From contig JAHJTW010000061.1 of the NCBI GenBank assembly GCA_018829565.1, positions 119 to 64,118 of the forward strand: a stretch of 64,000 bases of DNA, in the 5' to 3' direction. The position numbers and the translations under genes are program-made. Positions 1-64,000 of the stretch are shown here, one piece after another. The notes beneath the pieces were generated by a model. The model ran no database searches and was not told the origin of the DNA. It was given only the letters and a program-made list of their open reading frames with translations. The stretch comes from a bacterium (GTDB lineage Bacteria > Krumholzibacteriota > Krumholzibacteriia > LZORAL124-64-63). The number at the start of each line of letters is the position of its first letter. Positions within the stretch are counted from its first letter, which is position 1.

Positions 1-575
1 CCGGTGAGCTGCTCCAGGGCGACTCCCTGCTCCTGACCCGCCACGATGTAGAACGCCAGGACCGGCAGCACCGCTCCGTTCATGGTCATCGAGACCGACA
101 TCCGGTCCAGGGGGATGCCGTCGAACAGCACCTTCATGTCCTCGATCGAATCGATGGCCACCCCGGCCTTGCCCACGTCCCCGACCACGCGCGGATGGTC
201 GCTGTCATAGCCGCGGTGGGTCGCCAGGTCGAAGGCCACCGACAGGCCCTTCTGGCCCGCGGCGAGGTTGCGCCGGTAGAAGGCGTTGGATTCCTCGGCG
301 GTGGAGAAGCCCGCGTACTGGCGCACGGTCCAGGGCCGGGTCACGTACATCGAGGCGTAGGGCCCCCGCAAGAAGGGAGGCAGACCCGCCAGGTAGCCGG
401 TGTGTTCGCAGGTGGTGATGTCCTCGGCGGTGTAGAGCGGTTTGACCGGGATCTGCTCGTTGGTCAGCCAGGTTGCGCCGGCGGGGGTCCCTGAGGGTGT
501 GCGTTCCCCGGGGATGGTTGCCATGGCAACCATCGGGTCGAAGGACACCCTGGAGAAGTCGGGCAGGCGGCTCAT
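1..575 (-). CDS. mutB: methylmalonyl-CoA mutase large (catalytic) subunit, N-terminal part; gene continues past the left edge
   Basis: Reverse translation from the ATG at 575-573 gives [10 protein letters not shown]...[76 protein letters not shown], the canonical MCM alpha N-terminal block. The start overlaps the upstream stop as ATGA (572-575). It is absent from the ORF track because it is open at the window edge. Confidence 0.9.
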
Positions 576-2644
576 GACTCCACCTCCTGGTCGGCGGCGA
601 GGCGATCGAGCACGGCCAGGACGTCGCTGCGCAGGTGGATGAACTCGTCCACGCCCGCCTCCTTCAGTTCGGATTCCAGGTCCCCGGGCTGACCGGCCAG
701 GATCACCCGCGGCGGGGATTCCTGAGCCTTGAGCACCCGCGCGGTCTCGGCGGCCTGCAATCGGTAGGTTTCGTCGAGCCCGACGATCACCACCACGGTC
801 GCAGAGCCGGCGGCCGCCTCTGCGGCCGCCATCGGATCGGCGAAGAAGGCGTCGGCCTTCACCTTGAATCCCCCCACCTGGAAGAAGCGGCGCACGAAAT
901 CCAGCCGCGGCATGTAGCGGGCGTAGTCGCCCAGACAGGCGCAGAACACCGTCGTTCCGGAACCTCCGCCGAGATCGGCCACCCGCCGCCTCAGGCGTTC
1001 GAAGGGCTCGGCGTCCCGGCGCAGGGGGATGGGCATCACCGCGCCCTCGGGCGACGATCCGGGCAGCAGCTGCGCGATGGTGGCGCCGGCGGCTGCCCCC
1101 TCGATCATGGCCGCGAATCCTGTCTCGGCGGGCGCGTTCCCGCGCCGGCCGGCGACCTCCCTCGCGCGGCGCTCGGCGAAACCCTCCGGCCGCGACGGTT
1201 CCCCGTTCCCCAGGACCTCGCCCGCGATGGCGTACTGGTTGACGCCGATCATGACGTCGCGGCGGGTGGCCAACCGCTCGGCGCGCGCCAGGGCGGCCGC
1301 GGCCACCCGGTGCTGGATCTGCCCGCCCTCCAGGAGGGCGAGGATGCCTCCGCCCGCCTCCACGCCCTGGAAGTGACCCCAGGCCGCGGTCGCCAGGTCG
1401 CCGGTCAGCTTCTCGGGGTACCAGCTTCCCCCGGCCGGGTCGGCCACCTGGTCCAGATGGCATTCGTGCCGCAGGATCAGCTGGACGTTCCTGGCGATGC
1501 GCCGGCTGAAGGCGTCGGACCGCCCCAGGGGCTCGTCGAAGGGGCTGGTGTGCAGGCTGTCGGCCCCGCCCAGCACGGCCGCCATGGCCCCGATGGTCGT
1601 CCGCAGCATGTTCACGTGGGGATCGACCGCGGCCAGGGTGCGCCGGCTGGTCCGGGCATGGATGAAAGCCGGGACCGGTGCGAGCCCCGCCGCCTCCTGG
1701 ATGCGGCTCCACAGCAGGCGCAGGGCGCGCAGCTTGGCGATCCCCATGAAGAAGTCGCCGCCGAGGCTGACCTGGAAGTGGATGCGACCGACCGCAGCCG
1801 CCAGGTCCAGTTCCCGCGGCTCCATCTCCCGCAGGACGTGTACGGCGCCCGCCAGGCAGAGGCCCAGTGACAGGGCGTCGTCCGCCCCGCCTTCATGCCA
1901 GGGCGTTTCATGCACGGGCAGGGTCCTCAGGCGAGGTGCGCGAGCGCCGGCCCAGCGCGCCAGATCGGCCAGCTGGTCGTAGAGGACCGCGGCAGGTTGG
2001 GGCAGGGAGCCCTCCCGGACCAGCCCGAACACCGGGTCGCAGCCGAGACATCCCTCCAGCCGGGCCGGGTCGATCCCCCGCGTCCTCGCCAGCTGGACCA
2101 GCATGGCGGCCAGGGGCACCGCGCCCGCGCCGCCGTCGATCAGGATCGGAGTCCGGGAAAGATCAACCCCCTCCAGAGCGAGGGTCAGGTCGACGAGATC
2201 GGCGATGGACGTTCCCCCTGATCCCACGTCGCCGGCGCTCGCGGTCACGGGGTCGCCTCCCAGCATCCCCGCCCTGTCCAGGACCAGGTTCACGGCCGTC
2301 TGCCCCCGGCCCAGATCGTGCCGCAAGGCGGCATTGACGTCGGCGGGATCGCAGAGGCCCAGTTCCTGAGCGATCCACCAGGGAGCCTCGTGGTAGCCGC
2401 CCGCTCGTCCCCCGCGCACGTAGGGGGCCTGCCCCGGCCGGGAATCCAGCCAGCCCAGGTTCTCCGTGTCGGCGGCGGTCGGCATGGGATCGATCGCGAT
2501 GCCCTCGAGGGTGCGGGTCACCATCGCCTTGGCGAAGGGGACGCCCTTGAGCAGGCGGTCGACCTCGGCGCGCCACTCAGCCAGGGTGGGAACGGGAAAT
2601 TCGGCCAGGAGGTGGTCGGAGGCGGGGTTCTCGGGTGCGGGCAT
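572..2644 (-). CDS. mutA: methylmalonyl-CoA mutase small (beta) subunit-like protein
   Basis: ORF 572..2695. The product has an MCM-family fold ([16 protein letters not shown]...[11 protein letters not shown]) and a C-terminal Rossmann-like tail. It is translationally coupled to mutB. I prefer the ATG at 2644 (GGAG 6-7 nt upstream) over the TTG at 2695. Confidence 0.8.
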
Positions 2645-2922
2645 GGAAGCTCCGGTTCGCTCGGGTGCAGCAGGCAACCACGACGGAAACGACAATCTAG
2701 CACAGGCTGGAAAGGTCGTCAGGGCCGGAGGAGGAAGTCAAGCACGGGCGAAAAAAATGGTAAAATTTTGACAGGTCTTCCAGCAACCCTACCTGGAATC
2801 ATTGGCTATCCATGACCCCCCGGCTAATGGGGGCCCGATCAGGGAGTTCCGGAAGGGCCACCCCAAGGTGGGCCATTTGACGGGATCTTCCCGGATGTGT
2901 TACGATTCATAGCTTTCAAAAT

Positions 2923-5280
2923 ATGCGATTTCCATTCCAAGAAAGTAGGCTTCCGATGTCCGGACTTTGCCTGCGGGCCCTCATCGTCTTGGTATTTGCT
3001 CTTCCCTCCCTCTGTCCTGCTCAGGATGCCTTGGTCGAATCCGAGGGCAGTTTCTGGATCCCGAATCCACTGGAGATCGCGGATCTTGCCGTCACCGCAT
3101 CGGCGCCCTGGAAGGACTCGATCCTGATGGCCGGTCCCACGGGCCTGTACCTGCTCGACTGCAGGGAAACCCTCAAGCCGAGAATCCACAGCCAGGCCCT
3201 CGGCTCGTACACGGATCTCGCTGTTGGTGGCGATCTCGTCGCAGCCGTGGAATCGAGTCATGTCGATATCTTCCGATTGCCGGCGCTCGATCCCCTCGCC
3301 CGGATCACCTTCAGTGCCGGGGATCTGGTGGTGGCCATCCAGGACTCCCTCCTAGGCGTGGCCGATCCCCGCAATCTCTTCCTGTACGCCCTCTCCGATC
3401 CGGGCAACCCTCATGCTCTTGGATCCGTGAATTTAGGCTTGGGTACCAGGACTTCCCAGCTTGGTCATCATCTTTGTTTGGGCTATCCATTCGCAATCGC
3501 CACGGAATTTGGCGGCGGGAATAACGTTTTAGGTTGGTACGGTAAGATGTCAGTAGTGGATATCACCGATCCCTCCCAACCGGTCGTTTCCGATTTCCAT
3601 GATCATTTTCCGGAGGCGTTACCCTGGGATACATTCTACTTCATCATGACTGTACCATACCCGCCCGGCTTTCTCCTTTACAGTGTGGTCATGGATTTTT
3701 CCAACCCATACCCTTATGACGGCTACCATTTTGTGACCCGTTTCACGGTCGGGCCAGAAGGCAAGGTGGAGTGGGACCACACATCCTCAGCTTTCCACGG
3801 AACTCGCAAAACTGGCACGGTATTCACTGAAGGTAGTAAGGTCTTCTTCAAATCCAATGATTCCCCATTTGAAGTGGCCGACGCCGGTTGGGATCATCCG
3901 AATTTTCTTTTTTCCCCGGCAGGCCCCGATATCGGTCCCCTGCCCCTCAGCTGGATTCCGGAACAGGATCTGGTCGCATGCGGCAGTTCATTATTCCGGA
4001 TGGCAGATCTCGGTCATACCCCCGTGCAGATTTTCAATGGTGGCTCCAGCGCCCTGGCCAAGCTGGATGAAAGAACTGCCGTGAAACTCCGTTGGTGGAG
4101 TGTTGTTGATTTTGGATACACAGAATGGAGTTTGGAGTCCATTGATCTGTCGCTCAGGCCCCCTGAAATGATATCGAATATCATGGAGGGCTATGACTAC
4201 GCCCGGGAATTGGCCTTGGTAGGCCGCCGGGCTTATCTTTCCGATCCCCGCCTACAAGCCGACATCGCTGCTGATGGAACCATCGCTCCCGCCGAAGCGA
4301 CCACCTTCCCCCCCATCACCGCCGTCCTGGCCTGGGACCAGTATCAAGTCGTCTCCCACGACGACAACTTCCTCGGCATCTACACCCTCGACCAGAACAA
4401 CGATCCCTGCCTGGTCGCCTCCCTGCCGAATCTGCCCGCGGGCCAGCTGCTGAGAATCGGCGACTACCTGTATCTGGGGGGCAGCGGCCAGGTGTCGGTC
4501 ATCGACCTCGGGGATCCGCTGGCTCCCGACCTGATGGGGATGGGTCCTCTGGCCGGCCGCTTCGGATCCATTTCAGGGAACCGGCTCTTCACGTTCGACG
4601 ATTCCTTTCTCTATCTTCATGACATCGGCAACCCTCTCGCCCCAGTCACCAAAGGTTCGCAAGACATCGGCTCGACCATCCACGATGTCCTGGCCCTGGG
4701 AAACCGGGTTTATCTTGCCCTGGGAAGCAAGGGAGTCGCGGTCATGCAATTCGTCCCCGGCTTTGGTGTCAAGGCCATCGGCGGGGACGTGTTCACCCAG
4801 GCTACGCGGCTGATCCTCACCGATTCGGGAATATTGACTGATACAAGGAACAGGGACGAGGTCCTCCACATCCTACCCCTTAGCCGCTTCGATCTCTCGC
4901 CGGTCAGCGGAACCGCCATGATCCCCTCTCCGGGGTACCGCCCTAGGCAGGCTCCCGGCGGCACCCTGGCCTCACCGGCCCTCACACTGTCAAGCGAACC
5001 TGACGCGGGTGCGGGTCTTTCCGCCCATCCCAACCCTGCCAATCCCCTGACCCTGATCCGGTACTTCGTGCCCCAGGAGGGGTTGGCCAAACTGGCGGTC
5101 TTCTCCCTGGACGGCCGACGGGTCGCCACCATCGTGGATGGCTATCAACCAGCTGGCCCCGGGAGCGCCCAGTGGGACGGCACGGACCATGGAGGTAGGC
5201 CGGTTCCCTCCGGAGTCTATCTATTGAGACTGGAAACGGAGAAGGCGGTCTCGAACGGAAGGGTAACCCTGATCCGTTGA
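2923..5280 (+). CDS. secreted LVIVD-repeat (beta-propeller-like) surface protein with FlgD-Ig/T9SS-type C-terminal domain
   Basis: Signal peptide (MSGLCLRALIVLVFALPSLCPAQD; alternative start 2956). Repeated units of the LVIVD style (SVVDITDPSQP, VSVIDLGDPLAP, LYLHDIGNPLAP). C-terminus HPNPANPLTLIRYFVP...FSLDGRRVATIV...WDGTDHGGRPVPSGVYLLRL. Confidence 0.75.
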   Translation: MRFPFQESRLPMSGLCLRALIVLVFALPSLCPAQDALVESEGSFWIPNPLEIADLAVTASAPWKDSILMAGPTGLYLLDCRETLKPRIHSQALGSYTDLAVGGDLVAAVESSHVDIFRLPALDPLARITFSAGDLVVAIQDSLLGVADPRNLFLYALSDPGNPHALGSVNLGLGTRTSQLGHHLCLGYPFAIATEFGGGNNVLGWYGKMSVVDITDPSQPVVSDFHDHFPEALPWDTFYFIMTVPYPPGFLLYSVVMDFSNPYPYDGYHFVTRFTVGPEGKVEWDHTSSAFHGTRKTGTVFTEGSKVFFKSNDSPFEVADAGWDHPNFLFSPAGPDIGPLPLSWIPEQDLVACGSSLFRMADLGHTPVQIFNGGSSALAKLDERTAVKLRWWSVVDFGYTEWSLESIDLSLRPPEMISNIMEGYDYARELALVGRRAYLSDPRLQADIAADGTIAPAEATTFPPITAVLAWDQYQVVSHDDNFLGIYTLDQNNDPCLVASLPNLPAGQLLRIGDYLYLGGSGQVSVIDLGDPLAPDLMGMGPLAGRFGSISGNRLFTFDDSFLYLHDIGNPLAPVTKGSQDIGSTIHDVLALGNRVYLALGSKGVAVMQFVPGFGVKAIGGDVFTQATRLILTDSGILTDTRNRDEVLHILPLSRFDLSPVSGTAMIPSPGYRPRQAPGGTLASPALTLSSEPDAGAGLSAHPNPANPLTLIRYFVPQEGLAKLAVFSLDGRRVATIVDGYQPAGPGSAQWDGTDHGGRPVPSGVYLLRLETEKAVSNGRVTLIR

Positions 5281-5297
5281 CGGCCCCGCACATTTAT

Positions 5298-5326
5298 TTG
5301 ACTTCCGGCGACTCAAAGGATTTAAT
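5298..5326 (+). promoter_or_regulatory. sigma70-type promoter for the Rrf2-norB pair
   Basis: TTGACT (5298-5303), 17-nt spacer, TTTAAT (5321-5326). It is followed by GAGGTGA (5335-5341) and the ATG at 5347. Confidence 0.5.
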
Positions 5327-5346
5327 TGTCCGCTGAGGTGACGATC

Positions 5347-5748
5347 ATGATGTCTCAGACTTCCCGCTACGCCTTCCACGTCCTGGGCTTCCTCGCCTCC
5401 CACGGCGGCCGCCTCATTCCGGGCGACGAGCTGGCGGCAGCCACGGGGATTCCGGCCAACTACCTGGTCAAGATCCTCAACCAGCTGCGCAAGGGCGGGC
5501 TGGTGGAATCCCGCAAGGGTTGGGGAGGCGGCTTCGCCCTCAAGCCCGGAGCGGAGGACCGCCCCATCCTGGACGTCGTGGAGATCATCGAGGGACAGGG
5601 CGCCGGCGCGAAGGACGATTGCGCCTTCGGGCGTCCGGCCTGCGATGCGGGCAATCCCTGTCCCATGCACGAGGGATGGGCGGAGATCAGGGACGGTTAC
5701 CATACCCTGCTGTCGCGCACCCTGGTCCGGGACCTGGCTTCCCCTTGA
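5347..5748 (+). CDS. Rrf2-family transcriptional regulator (NsrR-like, three-Cys cluster)
   Basis: MMSQTSRYAFHVLGFLASH...IPANYLVKILNQLRKGGLVESRKGWGGGFAL is an Rrf2 winged helix. The C-terminal CAFGRPACDAGNPC supplies three Cys. It lies directly upstream of the NO reductase. The RBS-supported ATG at 5347 is preferred over the TTG at 5326. Confidence 0.85.
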   Translation: MMSQTSRYAFHVLGFLASHGGRLIPGDELAAATGIPANYLVKILNQLRKGGLVESRKGWGGGFALKPGAEDRPILDVVEIIEGQGAGAKDDCAFGRPACDAGNPCPMHEGWAEIRDGYHTLLSRTLVRDLASP

Positions 5749-5826
5749 TTTTTTTTCCCCACTCAGGGGATAATAGGATGTCCTGATCTTTTGGACCCCG
5801 AGCGGCCCCCTGGCCATGGAGGAACG

Positions 5827-8112
5827 ATGAATTACAAGAAACTCTGGATCGTTTTCGCCCTGGTGGTCGTCGGCTCGTTCGCCGTCCTGGGCATCTTCGG
5901 CAGGGAGATCTACCGCCAGGCGCCCCCCATCCCCGACAGGGTGGTGACTCCCTCGGGCCAGGTCATCTTCACCGGACAGGACATCAGGGACGGCCAGAAC
6001 GTGTGGCAATCCACCGGCGGCCAGGAACTGGGCACCGTCTGGGGCCACGGAGCCTACATCGCCCCCGACTGGTCGGCGGACTGGCTCCATCGCGAGGGCG
6101 CTACCCTGCTCGAGGCCTGGGCCCGGCGCGATCACCTGATGGGGGCCGACGATCTTCCCCTCGAGACCAGGGCCGCCCTGGAGGCCCGGCTGCAGGCCGA
6201 GATCCGGAACAACGGTTACGATCCCGAGACCGGGGACTTGACCGTGTCGGACGACCGGGCCGCCGCCATCGCCCCCATCGCCGCGTATTACCGGGCGCTG
6301 TTCAGCGACGATCCAGCCCTGAGGGAGACCCGCGAGGCCTACGCCATGCGGGAGAACACCGTGGCCGGGGAGGAGAGGCTGCGCCAGCTGACGGCCTTCT
6401 TCTTCTGGGCCAGCTGGGCCTGCGTGACCGAACGCCCCGGTTCCGAGGTCACCTACACCAACAACTGGCCGCCCGACGACCTGGTCGGCAACCGGCCCAC
6501 CCCCAGCCTCATCCTGTGGACCGGTTTCTCGGTGATCATCCTGATCGCCGGCATCGCCATGCTGGCCTGGTACTACGCATCCCACCGGGACGAGGAACCC
6601 GACGCGGCCGACCTGCCCGCCGACGACCCCTTGATGGCCCTGTCCCCCACGCCCTCGATGAGCGCCACCCTCAAGTACTTCTGGGTGGTGACGGCCCTGA
6701 TCGTCGTGCAGGTGGCCATGGGGGCGATCACCGCGCACTACGGGGTCGAGGGAACCGGGTTCTACGGCCTGGACCTCTCCAGCATCCTGCCCTACAGCCT
6801 CAGCCGCACCTGGCACGTCCAGCTGGCCATCTTCTGGATCGCGACCTCCTGGCTGGCCACCGGGCTGTTCATCGCCCCTGCGGTGTCCGGCCATGAGCCG
6901 AGATTCCAGCGGCTGGGCGTCAACGTCCTGTTCGGCGCCCTGCTCGTCGTGGTGGCCGGATCGCTGACCGGGCAATGGTTCGGGATCATGCAGCGGCTGG
7001 GCCTGGTGGAGAACTTCTGGTTCGGCCACCAGGGCTACGAATACGTGGACCTGGGCCGGTTGTGGCAGATCCTGCTTCTGGTGGGCCTGTTCCTGTGGCT
7101 GCTGCTGATGGTCCGCGCCCTGATGCCGGCGCTGCGCCGGCCCGACAGCAGCCGACCTCTCCTGGTGCTGCTGGTCATCTCCTGCATCGCCATCGCCGGC
7201 TTCTACGGCGCCGGCCTGATGTGGGGCCGCCAGACGAATCTCGCCCTGGCCGAATACTGGCGCTGGTGGGTGGTCCACCTCTGGGTGGAAGGCTTCTTCG
7301 AGGTCTTCGCCACGGTGGTCATCGCGTTCCTGTTCGTCCGGCTGGGCCTGCTGAAGGTTGGGCTGGCGACCGCCGCGGCCCTGTTCTCCACCAACGTGTT
7401 CCTGGCCGGCGGCATCATCGGAACCTTCCACCACCTCTACTTCACCGGCACGCCCACGGCCGTCCTGGCCCTGGGAGCCACCTTCAGCGCCCTGGAGGTC
7501 GTGCCCCTGGTCCTGCTCGGCTTCGAGGCCTACCACAACCTCCGCCTCAGCCGCGCCAAGCCCTGGATCCAGGCCTACAAGTGGCCCATCTACTGCTTCG
7601 TCGCGGTCGCCTTCTGGAACCTGGTCGGGGCCGGGATCTTCGGGTTCCTGATCAACCCTCCCATCGCCCTCTACTACATGCAGGGCCTGAACACGACCCC
7701 CGTCCACGGGCACACCGCGCTGTTCGGCGTCTACGGGATGCTGGGGATCGGCCTGATGCTGTTCGTCCTCAAGGGCCTCGCCGCAAGGAACGTCTGGAAG
7801 GAGGGAGTGCTGCGGTTCGCCTTCTGGGCCATCAACATCGGACTGGCGCTGATGGTCCTGATCTCGGTGCTGCCCATCGGCCTCGCCCAGACCCTGGCCT
7901 CGGTCAGGGAAGGCCTGTGGTACGCCCGGTCCCAGGAGTTCATGCAGCAGGATTACATGCAGACATTGCGCTGGTTGCGGGTCATCGGGGACACCATCTT
8001 CGCGTTGGGGACCCTCGCCCTGGCCTGGTTCATCGCGGGGTTGAAGGGCGGCTGGTCGGTCTCCGGGGCGACCGACATGCCCCGCAGGGGTGGAGCCGCC
8101 GGGGTCGATTGA
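5827..8112 (+). CDS. norB: quinol-dependent nitric oxide reductase (qNOR, single-subunit NorB/NorZ type)
   Basis: 761 aa from the ATG at 5827 (GGAGG at 5817-5821). There is an N-terminal membrane anchor plus a periplasmic extension, then a 12-TM heme-copper oxidase-like core with conserved His clusters (WVVHLWVEGFFE, GTFHHLYF, HGHTALFGVYG). Confidence 0.9.
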   Translation: MNYKKLWIVFALVVVGSFAVLGIFGREIYRQAPPIPDRVVTPSGQVIFTGQDIRDGQNVWQSTGGQELGTVWGHGAYIAPDWSADWLHREGATLLEAWARRDHLMGADDLPLETRAALEARLQAEIRNNGYDPETGDLTVSDDRAAAIAPIAAYYRALFSDDPALRETREAYAMRENTVAGEERLRQLTAFFFWASWACVTERPGSEVTYTNNWPPDDLVGNRPTPSLILWTGFSVIILIAGIAMLAWYYASHRDEEPDAADLPADDPLMALSPTPSMSATLKYFWVVTALIVVQVAMGAITAHYGVEGTGFYGLDLSSILPYSLSRTWHVQLAIFWIATSWLATGLFIAPAVSGHEPRFQRLGVNVLFGALLVVVAGSLTGQWFGIMQRLGLVENFWFGHQGYEYVDLGRLWQILLLVGLFLWLLLMVRALMPALRRPDSSRPLLVLLVISCIAIAGFYGAGLMWGRQTNLALAEYWRWWVVHLWVEGFFEVFATVVIAFLFVRLGLLKVGLATAAALFSTNVFLAGGIIGTFHHLYFTGTPTAVLALGATFSALEVVPLVLLGFEAYHNLRLSRAKPWIQAYKWPIYCFVAVAFWNLVGAGIFGFLINPPIALYYMQGLNTTPVHGHTALFGVYGMLGIGLMLFVLKGLAARNVWKEGVLRFAFWAINIGLALMVLISVLPIGLAQTLASVREGLWYARSQEFMQQDYMQTLRWLRVIGDTIFALGTLALAWFIAGLKGGWSVSGATDMPRRGGAAGVD

Positions 8113-8124
8113 CCTCCTGACAAG

Positions 8125-8152
8125 CCGAACCCCCGCGAGGGCGGGGGTTCGG
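8125..8152. terminator. GC hairpin between convergent norB and fadR
   Basis: CCGAACCCCCGC-gagg-GCGGGGGTTCGG, a perfect 12-bp stem. No long T-run, so activity is uncertain. Confidence 0.45.
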
Positions 8153-8181
8153 CCGTCCGGTGGGCGATCCGCAGGGAAACT

Positions 8182-8787
8182 TCAGTTCTCGGGTCGAGGA
8201 CAGCGCGCCACCCCGCCCAGGATCAGGTCGGCCACCTCCCGGGCCTTGCCCTCCAGCCGCGTGTTGCGGCGTGACAGCACCCAGTCGGTCGCCATCTCGT
8301 CCAGGATCCCGAAGATGGCCTTGGCGCCCAGGACCGGATCCAGGCCCGCCCGGAAGATGCCCTCGTCCCTGCCTTCGGCCAGGACCTCGGCGATGATCTC
8401 CAGATAACGTCCCACCTGGGCCCGGGACAGTTCCTCCATGAAGTGCAGGCTGTGGCGCAGTTCGACCTGGGTGATGATGGCCAGGTCCCGGTCCTGGCCC
8501 ACCAGGGTCAGGTGCCGCTCGACGATGTCCCTCAGCTTGGCCTCCGCTCCCGCGAAACCCGCCAGCCGGTCGCGCCCCTCCTCGATGAAACGGCCCAGGG
8601 CCCGGTCGAACAGGGAGACCAGCACCTCTTCCTTGTTCTTGAAGTAAAGGTAGATGGTCCCGTCGGCCACGCCCGCCCGGCGGGCGATCATGGCGACGGT
8701 GGTCAGGTGGAAACCCCTGCGGGCGATCTCCACCACGGCCGCATCCAGGATGCGTTGCTTCTTGTCACCCGGGGATGTTCTTGCCAT
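8182..8787 (-). CDS. fadR: TetR-family fatty-acid degradation repressor (Bacillus FadR/YsiA-like)
   Basis: RILDAAVVEIARRGFHLTTVAMIARRAGVADGTIYLYFKNKEEVLVSLF...DLAIITQVELRHS closely follows the YsiA sequence as I remember it (GVADGTIYLYFKNKE, LAIVTQLELRQS). It is divergent from the fadN operon. An alternative TTG start lies at 8835. Confidence 0.85.
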   Translation of the reverse strand: MARTSPGDKKQRILDAAVVEIARRGFHLTTVAMIARRAGVADGTIYLYFKNKEEVLVSLFDRALGRFIEEGRDRLAGFAGAEAKLRDIVERHLTLVGQDRDLAIITQVELRHSLHFMEELSRAQVGRYLEIIAEVLAEGRDEGIFRAGLDPVLGAKAIFGILDEMATDWVLSRRNTRLEGKAREVADLILGGVARCPRPEN

Positions 8788-8790
8788 TCT

Positions 8791-8804
8791 TGAATACCTA
8801 TTCA
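8791..8804. promoter_or_regulatory. candidate FadR operator (autoregulatory site)
   Basis: TGAATACCTATTCA, a 6+2+6 palindrome abutting the fadR ATG. It shares TGAAT..ATTCATTA with the site at 8951. Confidence 0.45.
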
Positions 8805-8861
8805 TTAGGCCGGACAGGGCCGGCCGAAGAGGCAAACCCGCTTCCCGAATTGCGCTTTCGG

Positions 8862-8890
8862 ATTATAAACGGCAATAATCAGTGAAACAA
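8862..8890 (-). promoter_or_regulatory. candidate fadR promoter
   Basis: On the minus strand: TTGTTT (8890-8885), 17 nt, TATAAT (8867-8862). Confidence 0.4.
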
Positions 8891-8919
8891 GCGGTATTCC
8901 CGAAAATCCCCCAAAGCGA

Positions 8920-8948
8920 TTGACACCCTGACCGATTCCCGTTAAGAT
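8920..8948 (+). promoter_or_regulatory. sigma70-type promoter of the fadN-fadA-fadE operon
   Basis: TTGACA (8920-8925), 17-nt spacer, TAAGAT (8943-8948). Confidence 0.65.
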
Positions 8949-8950
8949 AC

Positions 8951-8964
8951 TGAATGATCATTCA
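8951..8964. promoter_or_regulatory. candidate FadR operator overlapping the fadN transcription start
   Basis: Perfect 14-bp palindrome TGAATGATCATTCA, 2 nt downstream of the -10 element. Confidence 0.55.
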
Positions 8965-9044
8965 TTAATCTGCGAATCCGTGAACCCGTGCGGTCCGGTT
9001 AGGCCGCACCTTCAAGGTGTTTCGACCCTGGAAAGGCAGAGCCC

Positions 9045-11417
9045 ATGCGCAGGCAGATCAAGAAGGTGGCGGTGCTGGGATCCGGAGTCATGGGCAGCGC
9101 CATCGCCGCCCATTTCGCCAACGCGGGCATCCCCTCGCTCGTGCTGGACATCGTTCCGAAGGACGCCGGTCCCGACCCCCGGTCCCGCAACGCGGTCGCG
9201 GCGGCCGCGGTGGCCGCGCTGAAGAAGTCCAGACCCTCCCCCCTGTTCTCGGCCGGCCGGCTGGGCATGATCGAAACCGGAAACCTGGAGGATGATCTGC
9301 CCCGCCTGAAGGAAGCCGACTGGATCATCGAGGTGGTCAAGGAGGACATGGCGATCAAGAAGATCGTCCTCGGGAACGCCGCCCCGCACATCGCGGACCA
9401 CGCCGTCTTCAGCAGCAACACCAGCGGCCTGAGTCTGGCCGAGATGGCCGCGGCCCTGCCCGAGGGCCTGCGCTCCCGCTTCCTCGGCACGCACTTCTTC
9501 AATCCGCCCCGCTACATGAAGCTCTTCGAGCTGATCCCCACCGCGGACACGGATCCCGAAGTCACCGCCTTCGTGGCGGACTTCGCGAGCACACGCCTGG
9601 GCAAGGGCATCGTGATGGCCAAGGACACCCCCAACTTCATCGCCAACCGCATCGGGGTGCACGCCATGATGGCCACCGTGCGGGTGATGGAGGAACTGGA
9701 GCTGTCCATCGAGGAAGTCGACGCCCTGACCGGCCCGGCCATCGGACGCCCCAAGACCGCCACCTTCCAGCTCGCCGACCTGGTCGGCCTCGATACCTTC
9801 CTTCACGTCGCGGACAACATCTACCCCCTGATTCCAGACGACGAGGCCCGCGAGATCTTCAAGTCGCCCGATTACCTGCGGGCCATGGTCGAGAAGGGAC
9901 TGCTGGGCCGCAAATCCGGCGGGGGCTTCTACCGGATGGAGAAGACGGACGAGGGAAAGGTCTTCTACACCCTCGATCCGGCCACGCTGGAGTACCGTCC
10001 CCAGGAGAAGGCCAAGTTCCCGGAAATCGCCGCGGCCAAGAACATCGAGGACCAGAACGAGCGCCTGCGCACCCTCGCCTACGGCAAGGGCAAGGCCGGC
10101 CAGGCCATCTGGAAGATGCTGGCGGCGAGCTTCTCCTACAGCGCCATGCGCCTGGGCGAGATCTGCGACCAGGCCGCCGAGATCGACCGGGCCGTGTGCT
10201 GGGGCTTCAACTGGAAGCTGGGCCCGTTCCAGGTCTGGGAGGCCCTGGGGTTCCGCAAGGCGGTCGAGAGGATGCGGACCGACGGTCTGCCCCTGCCTGC
10301 CTGGGTCGACGCCCTCTACGACAGCGGCGCCGAGACCATCTACCGCACCACCGGCGGCGTGCTGGAGAGTCCCACCGCCGAACCCGGCGGGTTCGCGCCG
10401 GTCCCGCAGGATGAGCGGATCTTCGACTTCGACATCCTGCGGACCGGCGGGAAGGAAGTGCGGCGCAACCCCGGCTCCAGCCTGATCGACCTGGGCGACG
10501 GCGTCCTGGGCCTGGAGTTCCACGCCAAGATGAACGCCATCGGCCAGGACACCCTCAGCATGGTGATGACCGCCTGCACCGAGGCCGAACAGAACTGGCG
10601 GGCCCTGGTGGTCGCCAACGGGGCGGACAACTTCTCCGTCGGCGCCAACCTGATGATGCTGATGATGGAGGCCGTCGAGGGCAACTGGGAGGACATCAAC
10701 CTGATCGTCCACGCCTTCCAGGCCGCCACCAGCCGGCTCGAGCACTGCGGGGTGCCCGTGGTCACGGCCCCTGCAGGCATGGCCCTGGGCGGCGGCTGCG
10801 AGATCACCATGAGCGGCAACGCCGTGCGCTGCGCCGCCGAGACCTACATCGGCCTGGTGGAGTTCGGCGCCGGCCTGATCCCCGCCGGGGGCGGCTGCCT
10901 GCGCCTCTACCAGCGGAACGTGGCCCTGCTCACCGACAAGACCGATCTGCAGCCGGCCTTCCGCAAGACCTTCGAGACCATCGGCACCGCCAAGGTCGCC
11001 ACCAGCTGCGAGGAGGCGAAGGAGCTGGGCTTCCTGCGCCCGGGCGACAGCTGGTCCATGAACCGCGACCACCTGGCGGCCGACGCCAAGGACCTGGCCC
11101 TCTGCCTGGCCGCGACCAACTACGTCCCGCCCGTGGAGGACCAGGCGATCCCCGTGATGGGCGCCGCCGGCATCGGCCTGGCCGAATCGGTCCTCTACAA
11201 CATGATGCAGGGCGGATACATCAGCGAACACGACCGCAAGATCGGGATGGAGCTGGCGAAGGTGATCGCCGGCGGCGAGGTGCCCTCCGGCACGACCGTC
11301 ACCGAGAAGCACATGCTCGATCTCGAGCGCGAGGGTTTCATGCGGCTGGTGAGCGACCGCAAGACCCTCGAACGCATGGAGTACATCCTCAAGACCGGCA
11401 AGCCCCTGCGGAACTAG
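9045..11417 (+). CDS. fadN: 3-hydroxyacyl-CoA dehydrogenase / enoyl-CoA hydratase fusion (FadN type)
   Basis: 790 aa. N-terminal NAD fold VAVLGSGVMGSAIAAHFANAG, HFFNPPRYMKL. C-terminal crotonase-like half (PVVTAPAGMALGGGCEI). Confidence 0.9.
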   Translation: MRRQIKKVAVLGSGVMGSAIAAHFANAGIPSLVLDIVPKDAGPDPRSRNAVAAAAVAALKKSRPSPLFSAGRLGMIETGNLEDDLPRLKEADWIIEVVKEDMAIKKIVLGNAAPHIADHAVFSSNTSGLSLAEMAAALPEGLRSRFLGTHFFNPPRYMKLFELIPTADTDPEVTAFVADFASTRLGKGIVMAKDTPNFIANRIGVHAMMATVRVMEELELSIEEVDALTGPAIGRPKTATFQLADLVGLDTFLHVADNIYPLIPDDEAREIFKSPDYLRAMVEKGLLGRKSGGGFYRMEKTDEGKVFYTLDPATLEYRPQEKAKFPEIAAAKNIEDQNERLRTLAYGKGKAGQAIWKMLAASFSYSAMRLGEICDQAAEIDRAVCWGFNWKLGPFQVWEALGFRKAVERMRTDGLPLPAWVDALYDSGAETIYRTTGGVLESPTAEPGGFAPVPQDERIFDFDILRTGGKEVRRNPGSSLIDLGDGVLGLEFHAKMNAIGQDTLSMVMTACTEAEQNWRALVVANGADNFSVGANLMMLMMEAVEGNWEDINLIVHAFQAATSRLEHCGVPVVTAPAGMALGGGCEITMSGNAVRCAAETYIGLVEFGAGLIPAGGGCLRLYQRNVALLTDKTDLQPAFRKTFETIGTAKVATSCEEAKELGFLRPGDSWSMNRDHLAADAKDLALCLAATNYVPPVEDQAIPVMGAAGIGLAESVLYNMMQGGYISEHDRKIGMELAKVIAGGEVPSGTTVTEKHMLDLEREGFMRLVSDRKTLERMEYILKTGKPLRN

Positions 11418-11435
11418 CGGGAAAAGGAGACCAAG

Positions 11436-12620
11436 ATGAAGGAAGTCGTCGTCATCGCCGCCCGCCGCACCGCCGTGGGCAAGGCCCTGAAGGGGAGCCT
11501 GCGCCACACCCGTCCGGACGACCTGGGCGCCGCCGTGGTGCGGGACATCGTCGCGATGTTCCCCAAGCTCGACCCCGCGCGGATCGGGGACGTCATCATG
11601 GGCTGCGCCATGCCCGAAGGCGAGCAGGGCATGAACGTGGGCCGCAACATCGCCCTGATGTCCGGCTTGCCGGTCACCGTGCCCGGCATGACCGTCAACC
11701 GGTTCTGCAGTTCGGGCCTCGAGACCATCAACATCGGGGCCGCCCAGATCATGACCGGCCAGTCCGAGTTCGTGATCGCCGGCGGGACCGAGACCATGAC
11801 CATGGTGCCCATGGGGGGCCTGCGCTACCTGCCCAACCCCACCCTGGCCCGTGAACACCCCGAGTACCTGACCAACATGGGATTGACCGCCGAGAATCTC
11901 GTGGTTCGCGACGGGATCACCCGCGAGGCCCAGGACGAGTTCGCCTACCACAGCCACCGCAAGGCGGTCGAGGCCATCGCGGCCGGACGCTACGAGGGGG
12001 AAATCGTCCCGGTCATGGCGCAGCTGCCCGGGGTGGACAAGAAAGGCCGGCCCGTCACCGAGCAGGTGGAGTTCAAGGTGGACGAAGGCCCCCGCGCCGA
12101 CACCACCGTCGAGGCCCTGGCCAAGCTGAAGCCCGCCTTCAAGCAGGGCGGCACCGTCACCGCGGGCAACAGCAGCCAGATGAGCGACGGCGCCGCCGCC
12201 GTCATGCTGACCACGCCCGAACTCGCGGCCGCGATCGGGGCCGTGCCCCTGGCGCGATTCCTGGGCTACGCCGTCGCCGGCGTCGAACCCGAGATCATGG
12301 GCGTCGGCCCGGTGGCCGCGGTGCCCAGGATCCTGGCCCGGACCGGCCTGTCCCTGGAGCAGATGGACGTCATCGAGCTGAACGAGGCCTTCGCCGCGCA
12401 GAGCCTGGCGGTCTGCAAGCACCTGGGCCTGGATCCCGCCGACCCGCGCCTGAACCCCAACGGCGGAGCCGTGGCCCTGGGGCATCCCCTCGGATGCACC
12501 GGCGCCAAGCTGACCACCAGCGCCATCCACGAATTGAAGCGCCGGGGCGGCAAGTACGCCCTGGTCACCATGTGCATCGGCACCGGGATGGGTGCCGCCG
12601 GTATTTTCGAGGCGATCTAA
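11436..12620 (+). CDS. fadA: acetyl-CoA C-acyltransferase (degradative thiolase)
   Basis: 394 aa. [10 protein letters not shown] (active-site Cys), [23 protein letters not shown]. Confidence 0.9.
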
Positions 12621-12662
12621 CCGCCGGGGCGGGGCCCCGCGACGTTCAAAGGAGAACCGACG

Positions 12663-14453
12663 ATGTCAGAGCAGAAGACCACCACCGGCGGCGAGTTCCT
12701 GTTGACCGAGACCGATCCCGGGTCGGTGTTCACGCCCGAGGACTTCAACGAGACCCAGCGCATGTTCGCCAAGACCTGCGAGGATTTCATCGAGAAGGTC
12801 ATCGACCCGGTGCAGGAGGAGTTCGAATACCACGGCAACACCATGCTCGGCAAGGACCTGCTCAAGCAGGCCGGGGAGATGGGCCTGCTGATGGCCGACA
12901 TCCCCGAGGCCTACGGCGGGATGGGCTCGGACAAGGCCACCATCATGCTCATCAGCGAGAAGATGAGCGGCAGCGGCAGCTTCGCCGTCACCCACGGCGC
13001 CCAGTCGGGCATCGGCACCCTGCCCATCGTCTACTTCGGCACCCCCGAACAGAAGCAGAAGTACCTGCCGAAGCTCGCCACCGGCGAGCTGCTCACCTGC
13101 TACGCCCTGACCGAGCCGGGCAGCGGCAGCGACGCCCTGGCGGCCGCCACGACGGCCAGGCTGACCGGGGACGGCAAGCACTACGTCCTCAACGGGACCA
13201 AGCAGTACATCTCGAACGCGGGCTACGCCGAGATGGTCATCCTCTTCGCGAAGGTCGACGGCGAACACTTCACCGCGTTCATCGTCGACCTCACGAGCGA
13301 GGGCGTGACCATCGGCGCCGAGGAGAAGAAGATGGGCTTCAAGGGCTCGTCCACCTGCGCCATCATCCTCGAGGACGTGAAGGTGCCGGTGGAGAACGTC
13401 CTGGGCGAGATCGGCAAGGGCCACCTGATCGCCTTCAACATCCTGAACGTGGGCCGCTTCAAGCTGGGCGCCAGCACCGTCGGGGGCTGCAAGCTGGTGC
13501 TCAAGAGCGCCGTGCCCTACACCAAGCAGCGCCACCAGTTCGGCCATCCCCTGAGCGATTTCGGCCTGATCCGCCGCAAGATCGCCGACGTGACCGCGAC
13601 CACCTTCGTGGCCGAGTCCATGGTCTACCGCACCGCCGGCCTGCTCGACGGGGCGATCGCCACCCTGGACAGGAACGACCCAGGCTACGACCGCGCCGGC
13701 ATCGAGATGGTCGAGGACTTCTCCATCGAATGCTCCATGATCAAGGTCTTCGCTTCGGAGGCCATGGCCCTGGCCGCCGAGGAGGGCCTGCAGATGCTGG
13801 GGGGCTACGGCTACTGCCAGGAATATCCCCTGGAGCGCTGGTACCGTGACGAGCGGGTGAACCGCATCTTCGAGGGCACCAACGAGATCAACCGCATGAT
13901 CGTGCCCGGGATGATCCTCAAGAAGGCCCTCAAGGGCGAGCTGGCCTTCCTGCAAGCCGCCCAGGCCGTGGCCGGCGAGCTGACCGGACTGCCCTCGTTC
14001 GAGGAACCCGGCGAACCCGCCTTCCTCGAGGAGGAGGGCAAGCTGGTGGCCAACATGAAGAAGGTGGTCCTGGCGGTGATGGGTCTGGCCGCCCAGAAGT
14101 TCGGGGCGAACCTCAAGGACCAGCAGGGAGTGCTGGCGGACTGCGCCGACATCATCATGCAGACCTACGCCTGCGAGAGCGGCCTGCTGCGCGCCCTGAA
14201 GAAGGCCGCGAAGGAAGGAGAGCCCGCCGCTGCGGGCATGGCCGACATGCTGACCCTGTACACCCATGACGCCATGGACAAGGTGGGGGTGCTGGCCCGC
14301 AACGTGCTCGCGGCCACCGTCGAGGGCGACGAAATGCGGACCTATGCGGCCGGGCTCCGCCGGCTGGTCAAGCACGATCCGGTCAACAGGGCCAGGCTGC
14401 ACGACGCCATCGCCCGGCGGGTGATCGACGCCGAAGGCTACACCGTGAAGTAG
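12663..14453 (+). CDS. fadE: long acyl-CoA dehydrogenase (FadE type)
   Basis: 596 aa. YALTEPGSGSDA, GGYGYCQEYPLERWYRDERVNRIFEGTNEI. Size and operon order match Bacillus fadN-fadA-fadE. Confidence 0.9.
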   Translation: MSEQKTTTGGEFLLTETDPGSVFTPEDFNETQRMFAKTCEDFIEKVIDPVQEEFEYHGNTMLGKDLLKQAGEMGLLMADIPEAYGGMGSDKATIMLISEKMSGSGSFAVTHGAQSGIGTLPIVYFGTPEQKQKYLPKLATGELLTCYALTEPGSGSDALAAATTARLTGDGKHYVLNGTKQYISNAGYAEMVILFAKVDGEHFTAFIVDLTSEGVTIGAEEKKMGFKGSSTCAIILEDVKVPVENVLGEIGKGHLIAFNILNVGRFKLGASTVGGCKLVLKSAVPYTKQRHQFGHPLSDFGLIRRKIADVTATTFVAESMVYRTAGLLDGAIATLDRNDPGYDRAGIEMVEDFSIECSMIKVFASEAMALAAEEGLQMLGGYGYCQEYPLERWYRDERVNRIFEGTNEINRMIVPGMILKKALKGELAFLQAAQAVAGELTGLPSFEEPGEPAFLEEEGKLVANMKKVVLAVMGLAAQKFGANLKDQQGVLADCADIIMQTYACESGLLRALKKAAKEGEPAAAGMADMLTLYTHDAMDKVGVLARNVLAATVEGDEMRTYAAGLRRLVKHDPVNRARLHDAIARRVIDAEGYTVK

Positions 14454-14564
14454 GAAGGTTCGGGGGCCGGGTCGCGCGCCAGGCTCGGGTTCTGCATCAG
14501 CGCAGTGGGACTTTACGCGCCGCCGCGGCGCCGGCCCCCTTTCCCCTTCCGGCCCGTTTCCCCG

Positions 14565-14591
14565 CCCCCGGTTGACGATTCCAACCGGGGG
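14565..14591 (+). terminator. hairpin downstream of fadE
   Basis: CCCCCGGTT-9 nt-AACCGGGGG followed by TTCGTATAATT. It overlaps the next promoter, so its role is ambiguous. Confidence 0.35.
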
Positions 14592-14601
14592 TTCGTATAA
14601 T
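14572..14601 (+). promoter_or_regulatory. sigma70-type promoter of the envelope cluster
   Basis: TTGACG (14572-14577), 18 nt, TATAAT (14596-14601). Confidence 0.5.
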
Positions 14602-14676
14602 TGCCAGTAGAGCAGGGGGCTTTCCTCCCCCTCCAAGTCCGGACCCGACATCCGTCCCCTCGGAATCAGGTGAATC

Positions 14677-15966
14677 GTGCACGGAAACCGTCCTTTCCGG
14701 GCCCGCCGCACCGGCGCCCCGGTCCTTTTCCTCCTGTTGCTGCTTGTCTCCGGTTGCGGCCGCGAGGCGCCCAGCTATGCTCCGGGGACGTTGACCGTCA
14801 CCAGCGATCCGGCGGGCGCGGCGATCTTCATCGACGGCCGGGACACCGGCGAGACCACCCCGTTCACCTTCGCCGACATGCCCGCAGCCGCCTACGAGGT
14901 CGGCGTCGTGCTGCCCCCCTACCTCAGCACTCCCGGCAGCCGCATCGTGACCGTCGCCCCGCTGGGGCATGCGGATGCGGATTTCTCCCTGGTTTTGACC
15001 GCCCTGACCGTCGCCTCCGAACCCGCCGGCGCCCGCATCACCCTCGACGGTCTGGACACCGGCCTCTTCACCCCGGCGGAGATCGGCGTGGAGCCGGGCC
15101 TTCACCGCCTCGCCCTGGACCTCGACGGGTTCCGGTTCCTGCCCGGTGAACTCGCCGTGGACGTGGCCGCGGGGGAGATCCTCGAGATCCCCGCCTCCGC
15201 CTTCATGGCCCGCTCCCTGCGCACCGTCCTGCTCGAAGGGTTCTCCAACATCTTCTGTCAAGGCTGCCCCGAACTGTCGGCCAACCTGCACGCCCTGCAA
15301 TTGACAGAGGGCTACGGCCTGGACCGCCTCCTGGTCCTGAAGTTCAGCATGTCCTGGCCCCTGCGGGCCGATCCCCACTACCAGTACAACATCCCCGAGA
15401 ACGACGGCAGGCTGCTGTATTACGGTCCCGAGGAGATCATCGCCCTGCCCACCCTGTACGCCGACGGGGCGCTGCAGGGGTCGGCCGGCAATCCGCCCGG
15501 ACCGGGGTCCCTGCGGGATCTCGTGGACCTCGCACTCCTGGGCGACCCCGGGTTCTTCATCGACGTCGAGGCGGACTTCACCCTGCCGAGCGTGCCGGTG
15601 ACCGTCACCCTGACCGCCCTGGACGGAGAGATCGACCTGACCGGGACCACCCTGTTCGTCGCCCTGGCCCAGGATCAGGTGGATTATCCGGAACCTCCGG
15701 TCGAACCCAACCTCGGCGAGACCACCTTCTACTGGCTGTTCAGGGACATGGCCGACCAGCCGCCCGTCCCCGGAGCCCTGGCGAGCGGATCGCCTCTCGT
15801 CTTGACGCTCGACCTGGTGCGGGGAGACTGGGATCCCGCATCCTGCGCCGTCATCGCCTTCATCCAGGACCAGGCCACCGGTGCCGTCCTCCAGGCCGGC
15901 TCCACCGCCGTGCCGCCCCTGTCCGCAGCCCCTGCCGACACCTATTCCGAAAGTGCGAACCGATGA
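14677..15966 (+). CDS. lipoprotein with two PEGA domains and an Omp28/thioredoxin-like C-terminal domain
   Basis: GTG start. Lipobox LLLLVSGC. PEGA units LTVTSDPAGAAIFIDGRDTGETTP and LTVASEPAGARITLDGLDTGLFTP. Then VLLEGFSNIFCQGCPE (CxxC). Confidence 0.7.
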   Translation: MHGNRPFRARRTGAPVLFLLLLLVSGCGREAPSYAPGTLTVTSDPAGAAIFIDGRDTGETTPFTFADMPAAAYEVGVVLPPYLSTPGSRIVTVAPLGHADADFSLVLTALTVASEPAGARITLDGLDTGLFTPAEIGVEPGLHRLALDLDGFRFLPGELAVDVAAGEILEIPASAFMARSLRTVLLEGFSNIFCQGCPELSANLHALQLTEGYGLDRLLVLKFSMSWPLRADPHYQYNIPENDGRLLYYGPEEIIALPTLYADGALQGSAGNPPGPGSLRDLVDLALLGDPGFFIDVEADFTLPSVPVTVTLTALDGEIDLTGTTLFVALAQDQVDYPEPPVEPNLGETTFYWLFRDMADQPPVPGALASGSPLVLTLDLVRGDWDPASCAVIAFIQDQATGAVLQAGSTAVPPLSAAPADTYSESANR

Positions 15967-17342
15967 AAACCATCGCCACCCTCCTCGTATCGCTCGCAGC
16001 CGGCCTTCTCCCCGCCGCCGGCCTGGCCCAGTACGGGTTCACGGTCGACGTTCCCCACCAGGGCGCGGTCGCCGACCTTGTCCAGCTGCATTCCTTCCAC
16101 AACACCGTGACCAACACCGGATCGGTCGCCGACACCTATGAGGTCGTCATCGCGCGCGACTTGCCCGGTGACTGGATCGCCTCCCTGTGCGAGGGGACCA
16201 TCTGCTACCCCCCCCACCTGAGCGTCATCACCTTCACCCTCGATCCAGGGGAATTCACCCAGCTCCTGGTGGACATCACCCCCCTGACCGACCAGGGCGA
16301 AGGTTCCGCCTCGGTGACGATCACCAGCCAGGGCCAGCCTGCCCTGAGCGAGCAGTTCGCGTTCACCGTCCTGAGCAGCGGGCTGGACGTCCTGCTGGTC
16401 GACGCCGACGGCGGCCTGGGGTACGAGACCTACTACCAGGGCGCCCTGACCGCTGCGGGGAAGACCTTCGGCACCTGGGACCGGGATCTGTTCGGCGTCC
16501 TGGCCGCCGAGGAACTCGGGGGGTTCGGGACCATCGTGTATGCGCTCGGGTCCGGCTCGGCGGGCCTGACGCCCGCCGATCTTCCCGCCCTGCAGGATCT
16601 GCTGCAGGCGGGCGGACAGGTCGTCGTCTCGGGCCAGAACGTGGTGCGGGACTTCTGCTCGGCCGGCGGCGTCCATTATTCGGCCGCCAACCGCCTGTGG
16701 TTCCGGAACGTCCTGGGTGTGGACTACGTCCTCGACGATGCCGACGACTCGACCGTGTCCGGAGTGATCGGCGATCCCGTCGCCGGCGGCCTCGCCCTGG
16801 CCATCAACGGGGGCACGGGCGCGAACGACAACACCGTCCAGGACGAGATCGCCCCGGTGGGCCCCGGTGCGGCCAGCCTGGAGTACTCGCCCGGACGGGC
16901 GGCCGCGGTACGGGCCTCGTACGGGCAGGGCCGCAGCTACGTGATGGGGTTCGGTTTCGAGGGCATCTCCTCCGATGCGTCCCGCAACGACCTGCTGGCC
17001 CGCATCTTCACCTGGATGGCCCAGCAGGTCTCCGGCGCCCCCGGGCCCGTGTCCGGTCTGTTCGTCCGCACGCCGGTGGTTGCCCCCAATCCCTTCAACC
17101 CCTTGACCCACCTGATGTTCGAGGTGGGCGGCGACACGCCCGTTCCGGGCTCGGTCGCCATCTTCGATCTGCGCGGCCGCCTGGTCGCCGACCTGTTCAG
17201 CGGGGCCTTTTATCCCGGCCCCCAGGACCTGGTCTGGAACGGCCGGGACCGGAACGGCAGGATCGCCGGCGGCGGGCTCTACCTCGCCCGGATCCGGGTC
17301 GCCGACCAGGTCCGGACCGTGAAGCTCACCCTTGCCAAGTGA
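15963..17342 (+). CDS. secreted protein with FlgD-Ig/T9SS-type C-terminal domain
   Basis: ATGA overlap with the upstream gene. Signal peptide MKTIATLLVSLAAGLLPAAGLAQ. C-terminus PNPFNPLTHLMFEV...AIFDLRGRLVADL...WNGRDRNGRIAGGGLYLARI. Confidence 0.75.
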   Translation: MKTIATLLVSLAAGLLPAAGLAQYGFTVDVPHQGAVADLVQLHSFHNTVTNTGSVADTYEVVIARDLPGDWIASLCEGTICYPPHLSVITFTLDPGEFTQLLVDITPLTDQGEGSASVTITSQGQPALSEQFAFTVLSSGLDVLLVDADGGLGYETYYQGALTAAGKTFGTWDRDLFGVLAAEELGGFGTIVYALGSGSAGLTPADLPALQDLLQAGGQVVVSGQNVVRDFCSAGGVHYSAANRLWFRNVLGVDYVLDDADDSTVSGVIGDPVAGGLALAINGGTGANDNTVQDEIAPVGPGAASLEYSPGRAAAVRASYGQGRSYVMGFGFEGISSDASRNDLLARIFTWMAQQVSGAPGPVSGLFVRTPVVAPNPFNPLTHLMFEVGGDTPVPGSVAIFDLRGRLVADLFSGAFYPGPQDLVWNGRDRNGRIAGGGLYLARIRVADQVRTVKLTLAK

Positions 17343-17345
17343 TGC

Positions 17346-17368
17346 GGCCGGCGGCACAGCCGCCGGCC
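17346..17368 (+). terminator. GC hairpin after the 15963-17342 gene
   Basis: GGCCGGCGGC-aca-GCCGCCGGCC, a perfect 10-bp stem, then TTCCCGTT. Confidence 0.45.
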
Positions 17369-17399
17369 TTCCCGTTGCCATGCGAAGGGGTCCCGAACG

Positions 17400-19313
17400 A
17401 TGATGAGGCACAAGCCCGCCCTGCTTGGTCTGTCCGCCGCTCTCCTGTTCCTCGTCCTGGGAACCGGCGCCTTCGGCGCCGACTGGTCCCTGCCCACCGC
17501 CGACGGCGGAACGGTCGCCTTCGGCGAACGGCTGGCCCAGGGGCCGGTCGTGGTTTCCTTCTGGGCCACCTGGTGCAAGCCCTGCCTCAAGGAGCTTCCC
17601 CACCTCGAAGCGCTGGCGGAGGACTTCAGCGGACGGGTCACCGTCCTGGCCGTGAACACCGACGGACCCAAGGCCGTGGCCAAGGTCGCCCCCTTCATCG
17701 CCGCCTCGGGGTACGACGACCTCATCGTCCCCCTGGACACCGCAGCCGAGGTCCAGGAATTGCTGCAGGTCGGCGGATCCATTCCCTTTACGATCGTCTT
17801 CGACGGCCAGGGCCGGGTGGCGTATCGTCACCTGGGCTACAAGGAGGGGGACGAACACGCCTTGCGCGAGGTGATCGAGGCCCTGCTGGACCAGCCGGCG
17901 GCCCCCGGCCCGACCGCCTCGTCCTTCGCCGGCCGGGTCACGGCGACCGACCGCTTCGAGTACTCCTACTCCACCGAGACCAGGCAGGAGATCTTCGAGA
18001 ACTGGCTCGACGTCGACTACGAGCTCGACGGGCTGCGGACGGGCATCCTGCTGAACAGCCGGGCTCCCAGCGAAGAGGGTCAGCGCTCCAACGAGGTCGC
18101 ACACCGGTTCGTGGAGTTCAAGCGGGGCGAGGCCGTCATCCGCGCCGGCCACTTCTACGGGCTTTTCGGCCGGGGCCTGATCTTCAACGCCTACGAGGAC
18201 CGCACCATCCGCATCGACACCCGCCTCGACGGCATCATCGCCACGGGCGGTCAGGGACGCTGGCAGGCCACCGCCTTTTCGGGCACTCCCCTGGACCGGC
18301 CGGTGGACGTCCGCGGTCTGGATGTGGGCTACGCCCTCGATGGGGGTCCTTTCCTTGCCGCATCCGGCCTGACCTTCCGGCCCGACGACTTCACCGCCGA
18401 GGACGGGACCGTCCACCGCGAGTGGGCGACCGCCGTCCGGGCGCGGCAGAACTTCTCCTGGGGCGACTACTACCTCGAAGCCGGCTGGAAGAACCGCTAC
18501 GAATTCGAACCCGAGGCCGGGCTCTACGCCGAGGGCGCCGGCCGGGCGCTGTACGGGAACCTGAACCTCTACCACGGACCGTGGGCCGTATCCTGGGAGG
18601 TCATGGATTACGAACGGTTCACCGTCCTGGCCCGGGCCGACGGCAAGACCAGCCTGAACCGCCCCCCCTCCCTGGCCCGGGAACTGACCTGGACCCTGCT
18701 CAACCGGGCCCCGCACAACCTCAACGCCGACGACGAACGCGGCCGGAATCTCGACCTCCAGTACACCCGGGGGGACTGGTCCCTGCAGGCCACCGGGGCC
18801 AGCCTGGAGAACCAGGCCGGCGTCACGATCTACGATCTCGCTTACGGCGGAATCCAGCGGGATGCGGGCGGTCCTGTGGCCTGGCAGGCCGGCTTCGCCT
18901 ACCAGGACAACGAGGGTTTGAGGCAGACCGTGGTGGGCGAGTTGACGTGGCGGGCTGGGCCGTCCACTTCGTGGACGATCCAGGCCGAACACCAGCACGT
19001 GAGGCTGGGCGGGGGGCGGGGCTTCGACCTGGGCGAGCACGACCAGCAGTGGTTCAAGCTGGAGCTGGAGACCGCGCGCCGCTGGGCGGTGGCGGCCTTC
19101 CTGGAGACCAACAACAAGTACGCCGACCAGCGAGGACTCACCGAGGATGAAAGCCCCTTCCCGGCCGGCCAGATTAGCTACACCCTTGACGGTGGCGGCA
19201 ACCTGAACCTGTGGTTCGGCCGGCGGCAGGAAGGGTTCATCTGCTCGGGAGGCGTCTGCAAGTTCGAACCGGCGTTCTCCGGGATCGAGATGTTCGGGAC
19301 CTTCCGCTACTGA
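17400..19313 (+). CDS. TlpA/ResA-like thioredoxin domain fused to a large putative outer-membrane beta-barrel (DUF6029-like)
   Basis: Signal peptide. VVSFWATWCKPCLKELPHLEAL (WCxxC), then a Pro/Ala linker, then about 470 aa of alternating-strand sequence (YGLFGRGLIFNAYEDRTIRIDTRLDG) ending in ...GIEMFGTFRY with an aromatic C-terminus. Confidence 0.7.
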   Translation: MMRHKPALLGLSAALLFLVLGTGAFGADWSLPTADGGTVAFGERLAQGPVVVSFWATWCKPCLKELPHLEALAEDFSGRVTVLAVNTDGPKAVAKVAPFIAASGYDDLIVPLDTAAEVQELLQVGGSIPFTIVFDGQGRVAYRHLGYKEGDEHALREVIEALLDQPAAPGPTASSFAGRVTATDRFEYSYSTETRQEIFENWLDVDYELDGLRTGILLNSRAPSEEGQRSNEVAHRFVEFKRGEAVIRAGHFYGLFGRGLIFNAYEDRTIRIDTRLDGIIATGGQGRWQATAFSGTPLDRPVDVRGLDVGYALDGGPFLAASGLTFRPDDFTAEDGTVHREWATAVRARQNFSWGDYYLEAGWKNRYEFEPEAGLYAEGAGRALYGNLNLYHGPWAVSWEVMDYERFTVLARADGKTSLNRPPSLARELTWTLLNRAPHNLNADDERGRNLDLQYTRGDWSLQATGASLENQAGVTIYDLAYGGIQRDAGGPVAWQAGFAYQDNEGLRQTVVGELTWRAGPSTSWTIQAEHQHVRLGGGRGFDLGEHDQQWFKLELETARRWAVAAFLETNNKYADQRGLTEDESPFPAGQISYTLDGGGNLNLWFGRRQEGFICSGGVCKFEPAFSGIEMFGTFRY

Positions 19314-21274
19314 GCGGGAATCCGCAGCCTCGTGAACGCCTCGTTGAGGGCGGCCACGCGCCCCTGGTCCCTGCCTTCCATGTAGTAGCGCAGCACCGCG
19401 TCGGTGCCCGAGGCCCTCAGTTCGAACCACTGCCCCGAGAACTCGATGTAAGTGCCGTCACCGGCGTGGAAGATGCGCTTGATATCCGGCAGCGCCACGT
19501 CCTCCGTCATGGCCGCCCGGAGCCGGGCCGCCGCCTCCGCAGGTTCGAGACCTTCCAGGGCAAGGAAGAAGGCCACGGTGGCCTCCTTGCGCCGGTTCCC
19601 CTCGGCCCTGGCCTCGTCCCGGGCCTTCCCTTTCAGCGACTCGTCGAACAACGTGATGTCGCGCCGCTCGTAGAAGCGGTAGTCGGTGTCGTACTTATCC
19701 AGCAGGTCCAGGTAGTAGCGGGCGAAGCTGCCGCCTCCGGTGTGCAGCCGGGCGGCCAGGCAGAGGGCCATCACCCCGATCTGCATGGCGTCCTTCTCCT
19801 TGGGCGCCAGACTGGTCCGGGCGCCGCCGCGGCTACAGGTGGGCTCGGCCGGGCCCATGGCGGCCCCGCCGCTCTCCTCGGCCATGATCAGCAGGCGGGG
19901 CCGGGGACCGAAGACGGTCTCCCGGCCGGTCACGTCGGTGGCCCGGGTGTCCCGGCCTTCCGCGGCCGCGATCTGGTCCTCGATATCCTTCACCAGGGCG
20001 GCGAAGTGCTTGAAACCCACCGGCACCCTGAAGGTGCGCAGACCCGACCCCGTGGCCGCATTGGTCTTCTCGGCGATCTCCCCGATGCTCAGGCTGGTGG
20101 GATAGGTGGAGGCCACGATCCAGTCGTAGGCGTCCAGGATCCCGGCCTGCTGCAGCCCCTCGATCTTGAGTGCCGTCAGCATGAAGTAGATCTGGTTGGG
20201 CTTGAAGTAGACCAGGCAGCGGTCCGCGTCGAGAGGATCGACCTCCAGACCGGCGGCTGCGGCCTCGTCCGCCAGGACGGCGGGCGCCACCGTGACCATG
20301 TTGAAGCGGTCCCCATCCGGATCCCAGATGAAGAAGACGTGGCACTTGCGGCCCCGCAGCAAATCCTGGGCGCCGACGTGCTTGTACACCTGCCACTTGC
20401 CGGGATCCACGCCGTGGTTGACCCCGTCGACGATCCCGATGCCGTGGTAGGTGGTGCTTTCCCGGTCGTGGGTCAAAAACACGGGCCCGTCCTCGCCCAC
20501 CCCCACGTCCAGACCGCCGAAGATGCGGCGCGCGGCGGCGGCCATGGAGCCGCCCTCGGTGCAGAAGGCGGCCTTGAACCCCCCGGCGGCCGCCGGTCCG
20601 ATCTCCCCGAGCAGGGGCCCGGGGACGACCTGGCGCAGGTAGTCCAGGTAGGCGTCGTAGGGATCGAAATCCCGCCGGATGAGGGGATCGTTGGCCGCAG
20701 CGAGGCTGATCTTCAGCCCTGAGCGGGCGGCTCCGGCCACCAGTTCGCGCACCCGGTCGGCGATCAGGCCCGCCATCTCCAGAAGCTGGCCTCCGCTTGC
20801 ATCCATGGGCTTCCAGCCGCCCTTGTAGCTCTGGCTGTGGCTGGCTGTGAAGTTCTCGCCGCCGTCGAGCTCCTCGTAGAAGACCCCGAAGCTGGACAGC
20901 CAGATGGGCGTCGTGCGCCGGTCGGCCGGGCTCAGGTGCACCCGGATGCCCTTCGCCGCGTAGATCCTGGCGGCCAGGTCGATGAACTCCTGGGTGTGGG
21001 GCCGGACCTCCCCGCCCACGTGCAGGGACTTCAGGCCCCTTTCGACCGCCAGCTGGGCCCGGGCTTCCAGCATGATCCCCACGGTCAGCCCGTTGAAGGG
21101 GACCTCGAGATTGAACAGGTCGTCCGGATCCAGGAGGTCCCGGTATCCCGCCGTTCCCAGCTGGAACTGGGCCGCCCACCGATCCAGCCCGGCGTGGGCG
21201 ACCAGGTTCCGGTCCACGGAGAACGATTCGGCGGCCTTGGCGAACGGGGTGAACAGGGCGTGGCGCGGGCTCAT
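19307..21274 (-). CDS. alpha-D-phosphohexomutase superfamily protein (atypical PGM/PMM-like)
   Basis: Catalytic-Ser loop TASHSQSYKGGWKP, metal loop FIWDPDGDRFN, sugar loop MAEESGGAAMG. I prefer the ATG at 21274 (GGGAG 7 nt upstream, and downstream of the mapped promoter) over 21334. Confidence 0.75.
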   Translation of the reverse strand: MSPRHALFTPFAKAAESFSVDRNLVAHAGLDRWAAQFQLGTAGYRDLLDPDDLFNLEVPFNGLTVGIMLEARAQLAVERGLKSLHVGGEVRPHTQEFIDLAARIYAAKGIRVHLSPADRRTTPIWLSSFGVFYEELDGGENFTASHSQSYKGGWKPMDASGGQLLEMAGLIADRVRELVAGAARSGLKISLAAANDPLIRRDFDPYDAYLDYLRQVVPGPLLGEIGPAAAGGFKAAFCTEGGSMAAAARRIFGGLDVGVGEDGPVFLTHDRESTTYHGIGIVDGVNHGVDPGKWQVYKHVGAQDLLRGRKCHVFFIWDPDGDRFNMVTVAPAVLADEAAAAGLEVDPLDADRCLVYFKPNQIYFMLTALKIEGLQQAGILDAYDWIVASTYPTSLSIGEIAEKTNAATGSGLRTFRVPVGFKHFAALVKDIEDQIAAAEGRDTRATDVTGRETVFGPRPRLLIMAEESGGAAMGPAEPTCSRGGARTSLAPKEKDAMQIGVMALCLAARLHTGGGSFARYYLDLLDKYDTDYRFYERRDITLFDESLKGKARDEARAEGNRRKEATVAFFLALEGLEPAEAAARLRAAMTEDVALPDIKRIFHAGDGTYIEFSGQWFELRASGTDAVLRYYMEGRDQGRVAALNEAFTRLRIPAQ

Positions 21275-21332
21275 GGACGGGCTCCCGGGTTGTGATCTGG
21301 AATCGAAGGCGGCGGCGTCTGGTCCCGCGACC

Positions 21333-21360
21333 ATTATATACCGGCCCGGACGGATGGCAA
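21333..21360 (-). promoter_or_regulatory. sigma70-type promoter for the phosphohexomutase gene
   Basis: On the minus strand: TTGCCA (21360-21355), 16 nt, TATAAT (21338-21333). Confidence 0.55.
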
Positions 21361-21378
21361 CCGGCCCCGAACCGTCCC

Positions 21379-21939
21379 TCAGCCGCCGAATGACACGTCC
21401 ACCACCTGGCGGATGACGGCGCTCTCGACCTCGAAGAATTCCTCGGGACGGAACCGGAACAGCGAGGCGATGACGTTGGAGGGGAACACCTCGATGCGCG
21501 TGTTCAGATCGCGGACGTTGCCGTTGTAGAAGCGGCGCGCGGCCTGGATGCGGTCCTCGGTGTTGGTCAGTTCCTGCTGGAGGGCCAGGAAGTTCGCATT
21601 GGCCTTGAGATCGGGATAGGCCTCGGCCACCGCCAGCAGCTTCTGCAGACCGGCCACCAGGTTCTTCTCGTCAGCGGCCTGCTTGCCTGGGCTGCCGTGG
21701 GAATTGCGGGCCCGCTCGCGGGCCGTGGTGACCGCTTCGAGGGTCTCGCGCTCGTGGGCGGCGTAGCCCTTGACCGCCGCCACCAGATTGGGGATCAGGT
21801 CGTACCGGCGCTTCAGTTCGGTGTCGATGTCCGCCCAGGACTCCCGGACGTGCTGCCGTCCCCGGACCAGCGCATTGTAGTTCAGGGCCGCCCACAGGAG
21901 GATTGCCACCAGGATGCCGACCGGAATCTGCCAGACCAT
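21379..21939 (-). CDS. lemA: LemA family membrane protein
   Basis: MVWQIPVGILVAILLWAALNYNALVRGRQHVRESWADIDTELKRRYDLIPNLV...YPDLKANANFLALQQEL..TEDRI..ARRFYN is a textbook LemA sequence. The 434-aa track ORF is a read-through artefact. Confidence 0.9.
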   Translation of the reverse strand: MVWQIPVGILVAILLWAALNYNALVRGRQHVRESWADIDTELKRRYDLIPNLVAAVKGYAAHERETLEAVTTARERARNSHGSPGKQAADEKNLVAGLQKLLAVAEAYPDLKANANFLALQQELTNTEDRIQAARRFYNGNVRDLNTRIEVFPSNVIASLFRFRPEEFFEVESAVIRQVVDVSFGG

Positions 21940-21941
21940 CG

Positions 21942-22607
21942 TCACCGCCCTTTCATCTGCTGGATCACGTAGTCGGGAATCAGCCGGTACAGGGTCAGGG
22001 CCAGGTCCAGGGCCTGCTCGTGCTGCGGCGGCTGGTTGAATCCGGTGCGGTAGACCGCGATCTCCTGGAATCCGAACTCGATGCCGAAGTCCGGGGCGCC
22101 CAGGAGGTACTCCATGGTGCGCCCGTGGATGATGTCGTAGGCCCACTTCCGGTCGCTCGAGGTCACGTAGAACCTGCGGCTGAATTCCGCGGATTCGAAG
22201 TCGATGTCGTCCTTGCCCAGGAACTCCCCCACCTTGTCGAAGGCGTGTTCCCGCCTGATCTGCAGGGGAATGGTGGGGAACTCGCAGCCCAGGATCACCA
22301 CGCCGCGCCGGTGGGTCTGGCGGTTCTTGCCCGACCCGGTGACGTACTGGAAGTCGAAGCAGCTGACGTCGAGCCCCTCGATCGCGCCCTTGACGATGTT
22401 CTTGCTGCTCTTGGAGTGACCCCGGTCGAACACCTTCAGGCCCGGCCAGTTCTTGTGCCAGTCCTTGCGGCCCGAGCTGTCCAGACGCCACCCCCGGCCG
22501 TGGGCCCAGAGGAGCAGGACTTGGCGCCGCTGCTGCTCCTGGCGCCAGGCGATCACGCCGATGGTGATCACGATCGCCAGAAAAATCAGGATGAACAGGC
22601 CCTGCAA
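21942..22607 (-). CDS. membrane-anchored hypothetical protein (possibly DUF3137-like), paralog of 40550-41224
   Basis: Single N-terminal TM (LFILIFLAIVITIGVIAW), then RGW and later blocks colinear with the 40550-41224 product. The stop is 2 nt before the lemA start. The TTG at 22607 has GGGGGAGAGG 5 nt upstream; an alternative TTG lies at 22679. Confidence 0.6.
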   Translation of the reverse strand: MQGLFILIFLAIVITIGVIAWRQEQQRRQVLLLWAHGRGWRLDSSGRKDWHKNWPGLKVFDRGHSKSSKNIVKGAIEGLDVSCFDFQYVTGSGKNRQTHRRGVVILGCEFPTIPLQIRREHAFDKVGEFLGKDDIDFESAEFSRRFYVTSSDRKWAYDIIHGRTMEYLLGAPDFGIEFGFQEIAVYRTGFNQPPQHEQALDLALTLYRLIPDYVIQQMKGR

Positions 22608-22710
22608 GACGTCCTCTCCCCCTTTTCCCGTGAATTCCCTCTGCCCGAGGATTGTCGGTCTCCCGGGCCGTGATCTCAATCAATAATTACCCCTCCGGTG
22701 CGGGGTTTAT

Positions 22711-22741
22711 TGAAAAATAGGCCCGGACCGGAGTCCGGGCC
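22711..22741 (-). terminator. rho-independent terminator of the 22767-23453 gene
   Basis: On the minus strand: GGCCCGGAC-tccg-GTCCGGGCC followed by CTATTTTTCA. Confidence 0.6.
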
Positions 22742-22766
22742 CATGGGGCAGGCAAGGCAACGGGAT

Positions 22767-23453
22767 TTACCGGAACAGAGCCTTCACGGCGCCGAAGCTG
22801 GTCTCGTCGCTGTCCACGGCGCAATCGACGACTTCGATGCCGTCGGCCAGGACTTCCAGCTTGAAGGCGCTGAAGTTGTAGTTCAGCAGGCCGGTGGCGT
22901 GGTTGTAGCAGTCGCCGAGCATGACGGTGGTGTCATCGTACCAGTAGTCGTCGAACATGACGGTGCCGCCGCCGAGGGCCTCGGCGAACCACTCGCCGTA
23001 GGAGTTGGGGGCGACGGTGACCTGCATGCCGTCGGTGACCATGATGTAGCAGCCTTCCCAGGGCTCGGGATCGGCCACCAGGCTGGCGGCTTCAACGTAG
23101 CTGGGGGCCGGCAGGGCGCCGGGGCCCAGGATCGTCACGACCGCGCCCACGGTGGCGGTGGCCTCGACCTCGCTCAGGTCATAGTACTCGTAATACAGGC
23201 CGCCCTGGATGTTGACGATGTCGCCGGGCTGGGCGCCCGTGTCGGAACCCGTGTAGACCCAGATGCCGTTGTAGGCGCCGAAGGGCGCTTCGGCCGCGAA
23301 GAACCCGTTGTAGCGGGTTGCGATCACGGTCACGTTGAGCATGTCGACGTTGGTGTTCTCGGCGATCAGCCCGGTCTGGATGTCGCTGATCACGCCGGCC
23401 TGGGCCCCGAAGGCGACGAGGCAGAGCAACAGTGCGGTAACGATGCGGTTCAT
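22767..23453 (-). CDS. secreted hypothetical protein
   Basis: ATG at 23453 with GGAGG 6 nt upstream. Signal peptide MNRIVTALLLCLVAFGAQAG. The mature part starts VISDIQTG, reminiscent of the N-termini of extracellular nucleases, but no catalytic domain is visible. Confidence 0.65.
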   Translation of the reverse strand: MNRIVTALLLCLVAFGAQAGVISDIQTGLIAENTNVDMLNVTVIATRYNGFFAAEAPFGAYNGIWVYTGSDTGAQPGDIVNIQGGLYYEYYDLSEVEATATVGAVVTILGPGALPAPSYVEAASLVADPEPWEGCYIMVTDGMQVTVAPNSYGEWFAEALGGGTVMFDDYWYDDTTVMLGDCYNHATGLLNYNFSAFKLEVLADGIEVVDCAVDSDETSFGAVKALFR

Positions 23454-23552
23454 GTTGATCCTCCCGAAATGATACGTGTCCCGCGACGCCGAACGCCGGC
23501 GTGCGGGGGTCGGCATGGCGCCGCCCGGGGATGCGGTCCCCTCGAGGGGTAG

Positions 23553-23582
23553 ATCTTAAACGATCGGTGTTCGATTTGTAAA
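23553..23582 (-). promoter_or_regulatory. candidate promoter of the secreted-protein gene
   Basis: On the minus strand: TTTACA (23582-23577), 18 nt, TAAGAT (23558-23553). It leaves a GC-structured leader of about 100 nt (for example CCCCTCGAGGGG at 23538-23549). Confidence 0.4.
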
Positions 23583-23639
23583 AACCCCAGGCCAAAAAAT
23601 GGCCAATTTTCTCATAAGACCCTATGTTTTTTGAAAATA

Positions 23640-23669
23640 GAAAATCCCCCGCCTGGCGGGGGATTTTCC
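23640..23669 (-). terminator. rho-independent terminator after the AtuA-like gene (palindromic, possibly bidirectional)
   Basis: GAAAATCCCCCGCC-t-GGCGGGGGATTTTC. On the minus strand the stem is followed by TATTTTC. Confidence 0.6.
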
Positions 23670-23714
23670 TGCTCACGCTCCGGGAAAGGTGGCGAACCGC
23701 GAAGGCCTTCCGGA

Positions 23715-25502
23715 CTACTTCAATCCGCGCAGCAGACCCACCGGGACCTTGACCTGCATCTCCAGCAGGGCCTGGCTCATGGTCTTGCCCTGGGGATCGA
23801 CCAGAAGGCTGCGGGTGCCGCCGCCGCCGAGCGCCCCGGCGAGCAGGAAGTTCAGGCCCTGGAGGTTGTCCAGCTCGTACCGGGTGACCTCGCCCTTGAC
23901 CATGGGACCGAAGAACCTCTGCACGACGGCCGGGGTCAGCTTCACCTTGATCCAGTCGTAGACCCCCGGAGACCGCGCCAGCACGCCGATGTTGCAGGTG
24001 TCGCCCTTGTCGCCGCTGCGCGCGTAGCAGAGGCGCCGCAGGGGGACGGTGACCGTCCGCCCCGGCCAGGTGCGCCGCAGCGGGCGGGATGTCTTGACGC
24101 CGCTGCGGGCCGGCTCGCCGACCTCGCCCCGGATCGGGAAGTGGATCTCCTGGAAGTGTTCCTTGCAGTCGGTGGCCAGGGTCAGGACCTTGGCCGACAC
24201 CCGGTCGCGGCGCATCAACGCCGGCCAGTAGGCCATGACCTGCTGGGGACGGGGCCGACCGCGGGTGCTGACCGCCATGCCCGATGGGCCCGCGAGGATG
24301 AGCGCCGGCACGGCCTTGCTGAAGTCGTTGATCTTGTGCAGGTCGTGATCCCGCACCCCGAACCTCAGGTAGATCTCGTTGGTGCTGCAGGTGGACAGGT
24401 GATCGGGCCAGATGGAGCCGGCGCCGGTCAGGGCGGTGGCGGTCTCCTCGAAGGTGTGGCCGACCTTCTCCCAGAAGATCTCCTCCACGCAGGCGGCCTT
24501 CTTCTCCACCTCGGGACCGCTGACGAGGATCTCGCCCTCGGCCTTCCAGCCGTCCTGGAAAGCCATGGAGACCTTGAACATCTCAGGCGCGGGGCCGCCC
24601 TTCACTCCGCTGACCTTGACGCGGTCCCTACCGGCCTCCTCCACGGTGATGCTGTCGAAGTAGGCCACGCCGTCGGGGGAGATGTACTGCCCGGGATCGC
24701 CCATCTCGTAGACGAGCTGCTCCTTGACCGACTTCTCGTTGATGAGGCCGCCGGTACGCTTGTGCTTGGTGACGTAGAACTCGCCGCTGCGGTGCATCTC
24801 GATGATGGGGTAGCCCATGTTGTGGAACGAGGGCACCTCGTGCCAGTCGGTGATGTTGCCGCCGCTGCCCTGGGCTCCGCACTCGATGATGTGGCCGGCC
24901 ACGATGCCGGCCGCCATGCGGTCCCAGTCGTCCATGGCCCAGCCGAACTCGTGGATCATGGGCGCCAGGGTCAGGCCCGTGTCGGTGACCCGGCCGGTGA
25001 CCACGATGTCGCAGCCCTCGTCCAGGGCGGCCACCACCGGTTCGGCGCCCAGGTAGACGTTGGCGGAGGTGATCCGGCTGCGGACTGAGGTGAAGTCCTC
25101 CCCCGTCTCCATGTTGGTGAACTTCTCGCCCGCGGCGGTCAGCTCGTACAGCCGGGTGGAGATGTCGTCCCCGTAGACCACGCCGACCTTGATGTCCAGG
25201 CCCAGGCGGCGGGCCAGGGCGCGGATCTGGCGGCCCAGCCCGATGGGGTTCATGCCCCCGGCGTTGTTGATGACCCGGACCTTCTTCTCGACGATCAGGG
25301 GCAGGCAGGTCTCCAGCTGGGTCAGGAAGTCCTTGGCGTAGCCGAGCTCGGGATTGCTGAGCTGCTGCTTGCGCAGGATCGACATGGTGATCTCGGCCAG
25401 GAAGTCCATGGTGACGTAGTCGAGCTTGCCGCCGGTGAGCTGCCGGCGCAGGGCGTCCATGTCGTCTCCCCAGTATCCGCCGGCGTTGGCGATGCGGATC
25501 AT
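23715..25502 (-). CDS. AtuA-family protein (DUF1446, acyclic terpene utilisation-like)
   Basis: MIRIANAGGYWGDDMDALRRQLTGGKLDYVTMDFLAEITMSIL is the typical AtuA N-terminus. 595 aa from the ATG at 25502. Confidence 0.75.
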   Translation of the reverse strand: MIRIANAGGYWGDDMDALRRQLTGGKLDYVTMDFLAEITMSILRKQQLSNPELGYAKDFLTQLETCLPLIVEKKVRVINNAGGMNPIGLGRQIRALARRLGLDIKVGVVYGDDISTRLYELTAAGEKFTNMETGEDFTSVRSRITSANVYLGAEPVVAALDEGCDIVVTGRVTDTGLTLAPMIHEFGWAMDDWDRMAAGIVAGHIIECGAQGSGGNITDWHEVPSFHNMGYPIIEMHRSGEFYVTKHKRTGGLINEKSVKEQLVYEMGDPGQYISPDGVAYFDSITVEEAGRDRVKVSGVKGGPAPEMFKVSMAFQDGWKAEGEILVSGPEVEKKAACVEEIFWEKVGHTFEETATALTGAGSIWPDHLSTCSTNEIYLRFGVRDHDLHKINDFSKAVPALILAGPSGMAVSTRGRPRPQQVMAYWPALMRRDRVSAKVLTLATDCKEHFQEIHFPIRGEVGEPARSGVKTSRPLRRTWPGRTVTVPLRRLCYARSGDKGDTCNIGVLARSPGVYDWIKVKLTPAVVQRFFGPMVKGEVTRYELDNLQGLNFLLAGALGGGGTRSLLVDPQGKTMSQALLEMQVKVPVGLLRGLK

Positions 25503-25612
25503 CTTCTTCAAGGCGGGCTCCTTGCAAAGAGTGAACTTGTCATTTTTGAAACTGACACCATAATGGGGGCTGCCCAGGATGCCAAGCAAGCCGGAAAGGA
25601 CCGGAATCCCGC

Positions 25613-28600
25613 ATGAACCCTTCCAGCCCCCTGTCGGGACGCTACTTCGTCTTCGGGTTCCCCCTTTCGGGAGCCTCCTGGGACCGTTTCGGCGTCCTGA
25701 ACCTGCTCCCGGGGAGCGATCCGGAGACCCTGGCCGACCTGTCCTACGAGATCCGCAAGCTGGCCGATGCCGTCAACCGGGACCCGGGCTGCAAGGCCGG
25801 CGAGATCCCTCCCACCCAGGCCGAGATCCTGCTGGCCCTGCGCACGGTGAACCAGGCCCTGCGGTGGGTCTCGCGCCAGTACTTCACGCAGGACAATCCC
25901 GGCGGGCTGATGCGCTGCCGCCAGTGGGCCGAGCAGCGGCTGGGCACCGATGCGGTCGAGAACCTGTTCTCGACCTTCGTGGGGTTGTTTCCCCCTGCAG
26001 TGGTCAAGCGCGGCGTCAAGAAGCCCGCGGAGTTCCTGGCCACCGGCAGTGATGACCTGAGCGGGCCCGATCTCGCCTCCCTCGAGATGATCCTGCTGTT
26101 CATGAACGTGACCAACCCCGCGGCCCGGCCCGCCGAGCACCTCTTCGATGACGGCGAGCTCCGCCGCCGGGCGTCGTTCCTGCCGTTCGTCACCGGGATC
26201 GAGGATTACCTCGAGGAGTTCGAACCCCACGGCAGCTTGGGCACTTCCCTGTTCCACCTGCTGCGGGCGCCCATGCTGGCGAGTCCCGATTCGCTGTCGG
26301 GACAGATCGCGTACATCCGCGATCACTGGGCCCACCTGCTGCCCGAGGAGCTGGTGCGCAGTCTGCAATTCGCCCTGGACGTCCTGAAGGAGATCGATTC
26401 CCACCGGCTGGCCGCCTACGGTCCGCCCCCGGTGCTGGAGTTCGGTCCGGGCACGGCCGGCTGGATGGGCGAGTACCCCGAGCCCGAGGCCTTCAGCCAC
26501 GACGCCGACTGGATGGCCAACGTCGTGCTCATGGCCAAGTCGGTGTACGTCTGGCTGGACCAGCTGTCGCGGTGGTATGGACGGCCCATCCACACGCTCG
26601 CCGACATCCCTGACGAGGAACTGGACCGCCTGTCCCGCTGGGGCGTCAACGGCCTGTGGCTGATCGGCCTGTGGGAGCGCTCGACGGCCTCCCGCACCAT
26701 CAAGCAGTGGATGGGCAACCCCGAGGCCGCGGCCAGCGCCTACTCCCTGAAGGAATACGCGATCGCCCACGACCTGGGCGGCGAGGACGCCTGGCGCAAC
26801 CTGAGCGAGCGCGCCGGCCGCCGGGGCATCAAGCTGGCATCGGACATGGTGCCCAACCACATGGGCGTCGACAGCCGCTGGATGGTCGAGCACCCCGAGT
26901 ACTTCCTGCAGCTGGAGCATCCCCCCTACCCCGGCTACAAGTTCACCTGCGAGAACCTGTGCGACGCCCCGGGCGTGGGCGTGCGCATCGAAGACGGCTA
27001 CTGGAACCACAGCGACGCCGCGGTGGTGTTCCAGCGCATCGACGAAAGCACCGGCCATGCGCGCTACATCTACCACGGCAACGACGGCACCAGCATGCCC
27101 TGGAACGACACCGCCCAGCTGAACTTCCTGCTGCCTGAGGTGCGCGAGGCCGTCACGCGCGTGATCCTGGACGTGGCGCGGCGCTTCCCCATCATCCGCT
27201 TCGATGCGGCCATGACCCTCGCGAAGAAGCACTACCAGCGCCTGTGGTTCCCCTTGCCCGGCGACGCCGGCGCCATCCCCTCCCGCGCCGAGCACGGCAT
27301 GACCCGCGAGGAGTTCGACCGCGCCTTCCCCGTCGAATTCTGGCGCGAAGTCGTCGACCGCGTGGCCGCCGAGGCGCCCGACACCCTGCTGCTGGCCGAG
27401 GCGTTCTGGCTCATGGAAGGCTACTTCGTCCGCACCCTGGGCATGCACCGCGTCTACAACTCCGCGTTCATGAACATGCTCAAGATGGAGGACAACCAGA
27501 AGTACCGGCAGACGCTGAAGAACGTGCTGGAGTTCAGCCCCGGCATCCTGCAGCGCTTCGTGAACTTCATGAACAACCCGGACGAGCGCACCGCCGTCGA
27601 GCAGTTCGGCCGCGGCGATAAATATTTCGGCTGCATGGTTATGATGGTGACCCTGCCGGGCCTGCCCATGATCGGCCACGGGCAGATCGAGGGCTTCACC
27701 GAGAAGTACGGCATGGAGTACCGCAAGGCCTACTGGGACGAGAAGATCGACCAGGACATGGTCCGGCGGCACGAGCGGGAGATCTTTCCCCTCATGCGCC
27801 GCCGCCACCTGTTCAGCGGCGCGGAGAACTTCGCCCTGTTCGACTTCGAGCACGACCAGGGCTGGGTGGACGAGAACGTGTTCGCCTACGCCAACGGCCG
27901 CGGCCACGAGCGCGTGCTGATCATCTACAACAACGCCTACGAATCGACGAGCGGGCGCATCAAGCTGTCGTCGGCGATCAACCGCGGATCGGGAGACAAC
28001 CCGTCCCTGCACCAGGTGACCATCGCCGAGTCGTTGGCCCTCGATTGCTCGCCCGGGGTGTGGTACGCGCTGTTCGACCACGCCGACGGCCTGCAGTACC
28101 TGCGCACCGGTCGCGAGCTGGGCGAGCATGGCCTGCACACCACGCTGCACGGGTATCAGTACCGGGCGTTCCTGGGCATTCGCCGCCTCGATGGCGGCGA
28201 CGCCGAGTGGGCCGAGCTTGCGGGTGCGTTGCAGGGCGGCGGGGCGCCGGATCTGGTGAGGGCGCGGCTGCGGCGCACCGTCGAGCCGCAGCTGGCGAAG
28301 GTGCGGGAGTGGATGGCGCCCGAGGTGCTGGCGTGGTTGGAATGCGAGTCGGCGGCCACTGAGGAGACTATGCCGGCCGGGGGCGAAGCCGCCGGACGGC
28401 CTTCCGATACTGCCGAGGACTCCGTCCTCGGCGTGCTCCCTGCGTCATTGCGCGAGCTGGCGGAGGGGCTGCGCCAGGTCATGGAGCTGGAGATTCCCGA
28501 GAAGCTGGGCAAGGGCAGTCAGAAAGAGCTGGCCGCGCTGCGCGCGGCCATTCCGCACAGCAGGGCGCTGCAGGTCGTGTTCCTTGCGGGCGTGTTGGCG

Positions 28601-29029
28601 GAAGCCGCAAGGCCGGAACACGGATTGGCCGCCGAGGCGGCCGAACTCGTCGCCGAAGACATGGACGCCGCACTGCGCGAGTGGCTGGGCCACGATCACG
28701 CCGCGCGCATGGCCGGCTGGGCTGCGAGGCTGCTTGCAGCCTCTCCCGAGGCCGCCGCAGGCATGGCTACGGGCAAAACGGCATGGATGACGGCCGTGAC
28801 CGAGCGACCCGAGGCCGGCAGCTTCCTGGGCATCAACGAGCACGCCGGGGTGACCTGGTTCAGCGCCGAAGCCCTCGACGACTGGCTGTTGATCGTTGGC
28901 GTGGCTGCATTGGCGGGCGAGGAACCCGCCGATGTGGTGCCGCTGCTGGATGCGCGCTCGCTGCTGCGGCAGGCTGCGAAGAAGGCGGAATACAGGTTGC
29001 GAGAGTTCCGCGAGGCACTTGTGGGTTAA
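25613..29029 (+). CDS. large GH13 (alpha-amylase family) glycoside hydrolase with long N- and C-terminal extensions
   Basis: GH13 regions: IKLASDMVPNHMG (I), IIRFDAAMTL (II), LLLAEAFW (III), FMNNPDE (IV). 1138 aa with an Ala-rich C-terminal third. Confidence 0.8.
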   Translation: MNPSSPLSGRYFVFGFPLSGASWDRFGVLNLLPGSDPETLADLSYEIRKLADAVNRDPGCKAGEIPPTQAEILLALRTVNQALRWVSRQYFTQDNPGGLMRCRQWAEQRLGTDAVENLFSTFVGLFPPAVVKRGVKKPAEFLATGSDDLSGPDLASLEMILLFMNVTNPAARPAEHLFDDGELRRRASFLPFVTGIEDYLEEFEPHGSLGTSLFHLLRAPMLASPDSLSGQIAYIRDHWAHLLPEELVRSLQFALDVLKEIDSHRLAAYGPPPVLEFGPGTAGWMGEYPEPEAFSHDADWMANVVLMAKSVYVWLDQLSRWYGRPIHTLADIPDEELDRLSRWGVNGLWLIGLWERSTASRTIKQWMGNPEAAASAYSLKEYAIAHDLGGEDAWRNLSERAGRRGIKLASDMVPNHMGVDSRWMVEHPEYFLQLEHPPYPGYKFTCENLCDAPGVGVRIEDGYWNHSDAAVVFQRIDESTGHARYIYHGNDGTSMPWNDTAQLNFLLPEVREAVTRVILDVARRFPIIRFDAAMTLAKKHYQRLWFPLPGDAGAIPSRAEHGMTREEFDRAFPVEFWREVVDRVAAEAPDTLLLAEAFWLMEGYFVRTLGMHRVYNSAFMNMLKMEDNQKYRQTLKNVLEFSPGILQRFVNFMNNPDERTAVEQFGRGDKYFGCMVMMVTLPGLPMIGHGQIEGFTEKYGMEYRKAYWDEKIDQDMVRRHEREIFPLMRRRHLFSGAENFALFDFEHDQGWVDENVFAYANGRGHERVLIIYNNAYESTSGRIKLSSAINRGSGDNPSLHQVTIAESLALDCSPGVWYALFDHADGLQYLRTGRELGEHGLHTTLHGYQYRAFLGIRRLDGGDAEWAELAGALQGGGAPDLVRARLRRTVEPQLAKVREWMAPEVLAWLECESAATEETMPAGGEAAGRPSDTAEDSVLGVLPASLRELAEGLRQVMELEIPEKLGKGSQKELAALRAAIPHSRALQVVFLAGVLAEAARPEHGLAAEAAELVAEDMDAALREWLGHDHAARMAGWAARLLAASPEAAAGMATGKTAWMTAVTERPEAGSFLGINEHAGVTWFSAEALDDWLLIVGVAALAGEEPADVVPLLDARSLLRQAAKKAEYRLREFREALVG

Positions 29030-29052
29030 AGCCGAGACAAAAATCACGATCC

Positions 29053-29083
29053 TGTGACCAAAACCCCCGGCCGGACGGGGGTT
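29053..29083. repeat. 31-nt hairpin repeat, copy 1 (also the likely terminator of the GH13 gene)
   Basis: TGTGACCAAAACCCCCGGCCGGACGGGGGTT followed by CTATGATTTTTTGTT. It is 30/31 identical to 30467-30497. Confidence 0.8.
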
Positions 29084-29310
29084 CTATGATTTTTTGTTAA
29101 ATTCCATATCAATGCAACGAACCGCGATGACTCCACATTCCTTTCACACTACCCATTGATTTATTTTCATTAGGAACTGGTGGGCTGTTTAATACACTAT
29201 TTGCTGAACCATTCTGCTGTAGCCCACTGAAATGAGATCCTCCGTGTTGATTTTTTATCATGGTGGTTTTCCCATTTCAATCTGTTTCCGGTCCTCCCGT
29301 CGCAATCGGA

Positions 29311-30417
29311 TTACCGCGCAGGATCATTCTGCAGGGCCGCTCTCGCGGCCCGTTCATCCTCGTGCAGGCGGCGGTGGCAGCGGGCGCACAGGGTGATCAG
29401 GTTCGCCAGGTCGTCCGTCCCGCCCTGGGCGGCCGGGACCCGGTGGTGGATCTCGAGGAATCCCGTGTTGGAGCAGCCGGGATACTCGCACGCGTAGCAG
29501 GCACGTCGCAGGACCGCCCGGCGGACGCGGGGCGGGATGACGGATCGGCGACGGCCGTCCAGATCCTCCACGATGGCGTCGCAGGCGGCCGCCGCTAGAA
29601 GGGGCGGCGAGGCCGCAACCTCGCCGCGCGGGGTAGGCAATGCGGCTTCGCCGCATGAAGGGCAGTGAAGGATGATCAGGGAATAGCGCGGGCCCGTGGC
29701 CCCGCCTGATGGCGGGGCCGTTCCGCGCAAAGCATCAATAATGATATCTTCCCGCGCGTTGCCACCGGCTGTCTGTGCGGATTCAACCAGCCGACAGAAC
29801 TCGGCGTAATCCTCCCCCGCGAAAACCAGGGTGACGTGATGCTTCGCATCCAAAGGATGGGGTGGTTTTCGCTGGGGTGCCCTTGCCGTCGGGATGGCCG
29901 CCTTCCGGGGCGGCCCGGGCGGTGTGAGCACGGGAGGACTGCCAGGATGGGCCGCCTCAGCGGGGGCCGATTCAGGGGCAGCCGGTGCTTTCTCCGAAAG
30001 CGCCGGCATTCTGCGCAGTTGCCGGGCCGTCAAGTCCTGGGCGGCATCGATCCATGCGCTCTGATCCGCTGGATCCGCCCGCGTGGTGATCAACTGGGCC
30101 TGGGTCCACGACAGCCGCCCCTCCCCGAGAGCCGATTCCACTTCCGGGAAACTCGGTAACCGTCGAGCCAGGGCGAGGAAGTCCGCGACCTGGCGCTCGG
30201 TCAGGCCGGCCGCCGCCTTCCCGTATGCGGCCATGGTCGAAAATCCGAGCTTGCGGTAGACCCGGCACTCCTTGATCTGCAGCAGGTAGTATGCGGTCCG
30301 CACCAGGTCCTTCCGCAGAGCCTTGACCGAAACCACGAAATTGTTGTGAAGCGACGCTTCGCCCGGCGTCAGGCCTTGCCTGGCGGCCACATCGAGGGAA
30401 ATCCGTTCGTCCGTCAT
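29311..30417 (-). CDS. HNH endonuclease domain protein (DUF222-like N-terminus)
   Basis: C-terminal CYACEYPGCSNTGFLEIHHRVPAAQGGTDDLANLITLCARCHRRLH (HNH with a Cys4 zinc knuckle). The N-terminal helical domain resembles actinobacterial DUF222/13E12-type proteins. Confidence 0.8.
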   Translation of the reverse strand: MTDERISLDVAARQGLTPGEASLHNNFVVSVKALRKDLVRTAYYLLQIKECRVYRKLGFSTMAAYGKAAAGLTERQVADFLALARRLPSFPEVESALGEGRLSWTQAQLITTRADPADQSAWIDAAQDLTARQLRRMPALSEKAPAAPESAPAEAAHPGSPPVLTPPGPPRKAAIPTARAPQRKPPHPLDAKHHVTLVFAGEDYAEFCRLVESAQTAGGNAREDIIIDALRGTAPPSGGATGPRYSLIILHCPSCGEAALPTPRGEVAASPPLLAAAACDAIVEDLDGRRRSVIPPRVRRAVLRRACYACEYPGCSNTGFLEIHHRVPAAQGGTDDLANLITLCARCHRRLHEDERAARAALQNDPAR

Positions 30418-30466
30418 GATTCGGGGACATCCATCCGGGAGACGTCTACCAGATTTCTCACAGCTT

Positions 30467-30497
30467 TGTGACCAAAACCCCCGTCCGGACGGGGGTT
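30467..30497. repeat. 31-nt hairpin repeat, copy 2
   Basis: TGTGACCAAAACCCCCGTCCGGACGGGGGTT, part of a perfect 30-nt palindrome at 30472-30501. It is not downstream of any co-oriented gene. Confidence 0.8.
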
Positions 30498-30618
30498 TTG
30501 GGTCTCTCAGTCAATTATTCCAGCCAATTGCCAAATATCATTGGCCCTGCTCCTTCGGCTCGAACCCTGCAGCATACGCCGTGCCCTCCCTTGCCACGCT
30601 CACCCCGAAGGAGTTAAG

Positions 30619-30864
30619 ATGAGGAAGGACCACAGCGGGGAGAAGTCCATGGCCAACCGAGCGCGCGACTGGTTCGCCCAGGCGGGTTAGGACCTCATCG
30701 ACCGCGGCATGGCCCTGGACAACTTCTACGTCCCCAGCCGCTATCCCAACGGCCACCCCGAAGGCGCTCCCTTCGAGCATTTCGGTAAGCTCCAGAGCAG
30801 CGAGGCGTTGACCCATGCCGGTGCGATCCTTGACTTCGTCCGTGCTGAAATGGCCGGATCGTGA
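30619..30864 (+). pseudogene. decayed HEPN-domain toxin gene (in-frame TAG plus internal deletion)
   Basis: GAAGGAG RBS, then ATG at 30619. Translation MRKDHSGEKSMANRARDWFAQAG*DLIDRGMALDNFYVPSRYPNGHPEGAPFEHF...AGAILDFVRAEMAGS. It keeps the HEPN N-terminal helix and the C-terminal LDxxYIPxRYP block. It lacks the roughly 60 central residues that normally carry the Rx4-6H motif, and it has a TAG at 30688-30690. Confidence 0.65.
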
Positions 30865-31195
30865 CTCCGTCGTGAGGGCCCTCACGGTCTGGGCCCAGCG
30901 CCTGGGCGCTGCGCGCTCCGACCTCCTTCGTGTGGGCTACTTCGGCTCGTACGCCACGGGCCAATGGGGCGTGGGCAGCGATCTGGATCTGGTCCTGGTG
31001 GTCAGCCGCACCGACCGACCCTTCATCGAGCGCGCAAGCCGGTGGGACGCCACCGGGCTGCCCGTGCCTGCGGATGTCATCGTCTACACCCCGGACGAAT
31101 GGGATGCCGTGCTGGCCCGCGCCGACCGCTTCGCCCGCGTCATGGCCGACGAACTCAAGTGGGTGTGGTCGCGCGATGGCAATGGCGACGCTTGA
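30815..31195 (+). CDS. nucleotidyltransferase-domain protein (MNT-type antitoxin partner of HEPN)
   Basis: VGYFGSYATGQWGVGSDLDLVLVV is the GSxxxG..DxD polymerase-beta-type NTase motif. 126 aa. It overlaps the HEPN remnant by 50 nt. Confidence 0.8.
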   Translation: MPVRSLTSSVLKWPDRDSVVRALTVWAQRLGAARSDLLRVGYFGSYATGQWGVGSDLDLVLVVSRTDRPFIERASRWDATGLPVPADVIVYTPDEWDAVLARADRFARVMADELKWVWSRDGNGDA

Positions 31196-31207
31196 GAGCC
31201 GGCGCCC

Positions 31208-33601
31208 TCAATCCTCCTTCGGCGCCACCCAGACCTGCAGGAAGTTCAAGTCTCCCGCCACCGAGATCATGGAGTCGTACATCGAGGGCGCGAACGAAGG
31301 ATCGGGATACACGTACTCCGCTCCCTCCAGCCGCAGGTCCACCACCTCCCCGATGGTCATGAAGTCCAGGTAGTGTGTGCGGTCCACGATTTCGACGAGA
31401 TCGCGCAGCTGGTCGGGCCGGACCCCGCTGTTGGGCCAGCCGTCGTCCGGGACGTCATTGCTGTCGTGCCAGTAGAGGATGACCGGCGCCTGCCCGTAAT
31501 CCGTGTAGCTGGAGTCGACGATGTCCATCAGGGAATCCTCGAGGGCCATGCCGGTCACCTCGCCGCCCCATGATCCGAAGACCGCCGTCGAGTTGAGGGT
31601 TCCCAGGGCGAACATGTTGACGTGGGCGTACCAGCCGAGGGGCGTGTAAGGGCCCACGGCGTTGTTCCAGGTCGTGGGCCTGGTGCCCCGGGCCGACCGG
31701 TAGCCGTTGGCCACCAGGCGGCTGATGCCCTGGAGCGAAAGGGCCTCGTGGATGTTCCCGTCGGATGCGGCGGGCCAGGCGAAGTCCCGCAGGGTCAAGG
31801 TGTCCCGGGGATGGGTGAAGAGGGTGTCCACCCAGCCTCGCGCGATCTGGAAATCGATCTGCCTGTCGGTGTCGAGTTCGCCCAGGGCGCTGTGGTAGAT
31901 TGTGTGGAGGACGATGTCCATGCGGGGATCCTCGTTGATCGAATCCAGCTGGGCCTTCGTGATGGCAGGTGTGCCCCCGCGCCAGAAGTCACCCACGACG
32001 ACCTCCGAGTAGCCGTGCCCTGCCTCGGACATGATGTGGTAGAACCTGGCGTGGCTCGAGTCCCCATCGTCGACCGACATGACGATGGGCACCCGTACGC
32101 CGTCCCAGGGCTTCGAGCCGCGTTCCCTCACCGCCGTGATGGCAAGGCAGGGATTGCCCCGGGCGATCCGCGGGTAGGTGTTTCCGCAGGACCACGAGGT
32201 GATCATCGTCGGGGTGCCCGCGGTGTACACCGCGAAGAGCATCCCCCGGCCCTGATTGCCGTCGTCCACCACCTGCTGGACCGGGTCGGTGGCATCCAGT
32301 CTGATTCCCCAGTTCGACGCGTCCACGCTCCCGTCGCCCAGGATTCCTCCGGCCTCGTTGACCGCGCCACGGGGTCCGAAATCGTGCCAGTCGTCACGCG
32401 CCGCAAGGGGCGGGGTCCAGGAGACCATGGAACCGGCATCGACGTGGTTCCAGGTCGTGTTCAGCCAGGCCGGGTCGGAGTTCGGCGACCCCGAAGCCAC
32501 CATGGCGTAGTCGGCCGTCAGGGTATCCAGCCGGCAGGCCGCGTATCCGGTCGTGAGGTTGTTGATGCCGTACCGCATGACGTTCAGACAGATCCCGGCG
32601 TCGAGGATGCGGCAATCAGGCGGCAGGGCGGAAGTGTCGAACCAGATGAACATGTGGCTGGGCGGCGGTGTGCGGTTGTCCTCGGAAGCCCGACTCGTGT
32701 AGGTGCCATTGGGGTTGAAATTGATGGCATCAGGACTGGCGGCGCTCACGCCGCCATAGCGCAGGAAACGGCCAGGCGCGCCCTCGATGATGGTGTCGTA
32801 GGCTGCGTCCGCAAGGACCCAGCCCGAATCCGCCGCCGTCACGTTGGGGAAGGCGAGATCCCTGATGAGGATGCGGAAGGTGTCCGCTGGGGCCTGTGAC
32901 AGGGGGACCAGGCGGGCGAGGTGATTCACCGTCCCCTCGGGGATGGCCACCCGGTCCCAGAGGCAGGGTTCGTAGCCTTCCCTGGTGAACTCCACCCGTG
33001 CGCTGTCCACCATGGCCGGGATAGTCTTGGCCCCGGAGACATCCCCGGCGAGGGGAACGAAATCGATCCCTATGGCCCGGGGCCTTCCGGAGATTCTCCG
33101 AATGATTCTGCCCTCGCTCGGGCCCGGGATGATGGCCGCGAAGTATGTGCCGTAGGGCAGCCCCCTCGGCAAGTTCACCACCCCACCGGCAGCGGAACCG
33201 GAGGCCAGGCATCGCCCCCGCACGTCGTAGATCTCCACCCGGACCGGGTTCGACGACTTGATTCCGTCACCGGATAGCTCGAAATGAACCGTACCCGTTG
33301 AGGGATTGGGATACCCACGGGAAACGCTCAGGCCGGCAGGTACCAGGGGAACCGGGGATACGCTCCGCCATTCGATCTCCCCCGCTCCCATCCCGTCGGT
33401 CCAACCCCGGACGGTGTCGGGCGCCGCCGATTCAGGATTGAAGACGTAGGTATAACGGACGCCGGCAAGAGGAAGCCCGGTCGCTGAGTCTTCGGTGAGG
33501 ATCCGGATGGTGGTTCCTGGGGATGGGGAGGGCATCGCAAGGATCCCGAACACAACCAAAAACCAAAAACCAAAATAATAACGGTATTCCAATGTAGGCA
33601 T
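31208..33601 (-). CDS. surface protein: N-terminal signal anchor, internal FlgD/T9SS-like domain, C-terminal NodB-like polysaccharide deacetylase region
   Basis: YPNPSTGTVHFELS...VEIYDVRGRCLASG...GTYFAAI at residues ~95-160. NodB-like motifs VMSVDDGDSS, HTIYH, FAWPAASDG, VILYWHDS. Confidence 0.6.
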   Translation of the reverse strand: MPTLEYRYYFGFWFLVVFGILAMPSPSPGTTIRILTEDSATGLPLAGVRYTYVFNPESAAPDTVRGWTDGMGAGEIEWRSVSPVPLVPAGLSVSRGYPNPSTGTVHFELSGDGIKSSNPVRVEIYDVRGRCLASGSAAGGVVNLPRGLPYGTYFAAIIPGPSEGRIIRRISGRPRAIGIDFVPLAGDVSGAKTIPAMVDSARVEFTREGYEPCLWDRVAIPEGTVNHLARLVPLSQAPADTFRILIRDLAFPNVTAADSGWVLADAAYDTIIEGAPGRFLRYGGVSAASPDAINFNPNGTYTSRASEDNRTPPPSHMFIWFDTSALPPDCRILDAGICLNVMRYGINNLTTGYAACRLDTLTADYAMVASGSPNSDPAWLNTTWNHVDAGSMVSWTPPLAARDDWHDFGPRGAVNEAGGILGDGSVDASNWGIRLDATDPVQQVVDDGNQGRGMLFAVYTAGTPTMITSWSCGNTYPRIARGNPCLAITAVRERGSKPWDGVRVPIVMSVDDGDSSHARFYHIMSEAGHGYSEVVVGDFWRGGTPAITKAQLDSINEDPRMDIVLHTIYHSALGELDTDRQIDFQIARGWVDTLFTHPRDTLTLRDFAWPAASDGNIHEALSLQGISRLVANGYRSARGTRPTTWNNAVGPYTPLGWYAHVNMFALGTLNSTAVFGSWGGEVTGMALEDSLMDIVDSSYTDYGQAPVILYWHDSNDVPDDGWPNSGVRPDQLRDLVEIVDRTHYLDFMTIGEVVDLRLEGAEYVYPDPSFAPSMYDSMISVAGDLNFLQVWVAPKED

Positions 33602-33921
33602 ATATCACCACCGATAGAATGAAAATATTGGCAGACAACAAATAATGGGAATTCACCAAATGTTTCGGCCTGCCTGTATCGATATCCCTGGGGCAAGATA
33701 TGGGGCCCCGCATCAGGAATGAGTCTAACATGACTCAAGGGGTGGAGCCAAGCTGAAAACGAATCATTTCATCCAACAACGACCGACCGGCCAATCCTGA
33801 GATAACCGCATGCCCGGCATCATCAATCCTTCAACCTCGCGGAATCACTGCCGATATCCTGGGAGATGGCGATCCCACCCGGGGCGCCCGCCCCAGCCCG
33901 CATGCCGCAGGGGGATACCGC

Positions 33922-35127
33922 GTGGAAAAGCAGATCCTGGTCCTGGTCGTCGAGGACAGCATCACCGTCCAGCGCATGGTCCGCCAGATGCTCCAGGACG
34001 ACCCGGGCCACCGGTTCGACGTCCTCGCCTGCGACAATCTGGGGGACGCGGCGACCATCCTGGTCGAGCAGCCCATCGACGTCATCATCCTGGACCTCAC
34101 CCTGCCTGAATGCACCGGTGTGGAGACCGTCAACCGGGTCCGGGCCATGGATCCCGACGTGCCCATCGTGGTGTTCACCGGGTGCGAGGACGACAACCTG
34201 GCCATGGCGGCCATGCACATGGGCGCCGACGACTTCCTGGTCAAGCGGGAGGTCCGGCAGGGATCGCTGCTCAGCCGCACCCTGCGCTACACCATCGAGA
34301 AGAAGCGGGCCCGCCTCGCCCTGGACCGTTACGCCCTGGAGATGGAGCGGCTGGCCGAGGCCCGCGCGCGCCAGCTGTTGCACCAGGACCGGCTGGCGAC
34401 CATCGGCACCATGTCGGCCGGGGTGGCCCACGAGATCAAGAATCCCCTGGCCTTCATGTCCGGCAACGCCCAGGCCTTGAAGGATCTCTGGCCGGAAGTC
34501 GAGGGCTGTCTGAGGAACTGTCTGGAAAAGGAGATCGGGGACGGGGAGGAGATCACCTACATCCTCGATGAGGTCCCCTCCATGCTCGCCGACATCCAGT
34601 CGGGAACCGAGCGCATCCTGGAGATCACCGAGGGGCTGAAGAACTTCGCCCGCAAGAACACCAGCGAGACCTCGGCGGCGACCGTCGAGAGCTGCATCGA
34701 CGGGGCGCTGCTCCTCTGCCGCAACCTGCTGAAGTACGGGATCGAGGTGGAGAAGGATTTCGCAGCGGGCGAACCGCCCCTGCCGCTCCAACCCCAGCGC
34801 ATGACCCAGGTGTTCGTGAACCTGTTCACCAACGCCGCCCAGGCCATGGACGGCAAGGGTACGCTGGCCATCAGCACCGCCATCGAAGGCGAGGACCTGA
34901 TCGTGCGCGTCCGCGACTCCGGCCCGGGCATCCCCGACGAGACCCTCGAGTCCATCTGGGAGCCCTTCTTCACCACCAAGCCCGAAGGGGTGGGCACCGG
35001 CCTGGGCCTGTCCATCTGCCGCAAGATCATCGAGGAGCACCGGGGCACTCTCACGGTCGCCAGCGGCGGTCAGGGTGCCGAATTCACCCTGGTCATTCCG
35101 CTTCAACCCATGCCTGCGGTGGTCTAA
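33922..35127 (+). CDS. soluble hybrid REC-HisKA-HATPase sensor kinase
   Basis: GTG start. ILVLVVEDS...VIILDLTLPE (receiver), SAGVAHEIKNPLAF (H-box), RVRDSGPGIP, GTGLGLSICRKIIEEHRG (G-boxes). Confidence 0.85.
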   Translation: MEKQILVLVVEDSITVQRMVRQMLQDDPGHRFDVLACDNLGDAATILVEQPIDVIILDLTLPECTGVETVNRVRAMDPDVPIVVFTGCEDDNLAMAAMHMGADDFLVKREVRQGSLLSRTLRYTIEKKRARLALDRYALEMERLAEARARQLLHQDRLATIGTMSAGVAHEIKNPLAFMSGNAQALKDLWPEVEGCLRNCLEKEIGDGEEITYILDEVPSMLADIQSGTERILEITEGLKNFARKNTSETSAATVESCIDGALLLCRNLLKYGIEVEKDFAAGEPPLPLQPQRMTQVFVNLFTNAAQAMDGKGTLAISTAIEGEDLIVRVRDSGPGIPDETLESIWEPFFTTKPEGVGTGLGLSICRKIIEEHRGTLTVASGGQGAEFTLVIPLQPMPAVV

Positions 35128-35147
35128 GACCATCGGACCGGAATATA

Positions 35148-35173
35148 CGAACCCCCGCCGCAGCGGGGGTTCG
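35148..35173. terminator. GC hairpin between the convergent kinase and ptrB genes
   Basis: CGAACCCCCGC-cgca-GCGGGGGTTCG. Confidence 0.45.
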
Positions 35174-35198
35174 CTATTCGAGGATCAAGAGCCGGGAA

Positions 35199-37316
35199 TC
35201 ACTTCGTGATTCCCAGCCTGTCCAGCATGAACGCGTAGCTCAGCGCGGTCTCCTCCAGCCGCCGGAAGCGACCCGACTTGCCGCCGTGGCCCGCATCCAT
35301 GTTGGTCTTCAGCAGCAGCGGATTCAGGTCCGTCTTCTTCACCCGCAGCTTCGCCACCCACTTGGCGGGTTCGAAGTACTGCACCTGGCTGTCGTGAAGG
35401 CCGGTAGTGACCAGCATGGCCGGATAGTCCTGCGCCTTCACCTGGTCGTAGGGCGAGTAGCTCAGCATGTAGTCGTAATAGGTCTTGTCGTGGGGATTGC
35501 CCCACTCGTCGTACTCGCCGGTGGTCAGGGGGATCGAGTCGTCCATCATGGTCGTGACCACATCCACGAAGGGCACGTGGGCAATGACCCCCTCCCACAA
35601 CTCGGGAGCCAGGTTCACGATCGCGCCCATCAACAGGCCTCCGGCCGAGCCGCCCATGGCGAACATCTTGTCGGGCGCGGTGTAGCCGCGGTCGACGAGG
35701 AAGCGCCCGCAGTCGATGAAATCGTTGAAGGTGTTCATCTTCTTCAGCAGCTTGCCGTCCTCGTACCACTGGCGGCCCATCTCCTGCCCCCCGCGGATGT
35801 GGGCGATGGCGTAGACGAATCCCCGATCGAGCAGGCTGAGCACGGAGGGGTTGAATCCGGCGTCCTGGCTGTAGCCGTACGATCCGTAAGCGTACAGAAG
35901 GAGAGGATGTGAGCCATCCTTCATCATGCCCTTGCGGTGTACGAGCGAGACGGGTACAAGGACGCCGTCCCGCGCCGGGACGTGCAGATATTCCGCGACG
36001 TAATCGGTGGAGTTGAACCCTCCCAGGACCTCCTCCTGCTTCAGCAGGGTCCGAGCACGAGTCGCCATGTCGTACTCGTAGGTGCTCATGGGCGTGGTCA
36101 GCGAGGTGTAGCCGAAGCGCAGCTTGTCGGTGTCCAGCGTGGGATTGAAGGCGATCCACGCGGACCAGGTGGGATCGGCGAACTCGAGCAGGTGGGATGC
36201 GCCGCCGTCCAGGGGCCGCACCGCCAGGTGACTGAGCCCGTCGATCCGTTCCTCCGTTACCAGCCAGCGGTCGAAGACCTCGACGTTTTCCAGCAACACG
36301 TCGGTGCGGTGCGGGATGATCTCGTGCCAGGCTACCAGGTCGGTGCGGTCAAGGGGGCTTTCCATCAGCCGGAAGTTGGGGGCGTCCAGGTTGGTGCGGA
36401 TCACCCAGCGGTCGCCCTGGTGGTCGATGTGGTACTCCAGGTCGCGCATGCGGGGCTGGAAGACGCGGAAACCGCCGTCCGGTTGGTCCGCCTTGAGGAT
36501 GCGGTACTCGGTGCTGAGGGTCTGGTCACAGGAGATCAAGAGGAATCGATCGCTCTTCGAGCGACCGATGCGACAGGTGAACGTGTCGTCGTCCTCCTGG
36601 TAGACCAGCACGTCGGAGTTCACCGGCCTCCCCAGCTCGTGGCGCCAGATCTGGTAGGAGCGCAGGGTGACCGGATCCTGCTTCGCGTAGAAGATCGTGC
36701 GGTTGTCCAGGGCCCAGACGGCGTTGCCGGTGACCTGCGGGATCACGTCGGGCAGGTCGGCGCCGGTCTCCAGGTTCTTCACGTGCAGGTCGTAGAACCG
36801 GCGGCCGACGGTGTCGACGGCATAGACCAGGAGCTTCGTGTCGGGACTGACCTCCACGCCCCGCAACGAGAAGTAGGAATGGCCTTCGGCCATTCCATTG
36901 CCATCGAGCATCACCTGCTCGGGCGCGTCCATGCTGCCGGGCCGCCGGCAATGCAACGCGTATTCTCCGCCCTCGATGAACCGGGTGTAGTAAAAATACC
37001 CGTCCTTGAAATAGGGAACCGAGGCGTCGTCCTTCTTGATCCGGCCCTTCATCTCCTTGAAGAGCTTGTCCTGCAGACCCTCGGTGTGATCCAGCATGGC
37101 CTCGAGGTACTCGTTCTCGGCCTCGAGATAGGCGATCACCTCGGGGTCGTCCCGCTGATTGAGCCAGTAGTAGTCGTCCACGCGCACGTCGCCGTGCGCG
37201 GTGAGCTGATGCGGCCGGACAGCCGCCACGGGCGCCTCTGGCGCCCTCTTGCTGCACCCGGCCAGAGCCGCCAGGACCAGCACGACGCTCAGCGATACCT
37301 TGCAGAACCTGTTCAT
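35199..37316 (-). CDS. ptrB: oligopeptidase B / prolyl oligopeptidase family S9A lipoprotein
   Basis: ATG at 37316. Lipobox LAALAGCS. RVDDYYWL, beta-propeller region, catalytic GGSAGGLLMG and the C-terminal DAGHGG block. Confidence 0.85.
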   Translation of the reverse strand: MNRFCKVSLSVVLVLAALAGCSKRAPEAPVAAVRPHQLTAHGDVRVDDYYWLNQRDDPEVIAYLEAENEYLEAMLDHTEGLQDKLFKEMKGRIKKDDASVPYFKDGYFYYTRFIEGGEYALHCRRPGSMDAPEQVMLDGNGMAEGHSYFSLRGVEVSPDTKLLVYAVDTVGRRFYDLHVKNLETGADLPDVIPQVTGNAVWALDNRTIFYAKQDPVTLRSYQIWRHELGRPVNSDVLVYQEDDDTFTCRIGRSKSDRFLLISCDQTLSTEYRILKADQPDGGFRVFQPRMRDLEYHIDHQGDRWVIRTNLDAPNFRLMESPLDRTDLVAWHEIIPHRTDVLLENVEVFDRWLVTEERIDGLSHLAVRPLDGGASHLLEFADPTWSAWIAFNPTLDTDKLRFGYTSLTTPMSTYEYDMATRARTLLKQEEVLGGFNSTDYVAEYLHVPARDGVLVPVSLVHRKGMMKDGSHPLLLYAYGSYGYSQDAGFNPSVLSLLDRGFVYAIAHIRGGQEMGRQWYEDGKLLKKMNTFNDFIDCGRFLVDRGYTAPDKMFAMGGSAGGLLMGAIVNLAPELWEGVIAHVPFVDVVTTMMDDSIPLTTGEYDEWGNPHDKTYYDYMLSYSPYDQVKAQDYPAMLVTTGLHDSQVQYFEPAKWVAKLRVKKTDLNPLLLKTNMDAGHGGKSGRFRRLEETALSYAFMLDRLGITK

Positions 37317-37320
37317 GCGT

Positions 37321-38070
37321 TCACCTCTCGGCGGCCACCAGCACCTCGGTGGCCAGGAAGGGACAGGGTGTACAGTCGCCGCGGAAAATAGCACGGCGGG
37401 CCGTCCGCTGCACGGACGGCCAGGGGATCATGTCCATGGGCGCCGTCAGGCGCCTCGTATCGGTAATCGTGAACCCGGCGGACTCGACCAGGGCGACGAT
37501 CTCCCGCCTGCGGTAGATCCGCGCCCGGGCCCAGCGGTCGTGCAGGCGTTTGGGCCACCAGCTCACCAGGGGCACCCGGTTCCAGGGCAGCAACGGCAGA
37601 TCGGCACCGTGGGTTTCGAAGATCCACCACCGGTTGGGCACGGAGATGATCAAACAGCCCCCAGGCCGAAGCACCCGTCGCATCTCGGCCAGGGCCGCCG
37701 CCTCGTCCGGAACGTGCTCCAGCACGGTGAACGAAATCACCACGTCCGCGCACCCGTCAGGCAGGGGCATGCGGCCGCCCTCAAGGGCGGCCGCGGTCAC
37801 CCGGTCCCCCCACCCCTCGGCGTCGATTCTTCGCCGAAACGCCTCCAGGAACGCCGGCTCGACATCCACCCCCGTCACCCGGTCGAACAACGGAACGAAC
37901 AGCGCCGTCTGGGCCCCGTTGCCGCAGCCGAAGTCGACCAGATGCCCGCCCTTGGCGGGCATCAAAGGCGCGACGAGCCGCAGGCGCCGGCCCAGCAGGA
38001 ACTGGCCCTCGTCCGCCGGCTTGCCCCCCGCCAGGTGGGCCGGGCTCGCGGATGAATTCTGCGGGTTCAA
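37321..38070 (-). CDS. class I SAM-dependent methyltransferase
   Basis: Motif I VDFGCGNGAQT and post-I/II ADVVISFTVLEHVPD...LRPGGCLIISVPN. The TTG at 38070 has AGAAGGAGA 8 nt upstream; an alternative ATG lies at 38103. Confidence 0.75.
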   Translation of the reverse strand: MNPQNSSASPAHLAGGKPADEGQFLLGRRLRLVAPLMPAKGGHLVDFGCGNGAQTALFVPLFDRVTGVDVEPAFLEAFRRRIDAEGWGDRVTAAALEGGRMPLPDGCADVVISFTVLEHVPDEAAALAEMRRVLRPGGCLIISVPNRWWIFETHGADLPLLPWNRVPLVSWWPKRLHDRWARARIYRRREIVALVESAGFTITDTRRLTAPMDMIPWPSVQRTARRAIFRGDCTPCPFLATEVLVAAER

Positions 38071-38101
38071 ACGCGGGTCTCCTTCTGCTAGACTGGACGA
38101 C

Positions 38102-38587
38102 ATGGATGATGACCGGAAAAAGCCGCAGCCCAGTCTGCCCGATGAGGATGAACTGCGCAAGGGGCGCAAGTTCGACCTGAGCGAAGCCGTGGCCCGCGAT
38201 GCGGGCCAGGCCCTCAAGGGCGCCTCGCCCGTCGCCGCCCACGACCAGACCGTTTTCGCCGCACGCGAGCTGATCGAGGCCGGTCTTCACGATCCGGAGG
38301 GATCGTTGCAGCGCACGCTGGTCAGCCGTCTGGATACAGACAAGCCACTCGTCGCAGCCCACTTCAACGACGCCGCAGCTCTGCTGCGGCAATTCCTGGC
38401 CCGGATCCTCGGATCGGACGCCGCCCTCGCGGACCTCGTCCGGGATGTCGATGCCCGCTGGGGCCGCGAATACCAGGAACGCCCCCACTTCGAGACCGGT
38501 GGTTCGGAACCTCACCCCGACGATCCCTACACGCTGCAGGGCGTCAACGACGCCCTGCAGCATTTCCGGGAAGCACTCGACTCTTAA
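38102..38587 (+). CDS. hypothetical protein (161 aa)
   Basis: The in-frame C-terminal part of track ORF 37550..38587, starting MDDDRKKPQPSLPDEDELRKGRKF. The codon pattern is plausible and the upstream part of the ORF is antisense to the methyltransferase. No recognisable motif. Confidence 0.5.
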   Translation: MDDDRKKPQPSLPDEDELRKGRKFDLSEAVARDAGQALKGASPVAAHDQTVFAARELIEAGLHDPEGSLQRTLVSRLDTDKPLVAAHFNDAAALLRQFLARILGSDAALADLVRDVDARWGREYQERPHFETGGSEPHPDDPYTLQGVNDALQHFREALDS

Positions 38588-40353
38588 TCCACCCCGCGCA
38601 ACACCACCGGCAGCGTCTCCGGATCCAGCAGCTCCGCCAGCCGCACCGCCGCATCGTCATCCCCGCTGACCGCCACCGCGCCGCCGTCGAGTTGCAACAG
38701 GAAACCCTCCCGACCGCGGGACTCCCACACCGCCGGCATGGTGTACAGCCGCGGCTTGACCAGTTGCGGCGCCCCTTCCTCGGGACAGAAGGTCGTGCAG
38801 TTCCCGCAGTCGTTGCAGAGCTCGGCCAGGACGGCGTACTGCTCCCGCGCCTGCAGGCCCTCCACCCCGGCCGTCGGCACGCTCACGAAGGCGTTGTTGG
38901 GGCACACGGTCACGCAGTTGGTGCAGGCCACGCAGTCGAACATCTCCAGCACGTGATCGATCCGGCGCAGGGGCTTCTCCGATCCGGCCAGGGAATAGCG
39001 GGCGCAGCCCTCGGCTGCGGCCAGCCTGGCCGCGGCAGCTGCCACCGCGTCCCGATGGCCCGCAACGCGGGCCTCGGCATCCGCGTGCCGCCGCAGCGCG
39101 GCCAGATCCGCGAGTCCATTCTCCTTCATGAACCGCACGAGCTTCCGCAGCCCCTGGGCCATCCGCCCGTAACCGCCCGGCCGCAAGAGGTCGCTGCAGA
39201 TGGTCACCGGCCCGAGCCCCAGGGCGACGGCCTCCTGCAGGTTGTCCTTGTCGATGCCGGCGCTGAAGGCCACCGGCACCGGAGCCCCATCCTGCAGGCC
39301 CAGGCGCAGCACGCCCGGCAGGGCGTTGTGCAGCTTCTCCAGCAGGGTCATCGCCAGCACGTGCAAGGGGCGTCCGCTCAGGTACATGCGGTCGCCGGGC
39401 ATGATTCCGCGGCGGTTCTCCACCACCAGGGTGTTGGTCAGCTTGATCCCGAAGCGCCGGCCGCAGCCCTCTGCGAAGCCTCGCAGGCGATCGATCATCT
39501 CCAGGGCCCGGTCGAACTTCAGGTCTTCGGCGAATGCCTCGGGAGCCAGGACGATGTCGGTGTAGCCTAGCCGGTCATGCAGGATCTCCCGCACGACATC
39601 CATTCCCAGCAACGTCGGGTTCAGTTTCACCGTGACGTCCAGCCCGTGGGCCGACATCAGATGCTTGACGATGCCCTCGATCTGATCGGGTGGACAGCCG
39701 TGGAAGGTGCTCAGGGTCGCGGTGCGCACGATCGTCTCGGGCACCGGCAGGTCGCGCAGATGGGCGAACGGCCCGGAGATCTCCCGCCGCAAACCGTCGA
39801 TCATCACCCCGGGATTCCGCAATCCCGAGATGAAGTCCGTCATCGCCGTGGACTGCACTCCCGCGAGGTCGTAGCCCACCGAGAGCTCGAAGACGTGTTC
39901 CCCCGTCTCCCCCAGTTCCGCCCGCAAGGGCTCCCACCGCTTCAGCACCGCGAGCAGGACCCAGGATTTGACATACTCCTCCAGGCTGCGCCGCAGCTTC
40001 AGCTCCTGGCTCCACTCCACGTTGTAGCCCACGTTTTCCATGTCGATGCAGGGTCGCGGGATGTCCAGCTCGTCCAGGACCTGGACGGTCTTCAGCTCGA
40101 AGCTGCGTGCCCCGGCCAGCCACCCCAGCACGATGTTCTGCGCCAGCTGCGTGTGGGGCCCCGCCGCCGGTCCCACCGAGGTGGCGGCCCTCAGGTCGTC
40201 CAGGGTCCAGCCCAGGTCCACGTCCGGATCGGCACGGAAGAACCGCCGCCCGGTAAGGGAGAAGATCTCCCGACGGGCGCGCCACTCGTGGTCGATGCGC
40301 CCGAGCAGGCTCTCCAGGGGCCAGGGGTGCAGGGGAATGCCGCGGTCGCTCAT
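38584..40353 (-). CDS. YgfK-N-terminal-like oxidoreductase: DHOD/DPD-type TIM barrel plus 2x[4Fe-4S] ferredoxin tail
   Basis: VGPAAGPHTQLAQNIV..W..G.R..ELKTVQ, TLSTFHGCPP.QIE, KLNPTLLG, KLTNTL match the N-terminal half of E. coli YgfK as I remember it. The C-terminus has CVACTNCVTVCP and CNDCGNCTTFCP. ATG at 40353. Confidence 0.7.
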   Translation of the reverse strand: MSDRGIPLHPWPLESLLGRIDHEWRARREIFSLTGRRFFRADPDVDLGWTLDDLRAATSVGPAAGPHTQLAQNIVLGWLAGARSFELKTVQVLDELDIPRPCIDMENVGYNVEWSQELKLRRSLEEYVKSWVLLAVLKRWEPLRAELGETGEHVFELSVGYDLAGVQSTAMTDFISGLRNPGVMIDGLRREISGPFAHLRDLPVPETIVRTATLSTFHGCPPDQIEGIVKHLMSAHGLDVTVKLNPTLLGMDVVREILHDRLGYTDIVLAPEAFAEDLKFDRALEMIDRLRGFAEGCGRRFGIKLTNTLVVENRRGIMPGDRMYLSGRPLHVLAMTLLEKLHNALPGVLRLGLQDGAPVPVAFSAGIDKDNLQEAVALGLGPVTICSDLLRPGGYGRMAQGLRKLVRFMKENGLADLAALRRHADAEARVAGHRDAVAAAAARLAAAEGCARYSLAGSEKPLRRIDHVLEMFDCVACTNCVTVCPNNAFVSVPTAGVEGLQAREQYAVLAELCNDCGNCTTFCPEEGAPQLVKPRLYTMPAVWESRGREGFLLQLDGGAVAVSGDDDAAVRLAELLDPETLPVVLRGVD

Positions 40354-40549
40354 GTATGCACGTCTCCGGTAGGGGCCGGCTCGCCGGCCGGATTGCTTCG
40401 CATCCATCCCACCGATTGTAACCGTTGCCCCGGGCCCAGGCCAGATGAAAGCCCCCGCGTGAAGCGTGGGCGAACCTGCACCGGGTCGGCATCATGCTCC
40501 GTCACCCAAAACGGACTGACCATCACCCGGCGTTTCTGACCGGGCCGGG

Positions 40550-41224
40550 TCAGGGAACGGCCCTCTCCATCCTCAGGGCCAGGTCGACCAGATCATCGAG
40601 GGCCCTGGCCCCCCCCGTCGAACCGGCCAGCACCGCCGCCTGACCCGGCGCCAGGCTCACGACCGCCGGCGTCGCCGTCGCCCGGGATTCGTACTCGGCC
40701 AGCGCGGCCAGCACCTCCGGCGTCGCCGTCGCCCGCGCTCCGTCCGGATCCAGGGATTGCAGCTGATACCTGTCCGCGTAGGGTGAGTCCACGAGTTCCA
40801 CGCGATCGCTGATCATGAATTCCAGGAAGCCGCGACCGATGATGTCCAGCTGCGCCTTGACCTCGGTGAACCGGTCGGATTCGATCAGGCAGACCACCCC
40901 GTTCGAGTAGGGACGGCCCGCCGCCTCCTCCCGGAACTTGTACCTGACGTCGCACAGGTAGATGGACCTCGCTCCTTGCTCCACGATCCGGACGTTGTAC
41001 AGGTCGTAGTTCCTCAGTCCCCACAGGGCGGGGGCGAATCGCGCCTCGAGGCCGAGCTCGTCCTGGGCTGCGAATCCCCAGCCGCGGGCTCGGGCGATCG
41101 CCTCGGCGGCCGCCTCCTGGCGGCGGGACATCCAGGCCGAAAGGGAAAACGTCACCACCACGAAGGCGATCACGCCCAGGACGATGAGCAGGATCTTGAT
41201 CTTCGCCCATTCCGGCCCGCTCAC
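40550..41224 (-). CDS. membrane-anchored hypothetical protein, paralog of 21942-22607
   Basis: GTG at 41224 overlaps the upstream stop (GTGA). N-terminal TM KILLIVLGVIAFVVVTF, then ARARGWGF, NGVVCLIESD, DSPYADRYQLQSLD, colinear with the LemA-linked protein. Confidence 0.6.
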   Translation of the reverse strand: MSGPEWAKIKILLIVLGVIAFVVVTFSLSAWMSRRQEAAAEAIARARGWGFAAQDELGLEARFAPALWGLRNYDLYNVRIVEQGARSIYLCDVRYKFREEAAGRPYSNGVVCLIESDRFTEVKAQLDIIGRGFLEFMISDRVELVDSPYADRYQLQSLDPDGARATATPEVLAALAEYESRATATPAVVSLAPGQAAVLAGSTGGARALDDLVDLALRMERAVP

Positions 41225-41766
41225 GCGCCCGCCCCCATGGACAGCCGCAGGAAGAAGTTCACGATCGCCCCGATGGCCAGGATCGCCCCAAGCACGATCC
41301 CCAGCACGGCCTTCACCGTCTGCAACTGGTGGGGCCGCATGAAGATCAGATGGTGATTCTCGTCGCCCGGGCGGGCCTCGCCGAGGCCGCCGGTCACCAG
41401 GGTGTAATCTCCCGCGTGAGGAACATCGAAGGTCCGGTCCGAGATCCGCACGAGGGACGTCCCCGCGCTGCGGTTGCGCATGAGGACCGGACTCCCTTTC
41501 ATCATCGTCCCGTCGCTGCCGTGCAACTCGAAGGTCAGATCCTTGAAACGGGAGGTCAGCTGCGGACCCTCGAGCCACAGGACGACCTTGCCTGCCTCCG
41601 GGATTGCGAGGCGCTGCTCGGCGACCAGGGGCAGCCGGCCGATCCGGTTGCGCTCTCCCAGCTTCGAGGCCGTCGCGATGAAGGTCCAGAGCAGGAAGAT
41701 CCCCAGGGCCAACAGAGGCCAGGACAACCACAGACCGTTCCGGTAGATGGACATCAGGACGGGCAT
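41221..41766 (-). CDS. hypothetical membrane protein (TM at both ends)
   Basis: 181 aa: LWLSWPLLALGIFLLWTFIA ... beta-rich middle ... AVLGIVLGAILAIGAIVNFF. Coupled to the downstream gene. Confidence 0.55.
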   Translation of the reverse strand: MPVLMSIYRNGLWLSWPLLALGIFLLWTFIATASKLGERNRIGRLPLVAEQRLAIPEAGKVVLWLEGPQLTSRFKDLTFELHGSDGTMMKGSPVLMRNRSAGTSLVRISDRTFDVPHAGDYTLVTGGLGEARPGDENHHLIFMRPHQLQTVKAVLGIVLGAILAIGAIVNFFLRLSMGAGA

Positions 41767-41796
41767 GCGCGACCTCCGGGTCAGGGCGACCAGGAC

Positions 41797-42096
41797 TCAA
41801 TCCAGGGCGTCGTTGAAGTAGGATCGATGGGCGGGACAGCGGCACCTCTTGTCCCAGGGCCGCTCGCAACCTCGGATGATGCCGACCTGGGCGTCCCCCA
41901 CGGACCGCGAGAGCGGGCCCGAAGTCTTCATGGTCTCAATGCCCGTGAAGTCGTCCCACCACGTGGCCAAAGTGAAGACATCGCAGACCGGACATAGGAA
42001 ATAGGAGTCGGTGACCTCGTCGCCCATGATGCTGCCGGACATGGAGGCGATCCGGTCCTCGTCGGCGAAGGTGCGGTTGCACTGGAGGCACTGCAT
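41797..42096 (-). CDS. small Cys-rich (zinc-ribbon-like) hypothetical protein
   Basis: MQCLQCNRTF...FLCPVCDV...GCERPWDKRCRCPAH. The ATG at 42096 has GGGAG upstream; an alternative GTG lies at 42141. Confidence 0.5.
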   Translation of the reverse strand: MQCLQCNRTFADEDRIASMSGSIMGDEVTDSYFLCPVCDVFTLATWWDDFTGIETMKTSGPLSRSVGDAQVGIIRGCERPWDKRCRCPAHRSYFNDALD

Positions 42097-42238
42097 GAGG
42101 AGCGGCTCCCGGTCCAGGGTGGAACGCCGGGAATCTATCACGCCGCACGGGGTTCAAACAATATTGCCTTTTCATTTCTCGGCGGATCCTGCCGATTGCG
42201 GTTATCATTGCCCCGGAGCCCCCAACCCAGGAGCCGAG

Positions 42239-42580
42239 ATGTCACCCCGCAATCCCCGCAACAAGAAGATCGGCCGCCCCCGTCCCGAGCGCATCCCCAC
42301 GCAGGAGGAGATCGCCCGGAAGGTGAAGAGCCTCAAGCATCTTTCCAAGCCAGGCTTCAACTACCGGGAGCGCTCCCTCGAACTGCACGGGATGATCTGC
42401 GCCAAGTGCGGGCGCGAATTCACGCAGAAGGACAAGCATCTGCTGACCGTCCACCACATCGACGGAAACGATGCGAACAACCCCACCGACGGCTCCAACT
42501 GGGAGAACCTGTGCGTCTACTGCCACGAGGCGGAGCACAGCCGCGGCATGCTGGGGGACTACCTGACCGGCCGGGATTGA
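42239..42580 (+). CDS. yajD: YajD-like HNH nuclease
   Basis: RBS CAGGAG. CAKCGREF...LTVHHIDGNDANNPTDGSNWENLCVYCHEAEHS parallels E. coli YajD (LTVHHIDHDHTNNPEDGSNWELLCLYCHDHEHS). Confidence 0.85.
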   Translation: MSPRNPRNKKIGRPRPERIPTQEEIARKVKSLKHLSKPGFNYRERSLELHGMICAKCGREFTQKDKHLLTVHHIDGNDANNPTDGSNWENLCVYCHEAEHSRGMLGDYLTGRD

Positions 42581-42652
42581 GGCGCCACCATTTTCTTTGA
42601 CCTGGCCTCCCCCAGGGGTTTTGATTCTCCCACTTCAACCGGGAGGCTGCCC

Positions 42653-44581
42653 ATGTCCACGATCCGATCCACCTTCGCCCTGATCCTGATGCTCCTGATC
42701 CTGCCCTCGGCCGCCATGGCGTCCGACCTTCCCGCCTACACGCCCGACGCCAACGCCCCTCGCAGCGCCGTGCCCGAGGTGTACAAGTGGGACCTCACGG
42801 CCCTTTTCGCCACGCCGGAGGCGTGGCGCGAGGAGGTGGCCGCCCTGCAGGAACGGGTGCCCGCACTGCAGGCCTATCAAGGCAAACTCGCTGATCCCTC
42901 CGCCCTCAAAAACTGTCTCGACCTCTACTTCGCCCTGCACGACCGCGCCAGCTGGATCACCCAGTACGCCAACCTGGCCCTCGATTCGGAACTGACGGAC
43001 GAGGCCCTTCAGGCCCGCAGCCAGCAGGGACTGGCCGTCATGGACGAGCTCATGGCCGCCGCCGGGTTCATCAGGAGCGAGATCCTGGCTCTGGACGAGC
43101 GGACGCTCCAGGTGGCCTATGACGACCCTGCCGGCCCCGGCGAGTACCGCAAGTACATCGACAACCTGCGCCGGCGCGCCTCACGCATCCTGGGCGATGA
43201 AGCCGAGCGCGTCCTGCAGCTGGCCGGCGACAACCTGTGGGCCGAGATCGACCTCAACGAGATCCCCAGCCCGCTGGAGGATGCCTTCGGCGCCGTCCTG
43301 TCGGACATCACCTGGCCGGTGATCCACGACACCGAGGGCAACGAGGTGCAGCTGACCCTGTCCAACCTGGGCCGCTTCCGGGCCTCGCCGGACCGCGCCG
43401 TGCGCGCCGAGACGATGGCCGCCTTCTTCGCCACCCTGCGGCAGTTCCAGCACGCCCTGGCCGCCACCCTGGCCGGCCAGTTCAAGCTGGACGTGCTTTT
43501 CGCCCGGGCCCGCGGCTACGACACCGCGCTGGAAGCCTACCTGGACAAGGACAACATCCCGGTCAACGTCCACGACAACCTCATCGCCGCCGTGAACGCC
43601 AACCTGGAGCCCCTGCACCGGTACGTGGAACTGCGGCGGCAGGTCATGGGCCTGGACACCGTGCACGTCTACGACCTGTACGTCCCCCTGGTGGCCGCCG
43701 CGGAGATGGACGTGCCCTACCCCCGGGCCATGGAGATCCTGCCCGAAGCCCTGGCCCCCCTGGGCCCGAAGTACGTCGAGCGGCTGCGCCACGGGCTGGA
43801 CCCACGCAACGGCTGGATCGACGTCTATCCCAGCGATGACAAGGACAGCGGGGCGTTTTCGGCCAGCGTGTACGGCGCCCACCCCTACGTGAAGATGAAC
43901 TACCAGGACAGCCTCGACGACCTGTCCACCCTGGCCCACGAGTACGGCCACGCCCTGCACAGCGACCTGGCCATGAGCCGCCAGCCGTACCAGGACCACC
44001 GGTACGTCCCGTTCCTGGCGGAGATCGCCTCGACCTGCAACGAGATGCTGCTGTCGGATTACCTGGTGCAAACGTCCGAGTCGAAGGAGCAGAAGGCGGG
44101 CATCCTGGCCGCGGAACTGGAGAGCATCCGCACCACCATCTACCGGCAGACCCTGTTCTCGGAGTTCGAGCGGAAGGTTCACGGCTTCGTGGAATCGGGG
44201 ACGCCCATCACCGCCACCCTGCTGGACGAGACCTACGCCGGGCTGGTCCGCACCTACTACGGCCCCGGGTTCACGGTGGACGCGAACGACGGCATGGAAT
44301 GGGCCTACATCCCCCACTTCTACTACAAGTACTACGTGTACGCCTACGCGACGGGGCTCAGCAGCGGCATGGCCATCGCCGAGCGGGTGAAGGAGCTGGG
44401 ACAACCCGCCGTCGACGGGTACCTGGCCATGCTGGAAGGGGGATGCAGCGAACCGCCGCTGGATCTGCTGAAGCTCGCGGGCGTGGATCTGACGAGGCCG
44501 ACGGCCATCGAGGCCGCGCTGAAACGGTTCGACCGGACCGTCACGGAGCTGGCCGGAGTGCTCGGAGTGGACGTCCCCTAG
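42653..44581 (+). CDS. pepF: oligoendopeptidase F (M3B), secreted
   Basis: Signal peptide. HEYGHALH zinc motif. M3B-typical length of 642 aa. Confidence 0.85.
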   Translation: MSTIRSTFALILMLLILPSAAMASDLPAYTPDANAPRSAVPEVYKWDLTALFATPEAWREEVAALQERVPALQAYQGKLADPSALKNCLDLYFALHDRASWITQYANLALDSELTDEALQARSQQGLAVMDELMAAAGFIRSEILALDERTLQVAYDDPAGPGEYRKYIDNLRRRASRILGDEAERVLQLAGDNLWAEIDLNEIPSPLEDAFGAVLSDITWPVIHDTEGNEVQLTLSNLGRFRASPDRAVRAETMAAFFATLRQFQHALAATLAGQFKLDVLFARARGYDTALEAYLDKDNIPVNVHDNLIAAVNANLEPLHRYVELRRQVMGLDTVHVYDLYVPLVAAAEMDVPYPRAMEILPEALAPLGPKYVERLRHGLDPRNGWIDVYPSDDKDSGAFSASVYGAHPYVKMNYQDSLDDLSTLAHEYGHALHSDLAMSRQPYQDHRYVPFLAEIASTCNEMLLSDYLVQTSESKEQKAGILAAELESIRTTIYRQTLFSEFERKVHGFVESGTPITATLLDETYAGLVRTYYGPGFTVDANDGMEWAYIPHFYYKYYVYAYATGLSSGMAIAERVKELGQPAVDGYLAMLEGGCSEPPLDLLKLAGVDLTRPTAIEAALKRFDRTVTELAGVLGVDVP

Positions 44582-45015
44582 CCCTCGCCCCACTGTCGCC
44601 GCACCTGTTCCCTGATCGATCCCTGCTGGGCGTCGGTCAGGGGACAGGTGGGCGAGTTCGCCGTCGTCGTGTCACGATTCTCGATCACCAGCACCGAGCC
44701 CTCGGCGTCCAGCGTGTGGGTGTGCCAGACGCCCCGCTTCACGTTGTAGAGCTTCAAGGGTTCGAGATCCACCGCGTGGACGGCCCCGGCATCCTCGCGC
44801 CCGCTGCCGTCCCCGACGAACAGGATGCAACGGCCGCCCAGCAGGACGAAGACCTCGTCGGTCTCGTCATGCCTCTGCATGGTCGTCAGGTTCTCGGGCA
44901 ACAGGTCCGGGATGAAGTTGAGGACCGCCACCCGCCAGGCCTGGAAATCCACCAGGGGCCGGTACCCGGGGCCGTCGTACGAAGTGATTTCGATCAGGGC
45001 GGGGTCGATGGGCAT
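44578..45015 (-). CDS. cupin-fold protein
   Basis: MPIDPALIEI...MQRHDETDEVFVLLGGRCILFVG...GVWHTHTL is a cupin His/Glu pattern. Only the last 145 codons of track ORF 44578..45345 are used. Confidence 0.6.
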   Translation of the reverse strand: MPIDPALIEITSYDGPGYRPLVDFQAWRVAVLNFIPDLLPENLTTMQRHDETDEVFVLLGGRCILFVGDGSGREDAGAVHAVDLEPLKLYNVKRGVWHTHTLDAEGSVLVIENRDTTTANSPTCPLTDAQQGSIREQVRRQWGEG

Positions 45016-45100
45016 GGGGCGACGATCCTTCCGGTTGGGACAACGCCTGCGAAGGTAACACCCCGATCCCTCGTTGTCCGGCGGGAAAATGGCCGTCCCC

Positions 45101-45985
45101 TCAGCGCAGCTTGAGCCTGCGCCCCACCTTGAGGGCGGTCTTGACGGGCTTGCGGTTGGCGATCCTCTGCAGGGAATGGAGGATCCCCCCGAGCCGCCGC
45201 GTCCGCTCCAGGTCGGCCTGGAAATCTTCCCCCTCCGCTCCAATCCGGCGCTCCAGGCGCTCACCAACGAAGGCGACCAGCTGAAGGTCGAGATGGTTGA
45301 GCTGCCGGATGCGCTCGGCCAGGCCGCCGGGCAAGCCCGGGCCATCCTGCCGGGGCCGGGAAAAGTCGACGTTCCTGCGGGGATAGGCGACCCTGCCCCA
45401 GCCCAGCGCGCGTTTCATCAGGACCACCGACTCGTCGAATCGCTCCTGAAGGCCCGCCACCAGAAAGTGGTCCTCGAGGTTGGCCTGGGCCCGCCGCAGG
45501 GCTTCATCGGGCAGGGGTTCGGGGTAGGGAGACAGCGGATGCTGGAAGTCCACCCAGCCGGAGATCAGCCGGGTCTGGAAGTTGAGGGCGTTCCGTTCCT
45601 GCTGGAAGTCCAGGAACGCCTCCAGGGACTTCAATCTCCCGGCGGGAATGCCCATCTCCTCGGCCCGCTCGGGCCTCCGCACGAGGTTGTGGTACTTGGA
45701 CACCGTCCGCTGGACCGGATCCCGCAGGATGGTGATGTAATCGCATTCCCGCCCGATGAACCGGTCCAGTCCGTAGGGCATGTGCCCCCGGAAACAGAGG
45801 GCGCCGTCGGTCCGGTCGGGGGTCAGGGAGGCCAGGACCTCGGGGGCGTCGGGGCGGTGCAGGTCGCAGATGACCGTCCGGGACCGGGGATACTCCCTCG
45901 CGAGGATGGCATGCAGGGTCGAACCTGCCGCCTTGGGGATGTGCACGAAGACCACCGGCCTGGTCTGCTGTCGCCTGTCCGTCAC
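45101..45985 (-). CDS. sulfotransferase family protein
   Basis: VVFVHIPKAAGSTLHAIL is the PAPS 5-prime-phosphosulfate binding loop of family-2 type sulfotransferases, followed by ITILRDPVQRTVSKY. Confidence 0.7.
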   Translation of the reverse strand: MTDRRQQTRPVVFVHIPKAAGSTLHAILAREYPRSRTVICDLHRPDAPEVLASLTPDRTDGALCFRGHMPYGLDRFIGRECDYITILRDPVQRTVSKYHNLVRRPERAEEMGIPAGRLKSLEAFLDFQQERNALNFQTRLISGWVDFQHPLSPYPEPLPDEALRRAQANLEDHFLVAGLQERFDESVVLMKRALGWGRVAYPRRNVDFSRPRQDGPGLPGGLAERIRQLNHLDLQLVAFVGERLERRIGAEGEDFQADLERTRRLGGILHSLQRIANRKPVKTALKVGRRLKLR

Positions 45986-45998
45986 GCCCTCCGCCCCT

Positions 45999-47120
45999 TC
46001 AGTAGTTGTAGTCCAGGTCGGTGTCGGCCCGGGTCATCAGCAACCTCGTCGAATGTTCGAAGTGCTCCTGCAACGGCGCGTGTTCGGGTCTGCAGCCGCA
46101 ATGCCCGGTGATCCAGGCCCTGGCCGAGGTGAACAGGTAGCCGTTGTTCCGCAACATCCGGCGGAATCCCCGGTGATTGGAGATGGTGCAGGTGGCCTCG
46201 GCCACACCCCGGCTCCTGAACCAGGAGTCGGCCGCCTCCAGCAACCGGTTGGAAAGGGCCCTGTCATCCTGGGACGCCATCAGATCCACGACGAACCCGC
46301 GGCGGAGCGGACCCGCATCCTCCTCCCGCACGATCACGTATCCCGCCAGGCGTCCGGACCGGCGGGCGGCCAGGGTCGTGTATCTGCGGTTGGGACAGTC
46401 CCGGAAACGCCAGTTCAGGAAGGCCCGGTCCCGGACGGCCACCATGGCGAAGGTGGGTGCGATCTCCTCCCAGAGATCGTCGAACTCCGGGCCGAAGTCG
46501 CCGACCTCCTCGATGGTCGCCGACCGGTCCACCGGCCCCCGCAGGACCAGACGCACCAGGCCGGAGGCCAGGGAAATCGGTGCGGTGCCCAGGACGGCCA
46601 GGACGGGATTCATCCCCTGGGCGCGCAGGAACCGCAGGGGGCGCAGCATCCGCTTGCAACTGACCAACCTGGTGATCTCGAAGGCCCCGAACTTGATGGG
46701 CAGCCTGGCGAGATCGTACGAGCTGGCGGTGCCTGCGATGAGCTTCTCGGACCCTGAGGCGATTTCCAGGAAGAAACGGTACCCCTGGGGGCGGTGTTCC
46801 TTCAGGAGGGCCAGCTCCGAACCCCAGGCGATGGGGAAGATCCGGTCGTCCACCTTCATCCAGGTGGAGAGCAGGCCCAGGAATCCCACCGGTTCGCCGT
46901 CGCAGGTCATGACCATGGAGTTGTGGCCGCCCGGCAGGTGGTGGGGATTCCGGTCGTACTTCCAGGACCAGGTGCGGGCCATGTCCGCGCGGAAGTCCCC
47001 GCCCCAGATCTCGCCCAGGATGTCCAGGAGCTTCTCGCGATCCTCGGGGAGGAAGCGCCGCATCGCATAGACGCCCGGGGCCGCGGTTTCATTCCGCACC
47101 GGACGGACCTCGCCCAGCAT
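45999..47120 (-). CDS. tandem GNAT-fold acyltransferase
   Basis: Two GNAT-like halves (…EPVGFLGLLSTW…HRPQGYRF… and …GYVIVREED…FVVDLMAS…WFRSRGVAEA…). The start overlaps the FAAL stop (TGATG). Confidence 0.6.
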   Translation of the reverse strand: MLGEVRPVRNETAAPGVYAMRRFLPEDREKLLDILGEIWGGDFRADMARTWSWKYDRNPHHLPGGHNSMVMTCDGEPVGFLGLLSTWMKVDDRIFPIAWGSELALLKEHRPQGYRFFLEIASGSEKLIAGTASSYDLARLPIKFGAFEITRLVSCKRMLRPLRFLRAQGMNPVLAVLGTAPISLASGLVRLVLRGPVDRSATIEEVGDFGPEFDDLWEEIAPTFAMVAVRDRAFLNWRFRDCPNRRYTTLAARRSGRLAGYVIVREEDAGPLRRGFVVDLMASQDDRALSNRLLEAADSWFRSRGVAEATCTISNHRGFRRMLRNNGYLFTSARAWITGHCGCRPEHAPLQEHFEHSTRLLMTRADTDLDYNY

Positions 47121-48883
47121 CAGCCCGCACCCAGGATCTCGAGCCCTCCGGCGAGATACAGTTCGCGGCTTTCCCCCCGCCTGATCTTGCCGCTGGAGGT
47201 GCGCGGAATGCCGCCGGGCTTGACCATCACCAGGTCGTGGAGCTGGAGTTCGTGATCCAGGGCGACCTGGTCCCGCACCGCAGAGAGGATCTGCCCGGCC
47301 AGTTCACCGTCGGCCTCGGATCTCAGGCGGTGGAAGAAGGAGCGGCTCACCTCTGCCACGACGACCAGCTTCTCCTGTTCGCCGTCGTCGACGGCGAAGG
47401 CGGCGGTGCCGTTGGCGGCGATCCCCTCGTGCGCCTCCTCCACGCTCAGCTCGACGTCGTTGGGATAGTAGTTGCGGCCCCGGATGACGATCAGGTCCTT
47501 CAGCCGGCCGGTGATGAACAGCTCGCCCCCGCGCAGGAAACCAAGGTCTCCGGTCCGCATGAACGGGCCGCGTCCGGTGTCCAGCCGGGCCCCGAAGGTC
47601 TCCCGGCTTCCGGCCTGGTCGTTGAAGTAGCCGCGCGCGACGCTTTCCCCGCCGACCCAGATCTCTCCGATCTGCGAATCTGCGCACACCGCTGCGCTTT
47701 CCGGTTCCACCACGAGGACCTCGAGGTCGGTGGCAGCCCGCCCGCAGCCCACCAGCTGGCGGGAACCCGCACCGGGCAGGCGCCGGGTCTGGATCCGGTT
47801 TTCGGTCAGCGCCCCGCCGTCGACCCTCACGATCTCCGGCTGCCGGGGACGCGGCCCGCCGGTGGCGATCAACGTCACCTCGGCGAGACCGTAACAGGGA
47901 AAGAAGGCCTCCTTGCGGAATCCGTACCGCTCGAAGGCCTTCGCGAAGCGTTGGAGGGTGCCGGCCCGGACCGGCTCGGCGCCCACGTACGCCACCTGCC
48001 AGCAGGAAAGGTCGAGATCGAGCCCCCCATCCGCCGCCGCAGCGGCCTGGGCGCACAGATCGAAGGCGAAGTTGGGTCCCCCGCAGGTCGTTCCCCGGTA
48101 CCGCGAGATGGCCTCGATCCAGGCGAGGGGCCGCTTGAGGAACGCCAGCGGAGGGATCAGGTAGGTCGCGCCGCCGGCGTAGACCGGCTGCAGGAGGTTG
48201 CCGAGCAGGCCCATGTCGTGGAAGACCGGCAGCCAGGCCACGCCGACCAGGTCGGAGTCGTGCTCCATGGACTCGAGAATGGCCCGCTCGTTGTGCATGA
48301 TGTTGCCGTGGCTGACCATCACGCCCTTGGGCGCGGCGGTGCTGCCGGACGTGTACTGCAGGAAGGCGATGGCCTCCGGGGGGAGGGGGACTTCCCGCCA
48401 GGCGTCGGCGCCGTCGGGACCCACGGCATCGGTGGCGATCACGGCCATCGCACCCGGCGCCAGCTGGTTCACCATGGCCTCGACGCCCGCGGCCACCTCG
48501 GCCACGGTCAGGATCGCAGCCGGGCCGCAATCCTTCACGATCCCGATGAGACGGCCGTCCAGCTGGTTCTTGCGGGGAGGATAGGCCGGCACCGCGATCA
48601 TCCCCGCATAGAGGCAGCCGAAGAAGGCCGCGGCGAATTCCAGGCCGGGCGGGTAAAGCATGAGCATCCGGCTGCCGGGCTTGAACCGCTCCTGGAGGGC
48701 GGCGGCGATGGCCCGGGCCGAGGTGTCGAGCTGCGCGTAGCTGAGGCCGTCGGCCTCGTTCACGCCGTCCCGCAGGAAGCCGTAGACCTGTTTCTCCGGA
48801 GTCTCGTGCGCGCGGCGTCGCAGGACGGCCGCCAGGTCCCCCTCCGGCGGGTTCAGGTCGGGACGCGGGGCGGGCAGACTCAT
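47120..48883 (-). CDS. fatty acyl-AMP ligase (FAAL)
   Basis: LSYAQLD..ARAIAAAL, MLMLYPPGLEFAAAFFGCLYAGMIAVPAYPP, YTSGSTAAPKGVMVSHGN, GDLGF..GELFITGRLKDLIVIRGRNYYPNDVE. ATGA coupling to the ACP gene. Confidence 0.85.
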   Translation of the reverse strand: MSLPAPRPDLNPPEGDLAAVLRRRAHETPEKQVYGFLRDGVNEADGLSYAQLDTSARAIAAALQERFKPGSRMLMLYPPGLEFAAAFFGCLYAGMIAVPAYPPRKNQLDGRLIGIVKDCGPAAILTVAEVAAGVEAMVNQLAPGAMAVIATDAVGPDGADAWREVPLPPEAIAFLQYTSGSTAAPKGVMVSHGNIMHNERAILESMEHDSDLVGVAWLPVFHDMGLLGNLLQPVYAGGATYLIPPLAFLKRPLAWIEAISRYRGTTCGGPNFAFDLCAQAAAAADGGLDLDLSCWQVAYVGAEPVRAGTLQRFAKAFERYGFRKEAFFPCYGLAEVTLIATGGPRPRQPEIVRVDGGALTENRIQTRRLPGAGSRQLVGCGRAATDLEVLVVEPESAAVCADSQIGEIWVGGESVARGYFNDQAGSRETFGARLDTGRGPFMRTGDLGFLRGGELFITGRLKDLIVIRGRNYYPNDVELSVEEAHEGIAANGTAAFAVDDGEQEKLVVVAEVSRSFFHRLRSEADGELAGQILSAVRDQVALDHELQLHDLVMVKPGGIPRTSSGKIRRGESRELYLAGGLEILGAG

Positions 48884-49218
48884 GCGATGGACCTGCCCAG
48901 ATCCAGCTTGCCGACCAGGAATTCCACCAGAGAATCGATGGTCGGGTAGTCCCACAGCAGGGTCGGCTCGAGCTCGACGCCCAGGGACTTCTCCAGCAGA
49001 CCGGTGAACTTCATCGCCTGCAGGGAATCGAATCCGAGCTGGGCGAAGGTCTTGGCGGTGTCGATGTCCTGCGGGGCCACCTGGGCCAGACCGGCGACCG
49101 CCGTCACCAGACCCCTGCGGACCTCATCCTCGCTTCGCGGCATGCGGTCGAAGACCAGGCCTTTCTTCCGGCGTCCCAGCCCCACCACCGAAAGCACTTT
49201 CGTTACCATTGCACCCAT
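48880..49218 (-). CDS. acyl carrier protein
   Basis: GAGGAG RBS. FAQLGFDSLQAMKF is the phosphopantetheine Ser motif. Only the last 112 codons of track ORF 48880..50073 are used. Confidence 0.85.
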   Translation of the reverse strand: MGAMVTKVLSVVGLGRRKKGLVFDRMPRSEDEVRRGLVTAVAGLAQVAPQDIDTAKTFAQLGFDSLQAMKFTGLLEKSLGVELEPTLLWDYPTIDSLVEFLVGKLDLGRSIA

Positions 49219-49268
49219 TCGGATCTCCTCGGTTGGACCGGCACGCAGGCCGGCGGGTATGCGCCGCC

Positions 49269-50231
49269 TCAGGCGACGGCGCGATCGTCGCCCAGCGCTG
49301 CCTTGCGCTTGTCTTCCGGCGTCTCCACCACGTTCCAGACCAGACCGACGGCCTTGAGCATCCGGATCACCAGGGCTCCCAGATCGGGCTCGTACCAGCG
49401 GAAACCGTGAAAGGCGTCCCGCGGAAACGCGTGGTGGTTGTTCTGCAGTCCCTCGCCGCAGCCGACCAAGGCCACCAGCAGGTTGTTGGTGCTGTGGTCC
49501 CGGGTGCGGTGCACGTAGGGGCGCAGGCCGACCATGTGGCAGATCGAACCGACGCACCACAGCACGTGATCCACCACGCAGATCCGGACCAGGCCGCCCC
49601 ACAGGAATCCCAGGAACGCTCCCTGCCACGAACCCGCGATGAGGCCCCCGGCCACCGTCGGCAGGAGCAACCCCAGGAAGAAGAAGGGGAAGTAGAGCTG
49701 ATGGATCCTGAACACCTGCCGGTCGTTCATCATGTCCCGCGCAAACATCCCCCAGTTGCTGATCCGGTCGGAGAACATCCAGGCGATGTGGCCCTGCCAG
49801 AATCCCTTGATCACCCGCCACAGGCCCGATCCCTCGACGAGCTGGGGCGAATGGGGATCGCCCTCCTGGTCGCTGAGCCGGTGGTGGCGGCGATGGGTGG
49901 CCACCCACCAGATGATCGGCCCCTGACCCGCCATGGATCCCAGCGCCCCCAGCACCATGCGCATGGCGGGACTGGTATCGAAGGACCGGTGGGCAAAATG
50001 GCGGTGGAATCCCACCGTCAGTCCCATGACCGTCAGCAGGTATCCCGTCAGGAAGATGCCGATCTCCATCCACCCGATTCCCTGGGTGAAGGCCAGATAG
50101 ATGGCCAGGATGGTGGCGAGGAAAGGCACGACGATGATCAGCCCCGCGACCGTCCGCAGACGGCGCCGCTCGGTCGGACCGGCCACCGTATAGGGCGACA
50201 TGTCCAGGCCGGGCATGGTTTCGTTGGCCAT
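49269..50231 (-). CDS. membrane fatty-acid desaturase (Delta9/stearoyl-CoA desaturase family), copy 1
   Basis: Three His boxes: HRHFAHR, HRRHH, HNNHHAF. Four hydrophobic spans. Confidence 0.85.
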   Translation of the reverse strand: MANETMPGLDMSPYTVAGPTERRRLRTVAGLIIVVPFLATILAIYLAFTQGIGWMEIGIFLTGYLLTVMGLTVGFHRHFAHRSFDTSPAMRMVLGALGSMAGQGPIIWWVATHRRHHRLSDQEGDPHSPQLVEGSGLWRVIKGFWQGHIAWMFSDRISNWGMFARDMMNDRQVFRIHQLYFPFFFLGLLLPTVAGGLIAGSWQGAFLGFLWGGLVRICVVDHVLWCVGSICHMVGLRPYVHRTRDHSTNNLLVALVGCGEGLQNNHHAFPRDAFHGFRWYEPDLGALVIRMLKAVGLVWNVVETPEDKRKAALGDDRAVA

Positions 50232-50234
50232 GAG

Positions 50235-51185
50235 CTAACCCTCCACGGAAGGAGACATGCCGGCGTCAGGCCGGCGTTGACCCTTGAACGACGCGGCGTC
50301 CGGGTAATGGACGTCCCAGGCCAGGTGAGCCCGATCCAGGATCCGCACGATCAGCCCGCACACGTCCAGCTGCCACCAGTGCAGCCGGTTGTCCGCCGCC
50401 CTGGGAAAGGCATGGTGGTTGTTGTGCCAGCCGCCCCCCAGCGAGGGCAAGGCGATGATCGCCAGGTTGCGGCTCTGCTCCCGGGTGGGAAAGGGCCGGC
50501 TGCCGAAACGGTGGCAGAGGGAGTTGACCCCCCAGACGGCGTGGTGCACGAGGAAGATCCTGCCCAGTCCCCCCCAAAGCAGGCCCTTGAACGCACCGAT
50601 CACCGTCCCGTAGTGCAGCAGACCGGCCGCCGCCGGAATCGCCAGGCCGAGAAGCATCCAGACGAAGTAGAGCTGGTTGAGCCGGAACAGCCGGGAATCC
50701 TTGACCAGATCGGGGATGTACCGCAGCCAATCCGACTGGACGGGCTGGAAGAGCCAGCCCATGTGGGCGTGGAACAGACCAGCCAGCCACCCCCGGAAAC
50801 CGGAACCGCTCAGACACGGTGAATGGGGGTCGCCCTCCTGGTCCGAGAAGGCGTGGTGACGCCGGTGGGTGCTGGCCCAGTAGAGAGCCGGCCCCTGGGC
50901 GGCCATGGATCCGAGGACGACCAGGGCGCCTTCGATGAAACCCGTGGTCCGGAAAGCCCGGTGCGAAACGTAGCGATGGAGACCCAGTTCGACCCCGATC
51001 ACCGTCAGGAGGTACATCACCAGCAGGAGAACCCAGTCGAAGGTGGTGACCCCCGTCTCGAAGGCCAGCCAGACGGCCGCGAGGGCGCCGGCGGCAGGCG
51101 TCCACACCACCCCGTGGGTGATGAGGGCCATGGCGCGGCGGCCGGCGGCGTTGGTTTCGAGGGCGCCTGATCCGTTGGATTGCAT
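50235..51185 (-). CDS. membrane fatty-acid desaturase (Delta9 family), copy 2
   Basis: His boxes HRYVSHR, HRRHH, HNNHHAF. ATG at 51185 with GGAGAG upstream. 3-nt gap to copy 1. Confidence 0.85.
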   Translation of the reverse strand: MQSNGSGALETNAAGRRAMALITHGVVWTPAAGALAAVWLAFETGVTTFDWVLLLVMYLLTVIGVELGLHRYVSHRAFRTTGFIEGALVVLGSMAAQGPALYWASTHRRHHAFSDQEGDPHSPCLSGSGFRGWLAGLFHAHMGWLFQPVQSDWLRYIPDLVKDSRLFRLNQLYFVWMLLGLAIPAAAGLLHYGTVIGAFKGLLWGGLGRIFLVHHAVWGVNSLCHRFGSRPFPTREQSRNLAIIALPSLGGGWHNNHHAFPRAADNRLHWWQLDVCGLIVRILDRAHLAWDVHYPDAASFKGQRRPDAGMSPSVEG

Positions 51186-51262
51186 GGAATGGCTCTCCGG
51201 AAGCCTGGAAATCGTGAATATCGTCCCCCACACCGACCCGACCCTGACTTTGATTCGGGATT

Positions 51263-51285
51263 AATCATATCCTTTTTATATGATT
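51263..51285. promoter_or_regulatory. AT-rich palindrome upstream of the desaturase operon (candidate operator)
   Basis: AATCATAT-7 nt-ATATGATT. Confidence 0.3.
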
Positions 51286-51301
51286 TTGGCTATCAAAATT
51301 A

Positions 51302-51425
51302 TTGTGCCGTCGAAATTGTGCTTCCCCAAAAAATGACCGCATATTCAGTATGTGGGGTCAATAATTTGAATATTTTCTCAAGTATTTGCCCGATTATTCG
51401 GCCGAACACAGTTTCGACGGCACAA
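51302..51425. repeat. 124-bp AT-rich unit bounded by 19-bp inverted repeats
   Basis: TTGTGCCGTCGAAATTGTG (51302-51320) versus CACAGTTTCGACGGCACAA (51407-51425). 18/19 bases are complementary, with a perfect 14-bp core. Confidence 0.7.
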
Positions 51426-51433
51426 CCCCGGCG

Positions 51434-52138
51434 TCAGCGGGAGGGAAAAAGTGCCACCAATTCCCCGATTCCGTCGATCACCAGGTCCGGCCCCGCCGCC
51501 CGGATCAACCCCGGCGCCGTCAACCCGTAGGTACACCCCACCGAGACCGCCCCGAAGGCCCGGGCTGCGTTGATGTCGTTGGGGCTGTCCCCCACCACGA
51601 CGATCTCGGCGGCGGGAACGTCCAGCCCCGCGGTCAACTGCCGGAGATGCCCGGGATCGGGCTTGATCGCCGGAGTCTCGTCCCCGGCCACGACGTTCCG
51701 GAAGGCGTCCTTGATGTTCAGCCCCTGCAGGATCCGGTCGGTGAATGACCGGGGCTTGTTGGTGGCAAGGAGCAGGGGAAAGGACCGGAAGTGCATCAGG
51801 ACGTCCAGCACGCCGGAGTACAGACGGGTGTTGTCCAGGAGGTGGCGGCCGTAGTGGTCGCGGAAGACCCCCAGACCCTCCTCCAGCTTTTCGGGGGACA
51901 CCGGCAAGCCGGCGTCCCCCGTCATTCCGCTGCGCACGTCGTGGCCGAGCATGCGCTTCATCAGGTTCACCACGCCGTCGCCCACATACCCCTGGGCGTT
52001 CTGCACCGGTAACTCCGGCAGGCCGAAGTGCGCCCGCACGAAGTTGGCCGACACCGCGATGTCGAGACCCGAGTCGACCAGAGTGCCGTCCAGGTCGAAG
52101 ATGAAGGCGGCGGCGCGGCGTCCCTTGAACTTGCCCAT
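51434..52138 (-). CDS. HAD-superfamily phosphatase (phosphoglycolate phosphatase-like)
   Basis: FIFDLDGTLVDS (motif I), LATNK, VVGDSPNDI. Confidence 0.8.
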   Translation of the reverse strand: MGKFKGRRAAAFIFDLDGTLVDSGLDIAVSANFVRAHFGLPELPVQNAQGYVGDGVVNLMKRMLGHDVRSGMTGDAGLPVSPEKLEEGLGVFRDHYGRHLLDNTRLYSGVLDVLMHFRSFPLLLATNKPRSFTDRILQGLNIKDAFRNVVAGDETPAIKPDPGHLRQLTAGLDVPAAEIVVVGDSPNDINAARAFGAVSVGCTYGLTAPGLIRAAGPDLVIDGIGELVALFPSR

Positions 52139-52145
52139 GCGTCTC

Positions 52146-52541
52146 CTACCCCGCGATCACGCGGGCCTTGTAACCGTAACGGATGACCTCCCACGCCGGC
52201 CCGTGCTGCAAGCGGCGGAAGACGATCTCCACCTCGGTGCCGATGTCGACCTCGTCGGGCGGCGCCTCGCTGATCATGACGGTCAGGCGCACCCCGTTCT
52301 CCAGCTCGACGATGGCGTTGACGTAGGGTTTCTGGTCGTCGAACTCCGCGGGCGGAATCCACACCGTGGTGCAGGTGACGACCTTGCCGCGCCGCGGCAG
52401 CTCGACGGTTTCGAACTCGCGGGCGAAGCACTTGCGGCAGACCTTGCGCGGGGGGAAGTGGATCTCGCCGCACTTGGTGCACTTGCCGGCCTCCAGGCGG
52501 TAGCGCTGGGGCTTTTCCCGGTGATAACGCGGACTGATCAT
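52146..52541 (-). CDS. DUF35 OB-fold/zinc-ribbon protein (thiolase-HMGCS scaffold)
   Basis: [18 protein letters not shown] zinc ribbon followed by an OB-fold. ATGA overlap with the thiolase gene. Confidence 0.85.
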
Positions 52542-53695
52542 TGTTCCACCTCCAGGATGTGCACGGTGCAGCTGCCGCCCGATCCGCCCATGTTCTGGGC
52601 CAGGCCGCGCCGGGGGTTCTTCAACTGGCGCCCACCGGCGTTGCCGGTGAGCTGGGCGTAGAGCTCGCAGATCTGGGCGATTCCCGTGGCCCCCACCGGA
52701 TGACCCTTGCTCTTAAGGCCGCCCGAGGTGTTGACGGGGAACTCGCCGTCGCGCGCGGTCTTGCCGGCTGCGGCCGCGGGCCCGCCCTGGCCGGGCTCGA
52801 AGATCCCCAGTTCCTCGGTGCAGACGATCTCGGCGATGGTGAAGCAGTCGTGGACCTCGGCGAAATCGATGTCCCGGATGGTGAGTCCTGACTGCTTGAA
52901 CGCTCGCTGCGCAGCCAGCGCCACCACCGGAATGGTCGAGGGGTCCTTCCGGTCGTGCAAGGCGATGGCGTCGGTGGCATGTCCCGAACCGATGATCTTC
53001 ACCACCGGCTTGCCCAGCTTGCGCGCGAACTCCACCGGAGCCAGCAGGACGCAGGCCGCCCCGTCGGTCACCGGCGAGCAGTCGAACAGACCCAGGGGCT
53101 CGGCCACCCGGACGGCGCCCAGCACCGTCTTCTCGCTGATCTCCAGGGGGAACTGGGCCTTGGGATTCTTCGCGCCGTTGCGGTGGTTCTTCACCGCGAC
53201 CGCGGCCAGCTGCTGGGGCGTGGTGCCGTGCTTGGCCATGTGCGCCTTGGCGATCATGGCGTACAGGCCGGGGAAGGTGACCCCGTTGTAGGCCTCGTAT
53301 TCCTGATCCGCGGCGGTGGCCAGACAGTAGGTCGCGTCGGCCCCGTCGTTCATCTTCTCCACGCCGCCGGCCAGGACGAAATCGCTGGCTCCGCTGGCCA
53401 CCTCGAGGTAGGCCGCCCGGAAGGCGGCGCCGCCCGAGGCGCAGGCCGATTCGACCCGGGTGGCCGCCAGACCCCGCAGCCCCGCATAATCGCAGAGCAC
53501 CGACGCCAGGTGTTCCTGGCCCACGAACAACCCGCTGGTCATGCATCCGATGTAGGCCGACTGCACCTGGTCCCGGGCCACGCCCGCATCCTCCAGACAG
53601 TCGGCGCAGGCGATGGCGAACAGGTCCCGCAAGGAGGTATCCCAGAGTTCCCCGAAGGGCGTCAAGCCCATGCCGATGACAGCAACGTCTCTCAT
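52538..53695 (-). CDS. archaeal-type acetoacetyl-CoA thiolase
   Basis: [44 protein letters not shown]. 385 aa, SCP-x-like thiolase class. Confidence 0.85.
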
Positions 53696-53708
53696 GTCGT
53701 CCTCCTTT

Positions 53709-54758
53709 CTAGACCTCGTTCATGCGGATCTTGCCGCGGTATGCCACGTATTTTCCGTAACCGAGATGGATGCGGCGGTCGGCCAGCAGTCCGCGCACCG
53801 TGGGCGCCAGCCCCTGCACCTTGGGCAACCGGTCGGTGCAGCGCAGGATGAACGAGTCGCTGCCGGCGCCGCTGCCGAACGAGGTGATCAGGATGTGGTC
53901 GCCGGGCTTGGCCACGTCCAGACAGGCCGCCAGCCCGGTGGGCGAAGAACCGCTGTAGGTGTTGCCCATGAGGTTCACCACCCAGCCCTGCTCCATCTGC
54001 TCCTGGGTGAAGCCCAGGGTCTTGCCCGCCTTCAGGGGGAACTTCCCGTTGGGCATGTGGAAGACGGCGTAGCGGAAGTCCGCGGGCTCCATGCCGCTGC
54101 GGTCCAGGATGCCGCGAGTGGCGCTCAGCACGTGGTGGAAGTAGGCCGGTTCCCCGGTGAAGCGCCCGGCATGGCGGGGATAGAACTCCCCCTCGCGGCG
54201 CCAGAAGTCGGGCGTGTCCGAGGTGAACGAGTAGGTGTGCAGGATCTCGGCGACGAGATTGTCACCGCCCATGATGAAGGCCGAACCGCCCGCCGAGGCC
54301 GTGTATTCCAGGGCGTCGCCGGGCGCGCCCTGGCTGGTGTCGGCCCCGATGCCCAGGGCGTACTTCATCTCCCCGCTCTTGACGTGGCTGTAGGCCACGT
54401 ACATGGCCTCGCTGCCGGCCTTGCAGGCGAACTCGAAGTCGGCGACGTGGCATTCGGGGCCGATGCCCAGGGCGTCGATGACCACGGTCCCCGAGGGTTT
54501 CACGGCGTAGGGATGGCTCTCCGACCCGATGTAGCAGGCCCCGATCAGCTGGGGATCGATGCCCGCCCGCACCAGGGCGCTGCGGGCCGCGGCCACGCTG
54601 ATGGTGATGGTGTCCTCGTCGGGACCAGGAACGGTCTTCTCTTCAAGCAGGAGCCCCCGCTTGAAAGCCTCCGCATCCGCTCCCCACTGGTTCGCGATGT
54701 CCTCGGCCTTGATCCTGAAGCGCGGCACGTAAGCGCCATAACCCACAATCCCGTACAT
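53709..54758 (-). CDS. archaeal-type hydroxymethylglutaryl-CoA synthase
   Basis: [43 protein letters not shown]. 349 aa. GGAGAAGGAG RBS at 54767-54776. Confidence 0.85.
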
Positions 54759-54848
54759 GGTTGCCACTCCTTCTCCGTTAGGAAAAAAACACCGGGCGCG
54801 ATTGTACCAGCACCGCACCCGGAGCACAAGGCTGGCGAATGGACGTTT

Positions 54849-55661
54849 TCAGCCCAGGGCCACGTCGAGGGTCATCATCAGGGCGAACCCCAGCATGGCC
54901 CCGATGGTGGCCAGGTCGGTGTTCTTCTGGAGCTGGGATTCGGGGATGAGCTCCTCCACGACCACGTAGATCATCGCGCCGGCGGCGAAGCTGAGGGCGT
55001 AGGGCAACAGGGGACGCATCAGCAGCACGGCGCTGGCTCCCAGGACCCCCGCGATGGGTTCCACGATGCCCGAGGCCTGGCCGTAAAGGAAGCTCTTGCG
55101 CCGGGACCAGCCTTCCCGCCTGAGGGGGGCGGCCACCGCCAGACCCTCGGGGAAGTTCTGGATGCCGATGCCCAGGGCCAGGGCCACGGCCGCCCCCATG
55201 CTGGCGGAGTCGACGCCGGCGGCCACGGCGCCGAAGGCCACGCCCACGGCCAACCCCTCGGGGATGTTGTGCAGGGTGATCGCCAGGACCAGCAGGACGC
55301 TGCGATGCCAGCTGGTGCTGATGCCCTCGGCCTCCTCGCGGGGAAAACCCAGGTGAAGGTGCGGCAGGATCTTGTCGATCAGGTAGAGGAAGGCCCCCCC
55401 GACCAGGAAGCCGATCACGGCGGGTCGCCAGCCATCCCCCCCATCCGCCTCGGCCATCTCGATGGCCGGGGCCAGCAGGGACCAGAAGCTGGCGGCGATC
55501 ATGACCCCCGCGGCGAAGCCCAGCATGGCGTCCAGCAGCTTGCGGTTGACGGTCTTGAAGACGAAGATGGTGGCGGCGCCCAGGGCGGTGACGCCCCAGG
55601 TGAACAGGGTGGCGACCAGGGCCTGCTTGACGGCGCCGAGTTCGAGGAACCAGGGGGGCAT
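54849..55661 (-). CDS. ZIP-family divalent metal transporter
   Basis: [13 protein letters not shown] and [14 protein letters not shown] are the ZIP signature pairs. ATG at 55661. Confidence 0.8.
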
Positions 55662-55905
55662 GCGCTTGGACCTCCGCCCGGAGAGGGCTCGTCGTGAAGT
55701 CCGGCCCGGGCCGTTCAGGTCGCATGCGGTCTGAAGGATCCGGGCCGACGGGGTGACTCCGTCAGGATACCATCGAACACGTCGCCCGCCAACGGGAGGC
55801 TGGAATGAGGATGAACGAGGATGAACCGTTGATCCGGGCCGGCGATGGGGACTATGATCCGGCCAGGGCACCCGTGCCAGAACCATCACCGATCAGGGAG
55901 GAAAG

Positions 55906-57357
55906 GTGAATCCCCTCGTTCTCGGCATGATTCTTTACAGCGTCGTCATCCTGGGGGTCGGCGTCCTCGCCGCCCGCAGCAACCGCACCCTGGGCGACTA
56001 CCTGCTGGCCGGCCGCCGTCTGGGGCCCTGGGTGGCGGCCTTCAGCGAGCGGGCCAGCGGGGAATCGGCCTGGCTGCTCATCGGGCTGCCGGGCCTGGCC
56101 TTCGCCACCGGGGCGGGGGCGGCCTGGGTCGGTGTGGGTTGCTGCACCGGGATCGCCTTCAGCTGGATGGTGATCGCCCGCCGCCTGCGGGAGGAGACCG
56201 AGCGGTTCGAATCCCTGACCCTGGCGGACTACTTCGAGTCCCGCTTCGGTGACTCGAGTCGCACCCTGCGCTCCGTCGCCACGGTCATCATCCTGTTCTT
56301 CTTCACCTTCTACGTCGCGGCCCAGTTCCTGGCCGCCGGCAAGGTCCTGAACTTCTACCTGGAGATCCCGCCCATCTGGGGCATGGCCATCGGGGCGGTG
56401 CTGGTGCTGTTCTACACGGCCGTCGGCGGCCTCCTTGCCGTGTCCTGGACCGACCTGATCCAGGGGATCATCATGCTGGCGACCCTGGCCGTCCTGCCGC
56501 TGGCCGTCCTGGCCGAACTCGGCGGGCCGGGAGTCCTGCAGGACCGCCTGGCGGGTTTCGGGGGATCCTACCTCGACCTGGCCCCCGGGAGCACCGCCTG
56601 GGCGGCGATCAGCGGGGTGCTGGGGAGCCTGGCCATCGGCCTGGGCTACATGGGGCAGCCCCACCTGGTGCTGCGGTTCATGGCCATCACCTCGCCCCGG
56701 GACGTGCGCAAGGGACGTTTCATCGCGATCGGATGGGCGGTCATCGCCTTCTCCGGAGCCATCCTGATCGGGCTGACGGGGCTGGCCTGGTTCGGCCCCG
56801 AGGCCATGGGGGACGGCGGGGCCATCGCCGACCAGGAGCAGCTCATGCCCCTGATGGCCAGGTCGTTCATGCCCGAGTGGCTGGCCGTGGTGATGATCGT
56901 CGGCGCCATCGCCGCCATGATGTCCACGGCCGACAGCCAGCTTCTGGCCAGCGCCAGCGCCGTCAGCGAGGACATCTATCGCCGCATGATCGATCCCCGG
57001 GCCTCCGAGCGCCGGCTCGTGGCGATCGGGCGATCGGCTACTATCGGCGTGGGAGCCCTCGCCTTCATCCTGGCCTGGAAGGCGGACGATTTCGTCTACA
57101 ACATGGTCCTTTACGCCTGGGCCGGACTGGGCTCGGCCTTCGGGCCGCCCCTGTTGCTTTCCCTGCACTGGCGACGCGTCAGCAGGGCCGGGGCGCTGGC
57201 CGGATTCATCACCGGAACCGTCACCGTCATTCTCTGGTACAATATTCCCGTGCTCAACGGGCTGCTGTACGAGATGATCCCCGGGTTCTTGCTATCGCTC
57301 GCAGCAACCGTTTCTTTCAGCATGATCCGTCCCGACTCGCCGGAACAGGAAGTGTGA
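55906..57357 (+). CDS. putP: sodium:solute symporter, PutP-like
   Basis: GDYLLAGRRLGPWVAAFSERASGESAWLLIGLPG. 483 aa and about 13 TM. GTG start with GGGAGG upstream. Confidence 0.75.
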   Translation: MNPLVLGMILYSVVILGVGVLAARSNRTLGDYLLAGRRLGPWVAAFSERASGESAWLLIGLPGLAFATGAGAAWVGVGCCTGIAFSWMVIARRLREETERFESLTLADYFESRFGDSSRTLRSVATVIILFFFTFYVAAQFLAAGKVLNFYLEIPPIWGMAIGAVLVLFYTAVGGLLAVSWTDLIQGIIMLATLAVLPLAVLAELGGPGVLQDRLAGFGGSYLDLAPGSTAWAAISGVLGSLAIGLGYMGQPHLVLRFMAITSPRDVRKGRFIAIGWAVIAFSGAILIGLTGLAWFGPEAMGDGGAIADQEQLMPLMARSFMPEWLAVVMIVGAIAAMMSTADSQLLASASAVSEDIYRRMIDPRASERRLVAIGRSATIGVGALAFILAWKADDFVYNMVLYAWAGLGSAFGPPLLLSLHWRRVSRAGALAGFITGTVTVILWYNIPVLNGLLYEMIPGFLLSLAATVSFSMIRPDSPEQEV

Positions 57358-57358
57358 C

Positions 57359-58117
57359 ATGGCCCGCAAGGACGACGAACTGCTCCAGACCGGAAGGCGC
57401 AAGAACCATGGCGGCTCCCGCAGGGAGACGCCGAAGATCATCTGGCTGGGGCTTGCCGTCTGCATCATCGGGGCAGCCCTGCTGTTCCGCTCGCCCGGGG
57501 GCGACGTCCCCACGGGGATCGGCGAGTCCCGGACGATCATCACCGTTCCGGGCGAGGATACCGGGCCTGCGGGGGCCGATTCCCTGGACGTCGCCGGCGA
57601 TTCCCTCGGCGCTCCCCCGGCTCAGCGGTCCGGCGAGGTGGACGTGGCCGACGTCGGCACCCGGCTCACCCCCGAAACCCCCGAGACCGCCTCGAAGAAG
57701 CCTGAACCCGGCGCAGACGGCGGCGTCAAGCTCGTCAACCTGACCCCGGAATCCCCGGAGGAGTCGGCGGAAGTCCCGGCCCAGGATGCCGGCGTCGGGA
57801 CCACCGCCGCCGACCGTCCGGCAGGGAGGGCCACGCTCCCCTCCGCCCCTGCCCCCGAACCGGCCCCCATCGCGCCCGACGAGGAAGGCCCCTACCTGGT
57901 CCAGGTGGGGTCGTTCGGCGATGCGGCCAACGCCGACCTCGAGGCCGCCCGCCTGCAGAAGATGGGCTGGGACGCCCGGGTCAAGGTGGCCAACATGGCC
58001 GATTCATCCATGATCTTCCGGGTCCGGATCGGCTACTTCCCCGACCGCACGACGGCCGAGGCTTTCATCAAGCAGAACAGGAAACACATTCCGGCGGCCA
58101 TACCGGTCCACCGGTGA
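57359..58117 (+). CDS. SPOR-domain membrane protein
   Basis: N-terminal TM, Pro/Ala/Glu-rich linker, and C-terminal YLVQVGSFGDAANADLEAARLQKMGWDARV...FRVRIGYFPDRTTAEAF. Confidence 0.8.
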   Translation: MARKDDELLQTGRRKNHGGSRRETPKIIWLGLAVCIIGAALLFRSPGGDVPTGIGESRTIITVPGEDTGPAGADSLDVAGDSLGAPPAQRSGEVDVADVGTRLTPETPETASKKPEPGADGGVKLVNLTPESPEESAEVPAQDAGVGTTAADRPAGRATLPSAPAPEPAPIAPDEEGPYLVQVGSFGDAANADLEAARLQKMGWDARVKVANMADSSMIFRVRIGYFPDRTTAEAFIKQNRKHIPAAIPVHR

Positions 58118-58131
58118 CCCGAGGAGAAACC

Positions 58132-59145
58132 ATGCCCAGAGCCGCCATCATCGGCACGGGGTTCCACGTGCCGGAGCGGGTCGTCACCAACGAGGACCTG
58201 ACCGCCTGGATGGACACCTCGGACGAGTGGATCACCCAGCGCAGCGGGATCAAGGAGCGACGGTGGCTCGAGATCGGCCCCGACGGCCGCACCGTCGAAT
58301 CCGGGGCCGAGATGGGCGCACGGGCCGCCCGCATGGCCATCGAGGACGCCGGCATCGAGCCCGCCGACATCGACCAGATCATCTACGCCACCCTGAATCC
58401 CGACGTCTTCTTTCCCGGCAACGGGGTCTTCATCGAGGATCTCCTCGGCCTCAAGACGGCCGGCGCCATGGACATCCGCAACCAGTGCACCGGGTTCGTG
58501 TACGGGCTCGCCGCGGCGGACGGTTTCATCCAGGCGGGGATCGCCCGCACGGTGCTGGTGATCGGCGGCGAGATCCAGTCCACCGCCCTGGACCTCTCGA
58601 CCCGGGGCAGGGAGATGGCCGTGCTGTTCGGCGACGGCGCCGGGGCCGCCGTGGTCCAGGCCAGCGACGAGCCCGGACGCGGCGTGCTGGCCTCGGTCCT
58701 GCACAGCCAGGGGCGTTTCGCCCTCGACCTGATGCTGCGGTCGCCCGAGGCCGTGGTCCCCGGCCGCATCACTCCCGAGCATCTGGCCCAGGGGCAGCAC
58801 CACCCGACCATGGACGGATCCCTGGTCTTCAAGCACGCCATCCGCAGGTTCTGCGAGGCCATCGACGAGGTCCTGGAAAAAGGCGGGGCCGCCATCGGCG
58901 ACGTCGATCTGCTGGTCCCCCACCAGGCCAACCAGCGCATCACCGAGGCGGTGGGCAGCCGCATGGGCCTGGCGCCCGAGAAGGTGTTCAGCAACATCGC
59001 CAAGTACGGCAACACCACCGCCGCCACCATCCCCATCGCCCTGGCCGAAGCCGTGCGCGAGGGCAGGCTCCGGCGCGGCCACCTCGTGGTGACGGTGGCC
59101 TTCGGCTCGGGCTTCACCTGGGGGGCCAATCTCATCCGCTGGTGA
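58132..59145 (+). CDS. fabH: 3-oxoacyl-ACP synthase III
   Basis: GAGGAG RBS. IIGTGFHVPERVVTNEDL...TSDEWITQRSGIKERR, NQCTGFVYGL, PHQANQRI, GNTTAATIP, AFGSGFTWGA. Confidence 0.9.
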   Translation: MPRAAIIGTGFHVPERVVTNEDLTAWMDTSDEWITQRSGIKERRWLEIGPDGRTVESGAEMGARAARMAIEDAGIEPADIDQIIYATLNPDVFFPGNGVFIEDLLGLKTAGAMDIRNQCTGFVYGLAAADGFIQAGIARTVLVIGGEIQSTALDLSTRGREMAVLFGDGAGAAVVQASDEPGRGVLASVLHSQGRFALDLMLRSPEAVVPGRITPEHLAQGQHHPTMDGSLVFKHAIRRFCEAIDEVLEKGGAAIGDVDLLVPHQANQRITEAVGSRMGLAPEKVFSNIAKYGNTTAATIPIALAEAVREGRLRRGHLVVTVAFGSGFTWGANLIRW

Positions 59146-59161
59146 TCACCTGCGGACCCCA

Positions 59162-59205
59162 CCTGAAAACAGCCCCCGCCGTTGCCGGCGGGGGCTGTTT
59201 TCAGG
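59162..59205. terminator. bidirectional rho-independent terminator between fabH and rex
   Basis: A 44-nt near-perfect palindrome, CCTGAAAACAGCCCCCGCCG-ttgc-CGGCGGGGGCTGTTTTCAGG, with an A-run and T-run on either side. Confidence 0.75.
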
Positions 59206-59220
59206 CAAGACGCAGGGGTC

Positions 59221-59886
59221 TCAGGCCAGATCGGCGTCCTCTCCCTGCAGGATGCACTTGACCTTGAAGCTCAGGGCCATGATGCCGACGGCGAGCCGCT
59301 CGTTGCGGACGGCCACCCCGTCGGGAACCTTCAGGTCGGTGGGGGCGAAGTTGAAGATCCCCACGACGCCGGCTGCCACCAGCCGGTCGGTGACCGCCTG
59401 GGCGTGGGAGGCCGGAACGGTCAGGATGGCGATCTTGACGTTCTCCTTGCGGATCAACGCCTCCATCTCGTCCATGTCCCGGATGGGCTGGCCGCGGATC
59501 TCGAGGCCGAGGAGCTTGGGATTGACGTCGAAGATGCCCCGCACGGGGAATCCCTGGACGTCCAGGTTCTGGTAGTTGGCCAGGGCCTGACCCAGATGCC
59601 CGGCCCCGACGATCACCGTCGGCACCGGCTCGGCGATGCCGATGATCTGCTCGAGAGCCGGCACCAGCTTGGCCACCTGGTAGGGCCGGCCCGGCCGGCT
59701 GAACCCCCCGAAGTAATGGAAATCATGGCGCAACTGGCTGGCCTTGATGTCCAGGGATTCGGCGAGCTGGCGGCTCGACACGTCCTCGACGCCGATGGCC
59801 TGAAGCAGCTTCAGTTTCTCCAGATACAGGGGCAGCCGGTGGATGGTGGCATCGGGTACGTCGCACCCCTTGCGCTTCTTTCTCAA
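59221..59886 (-). CDS. rex: redox-sensing transcriptional repressor Rex
   Basis: VPDATIHRLPLYLEKL, SSRQLAE..DIKASQLRHDFHYFGGF, IVGAGHLGQALANY, IAILTVPA. The TTG at 59886 has GGAGG 7 nt upstream; an alternative ATG lies at 59919. Confidence 0.85.
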   Translation of the reverse strand: MRKKRKGCDVPDATIHRLPLYLEKLKLLQAIGVEDVSSRQLAESLDIKASQLRHDFHYFGGFSRPGRPYQVAKLVPALEQIIGIAEPVPTVIVGAGHLGQALANYQNLDVQGFPVRGIFDVNPKLLGLEIRGQPIRDMDEMEALIRKENVKIAILTVPASHAQAVTDRLVAAGVVGIFNFAPTDLKVPDGVAVRNERLAVGIMALSFKVKCILQGEDADLA

Positions 59887-59902
59887 CCTGGGGCCTCCAC
59901 TA

Positions 59903-59918
59903 TGTGATTGGATTAACA
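59903..59918. promoter_or_regulatory. Rex-box-like palindrome upstream of rex
   Basis: TGTGA-TTGGAT-TAACA versus the Rex consensus core TGTGA-N6-TCACA (one mismatch). Confidence 0.4.
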
Positions 59919-60163
59919 TTCTTTCTGCAACCGCAGCGAATTCTGTTACGGTTTTGACAGCATACTGTACCTCACCTGTCAATTTTCGTCAAGGGGGACC
60001 ACGGGACGCGGGGCTACCCTGCCTCCACGCATCCGGGACCAAGATTTATTGGAGCTTTGTCCCTGCGCCCCATATCTTTGCCCCGTCCATCGCCTGCCCG
60101 AAAAGGCGGACAAAACGACCGACATATCCGGAAACCGAGCAGAACCTACCTGGACGGGTGATC

Positions 60164-62101
60164 ATGGGTAACCGTTTCCTGATCGAGGATCCCTGGCTCC
60201 TGAATCCGTTGCCCCGTTACGGGGAACTGGGCCCCGCGGACTACTCCGCTCTCGGGTTCATGTGCGGACTCGAGGTCCACCAGCAGCTGCTGACCAGGCG
60301 CAAGCTGTTCTGCCGCTGTCCGGCCGGGCAGTACAACCAGGGCGAACACCAGGCCGAGGTGCTGCGGCACATGCGGCCCACCCTCTCGGAGATGGGCGAG
60401 TACGACGGCACCGCCCTGATGGAGTTCAAGACCCGCAAGGACATCATCTACCACCTCAACCAGAACACGGTCTGCACCTACGAGATGGACGACGCCCCCC
60501 CGTTCGAGATGGACGACGAGGCCCTGGACATCAGCATCGCCATCACCATGATGCTCGGCTGCAACGTGGTCAGCGAGGTGCACATCACCCGCAAGCAGTA
60601 CCTGGACGGCAGCATCCCCACCGGCTTCCAGCGGACGGCCATCATCGGCACCGACGGCGACGTCCCCTTCCGGGGCCGCACCGTGCACATCCGCCAGCTC
60701 AGCATCGAGGAGGATTCCTGCCGGGAAGTCAGCGACCAGGGCCACGTGCGGGTCTACCGGACCGACCGCCTGGGCATGCCCCTGATCGAGACCGTCACCG
60801 ACCCCGACATGAAGACGCCGGAGGAGGCCATGGCGGTCGGCCAGGTGCTGCGCCACCTGTGCCGGGCCAGCGGCATGGTCCGCACCGGCAGCGGGGCGGC
60901 CCGCCAGGACGTCAACGTCTCGGTGACGGGCGGGACGCGCATCGAGATCAAGGGCGTCCCCAGCCTGAGGGCCATCCCCCGTCTGACCCACAACGAGGCG
61001 CTGCGCCAGCGCACCCTGCTCGGCATCCGCGCCGAACTCCAGCGGCGGGGGATCACCGCCGAGGACATCGCCGACACGGGATTCGACGTGACGGCCATCG
61101 TGCGCGGCACCGAGTGCCGGTTCATCCGCAAGGCCGTGGACAAGGGGGCGACCGTCCTGGCCATCCCCCTGCCCGGGTTCCAGGGCCTCCTCGAGGTCCA
61201 GACCCAGCCCCGCACCAGCTTCCTGAAGGAATTCAGCGACCGCATCCGCGTGATCGCCTGCATCGACGACCTGCCCAACCTGGCCCTGTCGACCCAGGAC
61301 GTCCCGACCCTCAGCAGCCGGGACTGGAACCGGGTGGCCAACGTCTGCAAGGTGGGCCAGGACGTGCCGGTGGTCCTGGTCTGGGGGACCGAGCGCGACA
61401 CGCGGACCGCCGTGAAGGAGATCGCCATCCGGGCCCGGGAGGCCGTCGCGGGCGTCCCGCAGGAGACCCGGCAGGCCCTGGACGACGGGACCAACGGCTT
61501 CGAGCGCGTCCTGCCCGGGGCCGACCGCATGTACCCGGACACCGATCTGCCGCCCATCGGGTTGAGCGACGAGCGGGTGGACGCCATCCGGTCATCCCTG
61601 CCCTCGCCCCCCTGGGAGAAACGCCGGCTGCTGACCGAGGCGGGCGTCGGTCCCGATCTGGCCGAACGCCTGAGCCGCCACCGCGCCTACGACCTCTTCG
61701 AGGCCCTGCGGACCCGCCTGGACACCTCCGGCGCCGCCGCCTTCGGCCCCCACCAGCTGGCCAGCCTGCTGCTGGACCGGTCCAGCCCCCGGCCCGCGAG
61801 CCTCGGCGCCGCGGGATCCTGGTGGGAAGAGACCATCGACCGCCTCGTCCGCGGGGACGTCCTGCCCGAGGCCGTCTGGAGCAGCGAGGAGGAACTGGCC
61901 GTTCCCCTGCCCGAGGCCGAGGCCCGGCGCCTGGTGACCGGCCTGGCGACCGCGTCCCTGGCGGACGGCGGCCTGCCCGAAGACCCCGCCCGGAAGGAAC
62001 ACGCCCTGATGGGACGTGTCATGCCCACGGCCCGCGGCCGCGTGCCCGGAAGCGCCGTCCGGCGCTGGATCGCCGAACACCTCAAGGAGACCCGCCAGTG
62101 A
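60164..62101 (+). CDS. gatE: Glu-tRNA(Gln) amidotransferase subunit E (archaeal type)
   Basis: 645 aa. GLEVHQQL...KLFCRCP, RPTLSEMGEYDGTAL, YLDGSIPTGFQRTAIIG, LSIEEDSCR, LGMPLIETVTDPDM, RQDVNVSVTGGTRIEIKGV, followed by the roughly 120-aa insertion and a YqeY-like tail. This is colinear with methanogen GatE as I remember it and too long for GatB. Confidence 0.85.
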   Translation: MGNRFLIEDPWLLNPLPRYGELGPADYSALGFMCGLEVHQQLLTRRKLFCRCPAGQYNQGEHQAEVLRHMRPTLSEMGEYDGTALMEFKTRKDIIYHLNQNTVCTYEMDDAPPFEMDDEALDISIAITMMLGCNVVSEVHITRKQYLDGSIPTGFQRTAIIGTDGDVPFRGRTVHIRQLSIEEDSCREVSDQGHVRVYRTDRLGMPLIETVTDPDMKTPEEAMAVGQVLRHLCRASGMVRTGSGAARQDVNVSVTGGTRIEIKGVPSLRAIPRLTHNEALRQRTLLGIRAELQRRGITAEDIADTGFDVTAIVRGTECRFIRKAVDKGATVLAIPLPGFQGLLEVQTQPRTSFLKEFSDRIRVIACIDDLPNLALSTQDVPTLSSRDWNRVANVCKVGQDVPVVLVWGTERDTRTAVKEIAIRAREAVAGVPQETRQALDDGTNGFERVLPGADRMYPDTDLPPIGLSDERVDAIRSSLPSPPWEKRRLLTEAGVGPDLAERLSRHRAYDLFEALRTRLDTSGAAAFGPHQLASLLLDRSSPRPASLGAAGSWWEETIDRLVRGDVLPEAVWSSEEELAVPLPEAEARRLVTGLATASLADGGLPEDPARKEHALMGRVMPTARGRVPGSAVRRWIAEHLKETRQ

Positions 62102-63492
62102 GCCAGACGCACGAGGACTTCAAGGGCTACCGCAGCCCCACCCTGGACCTGCTGCAGCGCGAGGGTTCCCCGGTCTGGTCCCAGGTGACCCTGCACACCA
62201 CCCGCGGCGACTTCACGGGCCTGATCCTGCCCCGCAGCGAGACCGCCGACGAGCTTCACATCGTGCTGAAGCTGGCCACCGGGTACAACATCGGGATCCG
62301 CCACGACACCGTACGGTCCATCAGCGTCCACGGGCGCAAGGTGGCCAACTACCAGATCCCCGAGAAGGAGTTCCCCTTCGACCCCGGCAAGCCCCGGGTC
62401 AAGCTGTTCGGCACCGGGGGCACCATCGCCAGCCGGCTGGACTACCGCACCGGCGCGGTGATCCCCGCCTTCAGTCCCGGCGAGCTGTACGGCTCGGTGC
62501 CCGAACTGGCGGACATCTGCAACATGGAGACCGAGAAGCTGTACGGGGTCTTCAGCGAGAACATGGGCCCCGAGCAGTGGATGGGCACGGCCCGGGCCAT
62601 CGCCGCCGAGATCGAGAAGGGCGTGGCCGGGATCGTGGTGGGCCACGGCACCGACACCATGCACCATACCGCCGCCGCCCTGAGCTTCATGCTGCAGGAC
62701 TCGCCCGTGCCCATCGTGATGGTGGGCAGCCAGCGCAGCAGCGACCGGCCCAGCTCCGACGCGGCCATCAACCTCATCAACGCCACGCGAACCGCCGCCA
62801 CCAGCGACATCGCCGAGGTGATGGTCTGCATGTTCGGCCCCACCAGCGACGAGTACGGGTTGCTGCACCGGGGGACGCGCGTGCGCAAGATGCACTCCTC
62901 CTACCGCTCGACCTTCCGCACCCTCAGCGACATCCCCCTGGGCAAGGTCGATCCCGCCTCCGGGGTCACCCCCTTCCGGGAGGACTACAAGCGGCGGCGC
63001 GACGACAACCGGGTCGACCTGAAGGCCGTCTTCGACGACCGGGTCTCGCTGGTCTACTACTATCCCGCGATGAAGCCGGACGTCATCGACTCCCTGGTCG
63101 CCAACGGCTACAAGGGGATCATCATCGCCGGCACCGGTCTGGGCCACGTCAACAAGCCGCTCTATCCCGCGCTGCAGCGGGCGTACGACGCCGGCGTCCA
63201 CGTCTACATGACCGTGCAGACCATGTGGGGCTACGTGCAGATGTACGTGTACGAGACGGGGCGAGAGATCATGGGCCTCGGCGTGATCCCCGCGGCGAAC
63301 ATGCTGCCCGAGGTGGCCTACGTGAAGCTGGGGTGGGCCATGGGCCAGTCGCAGGACCGCGAAGAGGTCAAGCGGATCATGATGACTCCCGTGGCCGGCG
63401 AGATCACCGAGCGCGAGCCCCACAACGGGTACCTGGTGTTCCAGGGCGGCATCCCCGAGGTGGACCAGTTCATCTCGACCCACTGGAAGTAG
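62098..63492 (+). CDS. gatD: Glu-tRNA(Gln) amidotransferase subunit D (asparaginase-like)
   Basis: GTG overlaps the gatE stop (GTGA), with AAGGAG 8 nt upstream. N-terminal LKLATGYNIGI domain, then GTGGTIASRLDYRTGAV, VGHGTDTMHHTAAALSF, VGSQRSSDRPSSDAAINL, RVRKMHSS, AGTGLGHV. Confidence 0.85.
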   Translation: MSQTHEDFKGYRSPTLDLLQREGSPVWSQVTLHTTRGDFTGLILPRSETADELHIVLKLATGYNIGIRHDTVRSISVHGRKVANYQIPEKEFPFDPGKPRVKLFGTGGTIASRLDYRTGAVIPAFSPGELYGSVPELADICNMETEKLYGVFSENMGPEQWMGTARAIAAEIEKGVAGIVVGHGTDTMHHTAAALSFMLQDSPVPIVMVGSQRSSDRPSSDAAINLINATRTAATSDIAEVMVCMFGPTSDEYGLLHRGTRVRKMHSSYRSTFRTLSDIPLGKVDPASGVTPFREDYKRRRDDNRVDLKAVFDDRVSLVYYYPAMKPDVIDSLVANGYKGIIIAGTGLGHVNKPLYPALQRAYDAGVHVYMTVQTMWGYVQMYVYETGREIMGLGVIPAANMLPEVAYVKLGWAMGQSQDREEVKRIMMTPVAGEITEREPHNGYLVFQGGIPEVDQFISTHWK

Positions 63493-63498
63493 GACGGG

Positions 63499-64000
63499 TC
63501 AATCCCAACCTCCGCCGGACCAGTCGGAAAAGGCGACCATCACCGCCACCAGGAGGATCGTCGTTCCCACCCCGGCTGCGGAGTTGTTGAGCTTGATCCC
63601 CAGGTTCCAGGCCACGTCGGTGCCGGGACCAGGTTCCTCCCACCTGCCTTCGTGCGACGAGGGGACGTCCCCGAACCTCCAACCCAGTGATTCGTAGGGG
63701 ATGATCGTGGTCTGGAGGTTCAGGGCCAGGTACCGCCCCCCGATCTCAGCCTGCAGCAGATAACCGGGACCATCCGGCACGATGTTGTCCTTATCCGACC
63801 CGAGGATCAGGCCGCCTCCGCACTGGATGTAATGGTCGGAATCCCGGCCCAGGGACCAGCGCCGGAATGCGTCGAGCCCGGACAGGCCCTGGTAATGGCT
63901 GCCCCAAGCGAGGAACGTGCCGAGTCCCCAGCCGTCGCGTGCCTCGTTCCGGTACAACAGACCGAGGTTCCAGGACAGCAACAGGTCGAATTCCCTACTC
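63499..64000 (-). CDS. hypothetical protein, C-terminal part (gene continues past the right edge)
   Basis: The frame stays open to the window end. The sequence is strand-like with alternating residues (LSWNLGLLYRNEARDGWGLGTFLAWG...), with a hydrophobic segment GVGTTILLVAVMVAF near the C-terminus. No family recognised. Confidence 0.5.
   Translation of the reverse strand, partial: SREFDLLLSWNLGLLYRNEARDGWGLGTFLAWGSHYQGLSGLDAFRRWSLGRDSDHYIQCGGGLILGSDKDNIVPDGPGYLLQAEIGGRYLALNLQTTIIPYESLGWRFGDVPSSHEGRWEEPGPGTDVAWNLGIKLNNSAAGVGTTILLVAVMVAFSDWSGGGWD

Follow-up and report, generated by a model that had tools for sequence, protein, structure and literature searches.

The locus lies in a 64,000-nt stretch of contig JAHJTW010000061.1 (assembly GCA_018829565.1, Krumholzibacteriota), hereafter the window, whose source genome we refer to as G000. 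A gene of the GH13 alpha-amylase family is followed by an AT-rich spacer, a gene for an HNH endonuclease on the opposite strand and a HEPN/MNT pair, and a repeat element that we call E lies on both sides of the HNH gene (Table 1). The HEPN gene is a pseudogene with a stop after 23 codons and its central part deleted, and the MNT nucleotidyltransferase gene (30815-31195) is intact; in a conspecific MAG (L017) both members of the pair are intact (HEPN 129 aa, MNT 107 aa). No integrase was found between or beside the repeats in the annotated stretch from 23.7 to 35.1 kb.

Table 1. Genes, repeat elements and smaller features at the HNH locus, in window coordinates.
Feature	Position	Strand	Basis
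GH13 alpha-amylase-family gene, 1138 aa	25613..29029	+	Pfam Alpha-amylase 3.7e-10
E copy 1 (W1)	29039..29124	+	covariance model R1 71.6 bits, E 4e-17
W1 P2 hairpin TCACgatcctGTGA	29044-29057	+	alignments
W1 palindrome P1, type A	29061-29084	+	alignments
W1 box, degenerate, AT-rich	29085-29124	+	alignments
Spacer, AT-rich, unique	29125..29310	.	GC 0.42-0.46; comparison with L035/L017 and L011
HNH endonuclease gene, 368 aa	29311..30417	-	Pfam HNH 2.1e-11
GC hairpin GGGCCGCtctcGCGGCCC, conserved	29334..29351	.	inside last 40 nt of HNH ORF; alignment A1
E copy 2 (W2)	30453..30538	+	R1 90.1 bits, E 2.6e-22; fold z-score -3.5
W2 P2 TCACagctttGTGA	30458-30471	+	element alignment
W2 P1, type A, perfect 24-nt palindrome	30475-30498	+	element alignment
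W2 box	30499-30538	+	element alignment
Promoter-like site in W2 box, ATGATA-16-(TG)gAATAAT	30514..30541	-	consensus scan, 9/12 + TG
HEPN pseudogene + MNT pair	30620..31195	+	sequence reading; Pfam NTP_transf_2

The original prediction for this locus was that a 31-nt terminator-like hairpin, present as two direct repeats, brackets the HNH gene. The sequence TGTGACCAAAACCCCCGKCCGGACGGGGGTT indeed matches exactly at 29053-29083 and 30467-30497, the only two plus-strand matches in the window, and was matched in 0 of 100 dinucleotide-preserving shuffles; the two copies are identical at 30 of 31 positions, and the single difference is a loop base. Copy 1 starts 24 nt past the stop codon of the GH13 gene (29029), where a terminator of that gene had been expected, and a terminator scan finds the intrinsic-terminator form there (8 pairs, 6 of them GC, with the tail CTATGATTTT). 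Copy 2 has the start of the HNH gene on one side and that of the HEPN pseudogene on the other, the two diverging from it, and is therefore, as had been noted, not downstream of any co-oriented gene. The content between the copies was also as described, namely the minus-strand HNH ORF and, to its left, a stretch of 42-46% GC (29084-29310).

The extent of the repeats, however, had been drawn too narrowly, as the similarity runs on in both copies into a longer element with a TCAC-N6-GTGA hairpin and a box. Judged from a 10-sequence alignment in which all three parts can be seen, each 31-mer is the core of the ~86-nt element E. Its parts are P2, a small hairpin of the form TCAC-N6-GTGA; P1, a GC-rich palindrome with A/T runs; and a conserved ~40-nt box. 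In the direction of the HNH gene, the order is box, P1 between A- and T-runs, and P2; on the minus strand W2 thus reads box, P1, P2, 35 nt and HNH start, and E precedes the HNH gene in all five close copies. Searches with nhmmer and covariance model R1 identified 11-12 full copies of E in G000 and 11 in its sister species G002, occurring singly or in pairs and not in arrays such as those of integron cassettes. P1 is 89.9% paired (shuffles, 79%) and has 15 double-change cells, a level reached in 0 of 500 shuffles; at the level of the alignment this shows covariation in P1 and marks E as an element family.

Solo copies of E in G000 mostly lie directly 3' of genes, where P1, to judge from its form, can act as a bidirectional intrinsic terminator, and W1 may serve as a common terminator for the GH13 and HNH units, which converge on it. 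W2 has TTTT on both strands, yet follows no gene. The promoter-like site in the W2 box reads towards P1 and the HNH gene and is a consensus match only, poorly conserved in other copies of E; a Bacteroidetes-type or sigma-70 promoter was considered for the box and set aside, as this single match in W2, which is not conserved across copies, may at most hint at one. A reading of E as a MITE is doubtful: no convincing terminal inverted repeats or target duplications were found, the possible inverted ends being a 6-nt AATCAT match seen by eye at the ends of some copies only, and at C111/L029 the compared region could not be aligned. A scan of 28800-30800 against Rfam at permissive E-values gave chance-level matches and no family at threshold.

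The HNH protein matches the Pfam HNH profile (PF01844) at 44.2 bits, compared with a cut-off of 21.4, and its match to DUF222 (PF02720) stays below threshold (23.6 bits, cut-off 24.4) and covers only profile positions 21-121 of 306. A predicted ParB/Noc-like helix-turn-helix region (approximately residues 15-135) is followed by a linker rich in Pro, a zinc ribbon (CPxCG) and, at the C terminus, the HNH domain with the motif CxxC...HH...N...CxxCH. Across 14 homologues (alignment A5), residues C310, C315, H324, H325, N339, C344, C347, H348 and H352 are invariant, and the catalytic His, Asn and His and the two CxxC pairs of the HNH fold are all present. In the AF2 model, the N-terminal domain has a pLDDT of ~90 (whole-model mean 65), and Foldseek aligns it with Noc/ParB DNA-binding domains at TMt 0.61-0.69 (6y93_B: TMt 0.69, rmsd 3.0, E 0.018; 6s6h, 6t1f and 4umk similar). 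The best non-HNH profile match is ParB 6s6h_A (E 0.15), and Pfam gave no ParB match to the protein. This domain is thus predicted, with weak E-values of 0.02-0.15, to fold like the palindrome-binding helix-turn-helix of ParB/Noc. An RNA-guided IscB/HEARO nuclease was rejected, as NF040563 reached 48 bits (cut-off 175) in a match confined to the HNH part, and the Rfam scan of 28800-30800 yielded no RNA family; PADLOC returned only generic HNH-domain matches for the gene. The GC hairpin GGGCCGCtctcGCGGCCC near the 3' end of the ORF is conserved at 16 of 18 bases among the three closest copies; the other two copies carry one substitution apiece, on opposite arms. In G001, a palindrome at the equivalent place has the sequence of its downstream P1.

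We compared the region with orthologous loci of related genomes. Identity to the conspecific locus L035 is 98-100% up to ~28200 and then falls to 79-95% across the last 800 nt of the GH13 gene. Although sequence nearby is 98-100% identical between the two genomes, identity in the HNH gene is 83%, and the part that holds E could not be aligned. The alignment thus shows that the cassette diverges strongly and locally within the species. The AT-rich tail had no blastn or tblastx homologues in G000 or in the compared loci, and a 50-codon minus-strand ORF within it (29109-29261) is a doubtful gene. As the conspecific MAG carries a gene for a beta-helix protein at the position of the spacer, and G002 a 204-aa ORF and a CTD fragment, the spacer is probably a deletion scar: in the window, a beta-helix gene between the HNH gene and the left E would have been lost, leaving the AT-rich tail.

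The original prediction called for other copies of the HNH gene to be examined for duplicated hairpins, and these were found. In six other Krumholzibacteriia genomes, HNH relatives lie between direct repeats 23-83 nt long, which carry a palindrome specific to the genome. Alignment of the two flanks of each gene gave scores of 57 in G000, 63 in G004, 72 in GCA_043826375.1, 55 in GCA_054043445.1, 49 in G018 and 54 in G054; scores of at least 45 were thus reached by 6 of ~28 HNH genes and by 0 of 600 random genes. The short repeats of G003 and G006 scored 36 and 33, values reached by 4 and 10 of 600 random genes, respectively; the G003 palindrome has only two copies in its genome, both flanking the HNH gene. 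Bracketing was not found at G002 C21, where a second E was sought after the beta-helix gene, at the second G004 copy or at 16 of 18 distant homologues. The HNH genes of this family are therefore recurrently bracketed by genome-specific palindromic direct repeats, and the comparison with random genes supports bracketing as a property of the family rather than chance. The family is multi-copy (up to nine genes per genome, often at contig ends, with loci that differ by species) and occupies at least five different loci within one genus.

The palindromes change in concert within genomes. The hairpin core of the window is not unique to the locus: G000 has it again at C189, C203 (two copies), C258 and C308. 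Exact type A P1 is found at 5-7 dispersed loci in this genome; counted by type, there are seven type A sites in G000 and three in G002, and type B is absent from G000 and present at six sites in G002. The HNH lineages follow the same distribution, as G000 has a type-A-linked HNH gene only and G002 has both type-A-linked and type-B-linked genes. Cognate palindrome sites number four in G004 and seven in G006. In five of seven orthologous pairs of E from G000 and G002, the inner P1 is identical at only 5-12 of 18 positions, and the flanks of these five pairs are ~49-84% identical (three at 71-84%). By these comparisons, one P1 is common to non-orthologous loci within a genome and is replaced at orthologous loci between species. 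The contrary case envisaged in the original prediction, a 31-mer scattered through the genome with no link to HNH genes, was thus seen in its first part but not in its second, as the hairpin associates with HNH. Relatives carrying the HNH gene without repeats were encountered in half measure: at the same locus in G002 (C2), the HNH gene has both copies of E but their palindromes differ.

As the repeat is scattered in the genome, also flanks HNH relatives and has a palindrome specific to each genome, E-HNH-E looks like a small selfish HNH cassette with its own cognate repeats, not a one-off terminator duplication. Taken as a whole, the reading that we favor, and consider rather probable, is that the 31-mers are P1 cores of E, that E-HNH-E is a cassette, and that the HNH protein drives conversion or copying between copies of E.

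A different possibility is that E and the HNH gene have no functional link. E would then be an ordinary 3'-UTR or terminator module of this lineage, carried along as gene ends were duplicated; the HNH gene would simply happen to lie between two copies, and ordinary RecA-dependent gene conversion would homogenise copies near each other. Most copies of E do lie at gene 3' ends, and P1 has the bidirectional terminator form. Many copies follow genes whose secreted products have a FlgD_ig domain at the C terminus, and the last 170 nt of these genes recur at 75-89% identity; at C203 a gene end and its E are duplicated together over 210 nt. Because of the position of so many copies after such genes, part of E could have spread by gene-end duplication or conversion without any role of HNH. 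As an account of the whole, we nonetheless regard it as unlikely, given the excess of bracketing among HNH genes over random genes, the restriction of the G003 palindrome to the two HNH flanks and the correspondence between the P1 types and the HNH lineages present in a genome. Moreover, P1 is swapped as a 20-nt unit within flanks that remain diverged, which is unusual for ordinary conversion.

The inference drawn originally was that a free-standing HNH element had integrated at the GH13 terminator and thereby doubled the hairpin, in an att-like manner or as a long target-site duplication. On this model, the incoming HNH unit had no repeats of its own, and its target in G003 would be a resident ackA terminator. 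The part of this inference that describes a free-standing HNH unit, bracketed by hairpins and without integrase or transposase, holds; a duplication of the GH13 terminator is not supported. In G003, repeat, HNH gene and repeat form a 1.46-kb insertion between convergent ackA and PhzF-like genes relative to G001 and G005, whose empty sites (stop codons 6 nt apart in G001 and ~120 nt apart in G005) lack the hairpin. One HNH cassette has therefore inserted where the empty sites are hairpin-less, which argues against a resident hairpin as the target. A solo E is also polymorphic at ackA, present in G000 and absent from G002, as one clean indel of ~105 nt with junctions ambiguous by 1-2 nt, a point in favor of the cassette reading. 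For the terminator model, on the other hand, speaks that this G000 copy follows ackA, so that an E already in place could have served as the target. The upstream repeat in G003 and G004 also sits exactly at the position expected of a terminator, 70-80 nt past a co-oriented gene, the downstream repeat lying between convergent genes, and repeats derived from the target would give each genome its own hairpin, as is seen. At GH13 itself, no clean empty site or HNH-less allele was found among the genus genomes compared. Five other genomes of the genus have neither E nor HNH after GH13; rho follows directly in G004 and G001, and other neighbours in G003, G005 and G006. In the three cassette-bearing genomes, the palindrome at the orthologous GH13 end is type A in the window, type B' in G002 and type C in the conspecific MAG, so that one ancestral duplication would be insufficient without later conversion. 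Repeats of 23-83 nt are also unlike a target duplication of fixed length, and the identical palindrome occurs at no fewer than five other loci, including dispersed solo sites with differing boxes. On this evidence, we consider terminator duplication quite unlikely.

Very unlikely, in our assessment, is that P1 sites are operator- or centromere-like and that the ParB-like domain binds the flanks of its own gene and ~10 other loci, as KorB and Noc do, to regulate its own expression or organise the chromosome, with no mobility involved: the predicted fold, the CACGTG that several P1 cores share with parS, and palindromes beside the gene and dispersed, the arrangement typical of ParB-family proteins (cognate 13-16-bp palindromes beside their own genes and dispersed on the replicon), accord with it, but the conserved intact HNH nuclease domain, the multi-copy family at loci that vary by species and the insertion/empty-site polymorphism do not.

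Returning to the cassette with its own cognate repeats, we infer its mobility mechanism as follows. The HNH protein would bind its cognate palindrome through the ParB/Noc-like helix-turn-helix domain and cut at or near it, and repair of the break from another copy of E would homogenise P1. Were the template E-HNH-E, or a circle formed by recombination between two copies of E, the gene would be copied or integrated into a solo E, and its entry would regenerate the bracket. Recombination between the flanking copies may in turn delete the HNH gene and leave a solo E. In its fullest form, this would be a selfish element of an undescribed kind, in which a ParB/Noc-HNH fusion recognises a cognate 16-24-bp palindrome in a dispersed terminator-like repeat, cuts it, converts copies, inserts its own gene and leaves solo repeats, nuclease lineage and palindrome co-evolving; we put this forward as a tentative and somewhat doubtful model. 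As both occupied loci of the G000/G002/GCA clade are shared between species, the HNH cassettes of this clade are old rather than recently mobile. No empty site was found for the second cassette, at the SSF locus of G002 and GCA, where G000 (C274) has 1.8 kb of unrelated sequence with a breakpoint inside the SSF 3' end, or for the G004 cassette, whose orthologous locus in G000 has a 425-aa kinase/regulator gene instead.

Several known systems share features with this cassette. REPIN/REP-RAYT systems (REPtrons) also combine one nuclease-type gene with flanking short palindromic repeats that are dispersed intergenically, specific to a genome or gene lineage and evolving in concert. They differ in having a Y1 HUH transposase (RAYT) in place of an HNH protein with a predicted ParB-like helix-turn-helix, inverted rather than direct flanking repeats, and hundreds of copies rather than 2-12; E further differs in adding a conserved box and another hairpin to the palindrome. 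The REP13E12 repeats of M. tuberculosis are ~1.4-kb multi-copy units that encode a DUF222-type HNH protein without a known transposase and, like the cassette, are hotspots of diversity (PMC13061034; PMC10589994) and of gene conversion (PMC13061034), but the DUF222 match here is sub-threshold and the phylum is Krumholzibacteriota. Free-standing homing endonuclease genes (phage seg/mob HNH, GIY-YIG) are likewise stand-alone intergenic nuclease genes, present or absent between relatives and with raised flank divergence, consistent with co-conversion; they are, however, unbracketed and home to one allelic site, whereas here two copies of a dispersed presumed target flank the gene.

Solo LTRs and Campbell-type integration offer a parallel in direct repeats that flank a coding unit and occur singly elsewhere, as at ackA, with a solo E in one species and E-HNH-E in another; here, reverse transcriptase and integrase are both absent, repeat length is only 25-86 nt and the mechanism is our reconstruction. 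ParB-parS, Noc-NBS and KorB-OB resemble the cassette in the predicted N-terminal fold and in cognate palindromes beside the gene and dispersed, but lack the HNH fusion, and the HNH protein has no ParB N-terminal CTPase domain or ParA partner and has terminator-like palindromes of 16-24 bp with A/T runs. E shares with intrinsic bidirectional terminators a GC stem between A- and T-runs at gene ends, and with pneumococcal BOX and Neisseria Correia elements a modular build, conserved flanks and promoter-like sequence. It differs from them in that its hairpin is a perfect palindrome through the centre and is exchanged as a unit between copies, and neither terminal inverted repeats nor target duplications were seen in E.

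In several phyla, DUF222-type HNH genes, REP13E12 of M. tuberculosis among them, rank with the commonest multi-copy "repeat" genes. This genus provides a tractable comparative system for them: the ~1.3-1.5-kb cassette ends in direct repeats, which also stand alone elsewhere; the palindromes are specific to each genome and are exchanged as units; and the nuclease has a predicted palindrome-binding domain. Even if the nuclease does not target the repeat, E would still be a new intergenic repeat family with concerted hairpin evolution. If the repeat is indeed what the nuclease targets, the mobility of DUF222-type HNH genes and the genome-wide rewriting of terminator hairpins would both be explained, and a nuclease family with readable, co-varying palindrome specificities would become available.

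The window lies on contig C24 of G000, a 4.39-Mb, 67% GC MAG of Candidatus Krumholzibacteriia. The 31-mer TGTGACCAAAACCCCCG(G/T)CCGGACGGGGGTT described in the original prediction does occur twice around the HNH gene, with 30 of 31 positions identical and no match in 100 dinucleotide-preserving shuffles, and only the HNH ORF and a stretch of 42-46% GC lie between the two copies. The stop codon of a 1138-aa GH13 gene is located 24 nt before copy 1, while copy 2 lies between the HNH gene and a HEPN pseudogene, which start there in opposite directions, with no co-oriented gene before this copy, as had been noted. The HEPN pseudogene has a stop after 23 codons, lacks its central part and is followed by an intact MNT gene; in GCA_043826375.1, a MAG conspecific with G000, HEPN (129 aa) and MNT are both intact, and in the sister species G002 HEPN is more truncated than in G000 and the locus contains MNT-homologous DNA. 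A ~4-kb segment of G000 is missing from the conspecific MAG, where an S9 peptidase gene directly adjoins MNT and the flanks are 96-98% identical.

Coordinates of features in the window and at related loci
Feature	Location	Strand	Description
31-mer copy 1	window 29053-29083	plus
31-mer copy 2	window 30467-30497	plus
HNH gene	window 29311-30417	minus	368-aa ORF, clear HNH domain, sub-threshold DUF222 match
Conserved hairpin in HNH gene	window 29334-29351
GH13 low-identity tract	window 28213-28992		last ~800 nt of gene
HEPN pseudogene	window 30620-30865
~4-kb segment	window 31185-35149		797-aa Por_Secre_tail/FlgD-like-domain gene and 436-aa gene
Weak E-like terminator	window 23626-23669		GGAAAATCCCCCGCCAGGCGGGGGATTTTC, 3' of AtuA gene
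Intact HEPN gene	GCA_043826375.1 L017 4356-4745
Unrelated 1.8-kb sequence	G000 C274:3341-5149
Direct duplication (L022)	G000 C203:47-259 and 1601-1806		~210 nt
FlgD_ig-CTD repeat loci	G000 C77:17525-17695; C75, C139, C182, C314, C343, C122, C111		~170 nt
L034 palindromes	G001 C16:4136-4149 and 4209-4222		GCCGCACGTGCGGC, 73 nt apart
Distant HNH paralogues	G000 C248:~6290-6500 and C49:~19600-19816		common strong promoter (TTGCAT-17-TATAAT) and 5'-UTR hairpin (CTCCTCCCggattcccaGGAGGAG)

The hairpin core of the 31-mer, AACCCCCGNCCGGACGGGGGTT, is also found on G000 contigs C189, C203 (twice), C258 and C308. The genomes are MAGs, and some loci (C189, C308, C100) may represent variants of a single repeat-bounded region. 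Alignment of these hairpin sites with sites in G002 yielded an ~86-nt element, E, containing a conserved box of ~40 nt (consensus CGCGTCTCTCAGACAAAATATCCGCCAATGATTCAATCC), a small hairpin P2 (TCAC-N6-GTGA) and, two spacer bases after P2, a GC-rich palindrome P1 with an A-run and a T-run on either side. The identity of the two 31-mers outside the stem (TGTGACC), previously singled out as part of the duplication, is real, and these bases are the 3' half of P2 and the family consensus spacer. A covariance model detected 11-12 full copies of E in G000 and 11 in G002, the five remaining genomes of the genus gave only weak matches, and no Rfam family matched. Within P1, 89.9% of cells were paired, versus 79% in shuffles, and 15 cells showed a double change, a level reached by none of 500 shuffles; this shows compensatory change in P1, whose helix was also recovered by RNAalifold. 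P1 is shaped like a bidirectional terminator, and in most cases E lies 3' of gene ends in the orientation box-P1-P2, so solo copies likely have a benign terminator role.

At least eight G000 loci carry a ~170-nt stretch, with 75-89% nucleotide identity, that encodes the FlgD_ig-type C-terminal domain of secreted proteins, and such genes often have E 30-170 nt downstream. On C203, the final ~110 nt of a coding sequence and a complete E are directly duplicated around a 372-aa FlgD_ig-domain ORF on the opposite strand. Part of the spread of E may ride on duplicated gene ends of this kind.

E lies directly upstream of all five of the closest HNH copies (the window, the syntenic copy on G002 C2, G002 C21 and two in GCA_043826375.1), in the order box-P1-P2-35-45 nt-ATG. 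In GCA_043826375.1, whose flanking DNA is 98-100% identical to that of G000, the E downstream of GH13 (L035) and the one preceding HNH (L017) have a common type C palindrome (G-C-Y-TGACGTCAGGCAG) and form an 83-nt repeat bracketing the HNH gene and a beta-helix protein gene. HNH orthologues at 47-55% identity are likewise bracketed: by GTGCGGAACGTTCCGC in G003, where these are the only two copies; by a 50-nt repeat ending in AACACCCGCATATGTGTATGT in G004 (two flanking, two solo); by TGGCGCACRTGCGCCA in G006 (two flanking, about five others); and by repeats of 40 nt in GCA_054043445.1, 37-38 nt in G018 and 42 nt in G054. When bracketing was scored as the best local alignment between 450 nt upstream and 450 nt downstream of a gene, bracketed HNH genes scored 33-72; among 600 random G000 genes of 250-500 aa, ten scored at least 33, four at least 36 and none at least 45. 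The same comparison detected no bracketing in G002 C21, the second G004 copy or 16 of 18 more distant homologues, and on G002 C2 the palindromes differ between the two E copies. The 31-mer core is scattered through G000, as in the refuting case of the original prediction, yet duplicated hairpins with genome-specific palindromes flank HNH genes in several relatives, so that an association with HNH genes exists. The E-HNH-E architecture is a significant, recurrent property of this family. In G001 (L034), one copy of a palindrome is located within the last HNH codons and the other in the downstream E; the window gene has a conserved hairpin in the same relative place.

The original prediction regarded copy 1 as a resident GH13 terminator that was duplicated on insertion. 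In G001 and G004 rho comes immediately after GH13, in G003, G005 and G006 the genes after it are unrelated ones, and no E lies downstream of GH13 in any of these five genomes, so copy 1 is not an ancestral GH13 terminator. In G003, a 1.46-kb repeat-HNH-repeat unit sits between convergent ackA and PhzF-like genes; G001 has 6 nt between the stop codons of these two genes, and G005 ~120 nt. Because these two empty sites contain no hairpin, both G003 repeats came with or after the insertion and are not copies of a pre-existing terminator. Just 3' of ackA on G000 C103 (L046) is a ~105-nt solo box and P1 element (P1 AATCCCCACACGTGTGGGAT) that the otherwise collinear G002 locus lacks (junction ctcct ... 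cggcggacgccc). A second cassette (E-HNH-beta-helix gene, 4.8 kb) adjoins an SSF transporter gene in G002 and the conspecific MAG; G000 has unrelated sequence at the expected place, with a breakpoint in the final 63 nt of the SSF gene. Genomes thus differ in the presence of the cassette as well as of solo E, and both of the occupied loci in the G000 clade are old.

The G000 cassette locus is a local hotspot of divergence from the conspecific: up to ~28200 the two are 98-100% identical, identity is 79-95% in the GH13 3' end and 83% in the HNH gene, E and the 5' UTR are unalignable, and identity returns to 96-98% beyond ~30690. The drop within GH13 points to a tract of recombination or co-conversion that extends into this gene. 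Between HNH and the GH13-side E, the conspecific MAG has the beta-helix gene, G002 has a 204-aa ORF and a FlgD_ig-CTD fragment, and in G000 there is nothing but a unique AT-rich stretch of 186 nt, without a homologue in the genome or compared loci, which is most simply read as a deletion scar.

Type A P1 (AAACCCCCGTCCGGACGGGGGTTT) is identical at 5-7 non-orthologous G000 loci and type B (ATAGCCTCATATGAGGCAG) is absent from G000; G002 contains type B at six sites and type A at three, every one inside E. Seven E copies are orthologous between these genomes (flanking DNA 84-94% identical), and in five of them the inner P1 is only 5-12/18 identical, with the rest of E ~49-84% identical (71-84% in three of the five). 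Such divergent palindromes within conserved orthologous elements show that P1 was swapped as a unit. In G004, the two solo copies have the same 21-nt palindrome as the HNH-flanking copies, yet clearly different boxes. As a family of repeats, E has a structured palindrome that evolves in concert.

All 14 aligned homologues have an invariant HNH motif and two invariant CxxC pairs. In an AlphaFold2 model built from this alignment, confidence is high for residues ~20-135 (pLDDT ~90) and moderate in the HNH domain. Foldseek matched the N-domain to Noc, ParB and Spo0J DNA-binding domains (TMt 0.61-0.69, probability 1.0, E only 0.02-0.05), and the best non-HNH profile match was ParB (6s6h, E 0.15), weakly suggesting a ParB/Noc-like DNA-binding domain. 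ParB-family domains bind 13-16-bp palindromes as dimers. The putative recognition-helix segment is TERQVADFL, TGKQVTEFL and TGKQVTAFL in lineages with type A, C and B palindromes, respectively, a covariation that is no more than suggestive. Across the taxonomic family this HNH family is multi-copy, being found in 27 of 41 genomes and reaching 9 copies in one genome, and in G000 several paralogues are located at contig ends, where assembly-breaking repeats would be expected.

As a whole, an HNH cassette with cognate repeats is the explanation that we moderately favor. In this proposed reading, the nuclease would recognise its cognate palindrome; repair of breaks from other E copies would homogenise P1; recombination with an E-HNH-E template or excised circle would place the gene between two copies; and recombination between flanking copies would leave a solo E. 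The narrower claim, that the nuclease cleaves its own palindrome and thereby brings about conversion and capture, we consider rather unlikely. Closest to this system are REPIN-RAYT and, in M. tuberculosis, the DUF222/HNH repeats REP13E12, gene-conversion hotspots for which no function is known (PMC13061034, PMC10589994).

Follow-up and report, generated by a model that had tools for sequence, protein, structure and literature searches.

Six adjacent genes in the 64-kb window, the whole stretch of DNA from an uncultured Krumholzibacteriia bacterium analysed here, form an operon behind a single AT-rich spacer. With moderate confidence, the operon is read as a self-contained unit for a tailored, thiotemplated lipid, in which a fatty acyl-AMP ligase (FAAL) and an acyl carrier protein (ACP) would load the chain, two desaturases would modify it, a GNAT-fold protein would release it and a sulfotransferase (ST) would cap the conjugate, most likely on an acceptor of sugar type. 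The six genes were confirmed on the minus strand at positions 45101-51185, and the features of the region are as follows.

51186-51433, minus strand: AT-rich intergenic spacer of 248 nt, probably serving the six-gene unit as promoter and 5′ leader
50235-51185, minus strand: des2, desaturase, ATG start, 316 aa
49269-50231, minus strand: des1, desaturase, 320 aa
48880-49218, minus strand: ACP, 112 aa
47120-48883, minus strand: FAAL, 587 aa
45999-47120, minus strand: tandem GNAT, 373 aa
45101-45985, minus strand: sulfotransferase, GTG start, 294 aa
44578-45015, minus strand: small cupin, 145 aa

The operon is recognised by its tight or overlapping junctions, by the single AT-rich spacer upstream and by the conservation of the unit. 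The distances given in the first-pass annotation were all borne out: a 3-nt gap between des2 and des1 (TAG-CTC-ATG), an ATGA overlap of ACP and FAAL, a TGATG overlap of FAAL and GNAT, 13 nt between GNAT and ST, and 85 nt from ST to the cupin gene. The gap between des1 and ACP, absent from that annotation, is 50 nt long and contains a GAGGAG ribosome-binding site. The GC content of the spacer was 0.448 (0.354 in its core) compared to 0.677 in the cluster, and it holds the only sigma-70-like site found in 44300-51600, at 51292-51264 on the minus strand. No family match was obtained in an Rfam search of the spacer. In L001, L006 and L007, too, a spacer separates the HAD gene from des2, with a length of 115-170 nt.

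Families of the encoded proteins

Both desaturases matched PF00487 (FA_desaturase; 2.6e-17 for des2 and 1.5e-17 for des1), and des1 also matched SCD1 (4ymk, 3e-23). The three His boxes reported earlier are intact in both translations, as HRYVSH, HRRHH and HNNHH in des2 and HRHFAH, HRRHH and HNNHH in des1, and by these sequence criteria the two proteins are membrane di-iron acyl desaturases. In a neighbour-joining tree of 305 columns, des2 fell in clade A and des1 in clade B of the cassette desaturases. Des2 grouped with desA of L048, with the desaturase half of the FAAL-desaturase fusion in L050 and with the first desaturase of a Streptomyces polyyne cassette (bootstrap 78), and des1 with the second desaturase of that cassette (bootstrap 99). 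Judged from sequence, des2 and des1 correspond as orthologues to the two adjacent desaturases of the polyyne cassette, for which the reference, L054, is defined by its architecture and is not an experimentally studied cluster. Among 184 matching plasmid records, the annotation of four was inspected; in all four, des1 matched a desaturase of a FAAL-ACP cassette at 39-47% identity, and one of these cassettes is of the canonical seven-gene polyyne type. Acyl-CoA desaturases from outside such cassettes reach only about 27%. All close desaturase homologues whose context was read lie inside FAAL/ACP cassettes.

The ACP matched PF00550 (PP-binding, 6e-17), carries the GFDSL motif with its serine attachment site, as previously noted, and shows 34-41% identity to ACPs from FAAL-desaturase cassettes. 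The ligase matched an AMP-binding model as well as the NCBIfam models for FAAL and FadD32 (5e-130 and 8e-124). Its best PDB match was 7r7e (2.5e-157), deposited under the name 'Polyketide synthase'; FadD32, FadD23 and FadD28 came next. The FAAL-specific insertion is present when compared with a FACS-like enzyme, and identity to cassette FAALs is 38-50%. Strong homology to characterised systems shows the ligase to be a FAAL that loads a free fatty acid onto the dedicated ACP. There is experimental precedent both for such FAAL and ACP loading and for desaturation on the ACP (PMC9828172, PMC11837247).

The 373-aa GNAT protein had no sequence match in Pfam, NCBIfam or PDB, and the designation 'tandem GNAT', on which sequence models are silent, was upheld by the predicted structure. 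Its AF2 model (pLDDT 89.9) is that of a tandem GNAT fold, with Foldseek matches to Eis-like tandem GNATs (TM 0.56-0.59), N-myristoyltransferases and the clavulanate tandem GNAT. GNAT folds can also serve as decarboxylases or O-/S-acyltransferases. In multidomain relatives carrying the motifs of the family (WKY, VRDxxFLxWRF and a C-terminal TxADxDxD), the GNAT domain is the C-terminus of FAAL-PKS, PKS-NRPS, KR-ACP, A-PCP or ACP proteins. A carrier domain lies directly upstream of it in nine of nine such relatives, and for this reason the protein is read as a carrier-protein-dependent release acyltransferase. In L048, where the gene order des-des-ACP-GNAT-FAAL differs from that in the window, a GNAT homologue with 27% identity is located between the ACP and FAAL genes; neither an ST nor visible glycan genes accompany it. 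From the fusions and the gene context, the GNAT is probably an ACP-dependent chain-release acyltransferase. A literature search found no description of such a GNAT domain as the terminal domain of a PKS/NRPS megasynthase.

The sulfotransferase matched PF06990 (6e-10; 39 bits, cut-off 27) and PF03567 (1.7e-4), and an identical protein at NCBI bears the name 'sulfotransferase family 2 domain-containing protein'. The HIPKAAGST PAPS loop seen at first reading is present in the translation together with LRDPVQRTVS, and both the 5′-PSB (HIPKAAGST) and the 3′-PB (RDPVQRTVS) were invariant in 28 homologues. Heparan sulfate 6-O and 2-O sulfotransferases were the closest folds to its AF2 model (pLDDT 89.8), which is nearer to polysaccharide O-sulfotransferases than to small-molecule SULTs; the top 50 fold matches comprised heparan sulfate and cytosolic sulfotransferases. 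The enzyme is a PAPS-dependent, family 2 / Gal-3-O-sulfotransferase-like protein of carbohydrate type.

Conservation and genomic context of the unit

As the first-pass annotation required of a true pathway, the six genes are co-localised elsewhere: besides the window's own, four or more Krumholzibacteriia lineages have kept the unit. It recurs in L001/L012, L005, L006, L007-L009/L011/L057 and L010, and the 4-nt overlap of ACP and FAAL is kept in all relatives with the unit. The arrangement therefore exceeds chance. Identity between the cluster proteins of the relatives and those of the window ranges from 50 to 95%. On at least five divergent contigs the cluster proteins are 50-75% identical whereas flanking housekeeping genes are 82-89% identical, with the HAD gene as an exception (69-70%); the cluster proteins thus diverge faster than their neighbours. 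FAAL and GNAT remain adjacent across five or more lineages whose identity is 50-60%, while the sequence 3′ of the ST is variable.

The cupin gene, noted at first as lying further downstream, does not belong to this conserved unit, since it was found only in the window and in its closest relative, L010, and was absent from L001, L005, L006, L007 and L011. Models for ureidoglycolate lyase and for WbuC cupins gave only weak matches to it, every one below cut-off. It is a lineage-specific accessory gene whose membership of the unit is doubtful.

The GNAT-ST pair also occurs outside the unit. In the Fibrobacteraceae-like genomes of L003/L004 and L058 it is located, without adjacent lipid genes, inside clusters with Poly_export, MurJ, deacetylase, Wzy, GT2 and a second ST. 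Other contigs of these two assemblies (L060 and L049) carry des-des-ACP-FAAL, and it is from these two related MAGs that co-occurrence of both modules within a genome is known. In L005 the two modules are adjacent. Of 35 distant stand-alone homologues, 14 have GT1, GT2, deacetylase, MurJ or Wzy genes no more than 10 kb away, in several cases as direct neighbours. Neither the 64-kb window nor the 20-kb flanks in Krumholzibacteriia relatives contained genes for a glycosyltransferase, a flippase, a deacetylase or PAPS synthesis, and the earlier statement that PKS, NRPS, thioesterase and glycosyltransferase genes are missing holds for the whole window.

Proposed product and alternative explanations

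The proposed pathway may be depicted as follows: The FAAL would adenylate a free long-chain fatty acid and load it onto the dedicated ACP, where des2 and des1, to judge from their orthologues, would introduce at least two unsaturations, which may be double or triple bonds. The six-gene unit includes no electron-donor gene such as a rubredoxin. In place of a cassette thioesterase or PKS, the GNAT would take the chain off the phosphopantetheine thioester of the ACP and pass it to a nucleophile, as domain fusions and gene context suggest, and the family-2 ST would use PAPS to sulfate the conjugate. If the acceptor is sugar-based, the product would be a sulfated glycoconjugate with an unsaturated acyl chain, and if the reading is true, it would be a sulfated lipid conjugate not yet known. 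The logic of the operon as first proposed, from FAAL loading to the ST cap, is sustained by conservation of the unit, the GNAT-carrier fusions and the fold predictions. 'Doubly desaturated' proved too specific, because orthology to the polyyne pair makes triple bonds possible.

The occurrence of GNAT-ST in glycan modules of other genomes is better read as a sign of a sugar acceptor than of a pair independent of the lipid genes. An amino sugar or some intermediate that bears a sugar is the most likely acceptor. A free amine or amino acid, in line with the amine acceptor originally proposed, is less likely. In that case the GNAT would N-acylate a small molecule of this kind and the ST would cap a hydroxyl or amine; the resulting sulfated lipoamino acid or N-acyl amine, without sugar, would act as a membrane aminolipid or surfactant. 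The lack of glycan genes near the unit in the window and close relatives fits such a product, as does L048 with its lipid genes and GNAT but no ST; GNAT-fold N-acyl amino acid synthases using acyl-ACP are established (FeeM, OlsB; PMC11631085), and the fold search also returned N-myristoyltransferases, which acylate a peptide amine. This explanation is considered unlikely, as the GNAT did not match NAS/OlsB-type models such as PF13444, the GNAT-ST pair recurs in Wzy/MurJ/GT2/deacetylase clusters and the ST leans towards polysaccharide enzymes. It was also foreseen that GNAT and ST might be of exopolysaccharide origin, a pair decorating a polysaccharide from a common donor (e.g. acetyl-CoA) beside an unrelated FAAL-ACP-desaturase module. 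The pair does stand without adjacent lipid genes in L003/L004 and L058, and distant homologues are often found in glycosyltransferase-rich loci, but several findings speak against independence from the lipid genes. The FAAL and GNAT genes overlap and have stayed adjacent in at least five lineages despite the variable sequence beyond the ST, the L048 homologue sits between ACP and FAAL, the domain directly follows a carrier protein in all nine fusions, and the genomes with GNAT-ST in a glycan cluster also hold des-des-ACP-FAAL. Such an unrelated pair is very improbable.

Ordinary membrane-lipid housekeeping, with Delta9-type desaturases and an acyl-ACP synthetase recycling exogenous fatty acids, is a little less credible again. 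It would accord with the 50-57% identity of des1 to many proteins named stearoyl-CoA or acyl-CoA desaturase, with a cluster GC equal to the genome background and with the housekeeping genes surrounding the unit. It is at odds with the FAAL/ACP cassette context of the close homologues, with a dedicated ACP, with a ligase that is a FAAL and not of Aas type, with the coupling of GNAT and ST to it, and with the faster evolution of the cluster proteins. The least probable explanation is that the ST acts as in CurM/olefin synthase, sulfating a hydroxyl of the ACP-bound chain as a leaving group to yield an alkene or hydrocarbon and no sulfated end product. FAAL-ACP combined with an ST is the olefin synthase architecture (PMC11837247) and the polyketide synthase deposit 7r7e was the best FAAL match, but the unit has neither KS/KR for a beta-hydroxyl nor a TE, the ST is of family 2 / Gal-3-O type with no curacin or olefin-synthase description among its top 50 fold matches, and it travels with glycan genes.

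Comparison with known systems

The GNAT shares its fold with the acyl-ACP-dependent FeeM, OlsB, LuxI and lipolanthine GNAT and, like these, would accept a long acyl chain bound as a phosphopantetheine thioester; in its tandem architecture it is similar to NMT and Eis. It differs from the FeeM/OlsB/LuxI/NMT/Eis families in having no sequence-model match, in its own motifs and in its occurrence as a terminal PKS/NRPS domain.

In Nod-factor synthesis, NodFE provides a special acyl-ACP, NodC is a GT2, NodB a deacetylase, NodA an N-acyltransferase and NodH a sulfotransferase. The parallel in logic would be that an unsaturated acyl chain of unusual type is carried by a dedicated ACP and transferred to the amine of a sugar as an N-acyl group, after which PAPS-dependent sulfation follows. 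No operon protein belongs to a Nod family, the Nod acyl chain is made via a ketosynthase whereas FAAL and desaturases would supply that of the operon, and the Nod GT2 and deacetylase have no counterpart in the window. The GNAT-ST glycan clusters of other genomes encode a GT2, a polysaccharide deacetylase and a second ST.

The first four genes, des2, des1, ACP and FAAL, are a known combination and not new, since FAAL-ACP-desaturase is the thiotemplated JamABC alkyne/polyyne module (PMC8406139, PMC9828172). The first-pass remark that the gene combination was not recognised as a described pathway needs correction for this part. In JamABC/TtuABC (FAAL, membrane desaturase/acetylenase and ACP), as in the operon, the FAAL stands alone, the ACP is dedicated and the membrane desaturase for the ACP-bound chain is SCD-like (PMC8406139; PMC10088813). 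The genes are adjacent and co-oriented in both, and des1 and des2 fall in the clade of cassette desaturases, apart from non-cassette acyl-CoA desaturases. JamABC/TtuABC has one desaturase and the operon two; the former passes its chain to PKS/NRPS, where the operon has the tandem-GNAT transferase and adds a sulfotransferase. JamABC/TtuABC forms an alkyne, whereas alkyne formation by the operon is a possibility. That cassette was reported in Proteobacteria, Cyanobacteria, Planctomycetes and Tectomicrobia, a list to which the Krumholzibacteriota host of the operon does not belong. The seven-gene polyyne cassette (cay, pgn, ccn, col) of FAAL, ACP, three desaturases, thioesterase and rubredoxin shares the thiotemplated logic and, in L054, the orthologous desaturase pair. 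Its third desaturase, only about 18% identical to des1/des2, is missing from the operon, as are the thioesterase and rubredoxin. The polyyne cassette releases its product by hydrolysis, whereas the operon would do so by acyl transfer, and this step, with a release enzyme of an undescribed kind, is probably the new part of the operon.

Gene layout, conservation and surroundings

The six genes des2, des1, ACP, FAAL, tandem GNAT and sulfotransferase are a real, conserved operon. Seven ORFs with high third-position GC are located at 44.5-51.5 kb on the minus strand, the seventh being a small cupin gene.

ORFs at 44.5-51.5 kb of the window
50235-51185, minus strand: des2, membrane di-iron desaturase, FA_desaturase (Pfam/NCBIfam)
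49269-50231, minus strand: des1, membrane di-iron desaturase, FA_desaturase (Pfam/NCBIfam)
48880-49218, minus strand: acyl carrier protein (ACP), PP-binding PF00550, GFDSL
47120-48883, minus strand: fatty acyl-AMP ligase (FAAL), FadD32/FAAL-type ligase (Pfam/NCBIfam)
45999-47120, minus strand: 373-aa tandem GNAT, predicted fold
45101-45985, minus strand: sulfotransferase, PF06990/PF03567
44578-45015, minus strand: small cupin

The junctions were found in the sequence as the first-pass annotation had reported them: TAG-CTC-ATG between des2 and des1, an ATGA overlap between ACP and FAAL, a TGATG overlap between FAAL and the 373-aa gene, 13 nt from there to the sulfotransferase gene and 85 nt from the latter to the cupin gene. 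Missing from that account was the 50-nt gap between des1 and ACP, which carries a GAGGAG ribosome-binding site. The 248-nt spacer upstream of des2 has a GC content of 0.448 (0.354 in its core) compared with 0.677 for the cluster, and is the site of the only sigma-70-like match in the region. An Rfam scan of the whole window matched no family, and a terminator scan returned no more sites than expected by chance.

The proposal of a coupled operon was borne out by the neighbourhoods of related loci, in which the order des-des-ACP-FAAL-GNAT-sulfotransferase recurs (L001/L012, L006, L007-L009/L011/L057 and L010). L010, from a MAG named Candidatus Krumholzibacteriia bacterium, is the same locus with protein identities of 92-98%. 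The recurring unit keeps its chromosomal position downstream of the HMG-CoA synthase, thiolase, DUF35 and HAD genes. In the relatives apart from L010, identity is 82-89% for the flanking housekeeping proteins, with the HAD protein as an exception (69-70%), and only 50-75% for the cluster proteins. The 4-nt overlap of ACP and FAAL is retained in all relatives and the GC content of the cluster equals that of the background. Synteny, conserved overlap and background GC therefore identify a real, conserved operon-like unit that was vertically inherited in the class. A recent horizontal transfer was rejected on the grounds of the background-level GC and the synteny across the class, and the cupin was rejected as a pathway member since, among the relatives, it is present in the closest one only (L010). 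A metagenome scan with the C-terminal GNAT motif gave one additional locus, from a lineage already known.

Directly upstream of the unit (52146-54827, minus strand) lies a trio of an HMG-CoA synthase-like gene, a thiolase gene and a DUF35/OB-fold (ChsH2-like) gene, followed by the HAD hydrolase gene at 51434-52138. The arrangement is of the archaeal type that opens the mevalonate pathway, and the trio is syntenic and 82-89% identical in all Krumholzibacteriia relatives except L010. On the other side, 40408-45015 is a variable insertion between the sulfotransferase gene and a conserved gene for a 607-aa Fer4-domain protein (38584-40407). It holds the cupin gene, an M3 oligopeptidase gene (42653-44581, plus strand), an HNH endonuclease gene (42011-42580) and two small ORFs without a family match. 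The Fer4 gene follows the sulfotransferase gene after 117 nt in L001, and in L006 and L007 a 401-aa protein without a Pfam match is encoded between the two. A second HNH endonuclease gene, with a DUF222 domain, is located at 29311-30417 (minus strand), and the two HNH genes may mark mobile or variable spots. At 2001-6000 the GC content falls to 0.61-0.62 compared with about 0.67 elsewhere; inside this region (2923-5280) a 785-aa protein is encoded with a C-terminal FlgD_ig domain, of the kind found on secreted proteins in related loci. The segment 5791-14453 carries a quinol-type nitric oxide reductase (NorB with a cytochrome c-like domain, 5791-8112), a TetR regulator and then a beta-oxidation set (FadB-like, thiolase, acyl-CoA dehydrogenase) that might supply or consume free fatty acids.

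The desaturation module

Both FA_desaturases, the PP-binding ACP, the FadD32/FAAL-type ligase and the sulfotransferase were recovered with Pfam and NCBIfam models, as first annotated. The FAAL matched the NCBIfam FAAL models at 5e-130 and 8e-124, and its best PDB match was 7r7e (2.5e-157), followed by FadD32, FadD23 and FadD28. Judged against a FACS-like enzyme, the FAAL-specific insertion is present. As in JamABC-type cassettes, the FAAL stands alone and adjoins a dedicated ACP. For systems of this type, Kim et al. (PMC9828172) demonstrated experimentally that the FAAL loads the dedicated ACP and that the desaturases act on the ACP-bound chain. The front half of the unit, des-des-ACP-FAAL, is thus a known kind of module. 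The earlier statement that the gene combination was not recognised does not apply to these four genes, and it stands for the whole: no description of a FAAL, desaturase and ACP together with a GNAT or sulfotransferase was found in the open-access literature.

Des1 resembles stearoyl-CoA desaturase (4ymk, 3e-23), and its many database relatives are named Delta9 or acyl-CoA desaturases by their sources. All close relatives whose context was read are, however, located in a FAAL/ACP cassette, among them plasmid cassettes of Burkholderia gladioli, Polaromonas, Ralstonia and Streptomyces. Such contexts make an ordinary role in membrane-lipid desaturation unlikely. The window desaturases have all three His boxes intact. 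Des1 is 39-47% identical to cassette desaturases; for non-cassette desaturases (Acinetobacter, Novosphingobium) the identity is about 27%.

The polyyne reference, defined by its architecture, was the L054 cassette of Streptomyces goshikiensis. Its genes, for FAAL, two desaturases, ACP, a third desaturase, an alpha/beta hydrolase and a rubredoxin, correspond exactly to the seven-gene definition of a polyyne cassette given by Mullins et al. 2021 (PMC8406139). In a neighbour-joining (distance-based) tree (305 columns, 100 bootstraps), des2 grouped with the first polyyne desaturase and with the desaturase portion of a FAAL fusion from L050 (bootstrap 78), des1 grouped with the second polyyne desaturase (99), and the cassette ingroup was supported at 88. 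We know of no sequence signature that tells acetylenase from desaturase activity, and the sequences do not reveal whether the bonds introduced by des1 and des2 would be double or triple.

Other loci display variants of the module. The gene order is des-des-ACP-GNAT-FAAL in L048 and des-des-ACP-FAAL in L049 and L060, where the module is separate from GNAT-sulfotransferase and is followed by a large S8 subtilisin-like peptidase gene (L049 3925-7194, L060 13433-16873). L049 additionally has genes for a 4'-phosphopantetheinyl transferase and a small GNAT after the module; the former is absent from the window unit. L050 contains a desaturase, the 891-aa fusion of a FAAL and a desaturase of the des2 clade (4333-7008), a second desaturase, an SDR, a PEMT/ICMT-like methyltransferase, a GT28 glycosyltransferase, a MacB-type ABC exporter and an ACP, and is likely a glycolipid pathway on the same desaturase pair.

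The tandem GNAT as a candidate release enzyme

The 373-aa protein matched nothing in Pfam, NCBIfam or the PDB sequences, and its structure was therefore predicted. The AlphaFold2 model, from an alignment of 14 homologues, had a pLDDT of 89.9 and a pTM of 0.88. Foldseek against the PDB returned Eis-like tandem GNATs (2hv2, 3n7z, 2ozg; TM 0.56-0.59) together with N-myristoyltransferases and the tandem GNAT of the clavulanate pathway (2wpx), at probability 1.0 over 330-390 aligned columns, near full length. The name tandem GNAT thus holds as a fold, without a sequence-model match on the window protein itself. An assignment to N-acyl amino acid synthase or OlsB-type families was not upheld, no Pfam or NCBIfam model matching at E <= 0.01. 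Homologues gave only faint matches to PF00583, PF13527 and PF13508, and NCBIfam had no model for any of nine stand-alone relatives tested.

A word-indexed search found 15 homologues, but an extremely rare family of 15 was rejected as an artefact of the sensitivity of that search: the exhaustive profile search gave 13,620 cluster representatives at E <= 1e-3, of which 641 reached E <= 1e-30. The family motifs are WKY, H109, FDxxW, VRDxxFLxWRF, GYxxxR, D279, D286 and a C-terminal TxADxDxD. The Fibrobacteraceae-like genomes also encode a second paralogue (L002 10001-11173, P0010, P0011), which is 390-398 aa long, is extended by about 30 aa at its C-terminus and stands alone, with no sulfotransferase, lipid or glycan genes alongside.

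The GNAT is also found as a domain of larger proteins, where it aligns over its full length with the window protein and shares the family motifs. In all nine multidomain relatives scanned it forms the C-terminus, with a carrier (PP-binding) domain 25-50 residues upstream. All nine are from MAGs or metagenomes and none is informatively named.

Domain architectures of the multidomain GNAT relatives
FAAL-ACP-(KS-AT-KR-ACP)x2-GNAT: P0268, P0283
PKS-C-A-PCP-GNAT: P0300, P0323
KR-ACP-GNAT: P0266, P0301
A-PCP-GNAT: P0274
ACP-GNAT: P0265, P0307

The C-terminal position after the carrier domain of a megasynthase is usually occupied by a thioesterase. From the GNAT domain in this position we infer that the family may release carrier-bound chains by acyl transfer, and in the megasynthases it looks like an undescribed termination domain. 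In the open-access literature, no such domain was found described under tandem GNAT with ACP or GNAT chain release or offloading; GNAT-fold enzymes that draw on acyl-ACP are already known, among them FeeM, OlsB and the lipolanthine GNAT (PMC11631085, PMC10088813). The stand-alone genes are arranged in agreement with a carrier-GNAT pairing. In the window, the GNAT gene overlaps the FAAL stop codon, and in L048, which has no sulfotransferase, a 27%-identical homologue (hhalign probability 99.9%) is located between ACP and FAAL. L048 is an independent association of the GNAT with the lipid module, in another gene order.

Sulfotransferase, acceptor and known pathways

The sulfotransferase belongs to the family 2/Gal-3-O-sulfotransferase group, with both models above threshold (PF06990 39.0 bits, cut-off 27; PF03567 22.2 bits, cut-off 22) and both PAPS-binding motifs present. 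H15, P17, K18 and G21 of the 5'-PSB and R88, P90, R93 and S96 of the 3'-PB are invariant in 28 homologues. The best folds for its AlphaFold2 model (pLDDT 89.8) were heparan sulfate 6-O and 2-O sulfotransferases (TM about 0.5), and cytosolic SULTs were clearly weaker. The identical NCBI protein is named 'sulfotransferase family 2 domain-containing protein [bacterium]'. Identity to homologues is about 60%, then 44-49% for sulfotransferases adjoining a GNAT homologue, then 39% or less.

The GNAT-sulfotransferase pair forms a separate module. The related assemblies GCA_054043445.1 and GCA_054043845.1 have it at the end of clusters (L003/L004, L058) that encode Poly_export, a GH42-like protein, MurJ, a polysaccharide deacetylase, Wzy, GT2 and a Sulfotransfer_1/3 enzyme. 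Both assemblies share synteny with a MAG that bears the title uncultured Fibrobacteraceae (L013, L059) and carry des-des-ACP-FAAL on other contigs (L060, L049), a co-occurrence resting on these two related MAGs. In L005 the two parts are side by side: des-ACP-FAAL-GNAT-sulfotransferase is followed by a GH42-like protein, MurJ, Sulfotransfer_3, GT2 and GT1, and these glycan genes are orthologous to those of L003 at 34-48% identity. The 10-kb flanks of 14 out of 35 distant stand-alone GNAT homologues in other phyla contain GT1, GT2, deacetylase, MurJ or Wzy genes, several of them directly adjoining, and three of the 35 have an AMP-binding enzyme nearby. Searches of the 64-kb window, by tblastn with proteins of L003 and L005 and by Pfam on about 47 ORFs, found no glycan genes; in the window lineage, GNAT and sulfotransferase alone joined the lipid operon. 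The glycan contexts of the pair and the carbohydrate type of the sulfotransferase favour a sugar-bearing acceptor in the window organism, short of proof.

The pathway may then be depicted as follows. By orthology, the ACP-bound chain would be desaturated by des2 and des1. The tandem GNAT would move it to an amino sugar or a glycan intermediate at the cytoplasmic face as the probable acceptor, and the sulfotransferase, whose family indicates PAPS as donor, would sulfate the conjugate. The first-pass annotation had proposed a small amine or amino acid as acceptor, which is plausible in a window devoid of glycan genes but, beside the glycan contexts of the pair elsewhere, less likely. The pair could also act independently of the lipid genes, as its separate contigs in the Fibrobacteraceae-like assemblies might suggest; the overlap with FAAL, the conservation of the unit, L048 and the carrier fusions make this unlikely. 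Another reading, a ceramide-type pathway of bacteria built from an ACP, an acyl-ACP synthetase and a GNAT ceramide synthase, was dropped, as no serine palmitoyltransferase-like gene was found in the window.

The sulfate might instead serve as a leaving group, as in the CurM/olefin-synthase module, where an activating sulfotransferase and a thioesterase follow a beta-hydroxyacyl-ACP made by KS and KR. The window unit has no KS, KR or thioesterase, and none of the top 50 fold matches of the sulfotransferase was a curacin or olefin-synthase sulfotransferase by description, so that such a role is very improbable. With the sugar-bearing acceptor, the proposed pathway resembles Nod-factor assembly in logic only, its proteins being unrelated to the Nod enzymes. 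Compared with NodA, NodB and NodC, the window has neither a GT2 nor a deacetylase, and its GNAT and NodA belong to what we take to be different fold families.

In a wider reading, which is possible and put forward tentatively, the tandem GNATs are a widespread, undescribed class of chain-release domain, and the desaturation module is coupled to glycan chemistry to give a sulfated en/yne lipo-glycoconjugate. The stand-alone enzymes and the terminal domains of FAAL-PKS and PKS-NRPS megasynthases would be one class that transfers carrier-bound acyl or peptidyl chains to acceptors, either sugars or amines, and the alkyne/polyyne-type module would meet glycan chemistry in uncultured FCB-group bacteria (Krumholzibacteriia and Fibrobacteraceae-like). 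An unmodelled family with thousands of members would gain a testable function, the carrier-protein release step, and a candidate release strategy matters in practice to natural-product enzymology and pathway engineering. The compact six-gene unit is of a size suited to heterologous expression.

A close known system is the polyyne cassette, which has a desaturase triad, a thioesterase and a rubredoxin, whereas the window unit has two desaturases and neither of the others. The third polyyne desaturase type (Strep_polyyne_des3) is 18% identical and has no counterpart in the window, and no alpha/beta-hydrolase or rubredoxin ORF is located in or beside the unit. In the absence of these three components the unit is therefore not a polyyne cassette. 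It shares with that cassette the thiotemplated desaturation module, and its back half would be a new way of releasing and tailoring the chain, built on an uncharacterised family of tandem GNATs. If the proposed pathway is correct, the alkyne/polyyne-type module is not limited to antibiotic-like free acids or PKS/NRPS starters and also feeds sulfated conjugates, in an uncultured phylum without described lipid chemistry.

Follow-up and report, generated by a model that had tools for sequence, protein, structure and literature searches.

Two coupled genes of the 64-kb window (the whole stretch of DNA analyzed here) encode the subunits of a GatDE-type amidotransferase, and a rex gene diverges from them across a short intergenic spacer (Table 1). 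Direct reading of the sequence confirmed the two coupled ORFs, the GTGA overlap, and the AAGGAG motif 8 nt upstream that the original prediction had described.

Table 1. Features of the rex-gatE-gatD region (positions in the window)
Feature	Coordinates	Strand	Description
rex	59221..59886	-	Redox-sensing repressor gene, divergent from gatE; probable TTG start at 59886
Two Rex-box-like inverted repeats	59903-59918, 59944-59959	.	TGTKA-N6-TSACA; putative sites
Conserved non-coding blocks CAAGATTTATTGGAGCTTTG, CATATCTTTGCCCC	60040..60084	+	Candidate gatED promoter
gatE	60164..62101	+	ATG start, 645 aa (ORF reading); GatB-like cradle, AspRS-like insertion, helical region, and diverged tail; tRNA-dependent kinase/amidase subunit
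GatE tail, aa 516-645	61709..62098	+	YqeY/GatB-tail homologue, strongly diverged in Krumholzibacteriota
Coupling signal	62084..62101	+	AAGGAG (62084-62089), 8-nt spacer, GTG; GTGA (62098-62101) overlaps the gatE TGA
gatD	62098..63492	+	GTG start, 464 aa; glutaminase/asparaginase-type ammonia donor with GatD N-terminal domain

GatE and GatD subunits

On sequence criteria, the protein encoded at 60164-62101 is assigned to GatE, not GatB. It scored above the cut-offs of the NCBIfam GatE models NF003107 (494 bits, cut-off 456; residues 25-518 only) and TIGR00134 (425.5 bits, cut-off 319.55), whereas the GatB equivalog models yielded 84-144 bits against cut-offs of 315-680 (144 versus 338 at best). 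Its alignments with GatE of known structure, chains 1zq1_C (residues 26-516; E=4e-101) and 2d6f_C, were colinear and covered the insertion domain in both cases; the AspRS-like insertion itself is colinear with the two chains across residues 290-425. The Pfam GatB_N model, of 277 positions, spanned 440 residues of the protein. The Mg2+ ligands H39/E182/E209, which correspond in the alignment to H15/E157/E184 of Methanothermobacter thermautotrophicus, are invariant across 60 bacterial GatE homologues. Both archaeal GatE structures were the top Foldseek matches of the AF2 model (pLDDT 78; E=1e-38 and TM 0.72 for 1zq1_C). Matches of this model to AspRS were weak, and PF02938 (GAD) is recorded for some bacterial GatE homologues.

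The YqeY-like tail originally ascribed to GatE holds as homology at the family level, but not as a signal detectable by GatE or Pfam models in the window protein itself. In GatE, the C-terminal helical region and the tail read the D-loop of the tRNA. Pfam models did not detect this tail in window GatE, whose match to GatB_Yqey (E=0.22) was weak and confined to the very end of the protein (~30 aa at most; aa ~630-645 in the Pfam match). A family profile built from 20 bacterial GatE tails matched the archaeal GatE tail (1zq1_C, E=1e-22), GatB tails, and YqeY; GatB_Yqey in turn matched 19 of 20 bacterial GatE tails. AF2 modeled the window tail as a confident helical bundle (pLDDT 85-95).

The protein encoded at 62098-63492 is similarly classed as GatD rather than a stand-alone asparaginase. 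Of the GatD equivalogs TIGR02153 and NF003217, the former gave 513 bits (cut-off 324), Pfam identified GatD_N, Asparaginase, and Asparaginase_C, and alignment with 1zq1_A was highly significant (E=5e-121). The motifs TGGTIAS (aa 106), HGTDTM (183), and GSQRSSDRPSSDA (210), as well as VRKMH, are intact, as are those holding the catalytic residues T109, T185-D186, and K264, and they are kept in every bacterial relative inspected. Type I L-asparaginases have their fold and active site in common with GatD residues ~100-440 (TIGR00519, 393 bits); unlike them, GatD has the N-terminal domain PF18195 (42.7, cut-off 25.7), is coupled to gatE, and scores higher with its own equivalog. PDB asparaginases reached at most 134 bits with window GatD, versus 395-407 for GatD chains. 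The proposed colinearity of both products with GatE and GatD is thus borne out by solved-structure alignments, the conserved GatD motifs, and the curated HMM cut-offs, which were passed for GatE and GatD and failed for GatB.

The rex-gatE spacer and genomic context

The rex product, called as a 221-aa protein in the source contig, matches Pfam Put_DNA-bind_N and CoA_binding. Its probable TTG start is preceded by GGAGG 7 nt upstream, and both the start region and this motif are kept in the relative loci L001, L002, and L006, whose GatE proteins are 72-95% identical to that of the window. If translation of rex starts at this TTG, the rex-gatE gap of 277 nt initially reported is correct. Across the 64 kb, the pattern TGTKA-N6-TSACA matches at these two sites only (chance expectation, 0.10 matches), and L001, L002, and L006 carry Rex-box-like sites at the corresponding position, two of them in L001. 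Both repeats are putative sites, to which Rex presumably binds, as judged from known operator architecture. Their distance is 17-73 nt to the start of rex and over 200 nt to gatE; given this closeness to rex's own start, autoregulation of rex would be the simplest reading, and any link between Rex and gatED appears weak. The two non-coding blocks, ~80-120 nt before the gatE ATG, are kept in the window and in the three relative loci and may represent a gatED promoter with a TAnnTTTG-like -7 element. The rex-gatE arrangement was found in Krumholzibacteriota only among 80 loci compared. With Rex-box-like sites near rex, promoter-like blocks before gatE, and no Rfam family matched in the window, the original case for non-housekeeping regulation is weak.

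The host of gatED is a bacterium, the contig belonging to a Krumholzibacteriota MAG. Pfam confirmed the FabH, SPOR, and Rex genes near gatED, and gatED is syntenic with rex, fabH, a symporter gene, and the SPOR gene in other, independent Krumholzibacteriota MAGs as well, in agreement with the bacterial host originally proposed. The more distant bacterial hallmarks then listed fared less well: the FlgD_ig C-terminal domain in the ORF at 15963-17342 remained below threshold (E=0.002), and a regular-expression search of the window retrieved no T9SS motif. Both gatE and gatD are under purifying selection, with dN/dS values of 0.23 and 0.095, respectively (gatD versus relative locus L001). Their GC3 (0.89) is like that of neighboring genes, and their dS (0.09-0.10) is close to that of fabH, rex, the symporter gene, and the SPOR gene (0.12-0.15). 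Taken together, synteny across MAGs, neighbor-like dS, and dN/dS of 0.10-0.23 exclude both a chimera and a recent insertion. For an artefact, be it a contig joining bacterial and archaeal DNA or contamination during binning, we found no supporting evidence; its only basis is the prior of GatDE as an archaeal enzyme. The rex-fabH-gatE-gatD arrangement is identical in several independently assembled MAGs, GC3 and dS equal those of the flanking genes, gatED resides in closed bacterial chromosomes, and the identical protein is recorded from ENA, NCBI, and JGI sources. Synteny across assemblies therefore refutes an artefact for practical purposes, leaving it next to no chance of being true.

Clustering of the ORFs of 80 loci revealed no family common to them beyond gatE and gatD. 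A larger operon or biosynthetic cluster around gatED was thus rejected, since nothing else is conserved in these loci. No second GatB-like paralogue occurred within ±10 kb of gatE in the 80 loci, the window contained no tRNA gene of any kind, and none of 94 loci had a gene for tRNA-Gln.

Distribution and origin of bacterial GatDE

At least 591 GTDB species genomes were matched, and the best 80 matches were all bacterial. Bacterial carriers include Ignavibacteria, Aminicenantes, KSB1, Phycisphaerae, and Cloacimonetes. The gatE gene precedes gatD in all of the best 80 loci, some of which lie on closed chromosomes of 3.8-5.0 Mb. Nearly every bacterial locus has the two genes side by side, the 4-nt overlap being their commonest junction (24 of 70 loci) and spacing ranging from -11 to +12 nt in about 50 of the 70. 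Pairwise distances of GatE and GatD are correlated (r=0.80), and the subunits are co-inherited. Across phyla, identity amounts to 67-75% for the GatE cradle and GatD, or 68-76% for GatD compared by itself; the corresponding values for the tRNA-binding modules of GatE are 42% (insertion), 29% (helical region), and 19% (tail). Catalytically dead GatD paralogues adjoining asnA and a tail-less GatE::GatD fusion also occur within the bacterial GatDE clade. Sequence comparisons place gatED as vertically inherited within Krumholzibacteriota and as part of this multi-phylum clade. The original prediction had named, as one case that would refute it, GatDE being widespread and already described in this bacterial lineage. 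Half of this case applies: bacterial GatDE is indeed widespread and already annotated in databases, where the NCBI and JGI pipelines name both genes correctly, but our literature search found no published description of it.

In neighbor-joining (NJ) trees computed on unlabelled cluster representatives, bacterial GatD forms one tight clade (bootstrap 87-96%). With asparaginases as outgroup, all 200 bootstrap replicates nested this clade deep among the remaining GatD representatives. Midpoint rooting, which renders the bacterial set sister to all others, was set aside in favor of the outgroup because root-to-tip lengths are very unequal (0.39 versus 0.84). Upon clustering at 50%, the bacterial sequences collapsed into one or two clusters and the rest into well over 100. 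Bacterial GatD thus appears to be nested within archaeal diversity, which fits an inter-domain origin. Of the transfer "into this lineage" originally proposed, the inter-domain component is consistent with the outgroup-rooted NJ tree, but the lineage-specific component is not, as the clade spans many phyla. Most likely, the GatDE clade would have entered bacteria once, long ago, from archaea. Its gatE-gatD module, self-contained and translationally coupled, is now found in numerous phyla. That GatDE was instead present in the last common ancestor and lost from most bacteria is highly improbable. Such a vertical remnant would agree with the midpoint-rooted tree and with the scenario of Sheppard and Söll, which, as cited in PMC9499178, puts both amidotransferases in LUCA. 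It is difficult to reconcile with the deep nesting upon outgroup rooting, the patchy presence over distant phyla, the high identity of GatD between phyla, and the compact bacterial clusters.

Predicted function and relation to known amidotransferases

The window proteins share with archaeal GatDE (Pyrococcus abyssi, 1ZQ1; M. thermautotrophicus, 2D6F with tRNA(Gln)) the same two subunits and domain order, with GatD comprising its N-terminal domain and an asparaginase core that carries the Thr / Thr-Asp-Lys site, and GatE comprising a cradle whose Mg2+ ligands are His/Glu/Glu, an AspRS-like insertion, and a tail related at the family level to YqeY; the curated equivalog cut-offs are likewise passed by both proteins. 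Unlike their archaeal counterparts, they reside in a bacterial host, belong to a clade with a fixed gatE→gatD order and usually a 4-nt overlap, include a GatE tail that neither GatE nor GatB_Yqey models recognize, and represent an enzyme that can coexist with GlnRS. The gatE→gatD order is also found in one Asgard-labelled MAG. The nearest archaeal-labelled GatE (Sigynarchaeota MAG) is ~34-37% identical to window GatE and its GatD ~47% identical, and solved archaeal GatE structures show 32-36% identity to window GatE in Foldseek alignments. Bacterial GatCAB is related through GatB, which has in common with GatE the cradle (Pfam GatB_N), a tail of YqeY type (at the family level), and kinase plus amidase chemistry on mischarged tRNA. 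However, GatE has an insertion of ~165 residues and pairs with the asparaginase-type GatD, whereas the partners of GatB are the amidase GatA and GatC.

A search for glnS by tblastn, with an E. coli GlnRS query and subsequent confirmation of the match by NCBIfam, uncovered a genuine glnS gene adjoining gatED divergently in a Myxococcota-labelled genome (L042). Another assembly from this species-level lineage (L094) likewise has it beside gatED, and it is absent from this position in three of the closest GatE relatives examined. A bacterial aspS gene is located directly upstream of gatE in locus L023. Both adjacencies are single cases that do not recur in the nearest relatives. GlnRS is reported to be absent from all archaea (PMC9499178). 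Of the two traits attached to GatDE as an archaeal signature protein, the archaeal host does not hold for the window and the absence of GlnRS does not hold for L042/L094; these traits concern where the enzyme occurs rather than the enzyme itself. For I. album, GlnRS as well as gatCAB are listed (PMC3927822), and the genus Ignavibacterium carries GatE, so that GatDE is not always the sole route to Gln-tRNA(Gln).

With family membership, intact catalytic residues, fold, bacterial host, and wide distribution documented as above, we consider it probable that gatED encodes a working GatDE-type tRNA-dependent amidotransferase, of a clade of ancient archaeal origin, with Glu-tRNA(Gln) as the predicted substrate. 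GatD and GatE would form a heterodimer, possibly arranged as alpha2-beta2 by analogy. GatD would hydrolyze Gln or Asn at its asparaginase-type Thr / Thr-Asp-Lys site, the ammonia would move to GatE, and the Mg2+-dependent cradle would phosphorylate and then amidate Glu on tRNA(Gln), held by the insertion domain and tail, to yield Gln-tRNA(Gln). The aminoacyl-tRNA synthetase genes adjoining gatED (glnS in L042/L094, aspS in L023) speak for this activity. The GlnRS gene beside gatED in the Myxococcota-labelled genome and the high divergence of the tRNA-binding modules, above all the window GatE tail, speak against it. Bacterial tRNA(Gln) normally has U1-A72. This is at odds with the A1-U72 that archaeal GatDE requires in tRNA(Gln) (PMC9499178).

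GlnRS and GatDE on one contig in two assemblies, together with the GlnRS listed for I. album, would also accommodate a changed or widened substrate, with bacterial GatDE amidating Asp-tRNA(Asn), alone or plus Glu-tRNA(Gln), and assuming the role of GatCAB in bacteria that already have GlnRS. The aspS gene upstream of gatE, the fast evolution of precisely the tRNA-binding modules, and the archaeal choice between Gln and Asn through tRNA elements rather than the amino acid (PMC2330236) point in the same direction. We nonetheless regard this reading as unlikely: there is no report of GatDE using Asp-tRNA(Asn), the synthetase adjacencies are isolated, gatCAB of I. album would already cover Asn, and the window itself holds nothing bearing on substrate choice. 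Redundancy with GlnRS in some carriers is also compatible with a non-translational or conditional role, in which the pair has been co-opted to amidate something else or provides a Rex-controlled, redox-dependent back-up route. The two Rex-box-like sites, within an arrangement kept in Krumholzibacteriota, and a scaffold that the dead GatD paralogues and the tail-less fusion suggest to be re-usable would favor such a role. It seems very unlikely, however, considering that the position of the boxes fits autoregulation of rex, that rex linkage is absent outside Krumholzibacteriota, that no biosynthetic or functional neighborhood is conserved in 80 loci, and that the cradle and GatD are as similar across phyla as expected if the reaction is unchanged. 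Recruitment for another amidation, as raised in the original prediction, found no positive support, the catalytic residues and two-subunit architecture being intact. It keeps a small probability, given the rapid divergence of the tRNA-binding modules and the presence of GlnRS alongside GatDE in one genome or more.

Nothing suggests new chemistry in window GatDE. A possible but doubtful reading is that the bacterial GatDE clade, rather than simply replacing GatCAB, has kept its chemistry, re-tuned its tRNA-binding modules, and coexists with GlnRS (perhaps GatCAB) for a second purpose. This might be Asn-tRNA(Asn) synthesis, redox-controlled supply of Gln-tRNA(Gln), or clean-up of the Glu-tRNA(Gln) that a GluRS of the non-discriminating type produces.

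The window itself is less dramatic, its genes being already correctly named by the NCBI and JGI pipelines. GatDE commonly serves to illustrate translation enzymes confined to one domain of life, and reviews up to 2022 call it archaea-only. Arguments about aminoacylation in LUCA and about why archaea never gained GlnRS rest on this statement, which is contradicted by an intact, selected GatDE in hundreds of bacterial species genomes, among them the genus to which the cultured I. album belongs and one genome with a genuine GlnRS beside it. The role of GatDE in a bacterium with GlnRS, and how GatE reads bacterial tRNA, thereby become a tractable question. If bacterial GatDE does serve a second purpose, accounts of how glutamine came into the genetic code would, at a minimum, have to give up the term "archaeal signature enzyme".

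Family assignment of the gene pair

Direct reading of the sequence confirmed that the two ORFs are coupled as originally predicted, with a GTGA overlap in which the last two bases of the GTG start codon of gatD open the TGA stop codon of gatE, and with AAGGAG (62084-62089) separated from that GTG by an 8-nt spacer. Profile searches endorsed the predicted identity of both products. GatE passed the cut-offs of the NCBI curated GatE equivalogs NF003107 (494 bits; cut-off, 456) and TIGR00134 (425.5 bits; cut-off, 319.55) and failed those of all GatB models (best score, 144 bits versus a cut-off of 338), whereas GatD reached 513 bits with the GatD equivalog TIGR02153 (cut-off, 324) and contains the Pfam domains GatD_N, Asparaginase, and Asparaginase_C. 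The best sequence matches among solved structures were, for both proteins, two archaeal GatDE complexes; that of Pyrococcus abyssi aligned with residues 26 to 516 of GatE (1zq1_C; E=4e-101) and with GatD (1zq1_A; E=5e-121). The catalytic motifs of GatD (TGGTIAS, HGTDTM, GSQRSSDRPSSDA, and VRKMH) are unbroken, and H39, E182, and E209 of GatE are the alignment partners of H15, E157, and E184, the Mg2+ ligands identified by mutagenesis in Methanothermobacter thermautotrophicus GatE (PMC2330236). Foldseek searches with the AlphaFold2 model of GatE (pLDDT 78, pTM 0.71) retrieved 1zq1_C and the M. thermautotrophicus structure 2d6f at the top (E=1e-38, TM 0.72), followed by GatB chains and then by weak AspRS matches, which are consistent with the insertion domain. 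Every feature readable from the sequence says that the pair would function as a GatDE-type enzyme. It adds a new bacterial member to an established enzyme family, and annotation pipelines already name both proteins correctly.

Coordinates of the gene pair, its upstream region, and synthetase-linked gatE loci (L numbers, loci fetched from other genomes or contigs)
Feature	Sequence	Position	Strand	Remark
gatE	window	60164-62101	+	ORF, ATG start, 645 aa
gatD	window	62098-63492	+	ORF, GTG start, 464 aa
Putative Rex sites	window	59903-59918 and 59944-59959		TGTKA-N6-TSACA; conserved in L001, L002, and L006
Conserved blocks	window	60040-60084		Candidate gatED promoter
glnS	L042	656-2422	-	Divergently transcribed from gatE-gatD, at a distance of about 220 nt
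gatE	L042	2643-4625	+	Beside divergent glnS
glnS	L094	1-1149	-	Same glnS/gatE-gatD arrangement
aspS, bacterial type	L023	2556-4427	+	Directly upstream of gatE
gatE	L023	4549-6432	+	Directly downstream of aspS

Genomic context and upstream region

The bacterial character of the neighborhood was corroborated. Genes close to the pair encode an SSF symporter, a SPOR protein, FabH, Rex, and a ZIP transporter, and equally ordinary bacterial genes lie farther off (qNor with an Rrf2 regulator, TetR, FadB/thiolase/acyl-CoA dehydrogenase, PEGA, AtuA, and peptidases). The NCBI record of the identical GatE protein reads 'GatE [bacterium]', and the window makes up the final 64 kb of an ENA contig of 75,137 bp. 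The closest GTDB genome, a Krumholzibacteriia MAG (L001), shares 95% GatE and 98% GatD identity, the best among at least 591 relatives, and the next closest are other Krumholzibacteriota MAGs (GatE identity, 64 to 77%). The GC3 of gatE (0.89) is the same as that of its neighbors. Comparison with L001 gave dS values of 0.09 to 0.10 for gatE/gatD and of 0.12 to 0.15 for fabH, rex, and the symporter and SPOR genes, with dN/dS ratios of 0.23 (gatE), 0.095 (gatD), and 0.11 to 0.29 (neighbors). The rex/fabH-gatE-gatD arrangement was found again in L001 and in three further loci (L002, L006, and L008). GC3, dS, dN/dS, and this recurring synteny exclude a chimeric contig or a recent insertion; the pair is vertically inherited within Krumholzibacteriota and under purifying selection.

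The original prediction had also read the region upstream of gatE as a sign of non-housekeeping regulation. The 277-nt spacer between rex and gatE is real if TTG 59886 is the rex start. Only two TGTKA-N6-TSACA sites occur in 64 kb (expected, 0.10), both of them in this spacer, 17 to 73 nt from the rex start and with gatE over 200 nt away; the simplest reading of these putative Rex sites is therefore rex autoregulation. The conserved blocks in the same spacer may, by inference, be the gatED promoter. Since the sites are near rex and the linkage of gatE to rex is limited to Krumholzibacteriota, non-housekeeping regulation is unproven.

Several other window genes were recorded. Three adjoining genes at 52146-54827 (-), 5 kb from gatED, code for an HMG-CoA-synthase-like protein with ACP_syn_III_C only, for a thiolase, and for a DUF35/ChsH2 OB-fold protein, in the order of the archaeal thiolase/HMGCS/DUF35 complex; they make up a second 'archaeal-flavoured' module. 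The cluster at 45101-51233 (-), with two fatty-acid desaturase genes, an AMP-binding (DIP2/FAAL-like) enzyme gene, an unannotated 373-aa ORF, and a galactose-3-O-sulfotransferase-like gene, may serve sulfated lipid modification. At 5326-8112 (+), an Rrf2-family regulator gene directly precedes the gene of a quinol-type nitric oxide reductase (NorB fused to a cytochrome-c-like domain). The ORF at 29311-30417 (-), with a C-terminal HNH endonuclease domain and a GC3 of 0.76 versus 0.88 to 0.95 in its surroundings, is possibly mobile or foreign.

Distribution and origin of bacterial GatDE

A genome scan yielded at least 591 confirmed relatives, the best 80 of which are all bacterial. Their record titles, in which submitter labels are partly unreliable, name Krumholzibacteriota, Ignavibacteria/Melioribacteraceae, Aminicenantes, KSB1, Phycisphaerae, Cloacimonetes, Bacteroidota, Chlorobiota, and Myxococcota, and several of these loci reside on closed chromosomes of 3.8 to 5.0 Mb. 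Gene order was gatE-gatD in all of the best 80 loci; the commonest junction was the 4-nt overlap (24/70 loci), and about 50 of the 70 fell between -11 and +12 nt. No further gene family common to the neighborhoods of these 80 loci was found, and the pair thus behaves as a self-contained two-gene module.

Variants of this organization were also noted. The two genes are 1.5 kb apart in L064 and 3.3 kb apart in L069. P0122 (943 aa, Logan contig) is a single polypeptide in which a tail-less GatE core (about residues 1 to 470) is fused to a complete GatD, and it groups with the bacterial clade. P0123 and P0191 are GatD paralogues within that clade (96% bootstrap) that have lost the catalytic residues (TGGTIAS to AGGALAS; HGTDTM to TGVATM); on three contigs (L082-L084), ∼770 nt, including a 77-aa ORF, separate P0123 from a downstream gene for an AsnA-type asparagine synthetase. 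A 92-nt 'tRNA-Val(aac)' called by ARAGORN within the gatE coding region of L008, a Krumholzibacteriota-like MAG (11663-11754, +), is probably spurious.

Among 1.84 billion cluster representatives searched, 493 GatD-like clusters were found at E<=1e-30. In neighbor-joining trees, in which most representatives have no taxon label, the locus-derived bacterial GatDs formed a clade with 87% bootstrap support, rising to 96% with four further representatives, one of them in a clearly bacterial context. The closest labelled archaeal GatD is encoded on a Sigynarchaeota (Asgard) MAG contig (L086, 235-3586) as gatE (648 aa) followed by gatD (464 aa), the same order and lengths as in the bacterial clade, with identities of only 34 to 37% (GatE) and 47 to 48% (GatD). 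Another near representative has eIF2, NMD3, and archaeosine-TGT genes as neighbors. Midpoint rooting made the bacterial set the sister of all others, on a tree with very unequal branch lengths; rooting with three type I asparaginases nested it deep within the rest of the tree in all 200 bootstrap replicates, a topology that supports one old archaea-to-bacteria transfer and subsequent spread among bacteria. The original interpretation, transfer or recruitment of an archaeal-type pair, is supported in part. The L086 sample accession and the window's contig share an ENA series, and L087, another near archaeal representative, has gatD alone.

Divergence of GatE and coexisting synthetases

Between phyla, identity amounts to 68 to 76% for GatD and 45 to 61% for GatE. 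Within GatE, the window protein shares 67 to 75% identity with other phyla in the cradle domain, which is conserved like GatD, 42% in the insertion domain, 29% in the helical region, and 19% in the tail; pairwise GatE and GatD distances are correlated (r=0.80). Chemistry is kept constant while tRNA-binding surfaces are changing, and both subunits move as one unit. The YqeY-like nature predicted for the tail holds at the family level, but neither the GatE nor the GatB_Yqey model detected residues 519 to 645 of the window protein, of which just the final ∼30 aa matched (E=0.22). A profile built from 20 bacterial GatE tails matched archaeal GatE tails (E=1e-22), GatB tails, and YqeY, and the window tail is therefore homologous, though strongly diverged in this lineage.

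Archaeal GatDE picks tRNA(Gln) via the A1-U72 pair and the D-loop (PMC2330236, PMC9499178), and its tRNA-selecting modules are exactly those diverged in the window pair. Neither the window nor any of the loci fetched yielded a tRNA-Gln gene. A Myxococcota-labelled contig (L042) carries a genuine glnS beside the pair (TIGR00440, 743 bits; cut-off, 426; HIGH and KMSKS motifs), an arrangement identical in L094, which derives from a second metagenome assembly of a different sample (97.7% DNA identity to L042). In this type of locus, Impact_N and NFACT-R genes follow gatD. In L023, gatE adjoins aspS, and a gatD was not found within 10 kb downstream of gatE. These glnS and aspS links support a role in translation. 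GatE also occurs in the genus Ignavibacterium (among the carriers are closed genomes of 3.67 to 3.74 Mb and a MAG assigned to I. album), and a 2014 census credits I. album with GlnRS as well as gatCAB (PMC3927822, Additional file 2), a blank cell of that table being taken as both present from the known Thermus, Bacillus, and Bacteroides entries. Coexistence with GlnRS in L042/L094 and the census entry for I. album show that the way to Gln-tRNA(Gln) is not always through GatDE alone, and a shifted or dual specificity of the bacterial enzyme is therefore kept as a rival to the archaeal one.

Reviews from 2008 to 2022 present GatDE as exclusively archaeal, an 'archaeal signature protein' (PMC2330236, PMC2811023, PMC8007984, PMC8762117, PMC9499178). 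Full-text literature searches found no paper describing bacterial GatDE; databases already label these bacterial proteins GatE and GatD. Contrary to reviews up to 2022, bacteria possess a large and coherent GatDE clade, in some cases next to GlnRS, a point that is testable in cultured Ignavibacteria.
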